From: Deltaproteobacteria bacterium
GTDB taxonomy: Bacteria; Desulfobacterota; Desulfarculia; Adiutricales; Adiutricaceae
DNA: 64,000 nucleotides
Direction: 5' to 3'
Assembly: GCA_031276865.1 (NCBI GenBank)
Contig: JAISMF010000065.1
Location: 32,379 to 96,378, forward strand
Positions within the stretch are counted from its first letter, which is position 1, and every line of letters begins with the position of its first letter. Shown here piece after piece: positions 1 to 64,000 of the stretch. Position numbers and translations under genes: made by a program. The notes beneath the pieces were generated by a model. That model was not told where the DNA came from, did no database searches, and was given only the letters and a program-made list of their open reading frames with translations.

Positions 1-34
1 AATTTAAACGCGTTTAAGAAAGCTTTGGAAACGG

Positions 35-60
35 AAAACCCGGCCTCGCGGCCGGGTTTT
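35..60 (-). terminator. GC hairpin flanked by A-run and T-run, candidate bidirectional intrinsic terminator about 170 nt downstream of acsE
   Basis: Read directly: aaaacccggcc-tcgc-ggccgggtttt; 7-bp GC stem, 4-nt loop, T4 following on either strand. Confidence 0.4.
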
Positions 61-232
61 CATTGTTTTTTGGACTTTCATCCATCCGCGCCTTTTAGAC
101 CTTTAAGAGTCTTAGGCCTTTAAGAGTCCGAAGCGTTCCCGGGGAGGAAAAACCAAGGCGGCGTTTTCTTCAAGAAAATAGGCCTCGGCGGGCTTTCCCC
201 GGAGAACTTTTCCGGACGCCTTAAGGGGACGG

Positions 233-1147
233 CTAGATGTCCAGCCAGCTGGCGCTGAAAAGCGAGTGACCCAGGATGACCTTGGCGGTCTTCACCACGT
301 CCACCTCTTCCTTCTTCATCTTGGAGTAGTCGTACTCTTTTCCGTCCATGACGCCGAAGACCAGATCCGAAAACCACTTGCGCTCCCCTTTGCAAAGCGC
401 CGTCATCTCGTCGTCAAAGGCGTCCACGATGGAGGAGTACATGCCCTTTTTGACCAGCATGCAAAGGTAGGTCCGGTTGAGGATGGGGCGCAGGTGCTCG
501 GGGTTGCCGTTGGAGACGTTGGAGACGCCGTTGGTGGAGCGGGTCATGTGCCCAGGCTGGATGGCGCCCACGATGTCCGGGAGCATCTCCAGGAACTCCA
601 GGTTGTTCATGAGCTGATCCTGCTGGATGTTCACCGGGGTGATGATGGGGTCGATGAAGGCCATCTCGGCGTCGATGCCCAATTCCGTCGCCTTCATAAG
701 AAGCTCGGTGGTGAGCTCGGCGCGCTCGTTGGCGTCGCGGGCCATGCCGTTGGGTCCCCACATGAGGCCCACCCAGGCGGCGTTGTACTTAGCGCACATG
801 GGAAGGAGCACATCGTAGCGCTCGGGGCGGCACATGATGGAGTTGATGAGGGCGGGTCCGTGCTTCACCGTCTTGAGGCCGGCCTCGATGGCCTCGACGT
901 TGGTGGTGTCCAGAACGATGGGCTTGTCGGTCATGCTCTGAACGACGTTCACCACCCAGGGCATGAGCTCGGCGCCGTTCTTGCGGGCCGGCCCCAGGTT
1001 GATGTCCACCCAGTCGGGATCGGACTTTAAGATGCCTTCCATGAACTCGCGGATGGGCTTCTCGTCTTTGTCCTTGAACGCGGCGCCGATCCTTTTGTTG
1101 GTGACATTAATATTCTCGGCGATGGTTTTAATGAAAACGTCGGCCAT
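233..1147 (-). CDS. acsE: Methyltetrahydrofolate:corrinoid/iron-sulfur protein methyltransferase (MeTr, pterin-binding fold)
   Basis: 304-aa ORF, last gene of the acs cluster. Sequence looks like AcsE/MeTr (DINLGPA, VLDTTN, LINSI, GVSNVS segments). Ends in TAG. Confidence 0.85.
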   Translation of the reverse strand: MADVFIKTIAENINVTNKRIGAAFKDKDEKPIREFMEGILKSDPDWVDINLGPARKNGAELMPWVVNVVQSMTDKPIVLDTTNVEAIEAGLKTVKHGPALINSIMCRPERYDVLLPMCAKYNAAWVGLMWGPNGMARDANERAELTTELLMKATELGIDAEMAFIDPIITPVNIQQDQLMNNLEFLEMLPDIVGAIQPGHMTRSTNGVSNVSNGNPEHLRPILNRTYLCMLVKKGMYSSIVDAFDDEMTALCKGERKWFSDLVFGVMDGKEYDYSKMKKEEVDVVKTAKVILGHSLFSASWLDI

Positions 1148-1428
1148 AAAAATTCATTCCTCCTAAATCTTTTGGGGGGGGCGGAGGCCGCCCCTCTTCT
1201 TGAGGGGCGGCTATGGGAATAAACGGTCCGGTTCATGTCCTTTGAAACGGAGATCCCAGGCGGGCGGATTCCCCCCCGTCCGCTTGAAAAAAGCGGAGCC
1301 GGAAGGGAGGGGGATCTCTTTGCGGGGGACGGAAAACGCCGCGACCGTCGAAAAAAGCGGGGGGGCTAAGGGCCCGCCGCTTTTTTCAAAGCGGCGGGCG
1401 GGGGGGTTGGAGGGTCTCCTCTTTTTTT

Positions 1429-2772
1429 TCAGCCGGAGACTTTGTACTCTTTGAGGAATTTGGGCAGGTGAGCCGCCTCCCTGGGACCGATGGAAACCGT
1501 CCAGCCGGGGAGCTCCTCTTCCATGTCGCCCAGGATGGCCGCGGCGTAGCCGGGGATGATCACGGACTTGTGCTTGATCTTCTCCAAAATATTGCTGCGT
1601 TTTCCCACGAACTGACCCACGTCGTCGCCGGAGAACTTGCCCGCGGCCCAGGCCGTCAGAACCGAGAGTCCCTCGCATTCCTTGATCAAAAGCCAGCTGG
1701 GAACGCGGCTGCCCTCCACTTCGCCCGCCACGATGAAGTAGGTCAGAGAGAAGTTGGTGGTGACCAACACCGGCGAGTTCTCGTCCGGGTTGTTGATGGG
1801 GTAGATGCCCTCCACCACGGTCATGGGGCGCTGCGGGTCGGTGAAGATGTTCAACCTCTCCAAAAGCAGCGGGAAGACCGAGGCGCCGTCCAAGTCGGAC
1901 AGGACCACCACGCCCGCGTACTTGGCGATGAGGGTGGCGGCGATGGCCGTCTGGAGGGTGAGGTTGGGGGTGATCTCGTTGGGGAAGGTGATGGTGCCGT
2001 AGCCGTAGTCGCGGTTCTGGCCCACCAGGGCGGCGCGGCGCAGAGCGATGGAGTCGGCGAAGGCCTGCTTGGTGGTGCGGGCGCCCGTGTCGATCACGAT
2101 GTCCTTAACGTCCGCGGCCACCAAAGCCTTGGTGAGCTCGGGGATTTCGTCAAGATCCTTGGCTTTGATCCAGACGGGGACCTTGTTGGCCTTGGCGATC
2201 TCGGCCACGGCCGCCAAATTGGCCTTGGTGGCGGGTCCGATGAGGGGGTTTTTCCCGGCGAGGGCCTCGGTCGCGGCCTTCAAAGCCGCCACATCCTCCG
2301 AGTAGAGGACGACCGAGAGATCGCTGTTGTCCACCACCGCCTTGGCCGCGGCCGCCAGATTGGGGCCGCCCTTGACCACCGCCAGCTCGGGACGCAAATT
2401 CAAGCCCACGCGGTTGTACTGGAGCTTCTGCCAGCGCTTGACCTTGGCGGCGATGTCGGCCGCGGAGGTCTTATCCTCGATGAGTCCCGCGATGGGCGGG
2501 GGGTTGAAGAAGGTCTTCTCGTGGCGGAACTGCACGGTCTCGCCGCCCACCTTCACCGCCGTGTCGCCGTAGCCGATGGTCACGGGACGGATGGGCGGAG
2601 CCGAGGCGGCGGAGAGCTTCTCGCGCGATTCCGGAGAGACGTCGGGGCATTTTTCCAGTTCCGCCTTCCCCGACGCCAGGTTCATGGCGAAGGCCAGGCA
2701 GGTGGCGGCGCCGCATTTCTTGCAGTTGGTGCCTGGCAGTAGTTTGAAAATCTGAATACCGGTCAGAGCCAT
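1429..2772 (-). CDS. acsC: Corrinoid iron-sulfur protein large subunit (CFeSP gamma)
   Basis: 447-aa ORF with N-terminal 4Fe-4S Cys motif GTNCKKCGAATCLAFAM...EKCP followed by a TIM-barrel-like body. Lies between acsB and acsE. SD taggag precedes the ATG. Confidence 0.85.
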   Translation of the reverse strand: MALTGIQIFKLLPGTNCKKCGAATCLAFAMNLASGKAELEKCPDVSPESREKLSAASAPPIRPVTIGYGDTAVKVGGETVQFRHEKTFFNPPPIAGLIEDKTSAADIAAKVKRWQKLQYNRVGLNLRPELAVVKGGPNLAAAAKAVVDNSDLSVVLYSEDVAALKAATEALAGKNPLIGPATKANLAAVAEIAKANKVPVWIKAKDLDEIPELTKALVAADVKDIVIDTGARTTKQAFADSIALRRAALVGQNRDYGYGTITFPNEITPNLTLQTAIAATLIAKYAGVVVLSDLDGASVFPLLLERLNIFTDPQRPMTVVEGIYPINNPDENSPVLVTTNFSLTYFIVAGEVEGSRVPSWLLIKECEGLSVLTAWAAGKFSGDDVGQFVGKRSNILEKIKHKSVIIPGYAAAILGDMEEELPGWTVSIGPREAAHLPKFLKEYKVSG

Positions 2773-2796
2773 TGTGCTTAACTCCTAAATCCAAAA

Positions 2797-2833
2797 GAGG
2801 GGGCGAATCCTGTAAGGCGGGGTCCGCCCCCTC
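2797..2833 (-). promoter_or_regulatory. 9-bp GC stem-loop in the acsB-acsC spacer, 25 nt upstream of the acsC start
   Basis: gagggggcg (2797-2805) pairs with cgccccctc (2825-2833), 19-nt loop. Function unknown (processing or stability element?). Confidence 0.3.
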
Positions 2834-3004
2834 CGGTTTAATTCCGGACTCCGAAAGCGTCCGGAAGCTCTCCCGGAGGTTTTGCTCCGGGAATTAAAAG
2901 CGAAGGCGGGAAATCTTTTCCAAGGGCGAAAAAAACAAGACGAATTCCCGAGGAAGGCGAAAAGGCGAAGGCGTCCGGGAAAAGGCGCTTTGAAAGGGAA
3001 TTTC

Positions 3005-3048
3005 CCTAAAAAAGGGCTTGGGGAGCCCGGGCCCTTGGCCCGGGCTCC
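3005..3048 (-). terminator. Hairpin immediately after the acsB stop; leaky terminator or mRNA-stabilising stem
   Basis: ggagcccgggcc / ggcccgggctcc 12-bp stem at 3022-3048. On the minus strand it is followed by ccaagccc then T6. Confidence 0.35.
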
Positions 3049-3061
3049 GAAAGCCTTTGGT

Positions 3062-5275
3062 CTAGAGGATGGAGGGCATGGCGAGGGCCGGATGCTCTTT
3101 TTCCGTCAGGAAGGGGAGGATCTCCTCTTCCGTGAGACCGACGGTCTCGTCCGCGATGCGGTCGACCAAGTCGGGAATCCCGATCTCTTTTCCGCGCTCC
3201 AGGAGCTTTTCCCTAAGCTCGTCTTTGAGGCTCTTGGGCATCCACACGAGCCTTTGCAGGCCGCCGTCTCCCAAGAGGAACTTCCTCTGGATGATGTTGT
3301 ACTTGGAGTGGCCCACGAAGCCGGGGGTCTGGTTTCCGCCGCCCATGGTTCCGGCCAGGGTGGAGAACTTCATCCCCGAGGGGGTCTCCCCGGTGTAGTC
3401 GCGGTTCACGGTCATGAGCCCGTTGCAGCTGGGAAGGATGCAGGCGATGCACTCGCAGCAGCCGCAGGTGGTCATGGGGTCGTTCACCATGCTGTAGAAG
3501 CAGACGTTGGTGACGGCCTGCCTGGAGGCCATGGCGATGAAGTCGTTCGCGCCCTTGAAGATCCCCATCACCGGATCCAGGACCTCGCCTTTGTCGATGG
3601 GCTGGTTGGGGCCGGTGGTGTTGATCTCGTAGGAGGCCTTGCAGTCCATCCAGTTGTAGGCGCCGCAGAGCCCGGTGCGCTCGGGGGAGACCACGCAGAC
3701 GTGGTTGGGCGCGAAGCTCTGGCAGAGGGTGCAGCTGTAGTAGATCTGGGTGGTCTCGTCGGTCATCTTCTCCACCCTCGCGTCTCTAACCACGTAGACC
3801 TTTCTCGCCTGATCCCGCACCTCGACGGCTTTGTCTTCTTCGGTGTAGATGGTGACCTCGAGCTTATCGAAGACCGCGCCGAAGTCCTGGTGCAGTTTGG
3901 CGTGGAGGATCACCCCCAGGTGCTTGATGCTGAAGCCCTTGGCCAAGGCGTCCTTGGAGACCCGGAGCATGCCGATGTCCCTTTGCCCCGTGTGCATGAG
4001 GCCCTGGGCGTAGTTTATGAGGTGGTGGATCTGCCGCTCCAAGATGGGTTCGAAGTCTTCCTGGAACTTGCGGCCCGCGACCACCACTTTAATGGCCAAG
4101 GGAAGCGATCCGCCTTCTTTGACTTCGTTCACGTCCGGACCCACCAGGGTGACTTTGCCGTCCTCCACCTGATCCATGGGGGCGGAGGTGACCCACTCCA
4201 CCACGGCCGTCTTGGAGGAGCCGCCCATCTCGCAGTGCATGTCGCCCCGGCGGATGCGCTCGCCCTCGAAGGAGGGACCGTAGGCCAGGGGGATGTCGAT
4301 GGTGGAGACCGTGGTCTTCAGACCCCTCACCTCCACCGAGCGGGTGACTATCTCGTTTATGGGGACGTTCGCGACCACGTGCTCGTAGGTGCACACGCCC
4401 GTCGGGAGTATCTCGGGGATGTCGGTGTCGGCCAGGGTGGGGAAGCCCCAGTTCACGGCGCCGGCGGCGTTGGCCGCCCACTCGGCGTTGACCTCGCCTA
4501 AAGCGTTGATGAAGGCGAAGATGCGGTCCTTGTTGTAGATGAGGTTGCGGCGGTAGTCGCCGGGTTTAACCCCGCCGAAGCCCATGGCCGCCCGGCAGGC
4601 GAAGCCCAAGGGATAGACCGCGGCGGAGATTTCGGGCCCGAAGGGCACCAGACGGGTGTTCCAGCCCACCTCGACGCCGGCGTCCACCAGCTGCTGGGAA
4701 AAGGTCGTCCCGGCCTGGTTCGCGCACATGAAGACGTAGATGGAGCGCTTCTGGTAATCGAGGGCGATCTCCTTCGCGATCTCCTTGGTGGGGGCGGCCC
4801 CCACCAGGGCCACGAAGCCCGGGGCCCGGCCGTCCACGAACTCCACGCCCCTCTTGCGGAAGATGGTGTCCTCGGCCGCGCCCAGCCAGAGCTTGCCGTT
4901 CTCGATGTCGGTTTCCTCGGAGACGTAGTAGAAGTCGGGTTCCCGAACGTATTTGATGGCCTCCACGATCTCCTCGGCCAAGATGGCCGCCATGCCGGCG
5001 TCCAGGAGGGGCCCCAGGTAGGGGAGGTAGTTGAGGCTCTTGATGTGCGGGGGAAGGAGGTTGCGACAGACCTCCAGACACTTTTTCGCGTCCCCCAGGG
5101 TTTTCACGGGAATCCCCAGGAGGGCGTAGTTGATGGGGAGATAGTAGGCCGTGTTGGGGAACTCCAATTTCTGCTCGGGACCGTAGTCCTCCAGGGCCTT
5201 TTTGTAGATGCCCTCGGCCTTTTGCACTATATTGTAGCCGCCCTGAATGGCGGCGAAAGCTACCAGTTTCGACAT
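3062..5275 (-). CDS. acsB: Acetyl-CoA synthase (CODH/ACS alpha subunit, A-cluster protein)
   Basis: 737-aa ORF. A-cluster Cys ligand pattern SCTLCQSFAPNHVCVVSPERTGLCGA plus the downstream Cys-Gly-Cys (TTCGCCEC). Adjacent to CODH. Confidence 0.9.
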   Translation of the reverse strand: MSKLVAFAAIQGGYNIVQKAEGIYKKALEDYGPEQKLEFPNTAYYLPINYALLGIPVKTLGDAKKCLEVCRNLLPPHIKSLNYLPYLGPLLDAGMAAILAEEIVEAIKYVREPDFYYVSEETDIENGKLWLGAAEDTIFRKRGVEFVDGRAPGFVALVGAAPTKEIAKEIALDYQKRSIYVFMCANQAGTTFSQQLVDAGVEVGWNTRLVPFGPEISAAVYPLGFACRAAMGFGGVKPGDYRRNLIYNKDRIFAFINALGEVNAEWAANAAGAVNWGFPTLADTDIPEILPTGVCTYEHVVANVPINEIVTRSVEVRGLKTTVSTIDIPLAYGPSFEGERIRRGDMHCEMGGSSKTAVVEWVTSAPMDQVEDGKVTLVGPDVNEVKEGGSLPLAIKVVVAGRKFQEDFEPILERQIHHLINYAQGLMHTGQRDIGMLRVSKDALAKGFSIKHLGVILHAKLHQDFGAVFDKLEVTIYTEEDKAVEVRDQARKVYVVRDARVEKMTDETTQIYYSCTLCQSFAPNHVCVVSPERTGLCGAYNWMDCKASYEINTTGPNQPIDKGEVLDPVMGIFKGANDFIAMASRQAVTNVCFYSMVNDPMTTCGCCECIACILPSCNGLMTVNRDYTGETPSGMKFSTLAGTMGGGNQTPGFVGHSKYNIIQRKFLLGDGGLQRLVWMPKSLKDELREKLLERGKEIGIPDLVDRIADETVGLTEEEILPFLTEKEHPALAMPSIL

Positions 5276-5513
5276 GGAATTTGTCCTCCGAAAAATGTCG
5301 GTGAAGGACGCGCCGCCGGGAAAAAATCCCGATTAATTGAATAAGCGGCGCGGAAGAATCTTTAGGCTGGAGCCGGCGAAAAAGGCTTTTCCGCCGGCGT
5401 TCGCGAGGGAAGCCCGAGAAGGCGAGGGGGGGGCGGGAGAGCGGCGGAAAAAGGAAAAACCAATTTCCACCCGAACTCGCATGGGGAAACCGCCTTTAAA
5501 GGCGCTTTCCCTG

Positions 5514-7532
5514 TTACGCCACCTCCAGGGCCCTGCGGTCGCTCATATCCATGAGCACCCTCTCCCGGGCCTTGTCTATGCCCAGGGCCTTGCGCTTAAG
5601 ATCGATGTGGTGCAGGATCTTGTGCGCCGCCGCGACGGGGTCGGGCTCGTAGGCCCACATGCCGCCGTAGAGTTCCTCCATGTCGTGTTCCAGATACTTC
5701 TTCACAATGGGCGAGCCGCCAATGGCCAGGGGGATGCCGATCATGACGTAGACCCCCGAGGTCACGAAATACTGCCCGATGCCGATGGCCTTCTCGCTCA
5801 TCCAGCCGGGGGCCGCTCCCGCGGCCGGCAGATCGGCGAGTTCCTTCCCGAGGCCTCCGGCCTTCACCACCTCGGTCGCGGCGGTTAAGATGCGGGAGTT
5901 GTCCAAGCAGGAGCCCATGTGCAAAACCGGCGGAATGCCCACGGCCTCGCAGACTTCGGCCAAACCCGCTCCGGCGAAGACCGCCGCGGACTCGGGCGTC
6001 AAGAGCCCCGCCTTGCCGCAGGCCATGGCCGAGCAGCCGGTGGTGAGCACTATGACGTCGTTTTTAATGAGCTCCTTAATCAGGGCCAAATGCACCTCGT
6101 CGTGCTCGACGCGGGCGTTGTTGCAACCCACCACGCCGCAGATGCCCCGGATGCGGCCGTTTATGATGTTGTCGTTCAGGGGCACGAAGGAGCCGCGGAA
6201 GGTGCCGCCCAGGTGGTACTTGATGGCCTCGGTGGAGAATCCCACCACCATGCGGTTCTTATCCGAAGGGATGTTCACCTCGCCCCGGTTGGGGAAGTTG
6301 TCCGCGGCGATCCGTAAGATCTCCTTGGCCTTCTCCAAGGCGGCGTGCTCCTCGAAGTTGACGTGGATGGTGTTCAAGCCCGAAGCGCACTTGGCGATGG
6401 GCATGGTGGTTATGAACTTGGTGTGGAAGCACTCGGAGACCTTGGCCAGGCTCTCCATGATGCACTGCACGTCCACCACCATGGCCTCCACCGCTCCGGT
6501 CACCACCGCCAGCTCCTGCTGGAGGTAGTCGCCCGCGATGGGCATGCCGTGGCGCACCAGGATCTCGTTCGCGGTGCAGCACATGCCTGAGACCACGTAG
6601 CCGTTGGCTCCCTTGGAGCGGGCGTACTCCTGCATCTCGGGGAGGTTCACGGCGCAGACGATCATCTCGGAGACCAACGGGTCGTGGCCGTGGACGATGA
6701 TGTTCACCTTGTCGTGGGAAAGGACGCCCAGGTTGATGTGCCCGGTGTTGGGGTAGGGCGTTCCGAACATTATATCCTGGAGGTCGGTCGCCATCATGGA
6801 GCCGCCCCAGCCGTTGCCCAAGGAGCAGCGGGCGCCCTGGAAGAGGAGGTTGCGGTAGTCCTGATCCACCCCCATATGGGTGCGGTGCATGATCTCGACC
6901 ACCTCGCGGTCGATGCCCCGCGGCTTCACCCCGTGCTTCTCCCAGCGATCCTGGGTGGCCTTGGGAGCCCTCTGGAGGTAGATGAGCTCGCCTTGCTGCT
7001 GGCCCCACTGGCCCAGGGCGGTCTCGCCTATCTCCACCGCGATCTCCCACTTGTCCCTAGGAGTCTCGACCCCATCCTTCTCGACGGTCACGGGCACGTT
7101 GAAGTAGCCCGCCACCTCGTGGAGCTTAATCTCGTCTTTAATGGTGTAGTCGTGGGCCTCCCTTCTGGCCATGGCCAGGAAGGTCTCGGTCACGGCCCGG
7201 CCGTGATCGGAGTGCGAGGCGCAACCGGCCGCTATCTGCCGGATGAGGTTCCTGGCCACGATGGTCTCCGGGGTGGCCCCGCAGAGGCCCACCCGGGTGT
7301 CGGGCTCGGTTCCATCCTTGATGGCCTTGGTCAAAGGCAGACGGCAGGGACCCTGCGCGCAGATGCGGCAACAGATTCCCTCCGTCCCTATATTGCATTG
7401 CTTCATCTTCACCGCCCGATCGAAAATGGTTTCTATCCCTTTCTCCTGGGCGTAATGAAGCATCTTGATAGTGGCTTTGTCCACCGTCACGCTTTCGGGA
7501 ACGGCCACTTTCGCGGTTGGGGTTTCGGACAT
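5514..7532 (-). CDS. acsA: Ni-Fe carbon monoxide dehydrogenase catalytic subunit (CODH/ACS beta)
   Basis: 672-aa ORF. N-terminal Cys-rich B/D-cluster region CNIGTEGICCRICAQGPCRL, later GMCCTANE and GCNNAR-type segments typical of CooS/AcsA. Confidence 0.9.
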   Translation of the reverse strand: MSETPTAKVAVPESVTVDKATIKMLHYAQEKGIETIFDRAVKMKQCNIGTEGICCRICAQGPCRLPLTKAIKDGTEPDTRVGLCGATPETIVARNLIRQIAAGCASHSDHGRAVTETFLAMARREAHDYTIKDEIKLHEVAGYFNVPVTVEKDGVETPRDKWEIAVEIGETALGQWGQQQGELIYLQRAPKATQDRWEKHGVKPRGIDREVVEIMHRTHMGVDQDYRNLLFQGARCSLGNGWGGSMMATDLQDIMFGTPYPNTGHINLGVLSHDKVNIIVHGHDPLVSEMIVCAVNLPEMQEYARSKGANGYVVSGMCCTANEILVRHGMPIAGDYLQQELAVVTGAVEAMVVDVQCIMESLAKVSECFHTKFITTMPIAKCASGLNTIHVNFEEHAALEKAKEILRIAADNFPNRGEVNIPSDKNRMVVGFSTEAIKYHLGGTFRGSFVPLNDNIINGRIRGICGVVGCNNARVEHDEVHLALIKELIKNDVIVLTTGCSAMACGKAGLLTPESAAVFAGAGLAEVCEAVGIPPVLHMGSCLDNSRILTAATEVVKAGGLGKELADLPAAGAAPGWMSEKAIGIGQYFVTSGVYVMIGIPLAIGGSPIVKKYLEHDMEELYGGMWAYEPDPVAAAHKILHHIDLKRKALGIDKARERVLMDMSDRRALEVA

Positions 7533-7974
7533 TAAACGACTCCTTCATGGAATCCCTCCGCCCGCTTCGGGGCGTAGGTTGCTATAAAAGGTGCGGACAC
7601 CGTAATTTTCGTAGTTCGTTTGGAATCGACCCTTAAAACCGCCTCCGAATTTTCCGCTAGGCCTTGGGCCTCGGAAAAGAAGACGATGGGGGGGAGGATC
7701 CGGCGCGTATATGCTCCGGCCGCGGGCTTGGAAACACCCGGTGAGGCTGGAGTTTATTCCCGGTCCCTCTTATTAAACTCCCGTTATTCCGGATGAAACC
7801 GGGGGGATTTTTCCGGGGCCGGGTGAAAATCCGGTCCGGGGCCTTTTAAGGCGCCCAAAAGCAAACCGGACTGAAAGACGTGAACTATGGGGGCTTCTTT
7901 TTTCGACCCGAAAGGGCCCTTAAGGTTGGCGGAGGGCTTGAAAAGATCCCCTCCGCTGAAGAAAAAGAAGCTCC

Positions 7975-8157
7975 CTAGTAGCGGGGAATTCTCACGTGGA
8001 CGCGGTTAAGCTCGTCTATGAGTTTATTGGCTATGGCTAAATCGGGGTTGTTCGCCTCGAGGGAGGGGTCCGCGGCCGGAGCCGCCGGGGCGGCCTTATC
8101 CGCCGCTTTGGCGTCGGCGGCTTCCGCCTGCTTGGTGTCGGCTTTCTTGGCGCTCAT
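7975..8157 (-). CDS. Small hypothetical protein (60 aa) embedded in the acs cluster
   Basis: ATG preceded by agagga 8 nt upstream. Ala/Lys-rich N-terminal half, then NPDLAIANKLIDELNRVHVRIPRY. No family recognised. Confidence 0.5.
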   Translation of the reverse strand: MSAKKADTKQAEAADAKAADKAAPAAPAADPSLEANNPDLAIANKLIDELNRVHVRIPRY

Positions 8158-8293
8158 TGAAGTTCCTCTTCAAATTAATGATGTGACGCTAACAAAGATG
8201 TCGAAGGGGGGCTGGCCGGGCCCCCAGAAGTCGGGCCGTTTGGGGGAATCTTCGCTCCGTTTCGAAGCTTGAACCCCCTGGAAAGCGTCCGCC

Positions 8294-9286
8294 TTACTTT
8301 ATGGCGGTTATGGGAACGTCCCCGATGCCGTCGGCCTTGATCTCGCCGCCGTCGGTCACGGCGTTCACGTAGGAACGGACGATCTTAAGGGACTCGGGAT
8401 GGGCGAAAACCACGATGCTGGAGCCGGCGTCCAGGAAGGATATGGCCGTGGCCACCTCCATAAGGACGGCGCGGCAGGTCTGGTCTCCCAGGGTCTCGTT
8501 ACCCGCGGTGGGCTGGCTGGCCTCTTTGCACTTCCAGTTCTCGCGGCCGATTATGCTGATGATGGGCTGCTGGAGCTTGTCGTCCTGCTGCACCAGGGCG
8601 GCCATGACTATGCGCTCGATGATGGAGTAGGTGTACTCCAAACCGTAGCCCAGTCCGCTGGTGGTGGGGTCGATGAGGATCTTGTCCGCGGTGACGCCCA
8701 GATCCATGAGGAGGATGTTCAGCTGCTTGGCCAGGTTCACGTCGATGGGGGACTTGGCGATGATGCTGTGGCCGTAGGCCAGGGCCTGGGCCCCTATCTG
8801 CTTGTAGTTCTTGTCGGTCACGGGTCCCAGAATGAGGTTTTTATTCTGGAACTTCTCGGCGATGAGGGAGAGGGTGTCGATGTCCTTGTCCTTGTTGTCC
8901 ACGCCGTTCACGATGAGGGGCACGTTCACGGCGGCGAGGACTTTTTCCACCGTCTTCACGGCGTCTTCCGGGCTGCTGTCCTGGTCGTTGGGGTCGGTGC
9001 TCACGAGCTCCAGGGAGATAAGATCCGCTCCGTACTCCACGGCCTTTTTGGCCCAGGCGGCCGGATCTTTTAAGACGCCGGCGAAGGCCTTGGTCAGCGG
9101 CTCCGGGAAGGAATCGCCGGGATCGCTGTCCCATACCTGTAAGGCTAATAAGGGCTTGTGCGGGAAGGTCCCTTCGAAGTCGTGAAAATTGTAGGCGGTC
9201 TGCCCGCCTATGAGGACTTTCTGGGTGCCAAGCGGCACTTCGTTGATTTTGCCGCTGTACTTAACTTTGTTAACTTGGAAGGCCAA
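8294..9286 (-). CDS. acsD: Corrinoid iron-sulfur protein small subunit (CFeSP delta)
   Basis: 330-aa ORF with TIM-barrel-like pattern resembling AcsD/CdhD. First gene of the acs cluster. Confidence 0.8.
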   Translation of the reverse strand: MAFQVNKVKYSGKINEVPLGTQKVLIGGQTAYNFHDFEGTFPHKPLLALQVWDSDPGDSFPEPLTKAFAGVLKDPAAWAKKAVEYGADLISLELVSTDPNDQDSSPEDAVKTVEKVLAAVNVPLIVNGVDNKDKDIDTLSLIAEKFQNKNLILGPVTDKNYKQIGAQALAYGHSIIAKSPIDVNLAKQLNILLMDLGVTADKILIDPTTSGLGYGLEYTYSIIERIVMAALVQQDDKLQQPIISIIGRENWKCKEASQPTAGNETLGDQTCRAVLMEVATAISFLDAGSSIVVFAHPESLKIVRSYVNAVTDGGEIKADGIGDVPITAIK

Positions 9287-10959
9287 GTTCCACCTCCTAA
9301 AATTCAGGCCGGCCTAAGAATTTGGCTCCCGGCCGCTAAATTTTGCGAAATATTCTGACGCGGTTTAAATGCTGCCTGACTGAGGCGGTCAGTACCTCGT
9401 TCGGGCTCGGTCCTACCCCCGGGGGTGAGCACCGGGGAAAAACCGTTTAAAACTAGAATCAAAGGCATCCAAACTAAAGACGCCACCCGAAAACAAAATC
9501 CCTTAATTAGAAAGACGCTTTCCGGAAACTGCGAAATCGCGAAAGCCGAATCCAGGCGCCAAAATCCCCGAAGCGAAAAAGCTAAATAGCGAAAACCTGG
9601 ACGAAATCCATAAACCAAAAAACAGCGGTTTCTATTTTTTCAGTCGCCTTTCCACCTTCCGAGAGCCGCGGGGAGATTTCCGAACCCCCGCCCGAGACCT
9701 TCCCGGTTTTCAGAAAAAAGCGGCTGTTTTTTTTCTCTTTTCCGCCCTACCGGCGTCTGTGGGCCTCCCTTGGCCGCTTCAACCGGGTGGGCCGCCGAAA
9801 GTTCGCGGCTCCGGCCGGACGTTTTTCAGCCTCCCCCCTCGGGCCTCCGGAATTTTTCCGCCGGTTTGGCCGGAGATTCGGACTGGAAAAGTCTGGAATT
9901 ATGTCGCGGCGGTAGAGGGGGGACTCTTCGACGGTGAAGGGGGCTGTTAAAAAAAGACCGTTAAGACTTTTAGAGGGCGGGAGGCGCGGGCGGCTCGTAT
10001 GAGGAGGACCGTCCCGGGCTCCCCCGGAGAGGCGAATAAGAGCTTTAGAAAAAAACGGAGGGAGACGCGGGGTCTCCGTCTAAAAACCCTCGCGGCCGGA
10101 GTTTAGGGATTCGCGGCGAAAAACCCTCCGGTATTCTCGCCATGGGCAAAAAAAAGGCGGCTGAAAGGCTGAATTAAGCCGTTTGAGCCGCGAAAAAAAA
10201 GAAAACGCCAAGCCGCTTGACCGTCCGCTTCCGACAGACAGCCCAGGCGCTGGAATACGCCTTTACGCCTCCCTGGGAGGCGGTCCCCGACGACACCCGG
10301 GGGAGGCGACAGCCTTCCTGGGCCGACGCGGGGCGGAGCTGTGATGTATCGTGAATTTTATAAATCATATAGGCGGCTCTACTAAAAATTCGTATTTTGT
10401 CACGGGGGGACAAAAGTTAATCTCCCCTTCTTTACCCAATAGTCATTAATTTGTCAAGTCATTTTTTAAGCCATTAACAATCACGGCGGGGCTTTTGGGA
10501 CGTCGATGATCTAGATGATTCCGAAACCGGGCCCCGAAACTGTCGCCCGATAAAAAGGAGCGGAAACCTTTCGGCCGCGGCTCGCCCTTGTTCGTTAAAT
10601 CCGGCTGGTCTCGTGTTCAAAGACGTTGGAAAAACGTCAGGCCGAAAAAAAAACCCTACTCCGCCCGCGTTTACGCTCGGGTGGAAGGGCCACACTGAAT
10701 ATCCCAGGTACAGGGCGGGAGATTATCGCCTTAACTTTAGAGGAAAACGCGGGGCTTGTGAGGTGGCCCGAAAACGTTCAATTATAAATAGGCGCCGTGA
10801 GGCTCTCTAGTCCTCTATCTTTGTTGGCGACGAAGATCCGCTTGGCGAAGGATATTATCCGACGCCAGTCCCAACGTAAGGGGTGGAGAACCAAGGAGGC
10901 GGCTTTCGGGAAGGCAAACCGGAAAAGTTACGATGCGATGTGAGGTCGTGTAAACTGTC

Positions 10960-11400
10960 AATATTTTACTTTGCGAATCCAAAAGATACAAGCCTTTTCC
11001 ACGCTTTTTTTCTTTTTTTAATGTTTCCTGTAAACCAAAATTGGTTGTAATTACTAAAATTACAGCCTAAAAATTTATTTTTTATTCTATAAATTAAATA
11101 AAGTGATTTTTATATTTCTATTATTATATTTTATATATATTTATATATTTATCATTTATTTAAACTAAATTATACTTTATCATTTTAGTTAATTATATTA
11201 TTAACATTTTATTTTTGTCATAATTTAATTTCGACCCTTGCCAGCTCATATACCATCTCTTTAACAGGCTGAAATATTATTATAATTTTTATTAATATTT
11301 TATGTTTAAAATTTATAATTTTGGTTTAATGGAACTAAAATATTAAATTAATATGTAAAAAATATGGAAATAGATAAACTAGAGATAAAATGGGAGAGAA
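10960..11400. other. About 440-bp extremely AT-rich non-coding block
   Basis: Direct reading: runs such as tatatatatttatatatttatcatttatttaaac. No ORF. Abuts the purine tandem repeat. Confidence 0.9.
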
Positions 11401-11427
11401 ATATCAGATAAAGAGAGATAGCGTGAG

Positions 11428-11770
11428 CGAGAGGAAGAGATAATGAAATGAAGAGATAATGAGAGGAAGAGATAATGAGAGGAAGAGAGAATGAGAGGAA
11501 GAGAGAATGAGAGGAAGAGAAAACGATAAGAAGAGAAAACGAGAGGAAGAGAGAATGAGAAGAAGAGAGAATGAGAAGAGAGAATAAGAGGAATGGAGAA
11601 TAAGAGGAAGAGAGAATAAGAGGAAGAGAGAATAATAGGAAGAGAGAATAATAGGAAGAGAAAATGAGAGGAAGGGAGAATAAGAGGAAGAGAAAATGAG
11701 AGGAAGAGAAAATGAGAGGAAGAGAGAATGAGAGGAAGAGAATGAAAGGAAGTAAAGAGAGAGGGTGAGG
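11428..11770 (+). repeat. Tandem repeat of a 16-nt purine-rich unit GAGAGAATGAGAGGAA (about 21 copies, degenerate)
   Basis: Head-to-tail units read directly. The plus strand is almost purine-only apart from one T per unit. Confidence 0.95.
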
Positions 11771-11936
11771 ACGAAAAAAAATAAACTAAAGAAGCTAAAA
11801 ACCAACGCTTTCCCCGGAAAAAAAGTTCGAGGACCGGTCGAGAGGGGCCGCTTTTTTCAGCCGAGTCTAAATAATTTTCAGTCTTCAGCCCAAAAAAGGT
11901 CGCGAAACCCGGGGTCTTCCCCCGGGCGGCGCGCCC

Positions 11937-12908
11937 TTAAACGGATCGGATCTCCTGCTTGATAAAAAGAACGTAGGAGAGAATGAAAGCCAGAAGGGAG
12001 AAGCAGGCGAGGATCAAAAGATCCGGCATGACGATAATAAGGGACTGGCCGATGGAGATCCCCCCCTGGAAGCGGGAAAGGAGGTAACGGTCCAGACGAC
12101 TCATCAGGGCTATCTGCAAAGCCTCGTCGCTTCCCCGGTGGGTGGGATCCAGAAGCATGGAGGATGACTCGGTGAATAGTCCGGCGGGCGAGGCCAAGGT
12201 GAGGATCTTGTGGGCCCGGGTGAAGCTCACGAGCTCCTCGGCCTGGGGCCTCTGGGGGTCGTTGAAGGGGGCGATGGCCGAGGCTCCGGCCTGGATCAGG
12301 ATGGGGAGGAAAAAGACGATGAAGATCCATAGAGCCGCCGCGGCCATGGCCGAGGTGGCGACGGATCGAAAGCAGATGGACAGGAGTATGGCCAGCCCCA
12401 GCCAAAATCCCATGTAGACCACGCTCAACAGCCCAAAAAGGGCGAGCCTTACAAGCTCGTCCGCGCTGGGCACCACCCCCACCCCCAAAAGCCCGAAGCC
12501 GGTTATGAGGAGGAAAAGCGAGGCCAGCATGATCGCGATGGTTATCAGGCCCGCCAGGTACTTCCCTAAGATCACCTCGTCCCGGTGTATCGGCTGGGAG
12601 AGTATCTTGGAAAGCGTGCCCTGGTTGCGCTCGCGGTTTATGGAGTCGAAGCCCAAAACCAACGAGACCAAGGGACCGAAGAGGCAGAGGAAGACCGAAA
12701 GCGAGAAGAAGGCCGCGGGGGCGGTGAAGAGCAAAAGAAAGGTGCGCCCCTCGAGAAGCTCGGAGCCGCCCTCGGTCAAGACGTCCCCTATGGCCCTACC
12801 CGCCAGGTGGGTGAGCAGGAAGCTCACCATGAAGATGAGGGACATTATTATAAGGAAGCGGGTGGACCCGAAGTGGTCCGCCAGCTCCTTTTTAATCACC
12901 GCCAGCAT
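11937..12908 (-). CDS. ABC-2 type transporter permease
   Basis: 323 aa with multiple hydrophobic spans. Start codon abuts the stop of the upstream ABC ATPase. Confidence 0.7.
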   Translation of the reverse strand: MLAVIKKELADHFGSTRFLIIMSLIFMVSFLLTHLAGRAIGDVLTEGGSELLEGRTFLLLFTAPAAFFSLSVFLCLFGPLVSLVLGFDSINRERNQGTLSKILSQPIHRDEVILGKYLAGLITIAIMLASLFLLITGFGLLGVGVVPSADELVRLALFGLLSVVYMGFWLGLAILLSICFRSVATSAMAAAALWIFIVFFLPILIQAGASAIAPFNDPQRPQAEELVSFTRAHKILTLASPAGLFTESSSMLLDPTHRGSDEALQIALMSRLDRYLLSRFQGGISIGQSLIIVMPDLLILACFSLLAFILSYVLFIKQEIRSV

Positions 12909-13808
12909 CTACGCCGCCTCCCCTCTAAAATAGTAGGTGTAAATGGCCTCCAGATCCGCTTCCAACCCGGTTTTCCCGGCGAGCTCGGCGATGGATCCCT
13001 GGGCTAAGAGCTTCCCCTTCTTCAAGATGCCCACCCGGGTGGCCACCTTGGATACCAGATAAAGAAGGTGCGAGGATAAAATCACCGTGAGGCCCCTTTC
13101 CCCGGGAAGCCTGGTGATGAGCTCCAGCATGGTGTTGATGCCGTCCGGATCGAGGCCCAGGGTGGGCTCGTCTAAAAACACCACCTTGGGATCCTTCACC
13201 AAGACCTCGGCCAGGCCCAGCCGCTGGCGCATGCCCCGGGAAAACTCGGAAACTAGTTTTCCCGCGACCTCGCTTAAGCCCACCAAGCCCAAAACCTCCT
13301 CCACCTTTTCCCCGTAGTCTCTCATTTTATTGAGCTCGCAGACGTAGGAGAGGTTCTCGTAGGCGGTGAGATCCCCGTAGAAGCCCATGTTCTCGGCCAG
13401 GTAGCCCACTTGGGATTTGACCTTCAAAGGCTCCTTTACCGGATCTTCGCCTAGGACCCTGACGCTTCCGGCGCTGGGAAGGGTGAGTCCCAGAAACATG
13501 AGGAGGGTGGTGGTCTTTCCCGCCCCGTTGGGGCCTAAAAACCCAAAAATGTCCCCCCGCTCGATTCTTAGATCCAGATTGTCCACCACAGTCTCCCGGC
13601 CGTACCTCTTGGTGAGGCCCGCGGCCAGGATGACCGCTTCCGAAGAATCCTCTTTGGCGGGAGTTTCCGCGTCGTTGGGGGCGGAATGGGGGCTCGATGG
13701 TTTCAAGGCCTCCCCGTCTCGGGGCGAAACGCCCTCCCCCAAAGCTTCCCCCGCCCCGGCGCCGTTCTCGGGGCCGCTCCCCTCGTCTGTGGTCTTCAGC
13801 TCGTCCAT
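12909..13808 (-). CDS. ABC transporter ATP-binding protein with ~60-aa acidic/Gly-rich N-terminal extension
   Basis: Walker A GPNGAGKTT, signature-like FSRGMRQR, Walker B VVFLDEPTLGLD. Confidence 0.85.
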   Translation of the reverse strand: MDELKTTDEGSGPENGAGAGEALGEGVSPRDGEALKPSSPHSAPNDAETPAKEDSSEAVILAAGLTKRYGRETVVDNLDLRIERGDIFGFLGPNGAGKTTTLLMFLGLTLPSAGSVRVLGEDPVKEPLKVKSQVGYLAENMGFYGDLTAYENLSYVCELNKMRDYGEKVEEVLGLVGLSEVAGKLVSEFSRGMRQRLGLAEVLVKDPKVVFLDEPTLGLDPDGINTMLELITRLPGERGLTVILSSHLLYLVSKVATRVGILKKGKLLAQGSIAELAGKTGLEADLEAIYTYYFRGEAA

Positions 13809-13976
13809 GGCTAGACACCGCGAAAATATTATTTAATGTTTAACAATGAAAACTAAATTTCAGGCTTCCCGGCCTTGATTATAGCATTTCCCCGCCAACT
13901 CGTGAAGAGCCTAGGGTCGCAAGGTGGCCGCGGGCCGCGGGCGGAGGTCCGCTTTATTGTTCCAAAAAAGACATTC

Positions 13977-14060
13977 AAAAGCGACGGGTCAAAAGCGGCG
14001 GGTCAAAAGCGACGGGTCAAAAGCGGCGGGCCAAAAGCGACGGGTCAAAAGCGGCGGGCC
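13977..14060. repeat. 14-nt tandem repeat AAAAGCGRCGGGYC x6
   Basis: Read directly, perfect head-to-tail register. Confidence 0.9.
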
Positions 14061-14932
14061 AAAAACGAGCTTCCCAAAGCCGCGGGCGCTAGGGCGCTGG
14101 AGGCGGCTAAAACCCACGCCGGCGCAACCTGGGAAAGTGCGAAGCGCGGAAGCGCCCGGACCCTTGAGACGAAAGGCCGGAAGCGCAAATTCGGGGGAGG
14201 CCCGAATTGGCGGAAAAAACGAAAAGGGCCGGAAAACATTCGTGAAAAGCCGTTTCGGCTTCAGCGGCGAAGGTGTTTCCCTCCGGCGAAAAAATCGCCT
14301 TCCGGCGCGGCGAATTTCACCCCCGCGGAAGGCCAAAAAAGTCCAAAATAAAAAACAGGGCGCGGGTACATACCGCATATGGTTATATTATTCTCTATAC
14401 TTGGCAAATCACGCGTCTCGCATCAGACGCCGAGATTGTCCAGGGCGTTAGGGGCGGCTCCGATGGTCTATAATGGGTTACTCCAAGCGCGAGCCCCGAA
14501 CAATAAAAAAGCCCCAAACCATCGCTCATCTCCGCGGACGAAGTTTCACGACTTCGGCGTCTCAAGGACGCGTTCTTTTTTTGCGGCGACGCCGGAAAAT
14601 TTTCCGGCGGAAAGCGGGGCGGCCGAAAAACCACCTTCCCGGGCCTCACCCCCGTGGGCCCCCCGGACTGAAAAACGACATCGCCCGCGGCGTCTGCGGC
14701 GCCCATCGAGTCCGCGGCCATGACGAGCCGCGGGGATTTAGGGAGGGCCCGGGATTTTAAAAGCTTAAGACCTTGACGCGAGAGAGAGATCCCTAACTAT
14801 TTTCATTGTGAAATCAGCCGCTCTACGCTTTAAATAATTTTATACTAATAGTTCATAATTTATATAACTTATATAACTTAACTTCAATTAATAACGAACT
14901 TAAATCACACGCGCGTAAACCGTAAGGAAAGT

Positions 14933-16306
14933 ATGAAAAAGAAAAAACCGACCGGGAAAAAGAATAAACCGGAAACGCTCAAGAATAAAGCCGAAGCGAA
15001 AAAGAAAAGAGCCGAAGTGGTAAAGAAAAAAGCGAACGCGCGCCTGCTTTGCCTTGTGGGAGACAGGCGTTTTTACGGCGAGGAGGAAAGGCGGGATCAC
15101 GCTAAAGCCTTCCAAGGGTACCTCAAAGCGGCCGAGCTCGGCGACGCCACCGCCCAGTACAATGTCGGAACGATGTACCATAGCGGCCACGGCGCGCCCC
15201 AGGATTACGCCGAGGCCTTGAAATGGTTCCGCCTTTCGGCGGAGCAAGGGTTCCCCCAGGCCTGCCTCCATCTCGGCAAGCTCCACCACGACGGCTCCCT
15301 GGGCGCCCCCAAGGACCTCGTCGAATCCCGAAAATGGCTCCTTAAGGCGGCGAAGGGAGGGATCGCCGAGGCCAAGTTCATGCTCGGCCATATGTCCGCC
15401 CAAGGCGAGGGAACGCCCAAGGACGAGAGGGAAGCCCAAAAATGGATCCGCCTCGCGGCCGAGGGGGGGAACGCCCAGGCCCAGCTCCGTCTCGCGACGT
15501 AGCTCCTAGGCGACCGGGACCACCCCGAAGACGACCAGGAGGTCCTAAAATGGATTCGCCTGGCGGCGGAGGGGGGAAACGCCGAGGCTCAGAGCAATCT
15601 CGGAATGATGTTCCGCCACGCCAAGGGCGTCGAGACGGATCTCGCCCAAGCCGAGAAATGGTCGCGCCTGGCGGCGGAACAGGGAGAGCCTCGGGCCCAG
15701 GACCAGCTCGGCGACATGTATCATAAGGGCGAGGGCGTCCCCCAAGACCACGCCGAGGCCGCTAAATGGCGCCGCTTGGCGGCCGAACAAGGCTATCACA
15801 TGGCTCAGCATAATCTCGGCGTCATGCTCCAAAAAGGCGAGGGCGTCCCGCGAGACGATAGGGAAGCCGTGAAATGGTTCCGCCTGGCCGCGGAGGGGGG
15901 GAACCCCTGGGCTCAGCTCAACCTCGGCTACATGCGCCTCGAAGGCCGGGGCGTCCCCAAAGACGCCGGGGTGGCGGCGAAACTCTACCGCCAGGCCATG
16001 GAGGGCGGTCTGGCGATCGCCGCGCGCGATCTCGCCGCCCTGTACGAATACGGCAAGGGCGTCCCCCGAGACCTTTCCGAGGCCGTGAAATTGTACCGTC
16101 TGGCGGCGGAACAGGGAATTTCCATGGCCCAGCTCAAACTAGCCGAGCTGCTTGAGCGAGGCTTGGGCGTTCCCCAAGACGACCGCGAAGCCGCCAAATG
16201 GCGGAAGAAGGCGGAGGAGGGCGATTCAGCGGAACGGAGGGAATCCCATGAATTCATTGGAGTCAATCTCTCCCAGCCCGAAAACTCGAAACTCGAAAAC
16301 TTGTAA
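14933..16306 (+). pseudogene. Sel1-like repeat (SLR) protein interrupted by one in-frame TAG at 15500-15502
   Basis: ORFs 14933-15502 and 15605-16306 are in the same frame. The intervening codons read LLGDRDHPEDDQEVLKWIRLAAEGGNAEAQSNLG, i.e. a continuous SLR repeat. Lys-rich N-terminus MKKKKPTGKKNK. Confidence 0.65.
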
Positions 16307-16490
16307 CTTTTAGACCGGATTAAAGATCCGGCCCGCTTCAAAATCCGGAGACCCCCTTTCCCCCGCCTAGGCGCCCGGCGCCCCCCGCCCGGCCGACCGG
16401 CCCGGGCGGGGGGGTTAAGGAAATTCGGACCCAGCGGAATTTCCGGAGGGTCCGGGTGTTTCCAAGGCGGCGAAGGGAGACGCGAAAACA

Positions 16491-17507
16491 ATGGCGAAGA
16501 AGAAAAAACCGGCGGCGAAGAAGAAAAATCCGGCCGCGAAGAAGAAAAATCCGGCCGCGAGGAATAATTCGAGCGCCCGCCTGCACATCCTGGCGGGAGA
16601 CAGGCATTATTTCGGCCAGGGCGTGAAGCGGGATCCCGTTAAAGCCTTGAAAGAGTACGCGAAAGCGGCGGCGGAGGGGAACGCCCTGGCTCAGTTCAAA
16701 CTCGGCGCGTCGTGCCTCCAAGGCGATGGAACGCCCCAGGACAACGCGGAGGCCCAAAAATGGTTCCGCCTCGCGGCGGAGGGGGGAAACGCCATGGCCC
16801 AGTACAATCTCGCGGTGTCGCTCATGGATGACCCGCATGGCCCCGAGGTGGAGCGGGAAGCCTTCCAATGGACCCTCAAGGCCGCGGAGGCGGGGCTCGA
16901 CAACGCTCAGTTCAGTTGCGGAACGCTCTACCTCATCGGGGTGGGCGTCGAAATCGACCCGGCCGAAGCCGTCAAGTGGTTCCGCGAGGCCGCGGCGCAG
17001 GGGCACGCTCCGGCCCAAACCAAACTCGGCAAAATGCTTCTCCGCGGCCAGGGAGTCCCCCAGGATCTCGCCGAGGGCGTGAAATGGAGTCTCCAGGCGG
17101 CCGAGGGAGGCTTTCCCGAGGCGCAGTTCAACCTCGGCGACATGTATCTGGAGGCCCTAGGCGTCCCGCGAGACAACCGCGAGGCCATGAAATGGTACCG
17201 CCTGGCCGCGAAGAACGGCTACGCGATGGCCAGCGTCAAGCTCGGCTACCTGTACGAAAACGGGCATGGCGTTTCACCGGATCTCGCCCAAGCCGTGAAG
17301 TGGTACCGCCTGGCCGCGAATCAGAAGGCGCCCATCGCCGCCCTCAAACTCTCCCAAATGTACGAAGATGGATTGGGCGTCCCCCAAGACTTGGCCGAGG
17401 CCCAAAAATGGCGGGAATCGGTGGACTGGAGAATGCTAGAGCGGGATGGATCCGCCGATAAATTAATCGCGTGGCCCTTCTTCCAGCCTGAAAAGCGAAA
17501 ACGCTAG
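16491..17507 (+). CDS. Sel1-like repeat protein
   Basis: Iterated ~36-aa units G-x-G-V-P-x-D-x-x-E-A-x-K-W-(F/Y)-R-L-A-A-E-x-G-x-x-x-A-Q-x-x-L-G. N-terminus MAKKKKPAAKKKNPAAKKKNPAA. Confidence 0.85.
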   Translation: MAKKKKPAAKKKNPAAKKKNPAARNNSSARLHILAGDRHYFGQGVKRDPVKALKEYAKAAAEGNALAQFKLGASCLQGDGTPQDNAEAQKWFRLAAEGGNAMAQYNLAVSLMDDPHGPEVEREAFQWTLKAAEAGLDNAQFSCGTLYLIGVGVEIDPAEAVKWFREAAAQGHAPAQTKLGKMLLRGQGVPQDLAEGVKWSLQAAEGGFPEAQFNLGDMYLEALGVPRDNREAMKWYRLAAKNGYAMASVKLGYLYENGHGVSPDLAQAVKWYRLAANQKAPIAALKLSQMYEDGLGVPQDLAEAQKWRESVDWRMLERDGSADKLIAWPFFQPEKRKR

Positions 17508-17580
17508 GGCCGGCTTAAAAAACCCGTCCCGCTTAAAAATCCGGAAATCACCAGGGGCTTACGAGGATCAAAAAAGAGAC

Positions 17581-18918
17581 ATGACGCGAAAAGGCATGGG
17601 CCCGAAAGAATACCTCCTAGAAGCGTACAGGCTTTATCACGGCGAAGGCGTCCCCAAGGATCTAGCCGCGGCTTTGAAATCGTTTCATAAGGCGGCCCAG
17701 CTCGGAGACCCCCAGGCCCGGCACTTTCTCGGCATCATGTATTTAAAAGGCGAGGGCGCCCCTCAGGATTTAGCCGAGGCTCTTAAATGGACCCGCCTCG
17801 CCGCCCAGGGGGGGGTGCCGGCGGCCCAGACCAATCTGGGGCTCATGCACCTGGGCGGCGTGGGCGCGGCCAAAGACGAGCGGGAGGGCGCGAAATGGCT
17901 TCGCCTGGCGGCGGACGCGGGCGTGAGCGAGGCCGCCTTCAATCTCGCGCGGATCCTTTTGGAAGGCCGGATTCTGCCCCAAAACCACCCCGAGGCGCTT
18001 AAACTCCTTCGTCAGGCGGCGGAGGATGGCTTCGTCCAGGCCCGCTACCTCTTGGGCGTGATGCTCGCGGAAGGCTTGGGAACGCCCCGAAACGACCTGG
18101 AGGCCATAAAATGGATCCGCTTGGCAGCGGAAAAGGGCTTCGTCGAGGGCCAGTACAGCCTCGCCATGATGTTCCTGTGCGGCCGGGGCGCCCCCCAGGA
18201 TCCGGCGGAAGCTTTGAAATGGATGCGGAAGGCCGCCCAAGGGGGACTGGACCGGGCTCAGTTCAATCTCGCCGCGATTTACCACTCCGGCTTGGGCGTC
18301 GACCGCGATTACGCCGAAGCCTTGAAATGGTACCAGACGGCGGCGGAGCGGGGGCACGTTCCGGCCCGGCACGCCCTAGGCGTCATGCATGAAAACGGCC
18401 AAGGCGTCTCGGTCGATTTCGCCCTGGCGGAAAAATGGCACCGCTCGGCCGCGGAAAAGGGCTTCGCCCCTTCCCAGTTCCGTCTCGGCCAGATGGCCCT
18501 CGAAGGCCAGGGCCTCCCCCAAGACGAGCTTGAAGCCGCTCGCTGGATAAAGCTCGCGGCCTTGGAGGGCTTCGCGCCCGCTCAAGCCAAGCTCGGCGAC
18601 TTATGCGAAAAAGGCCAAGGGCTTCCCCAAGACTACGCCGAGGCCTTGAAATGGCGCCGCCTGGCGGCGGACCAAGGGGACTCCGAGGCCGCGTCCGCCC
18701 TCGCCAACATGCACGAATTGGGCCTTGGAGTTCCCAAAGACGACTTGGAGGCCGCCAAATGGCGGAAGGCGGCCGCGAAAAAAGGATATTCCAGCTCGCA
18801 GGGGGATCTGGCGGATCTAGCCGAACTCCAATCCGATGGGAAGGATTCGTCCATCCTCACGGAACTCGCCAACCTGATCGAACTTAAAAACGCCCGCCCC
18901 GGACCCGGGAAGCATTGA
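17581..18918 (+). CDS. Sel1-like repeat protein
   Basis: 445 aa, about 12 SLR units, no basic leader (MTRKGMGPKEY). Confidence 0.85.
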   Translation: MTRKGMGPKEYLLEAYRLYHGEGVPKDLAAALKSFHKAAQLGDPQARHFLGIMYLKGEGAPQDLAEALKWTRLAAQGGVPAAQTNLGLMHLGGVGAAKDEREGAKWLRLAADAGVSEAAFNLARILLEGRILPQNHPEALKLLRQAAEDGFVQARYLLGVMLAEGLGTPRNDLEAIKWIRLAAEKGFVEGQYSLAMMFLCGRGAPQDPAEALKWMRKAAQGGLDRAQFNLAAIYHSGLGVDRDYAEALKWYQTAAERGHVPARHALGVMHENGQGVSVDFALAEKWHRSAAEKGFAPSQFRLGQMALEGQGLPQDELEAARWIKLAALEGFAPAQAKLGDLCEKGQGLPQDYAEALKWRRLAADQGDSEAASALANMHELGLGVPKDDLEAAKWRKAAAKKGYSSSQGDLADLAELQSDGKDSSILTELANLIELKNARPGPGKH

Positions 18919-19219
18919 AGAGCCAGCCACCCCGCGTCTAGATTCTCCCTCCCGAAAGCGCCCGCGCCCCGACCGCCATCGCCGTAGCCGCCCTCGCCGT
19001 AGCCGCCATAACGGAAAGGCGCGCCTTCCCAGACCACGCCCGGGCCTGGAAACGGATGAGGTAGTCCCTAAAGCGGGGCTTTCCCCGACTCTTGAAAGTT
19101 TCCCGTTTATGAAACAACCTAATCTTTATGGGTCGCGTGTATATATATTGTTTTTCATCTATGTCGCGTGTGTTCGTTAACAAGATTTCAACTCCGGACT
19201 TTTCAGGCGGACGTCGAAA

Positions 19220-20176
19220 ATGAAGAAAAAGAAAAATCGTCATTCCAAACCCCGCCACCGCGGGAAAAACAAGCGTTTCGACGGCGTCCTCTTGAGCGGG
19301 GATTCCATCGCGGATATTAAACTCCTCGAGGAGGCCGCGGACCGCGGCGACCCCGCGGCCTGGTACAATCTCGGAATAAAGAGCCTACTCGGCCTAGGGG
19401 GCCCGAAGAACCCGGCCGAAGCCGAGAAATGGCTGCGGCTCGCGGCCGAAGGAGGCCTCGGGCTGGCTCAATACGAGCTCGGCCGCCTGCTCCTCAAAGG
19501 CCTGGGAAAACCCCAAGACGACCAAGAAGCCATAAAATGGCTGCGCCTCGCGGCGGAAGGCGGAGTCTCCGCGGCCAGTTTCCTTCTCGGCTTGGCGTTC
19601 TTGGAAGGCGAGGGCGCTCCCCGAGACATTGCGGAAGGCGCGAAATGGGTCCGCCTGGCCGCGGAGGATGGCCTCCCCATAGCTCAATACCAGTTCGGCA
19701 CCTTGTTCCAAACTGGAAGCGGCGTCCCCCAAGACGACGCCCAGGCCGCCCACTGGTACCGCCTGGCGGCGGAACAGGGCTTTCCGGACGCCCAGTACAA
19801 TCTCGGAACCATGTATAAAGACGGCGAGGGCGTCCCCGAGGACCTCTCCCTCGCCCAAGAGTGGTACCTCAAGGCCGCCGGACAAGGGCATACGCTGGCC
19901 CAGTTCAATTTAGGCGTCATGAACCGCGACGGCCATGGCGCGCCCCAAGACTACGTCCAGGCCGCGAAATGGTTCCGCCAGGCGGCGGCAGGTGGTTTGA
20001 ACATAGCCAAGACCAATCTCGGCTTCTTGCATTTACACGGCCTGGGCGTTCCGGAAGACGTCGATGAAGCCGAAAAATGGCTCCGCCTGGCGGCGGAGGG
20101 GGGGGACGCGGGCGCCATGCTCATGCTCGCCATGATAGGCGTGAAAGACTATATCGACCCCGAAGACCCGGGCTAA
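19220..20176 (+). CDS. Sel1-like repeat protein
   Basis: 318 aa, SLR units, N-terminus MKKKKNRHSKPRHRGKNKR. Confidence 0.85.
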   Translation: MKKKKNRHSKPRHRGKNKRFDGVLLSGDSIADIKLLEEAADRGDPAAWYNLGIKSLLGLGGPKNPAEAEKWLRLAAEGGLGLAQYELGRLLLKGLGKPQDDQEAIKWLRLAAEGGVSAASFLLGLAFLEGEGAPRDIAEGAKWVRLAAEDGLPIAQYQFGTLFQTGSGVPQDDAQAAHWYRLAAEQGFPDAQYNLGTMYKDGEGVPEDLSLAQEWYLKAAGQGHTLAQFNLGVMNRDGHGAPQDYVQAAKWFRQAAAGGLNIAKTNLGFLHLHGLGVPEDVDEAEKWLRLAAEGGDAGAMLMLAMIGVKDYIDPEDPG

Positions 20177-20407
20177 AGCCGCTCAAACTCCCAAAGCCGC
20201 GCCCCGACCCGCCGGCGCGCCGCGCCGCCCAAAAACCCCTCCCGCTTTAAAATCCAACCCTCCCCTCATCCCCCCCCCAGCGCCGAAAAGCCCTGGCGGA
20301 GAAGCAGACGAAAAAACCGCGTCGTCTCCCCCCGCCCTGGGACGGAGGCGCGTCCCCGCGAAGACCCCGGACTTGTCACGCTTTTTCGGCCGCGACCTTA
20401 AGCCCGC

Positions 20408-30536: not shown

Positions 30537-31517
30537 ATGGAAGAGAAAATAGACGGAAACCCGCTTCTAAAGATAAACGGCCTGGCCCTGGGCTTCGGGT
30601 CCGGGTCCTACCTTCCTGTTAAGTCCCTGGATCTGGAACTCGGCCAGGGGGAAGTGGCCGGGTTAGTGGGGGAGAGCGGCTCGGGAAAATCGCTCACCGC
30701 CTTCGCGCTCATGGACATCCTCCCCTACGGGGCCACGGTTAGAAAGGGGGAAATCCTCTTCCAAGGGGAGAACATCTTGGAGTATTCCGCTAAAAAAAGG
30801 CGGGAGCTCTGCGGCAAAAAGATGGGCATGATCTTCCAGGAGCCTCTTTCCGCGTTGAACCCGGTTTTAACCATCGGCGATCAAGTCTCCGAGATATTCC
30901 GCCACCGCCTTAAAACCGGCAAAAAGGAAGCTCGGGAGAGGGCGCTGGAGCTTTTAAGCCGGGTGGGGCTCCCCAACCCGGGATCCGCCTACGAGTCCTA
31001 CCCCCACCGCTTTTCCGGCGGGATGCGCCAGAGGGTGGTGATAGCCATGGCCTTGGCTTTGAACCCGGACTTAGTCGTCGCGGACGAGCCCACCACGGCC
31101 TTGGATCCCACCATCGCCCTCCAGATAATCAAGCTTTTAAAAGATTTAACCGCCGGTAAAAAAACCGGGGTGCTCTTCATCACCCACAACCTTAGACTCC
31201 TGGAAGGTCTGGCGGAAAGGATATTCGTCATGTACGCGGGGCTCGTCTTGGAGGAGACCGCCGGCGGCCTCAAAGACCCCCTCCACCCCTACACCCTGGG
31301 TCTGGTGAAGGCCCTTCCCCCCGGACCCTCGGAGAAAACCGGAAAAACCATGATCCCCATCCCGGGCCAAGCCCCCTCCCCCGGAGACATCCTCCCCGGC
31401 TGCCCCTTCGCGCCGCGCTGCCTCGATCGCTTCCAGCTCTGCCTGGAAGAACTTCCGGAGCTTCACCTCCTTTCCGGCGGACGCCGGGCGCGCTGCCACA
31501 AATACCGCCCATGCTAA
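30537..31517 (+). CDS. Oligopeptide/dipeptide ABC transporter ATP-binding protein (OppD/DppD type)
   Basis: Walker A GESGSGKS, signature FSGGMRQR, Walker B VVADEPTTALD, C-terminal oligopeptide-type extension with CPFAPRC. Confidence 0.85.
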   Translation: MEEKIDGNPLLKINGLALGFGSGSYLPVKSLDLELGQGEVAGLVGESGSGKSLTAFALMDILPYGATVRKGEILFQGENILEYSAKKRRELCGKKMGMIFQEPLSALNPVLTIGDQVSEIFRHRLKTGKKEARERALELLSRVGLPNPGSAYESYPHRFSGGMRQRVVIAMALALNPDLVVADEPTTALDPTIALQIIKLLKDLTAGKKTGVLFITHNLRLLEGLAERIFVMYAGLVLEETAGGLKDPLHPYTLGLVKALPPGPSEKTGKTMIPIPGQAPSPGDILPGCPFAPRCLDRFQLCLEELPELHLLSGGRRARCHKYRPC

Positions 31518-32491
31518 AGGCCGAGGGAGTCTTTAAAAGCTTCCGCGAGAACACCGGACTCTGGGGCGAGGCGAAGCGCCTTTTAGGGCTCGATCCGGAA
31601 GGCGGGGTCAAGGCGGTGAGGGGGGTCACCCTGGAGGCGGAAAAGGGGGAGACCTTGGGTTTGGTGGGGGAGAGCGGCTCGGGAAAATCCACCCTGGGAA
31701 GGATCTTCTGCTCCATCCACCAGCCGGACAAGGGAAGGGTGCTCTGGAAGGGAAAAGACATCTCGCTTTTCACCAAAAAGGAGCGCTTCGCCTTTCATAA
31801 GAGCGTCCAATACATGTTCCAGGATCCGGCGGCGGCTTTGAACCCCAGGTTCACGGCGGAAAAATCCCTCGCGGAGGGACTCTTGATCCACGGCCTCGGC
31901 GCGAGGGCCGAAAGAAAAAAAAGGGTGGAGACGCTCTTAACGGAGGTGGGCCTGGATCCAACGCTTTCCTCCCGCTATCCCCACCAGTTTTCCGGGGGTC
32001 AACGACAGAGACTGTGCCTGGCTAGAGCCTTGAGCCTCAATCCCGAGCTCTTAATAGCCGACGAGCCGGCCTCGGCCTTGGACGTCTCGGTGCAGGCCCA
32101 GATCATAAACCTGCTTTTGGAAGAAAAGAGGAAACGCGGGCTCACCCTCGTGATAATCAGCCACGACCTGGCCCTGGTCTCCTACATCGCCGACCGGATA
32201 GCCGTCATGTACGGCGGACTCATAATGGAGATAACCCCGAAGGCCTTTTTAGGCGAAATCAACCACCATCCCTACGTGAAGGCCCTCTGGGCCTCGGCCG
32301 AGTACACGGTGGACGCTTCCAAGGATCTGATTCTGGAAGGCGAGCCCCCTGATCCGGAAAACCCTCCCCAAGGCTGCCCCTTCCGGCCCCGCTGCCCCGA
32401 GGCCCAAGACATCTGCCTCAACCTTCCCAGCCTCGAAGAAGACGCCCCGGGGCATCTCTCGGCCTGCCATTTCCGAGGGACGGCTCCGTAG
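31511..32491 (+). CDS. Oligopeptide/dipeptide ABC transporter ATP-binding protein (OppF/DppF type)
   Basis: GESGSGKST, FSGGQRQR, LIADEPASALD, C-terminal CPFRPRCP. Overlaps the upstream gene by 7 nt. Confidence 0.85.
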   Translation: MLKAEGVFKSFRENTGLWGEAKRLLGLDPEGGVKAVRGVTLEAEKGETLGLVGESGSGKSTLGRIFCSIHQPDKGRVLWKGKDISLFTKKERFAFHKSVQYMFQDPAAALNPRFTAEKSLAEGLLIHGLGARAERKKRVETLLTEVGLDPTLSSRYPHQFSGGQRQRLCLARALSLNPELLIADEPASALDVSVQAQIINLLLEEKRKRGLTLVIISHDLALVSYIADRIAVMYGGLIMEITPKAFLGEINHHPYVKALWASAEYTVDASKDLILEGEPPDPENPPQGCPFRPRCPEAQDICLNLPSLEEDAPGHLSACHFRGTAP

Positions 32492-32582
32492 GCGGGCTCA
32501 ACCGTAGGCGGGCTCAACAGTCGTATCGCCCGTTTTGCGGAAGAAGCGTCTTTGCCGAACCGCCGGAGTTTTTTAGCCGGGT

Positions 32583-32803
32583 TGGGCTTTTCCAAGGAAA
32601 CGGGCTTTTTTGGAGGAACGGACTTTGTCGGAGGGCCAACTTTTTAGGCGGGCCAACTTTTTAGGAGGACCAATTTTTTAGGCAAACCGGGCTTTTTCCA
32701 GTGAACCTAACTTTTCCGAATCTTCGGCTTTTCCGAAGATCCGGGCTTATCCGAAGATCCGGGCTTTCCCGAAAATTCGGGCTTTTCCGAAGTTCCGGGC
32801 TAT
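32583..32803. repeat. Degenerate 17-20-nt tandem repeats (GGGCCAACTTTTTAGGC... then CCGGGCTTTTCCGAAGAT...)
   Basis: Read directly in the oppF / M23 convergent spacer. Confidence 0.7.
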
Positions 32804-32983
32804 TTACAGGTCTGTTTCACCCAGAGAAGCTCGAAACGGGGCTTATCTCTGATAACTCAGGGATAAGACCCGTTAATCTTTTTCAGCCCCCTCTCTTTAA
32901 GAGAGCCTCCCTAGCGGCCCCGCGCGCCGTCTCCTTCACCTCCCCCCACGCGGCTCCACGGGCGCCGGCCATTACTTCCCGGC

Positions 32984-33892
32984 CTAATCCTCCAGGGTGG
33001 TGGTGAGTTTCCGGAAGGCGCTGGGGTCGATTCTGGCGCCGTTTAAGTAGATCCCGTAGTGGAGGTGAGCACCGGTCACCCTCCCCGTCTTTCCCACCAG
33101 GGCGATGGGCTCGTCCCCCTTGTTCACCATCTGCCCGTCGCTCACCAAAATCTCCGAGAGATGAAAATACATGCTGATGAGCCCTTGACCGTGGTCGATG
33201 TAAACTGAGTTCCCGGCGAAAAAGTGGTCGCCCGTCAGTATCACCCTCCCGGAGGCCGGAGCCCGCACCGGAGCCCCCTCCGGGGCCCGGTAGTCGGCAC
33301 CGGCGTGGGGTCTGGGGTTGAGGATCCCGTTCATGCGGGTTCTCCGGCCAAAGGAGCTGTTGATCTGGGCGTTCACCGGCTCCAGAAACTCTCCCGACCA
33401 GAGCCTTTCCGGAGACACCGTGGCCAGGGCCTTGTCCACCAGGACCTTCTCCCTGGCGGCCCTAGCCTGGTCTTCCGCCGACAGCTTAACCTGGCTCTCG
33501 GGTACGTTAATGACCCTCACCCCGTAATCTTTGGCGGCGAGGACGATATCCAGGACGCTTTCGAAGACTTCCCCGTTCTTTTCATAATTAATCTTCAGGG
33601 GATAAGTCCCCTCAGTAAGCATCACGTCCGCTCCAAAGAGTCCGGTCCAACCGTTGCGGGTGAGGAAAAAGAAGACCGGACGATTGTCGAAGAGACCCAT
33701 AGGCGGAACCAGCACCTCGGGGTCGGCGATGGCTACCCTGGCCGGGGCTCCGATATCCAGAGGATTGGGAACCACCCTCACCGCCGCCTCCGGATTTTCC
33801 AAATCCGGCACAAAGGTCTGGGAAAAGGCCCGGGGGACGATAAGAAGCGCGCAGGCGAGTAGAAGGGGAAAAAGAAGAAGTTTCAGTTTCAT
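32984..33892 (-). CDS. M23 family (LytM-type) metallopeptidase, secreted
   Basis: Signal peptide MKLKLLLFPLLLACALLIVPRAFSQ. Motifs HAGADY, IDHGQGLISMYFHL, GAHLHYGIYLNG. Confidence 0.85.
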   Translation of the reverse strand: MKLKLLLFPLLLACALLIVPRAFSQTFVPDLENPEAAVRVVPNPLDIGAPARVAIADPEVLVPPMGLFDNRPVFFFLTRNGWTGLFGADVMLTEGTYPLKINYEKNGEVFESVLDIVLAAKDYGVRVINVPESQVKLSAEDQARAAREKVLVDKALATVSPERLWSGEFLEPVNAQINSSFGRRTRMNGILNPRPHAGADYRAPEGAPVRAPASGRVILTGDHFFAGNSVYIDHGQGLISMYFHLSEILVSDGQMVNKGDEPIALVGKTGRVTGAHLHYGIYLNGARIDPSAFRKLTTTLED

Positions 33893-34654
33893 CAGGACGC
33901 CGTTTCGTTAAGGGGCGGGAAATAACGGATTTACCGTTTTTAAAAAAATAAAAAAACTCCAAAAACGGAAAGAAAAACAATTCCGGAAGTGAAAACAGCT
34001 GAAAAATTTAAGAATCCACCTATCCACCCCTGCCGCTAAATCGCCGTTATCCTCCCCGTGAATGAAAGAAACATAAAACGATGGAAAAGGTTAAAAAACT
34101 AGGATGACATCTTCGAACCGGATCCGTTGTTTCACCAGTTTAATCTTCATTTCAGCTAAGGCGTCAGCCGTGGAGACGCTTTTGATTCGGCGTTATATTC
34201 GTTTCAAATCCAGTTACGGATTATGGGAGGAAATCATATTTTATCATCGATATACTCTTTGGTATATTCTTCTGTTAAGCGACTATAAAAAATCAATTAT
34301 TTTCCGTCTTTATCCGGCGTGAAAAATAATCATGCGCTGATAAAAAGTCCTGCCTCCGGAAATATAACCCGTTATAGAGCGTGGAGCATCCTATTAATTT
34401 TCTTATCAGGCCGGATAAGTTAATGTATAGAGTGGTCCGTCTTCTCACTTTTCCGTTTCATTGGTTTCATTCATTTCACCGACCAAGCGCGCCGAAAAGA
34501 AAGTTATCACATACCGCAAACACGTCAAGCGGAGAGGAGCCGAACGGAGCCTGATGCTCGCCTCGGTTTTACAAATGAAAATGGTTAGCAGAGATATATA
34601 AAAAAGAATAAAAGCTGGGCGGAAAAAATAAATTTGAAGCCGGGAAAAAAAGTG

Positions 34655-34921
34655 TTAACGGGATTTAGAGGGCGATTCCTTAAGAAAGAACTCATGGTAT
34701 TCTTCCCGGCTGAGATGGCGGCGCAGGGTGTCCCCCAGAATTCGAAAATAGGCGGAAATCTCTTCGGGACTTAATCTTGGGAGAATCCTTTTCATGACCT
34801 CGTCGTCTGAAAACTTCTGCAGATAGACTTCAAGGGTGGCCAAGTCGGTTTCCTGATCGAACCCCTCGGCCAGAAGACCCGTCCAGTTCTCGACAAAGTC
34901 ATGGGTGTGCTGGGGAGGCAT
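34655..34921 (-). CDS. Hypothetical protein (88 aa)
   Basis: ATG abuts the TAG of the upstream ORF (TAGATG). GC content typical of the genome. No family recognised. Confidence 0.5.
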   Translation of the reverse strand: MPPQHTHDFVENWTGLLAEGFDQETDLATLEVYLQKFSDDEVMKRILPRLSPEEISAYFRILGDTLRRHLSREEYHEFFLKESPSKSR

Positions 34922-35359
34922 CTATTTCGTCCACCAGCCGTCTTTCTTAGAGGTCTGGGCGCCGTTAGCGGGCTTCTTCGAGGAACCGAAAATCGTGGGC
35001 GTCCTACCGGGGGCGGTCCCCCTGGCCGGAGGGCAGGCTTTGGAGGAAGGCTGTTTGGCCGGAGGATTCAGGATGCTGTCCAGCTTGGGCTTTAACTGAC
35101 TGAACTTTTTCGCCCCCTGCTCCACGTAAAGCCAGTTGGCGCCGGTAACCTCCTCCAGGCTGAAGCGTTCACGGATTCCGGTAAGCATGAAGGCGTCATC
35201 AAGGAGGATCATTTCCACATAGGTATCGGTGATGCTCAAAGTGACCCAGAAATTGCGGTATTCCGCATGCTTGGCGGTGCTGCCCGTGCCTATGGTGCTT
35301 TTTTTGGTTTGTAGGTAGATGCCCTCCAGCAATTTCTCATCCGCCATGCCTTCCTCCAT
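34922..35359 (-). CDS. Hypothetical protein (145 aa) with Pro/Lys/Ser/Gly-rich C-terminal third
   Basis: Intact ORF preceded by an AT-rich promoter-like region. No family recognised. Confidence 0.5.
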   Translation of the reverse strand: MEEGMADEKLLEGIYLQTKKSTIGTGSTAKHAEYRNFWVTLSITDTYVEMILLDDAFMLTGIRERFSLEEVTGANWLYVEQGAKKFSQLKPKLDSILNPPAKQPSSKACPPARGTAPGRTPTIFGSSKKPANGAQTSKKDGWWTK

Positions 35360-37055
35360 ACGCTCAAAGGCGCCCCAAGCCTGACGCCCGCCCTTCCAGC
35401 CCGGAATTTACTTTTTTGAGGCAGAAGGAAATTATAAATCTGTAGAAACGCCCGCGTCAAAAAAGACAGGGGCAACACTCCAAAGCAAAGACGATGTTCG
35501 TTTAAAACAAAACGGCAGCTCAAAAAAAATCATATTGGATTAATTATAAAATTAAATAAAAAAATTTATACATCAATGAGCTATAATTACCTTATAATAT
35601 AATTATTAATTTTAAATATAGTTACGTCAAAATCAAAAATTCACGCATACCGCCCCAGCGTAAAGCCGGATTCGGCTCAAAAAAGCTAAAATTCATCCCT
35701 TAGCGTAAAACAGCCGATTTTTACCCTTGTATTGAAGCAAACGCTTTATCATGAGGGAGTCTTTTCGCGGGGGGCCGGTTGAAGAAAAATCCCGTTGTAA
35801 ATAACGCAAGGAAGCCTTCGCTGGTTCAAAAGAAAATAAAAGCGGGAAAAAATAAAAAAAGGCGGTATAAAACTTAGGGATGGAGCAGATGCGAACAAAT
35901 TGATGGCGCGGCTTTTTTCACTTGGTCAGTTTACCAGATATACCCCTAAAAACAAAACAAAATTCAGACTTGACACAGTCTGAAAAACTAATTTTAACGA
36001 GTCAGCTTCCAAAAAAGGCTTTATTTCACAGGAGGACTCGGGAGTATTTTGCCGACGGATCCTCCGGTGGGAAAGCGGCGCGCATAGAGGACCTGCCTTC
36101 TCTGGTATATAATATTTTATGTTATCATAATGTAAATTATTGCTCATTAAGCAAGAATACTCGATAAAAGGAAACTATAAAAAATTTAGTAAGATTAATA
36201 TTATTAAAATTCTATGAATATATATATTTCCATTCTAAAACGTAAATATTATATATTTAGAATGATACTATAATCTAATGATGTAAAATATTAAAATTTC
36301 GTCTTGATATAAAATTCAATTGATAACAGCTCCTTTATAAGCGAAAATACCCGATAAACCCAGAAAAATAATTTGCGCTGAATCATGGGATTACTTACGT
36401 CCCTTTTTGTATCAGAAAATTCTTCACTTGCAATCTCAAACCTTAAATACGTAAATTAATTATTCTTAAGGAAATAATTAAATTTGATTAAACAACAGCA
36501 AATTGCAAAGCCGATTAGAGCCAGTCGCATCCGTCATATGCCAGACAAGAGCGATCTCCACGGGCGGCGTATTGGCACAACTTAGCCGTCTCGGAATCTG
36601 CTTGATAAATTCAAAACAAGAAATTGTATAAGAAATAAAATCACATCGGCACGAATAATTATCCACTTACTGAGAATGTTTTGATTATTCATGAAATTGG
36701 ATATTTGTTGAGCATTTGCGAATTAAAAAAATTTTAAGGCTACCATGGCGTTCTAATAAGAGAACAATTTGTATTGAAATCAAGCTTAACAAAATGTAAA
36801 ACTATGCGACAATAAAGTTGTCTTCCCAATTATAAGGCAAACGTAATGAAAGTATGAAACCTTGATAAGGGAATGAAATTTGAAACGACAAAAGCACTTA
36901 ATGGAAAGCTTAATAAATACAACCGGCTCCGAGAAAGCGTTAAAAATACGCAATATCGGAGCCGGATTTATTGAAACAAGATAAAATAGTTCCGTGATTC
37001 AGGATTGAAAAAGGAAAAAATAAGAACTCAACAAAATATTAGGAATAGAATCGGA

Positions 37056-40000
37056 TTAGAACTCATACCCCAAACGAATGCCGCCTGATAGACCTTCAAT
37101 CTCGCCCACATATCCCTGGAAACCGAATTCAAGGGAGAAGTGCTTGTTTTCAGTGGGGTGGGAAATCAGGCCAATTTCAAAAATTCCTGTTCCGCCTGTC
37201 ATGGAGGGGGTATCTAATTGAAATCTGCCATCTTCAACGCTGGCTGTAAATTTTTGATCAAATTCATAATCATAATAGCCGCCCACATACCAGTACGTAT
37301 CATTGGGTGTGAGCCGTGTGTACCTGATGCCTCCACGGGCCCTTAAGGAATCAGTATCGGAAAAAGCGATATGTTCTCCATCCTCCACGTAAACAGATTT
37401 GCCGTTCAGGCGGGACCAGTAGCCTCTTAAGACAAAATCCAAACTGGAAACGGCGTTAATGTCGTACATATAAGCTAAACCTAAATGAGCGGCTAAATAA
37501 GGCGTGCGCAGCTTATATCCGAGGTAATCATTTTCGTTGAAATTTGGAACGGTGGATTTGAAATCATTTTCCATTGTGCCGCTCCGAAATGAGGCTTCAA
37601 TGCGAAACTTATTGTTAAACGTCTGACGAGCCATAAGGCCGAGTCCAATATAACGAAGATGACCTTCCCCTTTTATGAGTTCAGTAAGTCCGTTAATATG
37701 TTGCACTTCATCACCGATATCAAATTTTCCGTAACCACCTTCAACATAAACACCGAATAGAAATTTACCTAAGTCGCCGGTATACTTTTTGGCCACACCG
37801 GCTAAAAATGTGGAAGCGTTGATATCAAAATCATCCATAACATCAAGATTAAATCTGGAAAAATCAATTCCAGCAAAAATCTGCCAGTAATTATCACCGT
37901 TTATCGCCATATCGGCCTGCTGGTAACTGTGATCCGGAAGCCAGGTGCTGGTTTGAGCCATAAAAGCCGATCCCACGGCGAAACCCTGGGTAAATATTGT
38001 CGTAGTCGGAGATGGAGCAATACGCCGAAGCCGGGCTACCTGAAAACGATTGCCAGTTGTGTCTGTTCCTCCAGGCTTATCCATTCTATCTATTATAAAT
38101 TCATAATCTGTCATATTGCTTCTTCGGGATGAAGCATACTGATTTCTGGGGGTTCCACCAATTGAATAATTGGAGGCGGTAGATTCGTGATCGTTTGCTT
38201 CTTCTGAACCAGCACTTATAAGAAAAAACCGGTCATCACCTGGAACAAGCTCACGTCCTAAGGTAAAAGAAGATAACGTTATAAGAGCGCCTTCAACAGA
38301 GACTTGTCCAGGAGTAGTATCATTATTAGTGGGATAGACCTTTAACAGAACCCTATCAGCATTGTTAACATCATCTCCGTTAAGCATGAAATGAATTTGA
38401 CCTTCTAATTGAGCTTTCTTGATCCATAAAGTATTGGTTTGATTTGGAAAATGTAGAGGATCCTTTTCCCAGCCGTTTACTTCCATGTAACCCGCCGGGG
38501 ATAAATGAAAGATATGCTCCTCTGCATCTAGAGTCATGCCATCTTTAAGAATAGTTCTACTATTATCTCGAAGTTCCACGTTGTTAAGGATAATCCCGTG
38601 GTCATCTGGATCGTAAGTGCCAACTAAAAATACATTGTCGCCGTCCCAGATGAAATCGCCGCCGTTTCCTAAAACCTCCATAAAAAAAGAACCTGCATAT
38701 GTAGCAGTATCATTATCTAACAGCTGATCTACTTTTATAGGATCTAATACCTGAACTTGAGAACCTGATTGCGCATCGATAACAAGTTTCGCATTTGACA
38801 TAACTTTAGGAGCAAGTGTCTCATATTCTCCATCGATAGGGCTACTATAAGGTACAGGCACCCAATCTACTATCTGGACACCTCCAAAATACAAAGAATT
38901 GTAACGTTTAGCGCCATTTTCATTAATTTCGTTGTTTCTAAAAATAGTGTTGTTATTTCCATTGGCTTCTAAGATAAGCGTGTCATAACTTTCTTTATTT
39001 ATGCAATCACCGCTACCATCGAATTTATTGCATGTTCCTGTGTCAACAACAACTGTTCCGTATACTTTCGCATCAGGAGAGTTGTTTATACCGTTGTAAA
39101 TACCAGTGTTAGGGGTAACAGTTGAAGAAAATTTATTATCAGTAAACCAGCTGTTAGATATTTTTAAAGTACCGTTCGCATCTCCTTGGCCCAGCCCGAA
39201 GGTGTAAACAGCCCCTCCACCTATCGGACCGTTATTTGCGGTGATCTCATTTCCAACAAAAGTGCTGTATTCAATCAATGAAATATGAACCTTCGGCATG
39301 TTAGGATCTGGAGCGTTATTTCTAGTACCACGTAACCCGTTCACACCAATTATTCCGCCGCCATCTATGAACGTGCCGGCTGAGACCTTGATATTAATAA
39401 AGACATTACCTATCACAGAATCAATCGATGAAGATTCATCGGCCCATGTGCCTATGATACCTCCTCCCATTATAAATCCCGCAGAGCTCACCGCCGGGTC
39501 CGATACACTTTTGTCAAATAAAAAGTAGTTAGATGTAATCGTTCCTATGTGAGCAGTCGAACCAGGTTCATATCCCACAACACCGATAAAACCACCACCC
39601 TGGATGGAACCTAAAATAGATGTGGGCCCGCTTTGTCCGCTTGGCGGTCGTGTAGTTTTTACTTTATTATCTTTATTAAAAGTGTTTCCGCTTATCGTTC
39701 CAATTTCACCTGGTCCTTGCCATGTCATTACGCCAATCAGTCCACCTCCGACCATGCCTAAACCATTTAATGTCACCTCATTGGCTATGTAATCATTTCC
39801 AGACACATTATTTATGCGGGCAGGCGCTGTCGAAGTTAACCCTAAAGCGCCGATTATACCGCCACCAAGTAGACTCGAGGTGTTATTTGTCAAAGTCTGA
39901 ACTTTCAGTTCGGAGAACTCATTTTCCGATATATCTCCAAGTTCAGCAAGACCAAACGCCGACATAGCTCCTATAATTCCGCCTCCGAATAATAAATTCG

Positions 40001-42554
40001 CGTCACTAACGGTATTGTCGTGAAACACATTTCCTTTTACAGTCAATATATGCGCGGTAGCATCGGGATTAGATGTATTTGTTACTCCGCTCGCTCCAAT
40101 AATGCCACCGCCGTATAAAGTTTCCGCCTTAACTGTGTTTTCATGAAAAATATTTGCTCCGGTTACACTAGTTATCTCAGATTTTCCTTCTAAAGAATAA
40201 GCGCCAAAAATACCTCCGCCAAATAATATCGAAGTCGCTTCTACAGCATTCCCTTGAATCTCATTTCCAGTTATATCATATATATAAACTTCGCCCTGAT
40301 CTTTAGTTCCAGCGACACCAATTAAACCGCCTCCGAATATTTCGTCCGCTATAACAGTAGGGTTGGCAGTATCCGTATCAATAATTACATTATTTGAAAC
40401 AGTATCTATTTCAGCTTTACCAGTTTCGGAATATACACCGATAATTCCACCTCCGGTAATATTATCTGTTATTACAATTCTGCTGTCTTTTATTTGATTT
40501 CCATCAACTGATCCTAGATGGGCATTTCCTGTATTGGCTGGATCGTTTGTAGGCGCAGCCAATCCTAACAAACCGCCGCCTTTTAAATTATTTGAACTGT
40601 AGTAAATGTATTCAAATCTATTTTGTTCAAACGATATACCAAAGGCGCTACCTTTTTCAGCCCTGACGCCGATAATTCCGCCACCAATCGTATCGTTAAT
40701 TATCTCAACTTTAAATGTTTGATAGTCTGAACTTCCAATGAAATAATTACCATTAATCACGCCCACGAAGGCGGCGGCAGTGACGCTGTCGGCGGCATCA
40801 ACTCCGATAACTCCTCCACCCAAGAGATCGTGCTGTGCTATGACGCTAATATTGTCAAAATAATTATCGTTTATAAAGCCTAACGCAACAGTCGTTGCTG
40901 ATGATATACCTACAAGACCGCCACCTCTTATATCTCCGAATTGCCCATCGCTTGAAGCTGAACCACTAGTAGTGGCGGAAATATTTATCCCACGGAACAC
41001 ATTTCTCTGCAATGCGGCCAAGGAAGACGCGTTTACCATACTGCGCAGACCGATTATCCCGCCTCCCTCTATATTTCCACCTTCATAAGTAGTAGCTGTA
41101 CCTGAGTCGGGAACAGTAACTGTACCTCTAAAAGTTCCGGTTGTTACTTCTATATTATAAAAGAGATTATCCTGCGCTATATTTAATGTACTACCCGTAG
41201 TCTTATTACTATTTTCATTAGCCTGTAATCCGACAATACCACCGCCACGTATATAAGTTCCCACATTGACAGTTATACCGGCGAAAGTATTATTTTCAAG
41301 AATGTCCAGCTTATTCGTTGCATTAGAGAGGGCGTTTAAACCGATAACACCTCCGCCGCGTAGAGCGTATTGACTTTTAATATCAATACCACCGTTGGAG
41401 ACCCCCTTTGTCCCGCTTCCAAAAATATTACCGCTAACAGTCAGAAGGTTTGCTTCGGTATCATCAGTAGCCCGGCTATTATTATTAACACCGACGACAC
41501 CTCCTCCCAATATTATGTCTCCCGAATCGATATTTATTTGATAAAATAAATTATTTTTAAGTTCACCTATTTGCGCGATACCTTTTTTCACTGCTGGCGA
41601 TGATACCCCGTCAACTCCAATTATGCCACCGCCTTCTATATAAGGTTTCCCGTCTGCCGTTGTATTGGTAGTCACCACGCTGAGATTGCGGAAAATATTT
41701 CCTTCAATTGAACCTATTTCGGTCGATCCGTCTGTTGAACGTAGCCCGATGATACCTCCGCCGGCTAGATAATTCTTATCAGTGTTAACATTATTGGTTG
41801 TAACAGTGATTTCAATGTTGCTAAATTCATTTTCCTTAATGTGTCCAAAGCTTTCATGTTGGGCGTTGTTTGAGACGTTCCCTATGAACGTGTTGACCGC
41901 ACCATTGGGAGCAGTATATGGGTCATCAGCGGCGAACTGAATTTTAAAATCTTTAAATCTAATATTATCAATAGAAAAGTTAGTAACACCTGAATCCATT
42001 CTTATCAATTTATTGTTATTCCCAGCAGCGGCTGGACCGGTATACGTCCTAGTGTTTCCATCTCCTTGTATATAAATCATAGAGCCGGTGTTCATGGAGC
42101 TTAAACTTAGGAAACTAGTAAATGCCGTTCCAAAGTCGGCAAGAGCGGTGGAATATGAGCTCGAAGGATCGAAAGACGGATCGAGCGGATTTATATTTGC
42201 CAAATTATTATTCGTTATTAAAGAGGACGCGGTTCCGCTGATTACGGTTCCGTAGGTCGTCCCAAGTGTTCCCCGCAAAGTCTGGCCTGACGCGCTAACA
42301 GGTATACCATTATCTGTATTGATAATCTCCACGCCAGTCACAGTATCCTGAAAATAGATAGTTCCATTAGCAGGCGTGCCGGAGAACCCTCCCAATAACT
42401 CGGCGTGACCAACCTCTCCAGTACCTGTTACCATATTTCCCCTGGCCGTTCCCGCCGCCAAAATCAGCGCAGTGAAAACCAGGAACAGTATCGAGAGCGG
42501 CGTGGAGGTGAGTGGTGTTTTTCCCGCTGTCTGGTGAATCATTCTCCTAGGCAT
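37056..42554 (-). CDS. Giant Pmp-like (polymorphic outer membrane protein repeat) autotransporter adhesin, 1832 aa
   Basis: N-terminal signal-like segment LSILFLVFTALILAAGTARG. About 20 copies of GGG(I/V/L)(I/V)G, each preceded by (G/N)N-x-F-x-x-(I/N/V). C-terminal ~280 aa of alternating beta-strand pattern ending GIRLGYEF. Strong SD aaggagg. Confidence 0.8.
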   Translation of the reverse strand: MPRRMIHQTAGKTPLTSTPLSILFLVFTALILAAGTARGNMVTGTGEVGHAELLGGFSGTPANGTIYFQDTVTGVEIINTDNGIPVSASGQTLRGTLGTTYGTVISGTASSLITNNNLANINPLDPSFDPSSSYSTALADFGTAFTSFLSLSSMNTGSMIYIQGDGNTRTYTGPAAAGNNNKLIRMDSGVTNFSIDNIRFKDFKIQFAADDPYTAPNGAVNTFIGNVSNNAQHESFGHIKENEFSNIEITVTTNNVNTDKNYLAGGGIIGLRSTDGSTEIGSIEGNIFRNLSVVTTNTTADGKPYIEGGGIIGVDGVSSPAVKKGIAQIGELKNNLFYQINIDSGDIILGGGVVGVNNNSRATDDTEANLLTVSGNIFGSGTKGVSNGGIDIKSQYALRGGGVIGLNALSNATNKLDILENNTFAGITVNVGTYIRGGGIVGLQANENSNKTTGSTLNIAQDNLFYNIEVTTGTFRGTVTVPDSGTATTYEGGNIEGGGIIGLRSMVNASSLAALQRNVFRGINISATTSGSASSDGQFGDIRGGGLVGISSATTVALGFINDNYFDNISVIAQHDLLGGGVIGVDAADSVTAAAFVGVINGNYFIGSSDYQTFKVEIINDTIGGGIIGVRAEKGSAFGISFEQNRFEYIYYSSNNLKGGGLLGLAAPTNDPANTGNAHLGSVDGNQIKDSRIVITDNITGGGIIGVYSETGKAEIDTVSNNVIIDTDTANPTVIADEIFGGGLIGVAGTKDQGEVYIYDITGNEIQGNAVEATSILFGGGIFGAYSLEGKSEITSVTGANIFHENTVKAETLYGGGIIGASGVTNTSNPDATAHILTVKGNVFHDNTVSDANLLFGGGIIGAMSAFGLAELGDISENEFSELKVQTLTNNTSSLLGGGIIGALGLTSTAPARINNVSGNDYIANEVTLNGLGMVGGGLIGVMTWQGPGEIGTISGNTFNKDNKVKTTRPPSGQSGPTSILGSIQGGGFIGVVGYEPGSTAHIGTITSNYFLFDKSVSDPAVSSAGFIMGGGIIGTWADESSSIDSVIGNVFINIKVSAGTFIDGGGIIGVNGLRGTRNNAPDPNMPKVHISLIEYSTFVGNEITANNGPIGGGAVYTFGLGQGDANGTLKISNSWFTDNKFSSTVTPNTGIYNGINNSPDAKVYGTVVVDTGTCNKFDGSGDCINKESYDTLILEANGNNNTIFRNNEINENGAKRYNSLYFGGVQIVDWVPVPYSSPIDGEYETLAPKVMSNAKLVIDAQSGSQVQVLDPIKVDQLLDNDTATYAGSFFMEVLGNGGDFIWDGDNVFLVGTYDPDDHGIILNNVELRDNSRTILKDGMTLDAEEHIFHLSPAGYMEVNGWEKDPLHFPNQTNTLWIKKAQLEGQIHFMLNGDDVNNADRVLLKVYPTNNDTTPGQVSVEGALITLSSFTLGRELVPGDDRFFLISAGSEEANDHESTASNYSIGGTPRNQYASSRRSNMTDYEFIIDRMDKPGGTDTTGNRFQVARLRRIAPSPTTTIFTQGFAVGSAFMAQTSTWLPDHSYQQADMAINGDNYWQIFAGIDFSRFNLDVMDDFDINASTFLAGVAKKYTGDLGKFLFGVYVEGGYGKFDIGDEVQHINGLTELIKGEGHLRYIGLGLMARQTFNNKFRIEASFRSGTMENDFKSTVPNFNENDYLGYKLRTPYLAAHLGLAYMYDINAVSSLDFVLRGYWSRLNGKSVYVEDGEHIAFSDTDSLRARGGIRYTRLTPNDTYWYVGGYYDYEFDQKFTASVEDGRFQLDTPSMTGGTGIFEIGLISHPTENKHFSLEFGFQGYVGEIEGLSGGIRLGYEF

Positions 42555-43178
42555 GGTGTATATTCCTCCTTAAACCGCTATAACTAGCATGGGATGCGGC
42601 GGTGGTAACGCCGTTTATATGTTCAGCGGGGCATCAGCCCCCGCCTGAATCAGACTGAGTCGCGATATAAGTTTGTTTTAACATGAGTCCTGAACAGAAA
42701 AATCAATCCTGTAAACGGGGCGTAAACACTCCCAAACGTGAAAATCAGCCTTGAACCGCGAATCGCCGGCTGTTTTGAAAATCAGGCTTGACACGGGGCT
42801 CAAAGCCAGTTTTCCCGCGGAAAAGGCCGTGATAAGGTACGATAATTTCAGCCATTCTGAAACCAAGACGCGGCCTCGGACAGCCGTTTCCTAGTTAAGA
42901 GCCCTTGATAATTGAATTTTTTGGATTGAAGACGGACAACGGAGGGGTAATTTTTCGAAAAAAGGAAAGCCTTCTTTACCCCTAATTGGGCATTTTATCA
43001 CCGATTTGAGAAAAAATGAACAATCATTATAAAAATAAACAGTATTTCCAGTTAAGCCTAAAATTATAAATTTTCTATAAATTCAGGGCACTTATACCGA
43101 TAAGAGCCTAAAAAAGCCCTAACCGCGTTGTAAAATTATTTCGAAATTCTTTCTCTTTTGAAATTCCCGAAGGTATTT

Positions 43179-44225
43179 TCAGAGGGCCTGGCGCTTGTCC
43201 CGCTCGGCGACGGCTTCGAACTCGCCCCGGACCTCTTTGAAGGCCTCCACCACCCTGGGGTCGAACTCCGTCCCCGAACCCCCGGTAATGATCCTATCGG
43301 CCTCGTCGTAGCTTAAAGCCTTCCGGTAGACCCTGTCCGTCACCAGGGAGTCGAAGACGTTGGCGACGCTCATGATCCGGTTGCAGAGCTCTATCCCCTC
43401 CCCCTTCTTCCCGTGGGGGTAGCCCTTCCCGTCGAAGCGCTCGTGGTGGCCCTCGGCTATGAGGATGGCGTACCTCAGATAGATCTGGGTGGGGGTGCTC
43501 TCGTAGATGGCCCTAAGCACCTCGGCGCCAATAATGGTGTGATTTTTTACGATCCCGTACTCCTCAGGGGTGAGATCGCCCTTCTTCATGAGGATGAGAT
43601 CGGAGAGGCCGATCTTCCCAATGTCGTGGAGGGGGGTGGCCCTCACTATCAGATCCAGCTCCCCGGCGGTGAGCTCCGGGGAGAAGGTCCCCCACTTTAA
43701 AAGGGTCTTACCCAGAAGGTCCACGTAAACGGAGGTTCGTTTGACGTGGCCTCCGGTGTTCTCGTCCCGGGCCTCTATAAGCTCGGCGAACGAGGTGACG
43801 ATGCTGTCCTCCAGCTCCCGCACCGTGTTCTCCAGCCTGGACTGGTACTGGTGGAACTTCAAATGGAGTTCCAGGCGGTGGGTGAGGATGCTCTTTTCGA
43901 AAGGCTTCGCTATAAAGTCCATGGCCCCCACCGAGAGGGCCTTCACCTCGGTCGCGGGGTCGTTGTTGGCGGAGAGGAAGATCACCGGGAGCTTGGGAAT
44001 CTCCGGATTCTCCCTCATCCTCTTCAAGGTCTCGAAACCGTCCATATCCGGCATCTCGATATCCAAGAGCACCAGATCTAGGGCCTGTTTGGAGGCGATT
44101 TTGAGGGCCTGCTCGCCGGACTTGGCCATGACCACCCGGTAGACGTCCGAAAGCTGGGCGCTTATGTACTTCAGATTGGAGATGTTGTCGTCCACCACCA
44201 GGATCTGCTTCTTCACCGCCTCCAT
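43179..44225 (-). CDS. Response regulator with REC and HD-GYP (c-di-GMP phosphodiesterase) domains
   Basis: ILVVDD...LLDIEMPDMDG...KP receiver. HDIGK and HHERFDGKGYP motifs. Confidence 0.85.
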   Translation of the reverse strand: MEAVKKQILVVDDNISNLKYISAQLSDVYRVVMAKSGEQALKIASKQALDLVLLDIEMPDMDGFETLKRMRENPEIPKLPVIFLSANNDPATEVKALSVGAMDFIAKPFEKSILTHRLELHLKFHQYQSRLENTVRELEDSIVTSFAELIEARDENTGGHVKRTSVYVDLLGKTLLKWGTFSPELTAGELDLIVRATPLHDIGKIGLSDLILMKKGDLTPEEYGIVKNHTIIGAEVLRAIYESTPTQIYLRYAILIAEGHHERFDGKGYPHGKKGEGIELCNRIMSVANVFDSLVTDRVYRKALSYDEADRIITGGSGTEFDPRVVEAFKEVRGEFEAVAERDKRQAL

Positions 44226-44238
44226 AGCCGCCTCCCCC

Positions 44239-45459
44239 TTAATGGCGCTTGAACATCAGGTGGTTTTCGCAGAAGACGTCGGCTAAAACCGGATCGAAGA
44301 GCTTGCCCTTCTCCTCCTTCATTATGTTCATGGCCACGTCGTGGGGAAGGGCGGGCCGATAGATGCGGTCCTCCACCAAAGCGTCGTAGACGTCGGCCAC
44401 GGCCATGATGCGGCTGCAAAGAGGAATGTCCGTTCCGGAAAGACCGCTCGGGTAGCCCCCGCCGTTCCACTTTTCATGGTGGCTCTCGGCTATCTTTTTA
44501 GCGTAGTTGAGGTAATGCTGGGTGGGCGCCCTTTTGTACATCTTGTCTATTATCCCGGCGCCTATCACCGTATGCATCTTCATCTGCTCGTACTCATCGT
44601 CGTTAAGCTTCCCCTGCTTTAAAAGGATGGCGTCCGAAACGCCTATTTTTCCTATGTCGTGAAGGGGGGCGGCCCTGGTTATGAGGCTAAGCTCTTTTTG
44701 GTTGAGCTCCTCGGGGAAAAGACCCCGCTCCAATAAAAGCTGCCCCAGAAGGGCCACGTAATCGCGGGTGCGCACCACGTGGCCGCCGGTGTTTCCGTCC
44801 CGGCACTCTATAAGGCCGGAAAAGGAGGCCACCATGCTGTCCTCCAGCTCCTTCACCGTATCCTCCAGCTGCTGCTGGTAGTGGTTGAAGCTGACATGAA
44901 GGCTTATGCGGTGGCGCAGGATGTCTTTTTCAAAGGGTTTGGTGACGAAATCCACCGCCCCGGATTCCAAGGCCCGCACCTCGGTTTCCGGGTCGCGGTT
45001 GGCGGTGAGGTAGATTACCGGCACCCGGTTTAAGAGGTCGTGGCCTTTGAGCCGCTCCATGGTCTCAAAACCGTCCATATCCGGCATTTCTATGTCCAGG
45101 AGAATCAGATCGGGCACCGACTTAGCGCCCATCGCCAGGCACTGCTCCCCCGATTTGGCCAAGCTTATCTTGTAGACGCCGGAGAGCTGGCTCCGCACGA
45201 ACTTAAGATTCGCCAGGTTGTCGTCCACCACCAGGATGTGGGGCGCCGACCCCTGATCCTGGCCCGGTTTCGCTAATTCTCCCGCCTCGGCCAAAACCCC
45301 GCCTTCCTTCCGAACCGGCGCGGTAAAGCGCCGGAGTCCCGCGCCGGGAAACACCTTAAGCCTCCGGACCGCTTCCCGGGGAGAGGTTCCGGAATGCCAT
45401 ATTTTAGCATAAACCCTTTCATTAAGCCCGAAAACCAAATTTGTTATTATATTATACAA
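44239..45459 (-). CDS. Response regulator with REC and HD-GYP domains (paralog of the previous gene); start uncertain
   Basis: ILVVDD...LLDIEMPDMDG receiver. HDIGK and HHEKWNGGGYP. An in-frame TTG at 45294 preceded by ggaaggaagg would give 351 aa, matching the 348-aa neighbour. Confidence 0.8.
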   Translation of the reverse strand: MYNIITNLVFGLNERVYAKIWHSGTSPREAVRRLKVFPGAGLRRFTAPVRKEGGVLAEAGELAKPGQDQGSAPHILVVDDNLANLKFVRSQLSGVYKISLAKSGEQCLAMGAKSVPDLILLDIEMPDMDGFETMERLKGHDLLNRVPVIYLTANRDPETEVRALESGAVDFVTKPFEKDILRHRISLHVSFNHYQQQLEDTVKELEDSMVASFSGLIECRDGNTGGHVVRTRDYVALLGQLLLERGLFPEELNQKELSLITRAAPLHDIGKIGVSDAILLKQGKLNDDEYEQMKMHTVIGAGIIDKMYKRAPTQHYLNYAKKIAESHHEKWNGGGYPSGLSGTDIPLCSRIMAVADVYDALVEDRIYRPALPHDVAMNIMKEEKGKLFDPVLADVFCENHLMFKRH

Positions 45460-45925
45460 CTTTCCTATTTAATTTGCTCTCTTAGCGACCCACGCTCAAG
45501 CAATCAGCTGTTCCTGAGGTGAAAAAGATCTTCCCAACCGTGATCCGCCTCTTTAAAAACATCGTAAATTTTGAATATTTCGAATTTGCAAATTCCAACG
45601 AAATTTTCTGGACCAGGATGAAAAACGCGAAGAAAGTTATCAGCGATAACTTAGGTCGATAAAACGCGGGTTATTTTATGAGACGTCAGATGAAAGAAAT
45701 AAAAGAGAACGTAAAGGAAATAATTTCGCCAATAAATGCTTAAAGGAGGGGTCGGAGCGCGGCCGGGCTGATAAAGAGGCGGGGAAAGAGACGGGCGGTA
45801 CACCCGACGAGGCCGGGATAGACTTCGGCGGACCCCAGGCGTAAAACACGGGGCGAGCGTCTAACCGCTTTCACGATATTTGTGTTGCTGACAACAATAT
45901 TTGTCTTCCCGGCATCGGAGCTAAA

Positions 45926-46229
45926 GGTCGAGGGGTGAGGAGTGAGGGGTGAAGGGCGATGCTTAAAAGTAACAGATGAGGAGTGAGGAGTGAGGAGTGA
46001 TTGGTGAAGGGTGAGTGGCGAGGGTTGATGGATGAGGGTCGAGGGTGAAAGTTGAAGGTTCCTAATCTCAGGTCGAGGATTAAGGTTGAAGGTTCCTGGT
46101 CTCAGGTCGAGGATTAAGGTTGATGGGTCCTGGTCTCAGTTCGAGGATTAAGGTTGAAGGTTCCTAATCTCAGGTCGAGGGTTAAAGTTGAAGGTTCCTG
46201 GTCTCAGGTCGAGGGTTAAGGGTTGAAGC
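45926..46229. repeat. G/T-rich repeat block: degenerate GGTGAGGA-type repeats, then five perfect-register 34-nt units (46051-46220)
   Basis: Unit GTTGAAGGTTCCTRRTCTCAGGTCGAGGRTTAAG read head-to-tail with no spacers. Confidence 0.9.
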
Positions 46230-46841
46230 TAAGTAAATTGAAACCGTTTCCCGTTTTCATTATCAGCAGTCAAGCCCTTTTGAGCCTGATAATAACCCAA
46301 AATTACCGTTTCCAGCCTCCGGTTTACGGTTTTCAGCTTGATTTTTCCAGGTATCGTTTTGGAACCTTCCCCCTAAACGCATTGCTATTAAATCAGACTC
46401 CCGGGGGAAAGAAAATCTATTTTCATACCCGCATACCCGCCGTAATTTAGAAAACTCACGGGGGAGCGCCGAAAATATCCCCGCGACGCCTAGGGCGCGT
46501 CATGACGGCGGAATTTAAAAAGTTCCCAGCCAGAAATACAGTTTTACGCCGAAATCTTTCGGAAGGAGGAAAAAACGGGAAGATTGAAACTAAAAGCCTA
46601 AACCGCCACCTCGAAGGAACAACAAAACGGCCCAAACGAAAGAACCTTCAGTCGGTGGAGGTAAAGAGGCGGCTGAAAGCCGCGCTCCAAGCCGTCGGTA
46701 TCGCTTGAAACCGGAAAGCGGGAAAGGGGGAAAACTTGTGGAAAGCGTTTTGAAACGGGAAAAGCTGGAACCGAATCCCTAAAAGCGCCGCTCTTTTAAA
46801 GGAAGCGGCCTTAAAAACGCCACCGCCGCCACGGCCGGCCC

Positions 46842-49679
<2,838 letters not shown>

Positions 49680-50220
49680 CTCCGGGCGGGAAAAGCGGAA
49701 ATCCGGAAAGGATAAAAGCCTTGAAGAAGAAATTCTCTTTTTAAAGAGATCGGGGAGAAAAGCGCCTTGAACCCGCCGGCCTCGACGGTCTTTTTCCGCT
49801 CCCCGGCCCCGCCATTCTAGTTCAGGGCCGCTTGAAGTTCAAGACGCGTCCGGAGACTGTATTCAAACTCGGTGCCAAAACAGGAGTTTAAGCGGGGTTG
49901 AAACAAAAAAAATACCCAGGTCCTTCTTTTCCCTCATCCAGCCTGACGCGAAGGACTAACTTTTCGGCTGAAAATCAATATACGAAGTATATATTATATA
50001 TAATTTGTCTAATTATAATAACACGGTAAAAAATCAATCCCGCCCCGCCATCCTCCGCTCCTCCGCGCGGACGGAGACGGCCGGAAGCGGCGCCGGAAAA
50101 TCAAGGAGTTTTTCCGGAACTCCAGCGCGCGGGAAGGCGCCTCCTCCCGGCTCTTCACGCTCCCCGTGAGCCGGGGCGGGGAAAAAGCGAGGCGGGGCGA
50201 ACTAAGTTGGCGGAACTTAA

Positions 50221-50280
50221 GTTCGCCCGCCGGTTCGCCCGCCGGTTCGCCCGTTGGTTCGTCCGGTGGTTAGCCCGCCG
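50221..50280. repeat. 12-nt tandem repeat GTTCGCCCGCCG x5 (degenerate)
   Basis: Read directly. Confidence 0.8.
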
Positions 50281-50942
50281 GAAAAAGTTCCCACCTCAAA
50301 TAAGCCAAAAACCGGGGCCGCGGTAAGTTAAAAGACAAACCGGACTTGGCCCGGAGTCCGGCCGGAGAGGCCTCTGAAAAACATGCTCGACGCGGGCGCT
50401 TGAACCCTGGAGACTTCTAAAACCCCGTATATTTTCGGTTACCGGCGAGCATCTCATTATATACTGTATATTTATTAGTTTTTCCTATATATTGTGTAAA
50501 ATTTCTTTCTATTTTGAGAGACGGTTTTCCCGCGCCCATGAAGATTTAAAGCCTGTTTTAAAAGCGAGCCTTTCCGCATCGGGCGGCGCGGCGGATTTTT
50601 TCGGCTCCGGTTTCACCGGCGTTCGCGCCCTTTTTCCCTCCCCCGCCTTTAGGGCCCCGGGGTCTTTCCGGTTTGAGGATTTTATTGGCGTCTTTCTTAC
50701 AGCATACCTTCTATTATTTACTCTCTAATTTATACATAATTTAGGCCTCCGCGGCTTCCCGCCTTCTTTCCGGCTCCGGCGTCCATGACGACGCCTCCGG
50801 CCTGAAATCTTCCTAGGCGTTCCGTGTCCGCCGGGCGCTAAGCCCCCGACCCGGACTACTTTCGGAAGGCTGGTATCTTACTGACGCGGGACGTTTATAC
50901 GGAGGCGGCTTTGGGGAGCCGCCGCTCAAGGGAGGGGAAAAA

Positions 50943-52115
50943 TTAGAAGACGCAGCAGGTGAAGGAATAGGTGTGGATCCTGTTGGTAAGGGAACCGTCC
51001 CGGTTTCTGAAGGGACAGATCTCGCCTCCGGAGTAGCAGAAGATGTAGGGAAGCTTGTTTTCGCCCCCCAGATGCTTTTTTATCGCCTTGATCTCCATCT
51101 CCGCGTCGTAGCTGAAGGCCACGAAGTACCTGGCGGCGCAGGAGTGGAACACGGCGAAGGTGTAGTCCTTTTCAGCCTTCATGGACTCCAGGGTCTTGTC
51201 CACGGAGGCCTGAAGTTCGGAAACATCGATGTTGCTAACCGAAATGGTGGCCCCCCGCTTGACTCCGCTGTTTAAGATCACGGAACCGTCCTCCAGGTTG
51301 GTGAGCATGGCCCTGACGTAGGGAAGGGATCCGTCGTTTAAGTCCATTATCAGGGGGAAAAGCTCGGGAAAGAGGAGGTTTCCGGCTTCGTCCTCGGAGA
51401 GGCCCATCTGCAGGAAGTAGTCCTTGGCGGGATAATCGTTGATGGTGAGGATGCGGTTGTTCTTGGAGGAGGTTATCACCCCCTTGTCCTTGAGGTGCTT
51501 CTCCTCCGAAAAGGAGCCCCTAAAAAAGCGGGGCTTCACGTCTCCGTAGATGAGGAGGATGGACATCCTGTCATCGAAGGCCTCCCCGTTGAAGAGCACC
51601 TTGGCGTCGTTGAAGCTGACCAAGGCCGGACTCGAGGAGAGGGTCCCGTAAATGGGCACCCCCGGGGCCAAAGAGGACAGGTACTCGATCATGGTGTCCG
51701 GATCGTATTCGGACACCAGGGGAAAGAAGGTCATGATGAGGGTGGGCTCCCCCCCGCGCCTTTCCTTCGCCTCCCTATAAGCCCGCTCCACCACCGAATT
51801 GTCCCCGCTTTTCAAGCGCTCCGTGGCGACGGCGGAAAACTTCAGCTCGTCGGAGGTGATCACCATCAAAGCCAATATCTGGGAGACCCGGCTGGTGGCC
51901 ACAGCCGCGGTGATGGTGGTGGCTCCCAAGACGGGAAAATCCAGTTTTTGACAAAGCGCCTCGTAAACGCCCGAAAAATGAAACCCGGGGTCGCAGTAGA
52001 CGAGTCCCACGGAGTCGGAAAGCAGCTTCGAGGTGTCCAGCCGCCCCAGGAGCTCGTTTACGGCGGCGTCGACGTCGTCAAGTTCTTCGGTGTAGGCGAT
52101 CAGGGCTTTATGCAT
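50943..52115 (-). CDS. FIST-domain (FIST_N/FIST_C) signal-sensing protein
   Basis: Overall pattern of FIST proteins (LVYCDPGF..., VLGATTITAAV, ...FHSCAARY..., FCYSGGEICPF). Start taken at MHKALIAYTEE. The track ORF extends to 52217 with a low-complexity 34-aa extension. Confidence 0.6.
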   Translation of the reverse strand: MHKALIAYTEELDDVDAAVNELLGRLDTSKLLSDSVGLVYCDPGFHFSGVYEALCQKLDFPVLGATTITAAVATSRVSQILALMVITSDELKFSAVATERLKSGDNSVVERAYREAKERRGGEPTLIMTFFPLVSEYDPDTMIEYLSSLAPGVPIYGTLSSSPALVSFNDAKVLFNGEAFDDRMSILLIYGDVKPRFFRGSFSEEKHLKDKGVITSSKNNRILTINDYPAKDYFLQMGLSEDEAGNLLFPELFPLIMDLNDGSLPYVRAMLTNLEDGSVILNSGVKRGATISVSNIDVSELQASVDKTLESMKAEKDYTFAVFHSCAARYFVAFSYDAEMEIKAIKKHLGGENKLPYIFCYSGGEICPFRNRDGSLTNRIHTYSFTCCVF

Positions 52116-53619
52116 AAACGGTGTTTTTCCTTCGGACGGGCCGGGCCGTAGGGCGGCTGAGGCGGATAAGAGGGGGAAAGGGGCCGATGAAAGGGAGAAA
52201 CGTTCCGGAAAGGCCACAGCTCCGGCTCAACCGGTCATCCTTTGCGAAATAACGCGGACGCTCTTTATTTCGACGCCCATCCTGAAGGGCGCCTTCCGCC
52301 GGGAACCCTAAGCGCCGCCCCCTTTCACAAGCGCCCTTTTCCCGCCCGAAGGCGGCGAAAACGCCGGAAGGCCGCCAGGACGGCGCCGGATCCCGCGGGA
52401 AAAGAGGAAAGCCGCCGGAGCCGGCGGAGGCGCTTAAAAAAAAGCCATCCCGGGAAAGACCCCGCGTGAAGGGAACGATGCTGGAAAAAGGAGGAAAAAG
52501 CACGATTCCTAACTTCGAAATCGGCGATCGGTCCCGGAGATGGCGTTCCAGAGCCCGGGGAAAGCCGGGCGAATTCGTTTGGAGCCCTCGGGGGCTCTTG
52601 ATTGGCATCTATCTTAACTTAAAGAGCGTCTCTTTGCCAGTTTTCGCGGACCTTCCGCTTTTCCGCCCCGCCCCGAGGCCTCCGAAGAGCTCAGGAAATA
52701 TAGACGAAACGCGCCTCCCTTCCCGTCTGGCGCTCAAAATCCAACGCGTTTTCTCAAAAACCCATGCGGGGCGGATCCGGGCTCGCCCCCGCTCTAAAGA
52801 CCCCGGGTTGAGGACCTTTTCAATTTTAAGGCGGTTTTTACGCTCTTTCCCTCTGACAAAGCCTTCCCCGGCCTTGTTAATCGTCACCATACGCGCAATA
52901 ATAAATAGCGTAACGGCCTCTCGGGGCTGTTGTTTCCGCGCTTCCCCACCGGGGCCGCGAAAGTTCGCCGAAAGTCCTTAGGGACGCGTCCCGCGGCGAA
53001 ATTCGCGGCGAAACGCGAAAAAGCCGCGAAAGGGAAAAGGCCGAAAGGCGGCCCGGTATTCCCGAATTTATTTTTTTGGGTTTTTTTTTGGCTTCCGGAC
53101 CTCTTTTCCGGTCGTGAAAACATTTTTTTCATTTTTTTCAGCCTGGTTTCGGGGCTGGTTCCGCCAAATTCGCCAGGGCGTTGAGGCTTCCGGAAGCCCG
53201 CCTTGACCGCGAAAGATGGTATTCTTAGCTTAATAAAATACTATATATCACAGCTCACCCCTTTAGAGCGGAAAATGAAAAATTTGGGGCATCTTTCGCA
53301 TATTTAGGCTTAAGTGGAGTTTCTGATAAAATAAGTTAAAAAAAACACCCAATAGTTGAAAAATTCGCTTGCATTTCTCTAATGAATGTGATAAATCATT
53401 GTAGTTCAAGGAGTTAAGCGCTCACATATACGGCGTACCGGCGTGAAGGGCGGCCCATAAAAAGCCCGGCCGACCCGGCCCGCGAGGCCTTTTCCGGAGC
53501 CTACCGGGTCCCCGACCCGCCGCTCCGGCCCCATTTCTGAAAATCACCCCCAAGGACGCGCCGGATATCCGCCCGGGCATGACCCGGACCACACGATTTA
53601 GTGGAGAGGCTGGATTTAG

Positions 53620-54138
53620 ATGACGATGAACAATAATGCTGTGGAGGTCTACCGCTACCATTTAGTCCCCGGCGGCGTCTTCTCCTCCAACAACCAGGCC
53701 ATGATTTCCGCGGTGCTGGGCACCTGCGTGGCGGTCTGCCTCCATGACCGCCGCCTGAAAATCGGCGGCATGAACCACTTCCTCTACCCCAAAAGGGGAT
53801 TTTTCGGCTCGCCGTCGGCTGAATACGGCGATTACGCCATTCAGCAGCTCATAACCAAACTCATCCGCATGGGAAGCCGCATGGAGGATCTGGAAGCCCA
53901 GATCTTCGGCGGGGCGTCCGTGCCGGGAGCCAGGGATTCCAAAACGGGCGGAAAGAATGTCAACATAGCCAGAAAAATCCTCAAAAAGAAGGGCATTCCC
54001 GTGGTGTCCGAGGACGTGGGCGGCCTCAAGGGACGTCGGCTCATTTTCCACACCGGAACCAACGAGGCCATCGTCATGAAGACCCACCGGGTGAGAAGGG
54101 GCGACTACTACCCCTACCGCCAGCGCCTGGAAAACTGA
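53620..54138 (+). CDS. cheD: Chemoreceptor glutamine deamidase CheD
   Basis: VLGTCVAVCLHD, KIGGMNHFLYP, FGGASV, GGKNVNIARKIL, DVGGLKGRRLIFHTGTNE match the CheD family pattern. Confidence 0.8.
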   Translation: MTMNNNAVEVYRYHLVPGGVFSSNNQAMISAVLGTCVAVCLHDRRLKIGGMNHFLYPKRGFFGSPSAEYGDYAIQQLITKLIRMGSRMEDLEAQIFGGASVPGARDSKTGGKNVNIARKILKKKGIPVVSEDVGGLKGRRLIFHTGTNEAIVMKTHRVRRGDYYPYRQRLEN

Positions 54139-54916
54139 TTCACCCCGCCGTTACGTCTTTTCCGGCCGCTGAAGGCTTCGTCGGACGCTTTGGTGCGTCC
54201 GGAAAAAGCCCGGCTCAGTTCGCTCGGGGTCCCGGCTCGAAAACAGGAATGCGAAAAAAATACCCGGAAAAATTTCCGGAAGCTTTGTTTTTTTTAAGCC
54301 CGCTTAAACAATCTTCGCTGTCGGGGTGTTCAAACCGCGCCTGATTTATAAATCTCCTCCGCTCTCCATTCCTCATCCTTTTTCACGCTCCAGCTGGAAT
54401 TCCTTCCGGCTGGAGCGGCTCGCCCCCACCGCGCCCTCCCGCTTCAACGGCTTCTCTTATTTCCGTTTTTATGTTATTTTTCCGTTAGCGATGCGGAAGC
54501 TTTCCCGGTTTTAAACGCCCGGACCTAAAATCATCTTTTCCGGCCCTTGGCTTCAAGGCCGCTTTACCGCTTTACCACTAATCCGCGCTTGAGGCGAAAC
54601 CACTTTAACCGTTTGGAAGCCTCTCTTCCATCCGCCTCTCAAGTTAATTTTTCCCCGTCCGGCTTTATTAGCCCGGCTTCGGCTTCACGACTTTACAGCT
54701 TCAATTTTTAGTTTTTTTCGCCTTTTTCGTTTTTTTCACTTCTATATTTTAAATTCACCTATAATTATTTCCTTAAACGCCAAAAATCATCATCTTTTAA
54801 AATTTTCTTCGCGGATCTCAATTCCACGGGTAGCTCGAAACGCCGTGGGCCGCGGACTAACAAACCATTATTTCGCGCTTAAAACCAACGTTTAAAAAAA
54901 CGACCAAAAACATGCC

Positions 54917-56113
54917 ATGAATTATGATCTAATGACGATGATCCGCGACCGGCTCTGGCCCCTTTTGAACATGAATCAGAAGAAAATAATGGCGGCTATT
55001 TTCGCCCTGGAAGCCGGCCCCGGAAAAGCCCAAACCATTGTGAATTTTATAAAATTAGACGCGAAAGCCATCTCGGAGGGCGTGCGTGAATATAACAAGA
55101 AATACTTCACGCCGCCGAGGCTGATTCTGCACGCCCCCCACGCGCCCTTCAAGGAATACGTCGACCCCGATTACATCTCCGATTTCCGCGCTTTCGTGGA
55201 GGAAACAGTGATCGCGGACAGACGTCCGGACCGCCGGAAGGATAAAACCCGAAGGCGACAATCAGGAGCCAGTTTTTATCCCGGTAATTTCCTCGATCAG
55301 GAAAGCTTTAATCGGATCTTGGAATTTTTAGGCCACCATTCCATACCGCCGGAGGTAGCGGAAAGGGTTGGAGAAAATATCGTAATCATAGATTTACAGG
55401 TTAATGCCGCGTTACAATTTATTCAAAATAATTTCGCCAATAAGGACCTTATTTTTTATGTAAACATTAAAAAAAAGAAAATCTCCGGCATCTTAGGCGC
55501 CTCAGGAAGGAATATCCTTTCCGGCGCTTCGCCCGGAGCGGCTTCCGGAGAGGGACGTCCCTCGCCGGAGTCTCCCCATGATTATCCGTACGGCATCTTC
55601 GATATACCCGCCGATACGGATCACGCCTACGTTGGAGAATTCCACGACGTCTGGTCTTTCACAATCGCTTCCATCAAAGGATGGTGGTTCAAGCGGGGAA
55701 CGAAGATCTTCGACGGCAGCCCGCCTCGCACCAACATAGTCGTCAACAACGCCAAAGGGGACGCTTTCAAAACGAAGCAGAGCATGCTGGAGGTTCAGAA
55801 CTTCGCCGACGAGATCCAAGGCGAAGTGATGATTAAAATACTTCCGCCCAACATGGGGTCCGTCACGCGCGGAGCTAAAAGACTCTTCACGATCAACGCC
55901 GGCGACGGGAAAACCGGATATGAAACCAAAGTGGATTTTATCGGAGAACCCGAGATGGGGAAACTTGTGACGATATTTAACAAGCCGTCTAAAACTGTCG
56001 TCGCGGTGGGCCGCGAGGTCTCAGACGCGGAAACCGTCTGGCTCAACATGAAAACAATTCCTTTTTTCGATACCTGGAATTACGCCATGTCGCCCATCCC
56101 GAAGAGCTCTTGA
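54917..56113 (+). CDS. ISAzo13-family (DDE_Tnp_ISAZ013) transposase homolog, apparently catalytically degenerate
   Basis: Colinear with my recollection of the family pattern: PYGIFD, VGEFHD..F...SIKGWW, ILPP, FFDTWNYAMSP versus PYGVYD, VGIDHDTA.FA..SIRRWW, HLPPGTSKWNKIEHRLF, FHGEWNYTI.P. No terminal inverted repeats recognised. Confidence 0.55.
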   Translation: MNYDLMTMIRDRLWPLLNMNQKKIMAAIFALEAGPGKAQTIVNFIKLDAKAISEGVREYNKKYFTPPRLILHAPHAPFKEYVDPDYISDFRAFVEETVIADRRPDRRKDKTRRRQSGASFYPGNFLDQESFNRILEFLGHHSIPPEVAERVGENIVIIDLQVNAALQFIQNNFANKDLIFYVNIKKKKISGILGASGRNILSGASPGAASGEGRPSPESPHDYPYGIFDIPADTDHAYVGEFHDVWSFTIASIKGWWFKRGTKIFDGSPPRTNIVVNNAKGDAFKTKQSMLEVQNFADEIQGEVMIKILPPNMGSVTRGAKRLFTINAGDGKTGYETKVDFIGEPEMGKLVTIFNKPSKTVVAVGREVSDAETVWLNMKTIPFFDTWNYAMSPIPKSS

Positions 56114-56502
56114 GATCCATCGCTTCTCCGGTCCCGTAAAGACGCCTCCCTTTCGAAACCCGACCGAAGGACCCGTCGCCTTTACGGAATTCATTTTCAC
56201 GAAGGGAAACGCCAAGCCCCGCCGGGACCCATTCCGTTTCCTCGATAACCCGAAAATCCCGACCAAACGCTTCAAACAAAAGGCCGCCCGTCCTGGTGAA
56301 AGAACGGGCGGCCGTAATATTTGACGAGCTGAGAACGCCGGCGAGCCCGTGAGCCGCAGAGCCGGTGAGCCACAGAGCCGGACTTTTAGCCGGCTCTTCG
56401 GCTCAACTTATCAAAAAAGGCCTTACGGACGGAATAAGCCACCCGGAACGCTTCCGCCCGGAGCCGGACGGATTTACTCCGAATACCGATGGCTTAACCA
56501 GG

Positions 56503-56597
56503 GAGCCGGACGGAACAACCTAATGGCCCCGGACGGAACAACCTAAAGGCCCCGGACGGAACAACCCGGAGTAAGGCGCCCGGACGGATCGACCCGG
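56503..56597. repeat. 21-24-nt tandem repeat GCCCCGGACGGAACAACCTAA x4 (degenerate)
   Basis: Read directly. Confidence 0.8.
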
Positions 56598-56718
56598 GGG
56601 TCCCGCGCGGATCGGCGAGGGGCGCGGGGGATTTTCGGGCGGGGCCCTTATGGCGGAAGGTCGCCGGCGCCAGGCCCGCCGCCCCCCCCCGAAGGGGCTT
56701 CAAGCGGGGCGGGCGGCT

Positions 56719-57459
56719 TTACAGAGACCGCAGGGAGCCCACCGATCCCAAAGACACCTCGATCTTCGCCTCTTTGGAGGGGCTTAGCGGAGTGTAGAAC
56801 CGCTGGGCGCTCACCTCCTCCCCCTCTTCCAGGACCAGAAAGTCGTCTTCCCGATAGGGACCGTCCAGAAGGGCCTGGAAATAGCTCAGATCCGCCTTCA
56901 GCTCCATGTACTCCTTATTAAAGACCCGGCAGTTCTCCCTGGTCCTCTCCCTTAAGCGCTTCAGATCCCCCACCCCGTTGTTTATCAGGCAGACGTATTT
57001 GTAGTTGGCTATCTCCATGGCCATGCCTTTCAAGGCCCTCTTCTCCCCCATTTTGGGGGCGTAGACCATTAGAGCCGTGGACAAGGGGTCGCCGGCGTTC
57101 CGGTTCCAGCCGTCGGAGAGGTACATGACGCCCGGATTTTTGGAGAAGACCTCCATGTAGCGGGCCGGGGAGCCTAGGAGCATGGCTATGCAGTCGTGGC
57201 ACCTGGGCACGACCAGCTCACCCGGGGATCTGAGCCCCACCGTGCCGTTGGAGCAGAGGCCGTAGCCCATGGCCACCTTGCGGCAGCCGCCCCGCCTAAG
57301 CGCGGAGACGGCCTCGTTTAGGTTTTCGGGCATGGTTTTGGGAACGGAGTGCAAGGCGTAGTCCATAATCTTCAGGGGGATGTCCCTGTCGCCTATCACC
57401 CTTTCCAGTTCGGAGCGCACAACGTCGCAGGCGACTACGCCGAATTCACGAAAACTCAC
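56719..57459 (-). CDS. DUF1638-like protein (GTG start)
   Basis: 246 aa. MGYGLCSNG and PRCHDCIAMLLGS segments resemble the DUF1638 family as I recall it. Confidence 0.5.
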   Translation of the reverse strand: MSFREFGVVACDVVRSELERVIGDRDIPLKIMDYALHSVPKTMPENLNEAVSALRRGGCRKVAMGYGLCSNGTVGLRSPGELVVPRCHDCIAMLLGSPARYMEVFSKNPGVMYLSDGWNRNAGDPLSTALMVYAPKMGEKRALKGMAMEIANYKYVCLINNGVGDLKRLRERTRENCRVFNKEYMELKADLSYFQALLDGPYREDDFLVLEEGEEVSAQRFYTPLSPSKEAKIEVSLGSVGSLRSL

Positions 57460-58460
57460 GGGGGCCCCCCTTCGTTTTCCGGCCTTGGCCGGGTGGCTAA
57501 AATAAACCCTGGATCCGCCTAAAACCCCGCTTTAATCCTTTTTAAACGGATTAAAGCGGAAAGAAGGCGATTCAAAGGCGATCCTGGCGGGAGGCCCGCG
57601 AAGCCGCCCCTTAGGGAGCGGGTTCTTTATCGGCGCCCGACTTTCAGGGAGACGGAAGCGCCTCCTTGGAAGATTCGGTTGCCGGAGCGAAGCGATCGTC
57701 CTATCCGCCGAAGGCCGGGCGCCCTCCGCCTCACCCTCTTTTTTGGAAAAATAAGCGCTTGTTTGACGGAAATTCCGGTCTTTTTCCGATCGGCTCGAAG
57801 CGAAGGCCCGGGGCGAAGCGCCCGGGGAAAACGGCGCCGGGACGGGAAAAGCCTGATTCAAGCTAACAGCGGAGCGCGTTTTTGTCAACTTCCGTCAATA
57901 CGAAGGGCCCGCTAATATTCCCTTGATATAGGGGAGCTTGGGTGCTAACATGTCATAAATAGTGCCACTCCGAAAAAACTTCGGAAGACCGCGAACTTTC
58001 CGGCGGAGCGCTCCCTCGGCTCTCTCGGTTCTTTCGCCCCCCTTAAGAAGCCTCCGAAAAGATCGGACTTCCCCCGGAGGGGGACTTTAAAAAGCGGACT
58101 TATTTAAAGGGGCTTCCTTCCGGACGGGACGCCCTGTCCAGGGGCCTCCCGACGGCCCCCTTTCCGGGGAAGGGCTCCAGCGCCTTCCGGAATCTTTCGC
58201 GGCTTTAGAAAAACGCGGTTTTTCGGGCGCGGTTCGACTTCTTTTCAAGGCCGCCGGTTTTATTTCAAAAAAAGCTCCTTTTCTTTTTACGAACGCCCGT
58301 TTTTTTCCGACCTCGCCGCTTTCTTTCCCCGTCCGGCCGGATCTTTCCGGAGGTCCGCGAAGTCCCGGCGGACGCTTCCGGCGTCCGGCCGGAACCTCCG
58401 GACGCCGGAGCCGTCCCCGTCTTTTTCCACCATCCCACCTTAAATAGACTTGAGGGTTTT

Positions 58461-59642
58461 ATGGCCAAGGCCGACAAACATAAAAAAACCAAAGAAACTC
58501 AGACCCATTCCACCGAGGACGCCCGGGACAAGGCTCTGTCCGACGCCGTCTCCCAGATCGAGAAAAGCTTCGGCAAGGGGGCCATCATGCGGCTGGGCAC
58601 GGGCGAGCAGGAGAAGGTGCCGGTCATCTCCACCGGCTCCATCACCCTGGACGCCGCCCTGGGCATCGGCGGCATTCCCCGGGGCCGCATCATAGAGGTC
58701 TACGGCCCCGAGTCCAGCGGCAAGACCACCCTGGCCCTGCACATAGTGGCCGAGGCCCAGAAGGCGAAAAACGCCCAGGGCCAGAACGGGGTGGCGGCCT
58801 ACATCGACGCCGAGCACGCCCTGGACACCTCGTACGCGAGACGCCTGGGCGTGAACACCGACGAGCTCCTCATAAGCCAGCCAGACCACGGGGAGCAGGC
58901 CCTGGACATCGCCGAGATCCTCGTGCGCAGCGGATCGGTGGATCTAATCGTCATCGACTCCGTGGCCGCTTTGGTTCCGGAGGCTGAGATCCAGGGCGAC
59001 ATGGGCGACTCCCACGTGGGGCTCCAGGCCAGGCTCATGAGCCAGGCGTTGCGGAAGCTCACCAGCTCCATCCACCGCTCCATGTGCTCGGTCATCTTCA
59101 TCAACCAGCTGCGCATGAAGATAGGCCCCATGGCCTACGGCAATCCCGAGGTCACCACCGGCGGTAACGCCTTGAAATTCTACGCCACCATGCGTATCGA
59201 GATCCGCCGCTCCATCGCCATCAAAAACTCCAGCGATCAGCGCATCGGAAACGAGACCAAGGTCAAGGTGGTGAAAAACAAGATGGCCCCCCCCTTCAAG
59301 GAGGCGATCTTCGAAATCTATTACGGCCGGGGCATCAGCCACGAGGCCGAGCTCCTGGACTTAGGTTCCTCTCTGGAAATCGTGGACAAGAGCGGCGCCT
59401 GGTACGCCTACCAGGGCGAGCGGATCGGCCAGGGAAAGGAGAAGGCCATCGCCTTCCTCCAGACCCACCCCCAGATCGCCAAGGAGATCGAGGAGAAGCT
59501 GAAATCGGCCTACGGCATCATCCCCGAGAAGATCGCCGAGGCCGAGGCCCAGATCCGCTTCGACTCCCCGCCGCAGGAGGACGACGACCTGGTGGAAGAG
59601 GAGCTCCCCCCGGACATCCAGGAGGCCGTCTCGGAGGCCTGA
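58461..59642 (+). CDS. recA: Recombinase RecA with ~20-aa basic N-terminal and acidic C-terminal extensions
   Basis: [15 protein letters not shown], Walker [39 protein letters not shown]. Confidence 0.95.
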
Positions 59643-59732
59643 GCCAACGCTCCGGAAAGCTTCCGGACGCTATCGGCGGGAGAAGCCGCAAGACGGCCTC
59701 TCGAAGTTCGCTTTTCATCATCGTTCTTTTTC

Positions 59733-59764
59733 CAGACAGGCGCCCGCGGGCGCCTGTCTGTTTT
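59733..59764 (+). terminator. recA intrinsic terminator
   Basis: cagacaggcgcc-cgcg-ggcgcctgtctg, 12-bp stem followed by TTTT. Confidence 0.75.
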
Positions 59765-60056
59765 CCGGCGCGACTATCGCTCGACTAATTTATTTTCTTC
59801 ATTTTACGCTAAATCCGCAGGTAAGCGCCACCCGGCCGCGGGGAACCACCGAGGCGCCTCTCCGACCCTAAAGAATCGAAGCAAGGGGCGTTCGCCAGTT
59901 TCGCGGGTTTTCAAACCCAATATATTCATTTCTCTCTTTCTCTCTTTTTCTCTTTATCTTTTTTCTCTCTCTTCCTTTCTTCCTCTCTACATCTCTTTTT
60001 CCTTCACCATCTTCTTCTCTCTTTTCTCTTCAGCGCTTTTTATCATCATTTTTTTC

Positions 60057-60087
60057 CAGACAGGCGCCACAAGCGCCTGTCTGTTTT
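60057..60087 (+). terminator. Second, near-identical copy of the recA terminator hairpin inside the module array
   Basis: cagacaggcgc-cacaa-gcgcctgtctg followed by TTTT. Preceded by the same catcat...ttttt context as copy 1. Confidence 0.6.
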
Positions 60088-62209
60088 CCGGCGCTTCCGT
60101 CTTTCGGCGCGGCTGTCTTTCGACTGATTTATTTTCTTCATTTTACCGCAAATTCGAGGAAAAGCGCTACCCGGCCGCGGAAGCCACCGAGTCGCCCCGC
60201 CGACCCTAAAGAATCCACTCAAGGGACGTTCGTCACTTTCGCGGTTTTTCAATCCCTCATAATTCTTTTTCTCTCTTTCTCTTTTTTATCTTTTTTCACC
60301 TCTCCCTCTCCCTCTTTCTTTCACCGCTTCCCAACTTCCTCTCATTCTTTCTTCCTTTATTATTTCATTTATTCCTTATCTTTCTTTCTTACTTTTATTC
60401 CCTCTCTCGCTCTTTCGCCGCGTCAAACTTTGTAAGCGGCCATGACACTTTTTCACCTCCAAATCTTTTCAGCCACTTCCGACTAATTTATTTTCTTCAT
60501 TTTACTGGCATTTAAAATTAAATGCCGTCCCGGACGGCGGGCGCCGCCTAGGCGCCGCCATAGACTCGAAAGGCCCTCCTCGACGGGCGTCCGCCAGTTT
60601 TCCGCTGTTCAACCCCCCTTTTTCTCCACCTCTCCGCCGCGCCCTAATTCTCCCATTCGTTTACTTTCCCGAACAACATCCCTCCCATTCCGCCTCTTCC
60701 CTATTCTTCATCTCTCTCTTTCCTCTCTTCCTCTATTTCCTCCCTTTTCGTCTCTTTATCACTCCTTTTCGCTCTTTTCAACTCTCTAATGGTCGGAGTC
60801 GATTTTATAGTCGCGACCCTTTCAACAGTTTCCCACGATTTTATTTTCTTCATTTTACTGTATATTATAAAAATTACGCCATCCCTCCGCAGAGATCTTC
60901 CGGCGGCGAAGCCGAGCGAGAAGACTGTTTTCAGGGAGCATCCTCATGGTGAACGCGTCTTTTCCCGGCCTTCGGCTTTTCCGCTGTTTTAGCTTTTTCC
61001 CCTTTTTCTATTTTTTTAGTTTCAGCCGTTTTTTTTGGTTTTCTATCATTTATATTCTACCGTCCTCTCATTCTCGCTATTTCTCCCTTTCCATCTTAAA
61101 ACCCTTTTCGTTCTCGATGCCGCCGGGCTTAATTTATGGTTCCCGCTCTTTTAGCTCCGCCGACAGATTTATTTTCTTCATTTTACTGTAAATTTTTGCA
61201 AAATGAGCTTCCAGCCGAAGGGAGCGCCCCGAAGCGGGGATGGCCTCTATGAGAAAACGCCTCCTGTTTTCAACGTTTTTTAGCCGCTTCGGCTTTTGAT
61301 TTTTTTCCGTTCCGTTAATTTTTCTGTTTTAAAACTCTATTGTATTCTTACTCTCGGACGCCATCACTCTCTCTCCAGGCCTCAATCCTCGAGACGCTTT
61401 TTCTCCTCTTCGAAGCGGCCAGGGTTGTTTGAACGGCTCATGGCGATTTTCTCACTAAAAATATTTTCTTGATTTTACTGTAATTAAATAAAGCGCTTAG
61501 TGCCGGAGGTCTCCACCGATCGGCCTTCCTGGTCCGCGGAGACCATCCACGTCGGGCGGCCGCGAGGTTTCTTCTTGACTTGTTTTATCCGTTTTTTGGG
61601 CTTTTTTCGGATTTTTCGTTTTTTCGCTTGTTTTGGTTTTTCGCTTTTTTCGCTATTTTGAGATTATTTTTGCGTTGTTTTCTATAACTCTCTATTTTAT
61701 TTTTTTCTCTCATTTTTGCGATTTTTTGGCATTTTTGTTATTTACTCGCTTTTTCGCCTTTTTCTCTCTTACTCTCTCTTCGCTCTCTTCGCTCATCCGC
61801 TCTTTTCCCTCGTTTCTTCTTACCTCTCTTCCCGCTCCTTCCACCACCTCCGCCTCTTTCCTTTATTCCCTTATTCCAAAGCGAATCTTCTTCCGGCTCT
61901 TTCCGGATTTCCCGCCCTGTCGGCTTTCGGCCGCCCGAGCGGCCCGGCCCGCTCTTCCGTTCCGGCCTGGGCCTTGATTTCCCAATCCAGGTTCTTGACG
62001 CTTGTTCTAGAGGCCGGGGTCTTCAATAAGGAAAAAGAGGCCCTCCGGCCGCGCCGGAGTCTTTTTCCCGGAAGCGCCGCTCTTGGTATATAATCAAGTG
62101 TCGAATTCCTTCTTTCCGGACCGGGTTCCGGCCGGAAGAGGGGTCGCCCTTCGGGCGCTCCCGGCGCCGTAGCGCTTCCGGGATTCACGACTCTTTCAGG
62201 TGCGCAGGT

Positions 62210-64000: not shown

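Follow-up and report, generated by a model that had tools for sequence, protein, structure and literature searches.

Tandem or clustered repeat units in bacteria include the type I toxin-antitoxin repeats LDR (ldr-rdl) and SIB (ibs-sib) of E. coli, CRISPR arrays, with short regular repeats and spacers of 26-72 bp, and iterons, repeats of about 20 bp that stand at helical spacing beside rep or dnaA. Rho loads at rut sites, where the transcribed strand gives unstructured RNA, rich in C and poor in G, over at least about 70-80 nt. Among the multicopy sRNA families are Qrr1-5 of Vibrio, the CiaR-dependent csRNAs of streptococci and LhrC of Listeria, in which lhrC1-4 lie in tandem. LhrC1-5 are LisR-dependent, G-poor sRNAs that bind to Shine-Dalgarno regions through redundant UCCC motifs (PMC4132741).

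In this work, we analyzed the spacer between recA and alaS within a stretch of 64,000 nt (the window) of an uncultured termite-gut-type deltaproteobacterium, and found that it holds a six-copy non-coding array, present at one locus of one genome. As in multicopy sRNA families, several co-oriented small non-coding units share one intergenic region, each has an upstream conserved element and some have a terminator of their own; the array RNA would also be pyrimidine-rich and G-poor and could pair with purine-rich ribosome-binding sites. However, in LhrC and Qrr the RNA body or seed is conserved, whereas the bodies of the array have diverged to noise and a promoter-proximal block alone is invariant, situated no further downstream than the inferred transcription start. 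Besides, the pyrimidine part of the array is a low-complexity tract of 120-300 nt and not a set of short loop motifs, and it has no sequence or Rfam relationship to these families: the whole window gave no Rfam match at gathering thresholds and the spacer two noise matches only at E<=10. In composition, the tails resemble the rut sites of Rho-dependent terminators, on the strand that reads in the direction of the flanking genes, but they far exceed a typical rut in length and purity and are built from slippage repeats. With LDR and SIB the array shares tandem intergenic repeats and units of a few hundred bp, and would also share promoters on the repeats; it differs from them in having no conserved small ORF on either strand.

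Results

The 18-mer TTATTTTCTTCATTTTAC, hereafter the core, occurs in the spacer in five exact copies and in one copy with two changes, all on the + strand, with core-to-core distances of 339, 359, 353, 328 and 292 bp (Table 1). The original prediction of six co-oriented modules at 292-359-bp spacing, with a core identical in five and 16/18 in the sixth, is thereby confirmed. Allowing up to 3 mismatches, neither strand of the 64-kb window, which holds about 45 genes, contains a further copy, and the core is in this sense not a generic promoter; in a shuffle control 0.04 matches were expected and six copies were reached in 0 of 100 shuffles. The core is not palindromic. In the block alignment, conservation exceeds the 18 nt and extends over about 34 bp, reading approximately CGACnrATTTATTTTCTTCATTTTAC-yG-TAAATT. 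The heptamer CGACTRA, earlier thought usual before the core, is present in M1-M3 only, M5 having CGACAGA and M4 and M6 deviating. Positions +3 to +8 relative to the core read, from M1 to M6, TAAATC, CAAATT, (GCATTT), TATATT, TAAATT and TAATTA, and, of the element TG(T)AAAT/TATATT proposed to follow the core, M4 has TG-TATATT and M5 TG-TAAATT, the hexamer being poor in M1-M3.

Table 1 Features of the recA-alaS spacer and its flanks. Coordinates are those of the window; M1-M6 are the six units
Feature	Coordinates	Strand	Remarks
recA	58461-59642	+	393-aa ORF; 100% identity to MDR2199560.1, 'MAG: recombinase RecA [Deltaproteobacteria bacterium]'
recA intrinsic terminator	59733-59764	+	12-bp GC-rich stem, then TTTT; perfect inverted repeat
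Core copy 1 (M1)	59790-59807	+	exact 18-mer; conserved block ~59782-59817
M1 head	59808-59914	+	107 nt, end GTTTTCAA; ~79% identity to M2 head; fold z +0.66
M1 pyrimidine tail	59915-60050	+	18% purine, 6% G; 8/16-nt slippage repeats
recA terminator duplicate, end of M1	60057-60087	+	-21.8 kcal/mol, z -5.1
Core copy 2 (M2)	60129-60146	+	exact 18-mer
M2 head	60147-60252	+	106 nt, end TTTTTCAA; fold z +0.18
M2 pyrimidine tail	60253-60440	+	17% purine, 5% G; ends in weak hairpin
Core copy 3 (M3)	60488-60505	+	exact 18-mer
M3 head	60506-60612	+	107 nt, end GTTCAA; fold z -2.2
M3 pyrimidine tail	60613-60795	+	17% purine, 42% C, 6% G
Core copy 4 (M4)	60841-60858	+	exact 18-mer; TG-TATATT next
M4 head	60859-60992	+	long-range stem, then CGGCTTTTCCGCTGTTTTAG; fold -41 kcal/mol, z -1.2
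M4 T-rich tail	60993-61125	+	21% purine, 50% T
Core copy 5 (M5)	61169-61186	+	exact 18-mer; TG-TAAATT next
M5 head	61187-61305	+	contains GTTTTCAA (last base 61273), terminator-like AGCCGCTTCGGCT and TTTTGATTTTTTT (61282-61305)
M5 T/C-rich tail	61306-61420	+	29% purine
Core copy 6 (M6)	61461-61478	+	ATATTTTCTTGATTTTAC, 2 mismatches (T1A, C11G)
M6 head	61479-61588	+	fold z -0.8
M6 tail	61589-61885	+	T-rich 9/17/26-nt repeats, then C/T tract 61729-61882; 20% purine
GC hairpin + T-run, right array boundary	62043-62070	+	terminator scan match on both strands; -22 kcal/mol; just upstream of alaS promoter
alaS -10 hexamer TATAAT	62089-62094	+	read from sequence; alaS ATG at 62211

Outside the block of about 34 bp, clear likeness is seen only between M1 and M2, whose heads differ at 21% of positions; the M1 and M3 heads show weak but detectable homology (z 5.1), the M4 head is weakly homologous to those of M3 and M5 only, the M6 head to that of M3, and most other pairs stand at block-shuffled level. 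Because most pairs of modules resemble each other outside the block no more than shuffles do, the core, on this comparison, must be under selection or directed homogenisation. This agrees with the earlier argument that a core far better conserved than the rest of the module points to selection, with 18/18 positions kept in five copies and flanks at shuffle level for most pairs. For the M1/M2 pair alone, the chance of neutral 18/18 retention is 0.79^18 ~ 0.014. Judged by these alignments, the six copies are old tandem duplicates which have diverged almost wholly save for one AT-rich element of 18-34 bp. A tandem duplication without function, in a decaying genome prone to slippage and with its core kept uniform by short-tract gene conversion or chance, would fit the abundance of intergenic tandem repeats and long non-coding gaps in this genome and its relatives, the absence of the array from those relatives and the apparent neutrality of the heads; we nevertheless think it unlikely, as conversion would be needed at the same ~20-34 bp in all six units with neighbouring bases at shuffle level, and neutral 18/18 retention across five saturated copies has a negligible probability.

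The segment after each core, termed the head, had been described as GC-rich; its G+C content of 50-63% (59-63% in M1-M3, 50-54% in M4-M6) lies around the window mean of 55%. Heads end in (G)TTTTCAA or GTTCAA 106-107 nt past the core in M1-M3 and 87 nt past it in M5, as had been proposed for the modules in general, and the head ends of M4 (GTTTTAG, +134) and M6 (TTGTTTTAT, +110) bear only a resemblance to this motif. The six tails that follow measure 119-297 nt; their + strand composition is 71-83% pyrimidine, with C at 27-42% and G at 5-13%. In M1, tandem repeats finder periods (TRF) are 8, 16 and 35. Stretches of at least 85% pyrimidine follow M1, M2, M3 and M6 (59904-60059, 60229-60425, 60660-60795 and 61729-61882), whereas the tails of M4 and M5, modules to which an almost pure C/T tract had also been ascribed, are T-rich with 21-29% purine. 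The intergenic DNA of the clade is rich in slippage repeats, and the C/T tracts may therefore be mutational by-products, a point against reading the units as transcription units with working tails.

No ORF common to the modules was found in the ORF list. Since the mismatches between the M1 and M2 heads are spread 8/9/7 over the codon phases, with a 1-nt indel, and thus show no codon phase, the units are, as read from their substitutions, non-coding. Coding units on either strand and type I toxin-antitoxin repeats were both rejected on these grounds; in addition, the - strand reading MKKIN meets a stop codon after 5 codons in M1 and M3, while in M6 it lacks an ATG. A CRISPR array and an iteron origin were also discarded, given the spacing of 292-359 bp and the absence of cas, rep and dnaA among the flanking ORFs examined.

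Fold stability of the heads does not exceed that of shuffles (z +0.66 to -2.2), and a covariation analysis of these segments, as originally suggested, gave no convincing covariation; for both reasons, the RNA bodies look unconstrained. The core itself could act at the RNA level, as a seed UUAUUUUCUUCAUUUUAC that pairs with mRNAs beginning ...GUAAAAUGAAGAAAAUAA (start codon plus Lys-Lys-Ile) in the manner of multicopy sRNA seeds. Contiguous invariance is typical of such seeds, the core complement does correspond to a start codon plus a lysine-rich N-terminus, and 11-13 nt are common to two real gene starts in the window, at 19220 and 22226. We consider this very unlikely, however: in M1 and M2 there is no space for a promoter between the core and the strong terminator only 25-45 nt before it, no promoter-like block is conserved ahead of the cores in general, and no target at up to 3 mismatches was found in the window.

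Seven recA-region loci of relatives were obtained through RecA homologues, four of which span recA to alaS. The spacer is 232-620 bp long in three of them, about 10 kb of genes intervene in one, and the remaining three loci are short contigs. The original prediction placed the array at the usual site of recX; in the three relatives with the 232-620 bp spacer recA is directly followed by alaS, without recX, so that this description does not hold for the clade. Neither core nor module was detected in any of the seven loci, which is also the outcome of the proposed comparison of the recA-alaS spacer in relatives. A model of a 42-nt block gave marginal matches only, in relatives L120 (E 0.047) and L122 (E 0.06); L120 shares with core copy 6 the exact 14-mer ATTTTCTTGATTTT, at a site upstream of recA, a coincidence that is probably due to chance. 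Among the matches listed for the 18-mer in genome_contigs, all were single, in unrelated genomes and without flank similarity; a 20-mer query gave 40 single matches in metagenome_contigs, at the level of chance, and none in viral_contigs. Within the source genome, the count of copies covers the window. The candidate element family has thus come down to one locus. Compared with the rest of the window, the heads gave short low-complexity or terminator-like matches only, neither plasmids nor phages gave a blastn match to the spacer, and no tRNA or tmRNA was found by a scan.

These searches also bear on whether the units are remnants of mobile DNA, either IS200/IS605-type miniatures lying 3' of the TTAC of the core and ending in TCAA, or cassettes integrated at a recombination core. 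In each of the six units the last four bases of the core are TTAC, adjoining the head on its left, and four of the six heads end in TCAA 87-107 nt further on; these positions are homologous by descent among the units, and thus not independent events. IS608 inserts on the 3' side of TTAC and has TCAA at its other end, with subterminal hairpins ~19 nt from the left and ~10 nt from the right site (PMC3201880). In the array, however, the hairpins are not 19 nt and 10 nt from TTAC and TCAA, and the supposed bodies have diverged far more than the supposed flanking target, the reverse of what mobility predicts. Dispersal is lacking as well, with no other copies and no inverted copy within the window, and searches of plasmids, phages and viral contigs were negative. 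No TnpA or TnpB gene was seen in the window, nor was TnpA found among the nine larger ORFs scanned, and the sole transposase identified in the window is a DDE enzyme of the ISAzo13 type (54917-56113). This explanation is already largely refuted and we regard it as extremely improbable. A MITE with terminal inverted repeats was rejected too, as the core has no - strand match at up to 3 mismatches and the spacer holds only four unrelated inverted pairs. The condition named at the outset, that the modules prove to be fragments of a known IS, MITE or prophage, finds no support: plasmid, phage and Rfam searches were negative and inspection of the sequence gave none for an IS or MITE.

The polarity of the array can be approached through its terminators. 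The recA terminator (hairpin-only centroid fold -22.9 kcal/mol; MFE of a 51-nt stretch -27.1; z -4.2 vs shuffles) is duplicated at the end of M1, where blocks of 18 nt (holding the left arm) and 22 nt (holding the right arm) match 59727-59744 and 59750-59771 at 100% identity and the loop alone differs. For 40 nt including both arms to remain identical against a surrounding divergence of ~20%, the chance is 0.8^40 ~ 1e-4, and this retention of the arms argues for + strand polarity. The recA terminator lies only ~25 nt upstream of core 1, so that a + strand RNA stopped by the second hairpin would start inside M1, in which the core block is the sole conserved element. The + strand reading is further favored by a small hairpin plus T-run in M5, found ~95 nt past the core by the terminator scan (hairpin alone weak, -5.8 kcal/mol, z -1.2), and by the strong hairpin plus T-run between the array and the alaS promoter. 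A hairpin in the M2 tail (60417-60441) aligns with the terminator but is weak (-9.5 kcal/mol, z -2.1); recognisable terminators are confined to M1 and M5, those of M2, M3, M4 and M6 being weak or absent. A TATAAT like that of the alaS promoter occupies the corresponding position in relatives L120 and L122.

Transcription could also run on the - strand, where the core complement GTAAAATG holds an invariant TAAAAT that would serve as a good -10 and drive a purine-rich RNA leftward through the A/G tract of the preceding unit; the RNA of unit 1 would be antisense to recA at its 3' end. All six copies contain TAAAAT, a - strand terminator-like hairpin is found in M3 (60538-60524), and Alifold gives slightly more pairing on this strand. 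Against these points, inspection revealed no upstream -35 or TGn motif in any unit, the strong hairpins are followed by A-runs and not T-runs on the - strand, and the invariance of the 12 nt downstream of the -10 would be left unexplained; we therefore rate - strand transcription as quite unlikely.

With regard to initiation on the + strand, a scan of 59400-62400 on both strands, requiring at least 9/12 matches over the -35 and -10 hexamers with a 16-18 bp spacer, found no canonical sigma-70 promoter. A -10-like element stands in register after the core, with a poor hexamer in M1-M3. Points against a promoter are that TG abuts the hexamer directly instead of occupying the TGn position, and that a promoter seldom keeps 18 contiguous bp invariant. 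The loci of relatives, having no homologue, lend a promoter no comparative support. By inspection of the sequence, sigma-54 and sigma-28 promoters, the LexA/SOS box, the DnaA box, IHF and Fur sites, integron attC, dif/Xer sites and T7-type promoters do not fit either. Alternatively, the array could be a set of protein-binding sites without a promoter role (nucleoid-associated or partition-type, for a recombinase or transposase, or as a barrier to forks or transcription), the remainder of each unit being spacer. Contiguous invariance of at least 18 bp, strict co-orientation, the failure of the scan to find a canonical promoter and RNA bodies that seem unconstrained all suit such sites; on the other side, a single cluster of six copies at ~300-bp spacing does not fit the layouts known for centromeres, iterons or Ter sites, the array has no candidate gene for a binding protein beside it, and the conserved terminator duplicate argues for transcription within it. 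On balance, binding sites of this kind seem to us improbable.

Discussion

Of these possibilities, we tentatively favor an array of six co-regulated + strand transcription units, in which a protein-recognised core would provide a non-canonical promoter and the C/U-rich tails would serve in Rho loading or as anti-Shine-Dalgarno sequences; we hold this to be possible and somewhat short of probable. The analysis shows the repeat itself, the constraint on its core, its non-coding nature, the duplicated terminator and the base composition; from these we infer that the array is transcribed, on which strand and from where, that a protein binds it and that the tails have a role. The six units would go back to an old tandem duplication of a single small non-coding transcription unit, co-directional with recA and alaS, each opened by the 18-mer inside its block of ~34 bp as a non-canonical promoter/operator, with the -10-like TAAATT/TATATT two bases past the core and no -35 hexamer. 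A dedicated activator or an alternative sigma factor may contact the core, and if the core is the contact site of one dedicated factor, the six units would be regulated together. The transcript would begin ~10-20 nt past the core and proceed through a head of ~90-130 nt of ordinary composition into the C/U-rich, G-poor tail of 120-300 nt, likely the working part or the stop signal of the unit. The tail RNA, presumably unstructured, may load Rho in a rut-like manner and/or pair with purine-rich Shine-Dalgarno regions, and an intrinsic terminator would close the unit where present (M1, M5).

A version that goes further, in which a sequence-specific factor not described so far (a class II activator, an alternative sigma or some other specificity of the polymerase) recognises the core and switches on six long pyrimidine-tailed non-coding RNAs, whose nearly purine-free C/U tracts act as decoys in trans and sequester Rho or mask Shine-Dalgarno sequences globally, is doubtful and in our estimate rather improbable; if true, such decoy RNAs would represent a type of RNA regulator for which no counterpart has been described in bacteria.

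As the array is represented by one locus in one metagenome-assembled genome, its practical value is limited for now. If the reading as six co-regulated transcription units is right, the locus is a natural experiment in which six duplicates drifted to noise apart from an element of ~34 bp, which pinpoints the recognition sequence of a protein-DNA or polymerase-DNA interaction in a lineage without genetics, and long pyrimidine-only RNAs would join the bacterial non-coding repertoire. If it is wrong, the locus would illustrate how kilobase-scale non-coding arrays are built between essential genes in slippage-prone, decaying genomes of the symbiont type.

A constrained core in an array of old duplicates

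The recA-alaS spacer is occupied by a real, statistically solid non-coding array in which one element is under clear constraint. Its six units (M1 to M6, in order) each open with the 18-nt core TTATTTTCTTCATTTTAC, and the window search bore out the original observation of five identical copies and a sixth matching at 16 of 18 positions, all co-oriented. Both strands of the 64-kb window are free of further matches at up to three mismatches (shuffles expect 0.04), so the core is no generic promoter there. Set in register, the six copies reveal a conserved block longer than 18 nt, approximately CGACnrATTTATTTTCTTCATTTTAC-yG-TAAATT.

Outside this block, clear homology is confined to M1/M2 (local-alignment z 27-31); M1-M3, M3-M4, M3-M6 and M4-M5 are weakly related, and the remaining pairs score at the level of block-shuffled sequence, a fading chain which indicates that the units are old duplicates. 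The five identical cores stand against flanks at shuffle level, as expected from the selection on the core originally proposed: even in the youngest pair, M1/M2 (21% divergence), the chance of 18 unchanged positions is about 0.014, and for saturated pairs the probability of neutral retention is negligible. The sole neutral alternative, local gene conversion, would have to act on the same 20-34 bp of all six units and nowhere else, which is contrived, and we regard it as unlikely. An array consisting purely of protein-binding sites appears similarly unlikely.

The description of each unit as core, GC-rich head and pyrimidine tail holds best for M1-M3. The head closes with (G)TTTTCAA or GTTCAA, which lies 106-107 nt past the core for M1-M3 and 87 nt past it for M5, the head ends of M4 and M6 bearing at most a resemblance to these motifs. 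Pyrimidine content reaches at least 85% in stretches behind M1, M2, M3 and M6; M4 and M5 have T-rich tails containing 21-29% purine. Across units the tails are 71-83% pyrimidine, with 27-42% C and 5-13% G. Rho-loading sites have the same kind of C-rich, G-poor composition, and pairing of tail RNA with purine-rich ribosome-binding sites would be possible as well. The genome and those of its relatives are, however, rich in short tandem repeats between genes and in long non-coding gaps: the window's intergenic DNA has an unusual number of repeats with periods of 12-34 nt, gaps of 1-2 kb are frequent, and both also occur upstream of recA in the relatives' loci L120 and L122. Given this abundance and a second pyrimidine tract, on the other strand, at 11.4-11.8 kb, the C/T tracts may have arisen by slippage and not been selected.

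Table. Features of the window
Feature	Position	Strand	Details
recA	58461-59642		left flank
alaS	from 62211		right flank
recA terminator	59733-59764	+	12-bp stem, centroid -22.9 kcal/mol, z -4.2
Duplicate of recA terminator, end of M1	60057-60087	+	-21.8 kcal/mol, z -5.1
Exact cores	59790, 60129, 60488, 60841, 61169	+	start-to-start 339, 359, 353, 328 bp
Sixth core	61461	+	two changes; 292 bp from the fifth
Tandem repeats (examples)	13975-14087, 20406-20499, 25226-25325, 32622-32809, 46037-46228, 56506-56597		intergenic
16-nt repeat, x20.6	11429-11752		GAGAGGAAGAGAGAAT on + strand; downstream of - strand genes
Tract around this repeat	11040-11900		CT-rich on - strand, co-directional with neighbouring genes; core copy absent
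AT-rich segment	11040-11400		extremely AT-rich, ~350 bp; past the 16-nt repeat along - strand
ORFs with 108-bp in-frame repeats	22857-25074	+	two adjacent ORFs; repeats at 23130-23329, 24529-24752
1832-aa ORF	37056-42554	-	GC3 0.36 (neighbouring genes 0.7-0.9); no Pfam domain; borders AT-rich non-coding DNA (35.5-37.0 kb)
1.26-kb gap	49680-50942		beside histidine kinase; no ORF of at least 90 aa
FIST gene	50943-52217		
ISAzo13-family DDE transposase	54917-56113	+	PF07592, E 8e-20; between CheD and DUF1638

Coding, structured RNA and mobile elements

Coding units are ruled out, as no ORF is common to the units on either strand and the M1/M2 substitutions show no codon-phase bias (8/9/7) and are accompanied by a 1-nt indel. 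On the - strand the core reads ATG AAG AAA ATA AAT; this reading runs into a stop after five codons in both M1 and M3, and M6 has no ATG. That the core serves as an RNA seed for pairing with a start region of the type AUG-AAG-AAA seems improbable. Neither Rfam (window and spacer) nor a tRNA/tmRNA scan gave a match above noise, the heads do not fold above shuffles (z +0.66 to -2.2), and covariation of the head segments, a check suggested originally, was convincing on neither strand (Alifold, M1-M3).

The possibility that the modules are fragments of a known mobile element was not realised: the spacer has no plasmid or phage match, and the window no inverted or dispersed core copy. TTAC closes the core and TCAA four heads, resembling IS608, which inserts 3' of TTAC and ends at TCAA (PMC3201880); the hairpin geometry and divergence pattern are unlike it, the bodies being more diverged than the supposed target, and an IS608-type element is rejected. 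We consider a mobile-element remnant very improbable.

Relatives and other features of the region

The window RecA is 100% identical to MDR2199560.1 (a 'Deltaproteobacteria bacterium' MAG), and the closest relatives that bear a name are Candidatus Adiutrix MAGs. The array had been placed where recX normally sits; in three relatives, which share the gene order DUF1638-recA-alaS-purD, recX is absent and the spacer is short (L120, 620 bp, RecA identity 88%; L122, 408 bp, 78%; L123, 232 bp, 80%), and in L121 about 10 kb of other genes separate recA and alaS. Comparison of seven loci (L120-L123 and three short contigs, RecA identity 88-91%) found neither the core nor alignable spacer sequence, and a sequence-only model of a 42-nt block matched the relatives marginally (E ~0.05). 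Among the matches listed, the public genome collection yielded single chance matches in unrelated genomes; metagenome and viral collections yielded the same or none. As far as can be seen from these loci and collections, the array is lineage-specific.

Of the relatives with long contigs, L120 is the closest. Upstream of its recA, at positions 1430-1700, the 14-mer ATTTTCTTGATTTT, identical to core copy 6, stands right after TTGACA-N19-TTTAAA; seven copies of CCCATAGGATTGGAG come next, and then a hairpin plus T7. The arrangement resembles a small transcription unit that contains repeats, its homology to the array being marginal (E 0.047).

Elsewhere in the window, the 1832-aa ORF probably encodes a horizontally acquired giant protein, and the 108-bp in-frame repeats suggest repeat-domain proteins. 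L122 and L123 have nothing at the transposase site and carry a second FIST-domain gene at the position of the 1.26-kb gap; tblastn with the L123 FIST-domain protein found the other FIST gene alone, so the second was lost or decayed past recognition.

Polarity and a proposed mechanism

The arm-holding blocks (18 and 22 nt) of the recA terminator duplicate are identical, with change confined to the loop, despite about 20% divergence nearby, which suggests that the second hairpin was likewise kept as a terminator. The recA terminator ends about 25 nt before core 1, so that + strand RNA reaching the second hairpin would begin inside M1, where the core block is the sole conserved element. In M5, about 95 nt past the core, lies a hairpin plus T-run that resembles a terminator, and a strong hairpin plus T-run ends the array directly ahead of the alaS -10 TATAAT. 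Two bases past the core, five units have a -10-like hexamer (TAAATT, TATATT, TAATTA, TAAATC, CAAATT); there is no -35 hexamer, and a formal sigma-70 scan of the spacer region gave no match. A - strand promoter would use TAAAAT, which is invariant in the complement of the core, and seems to us a little less likely than the conversion alternative.

From the + strand polarity, the terminators, the -10-like hexamer and the missing -35, we infer that the core may be the contact site of a factor-dependent, non-canonical promoter. We tentatively propose that it would drive six + strand units whose C-rich, G-poor tails would act as Rho-loading and/or ribosome-binding-site-pairing RNA. The architecture of the array is similar to that of multicopy sRNA loci, with conservation inverted: what stays invariant is the block nearest the putative promoter, and the bodies vary freely.
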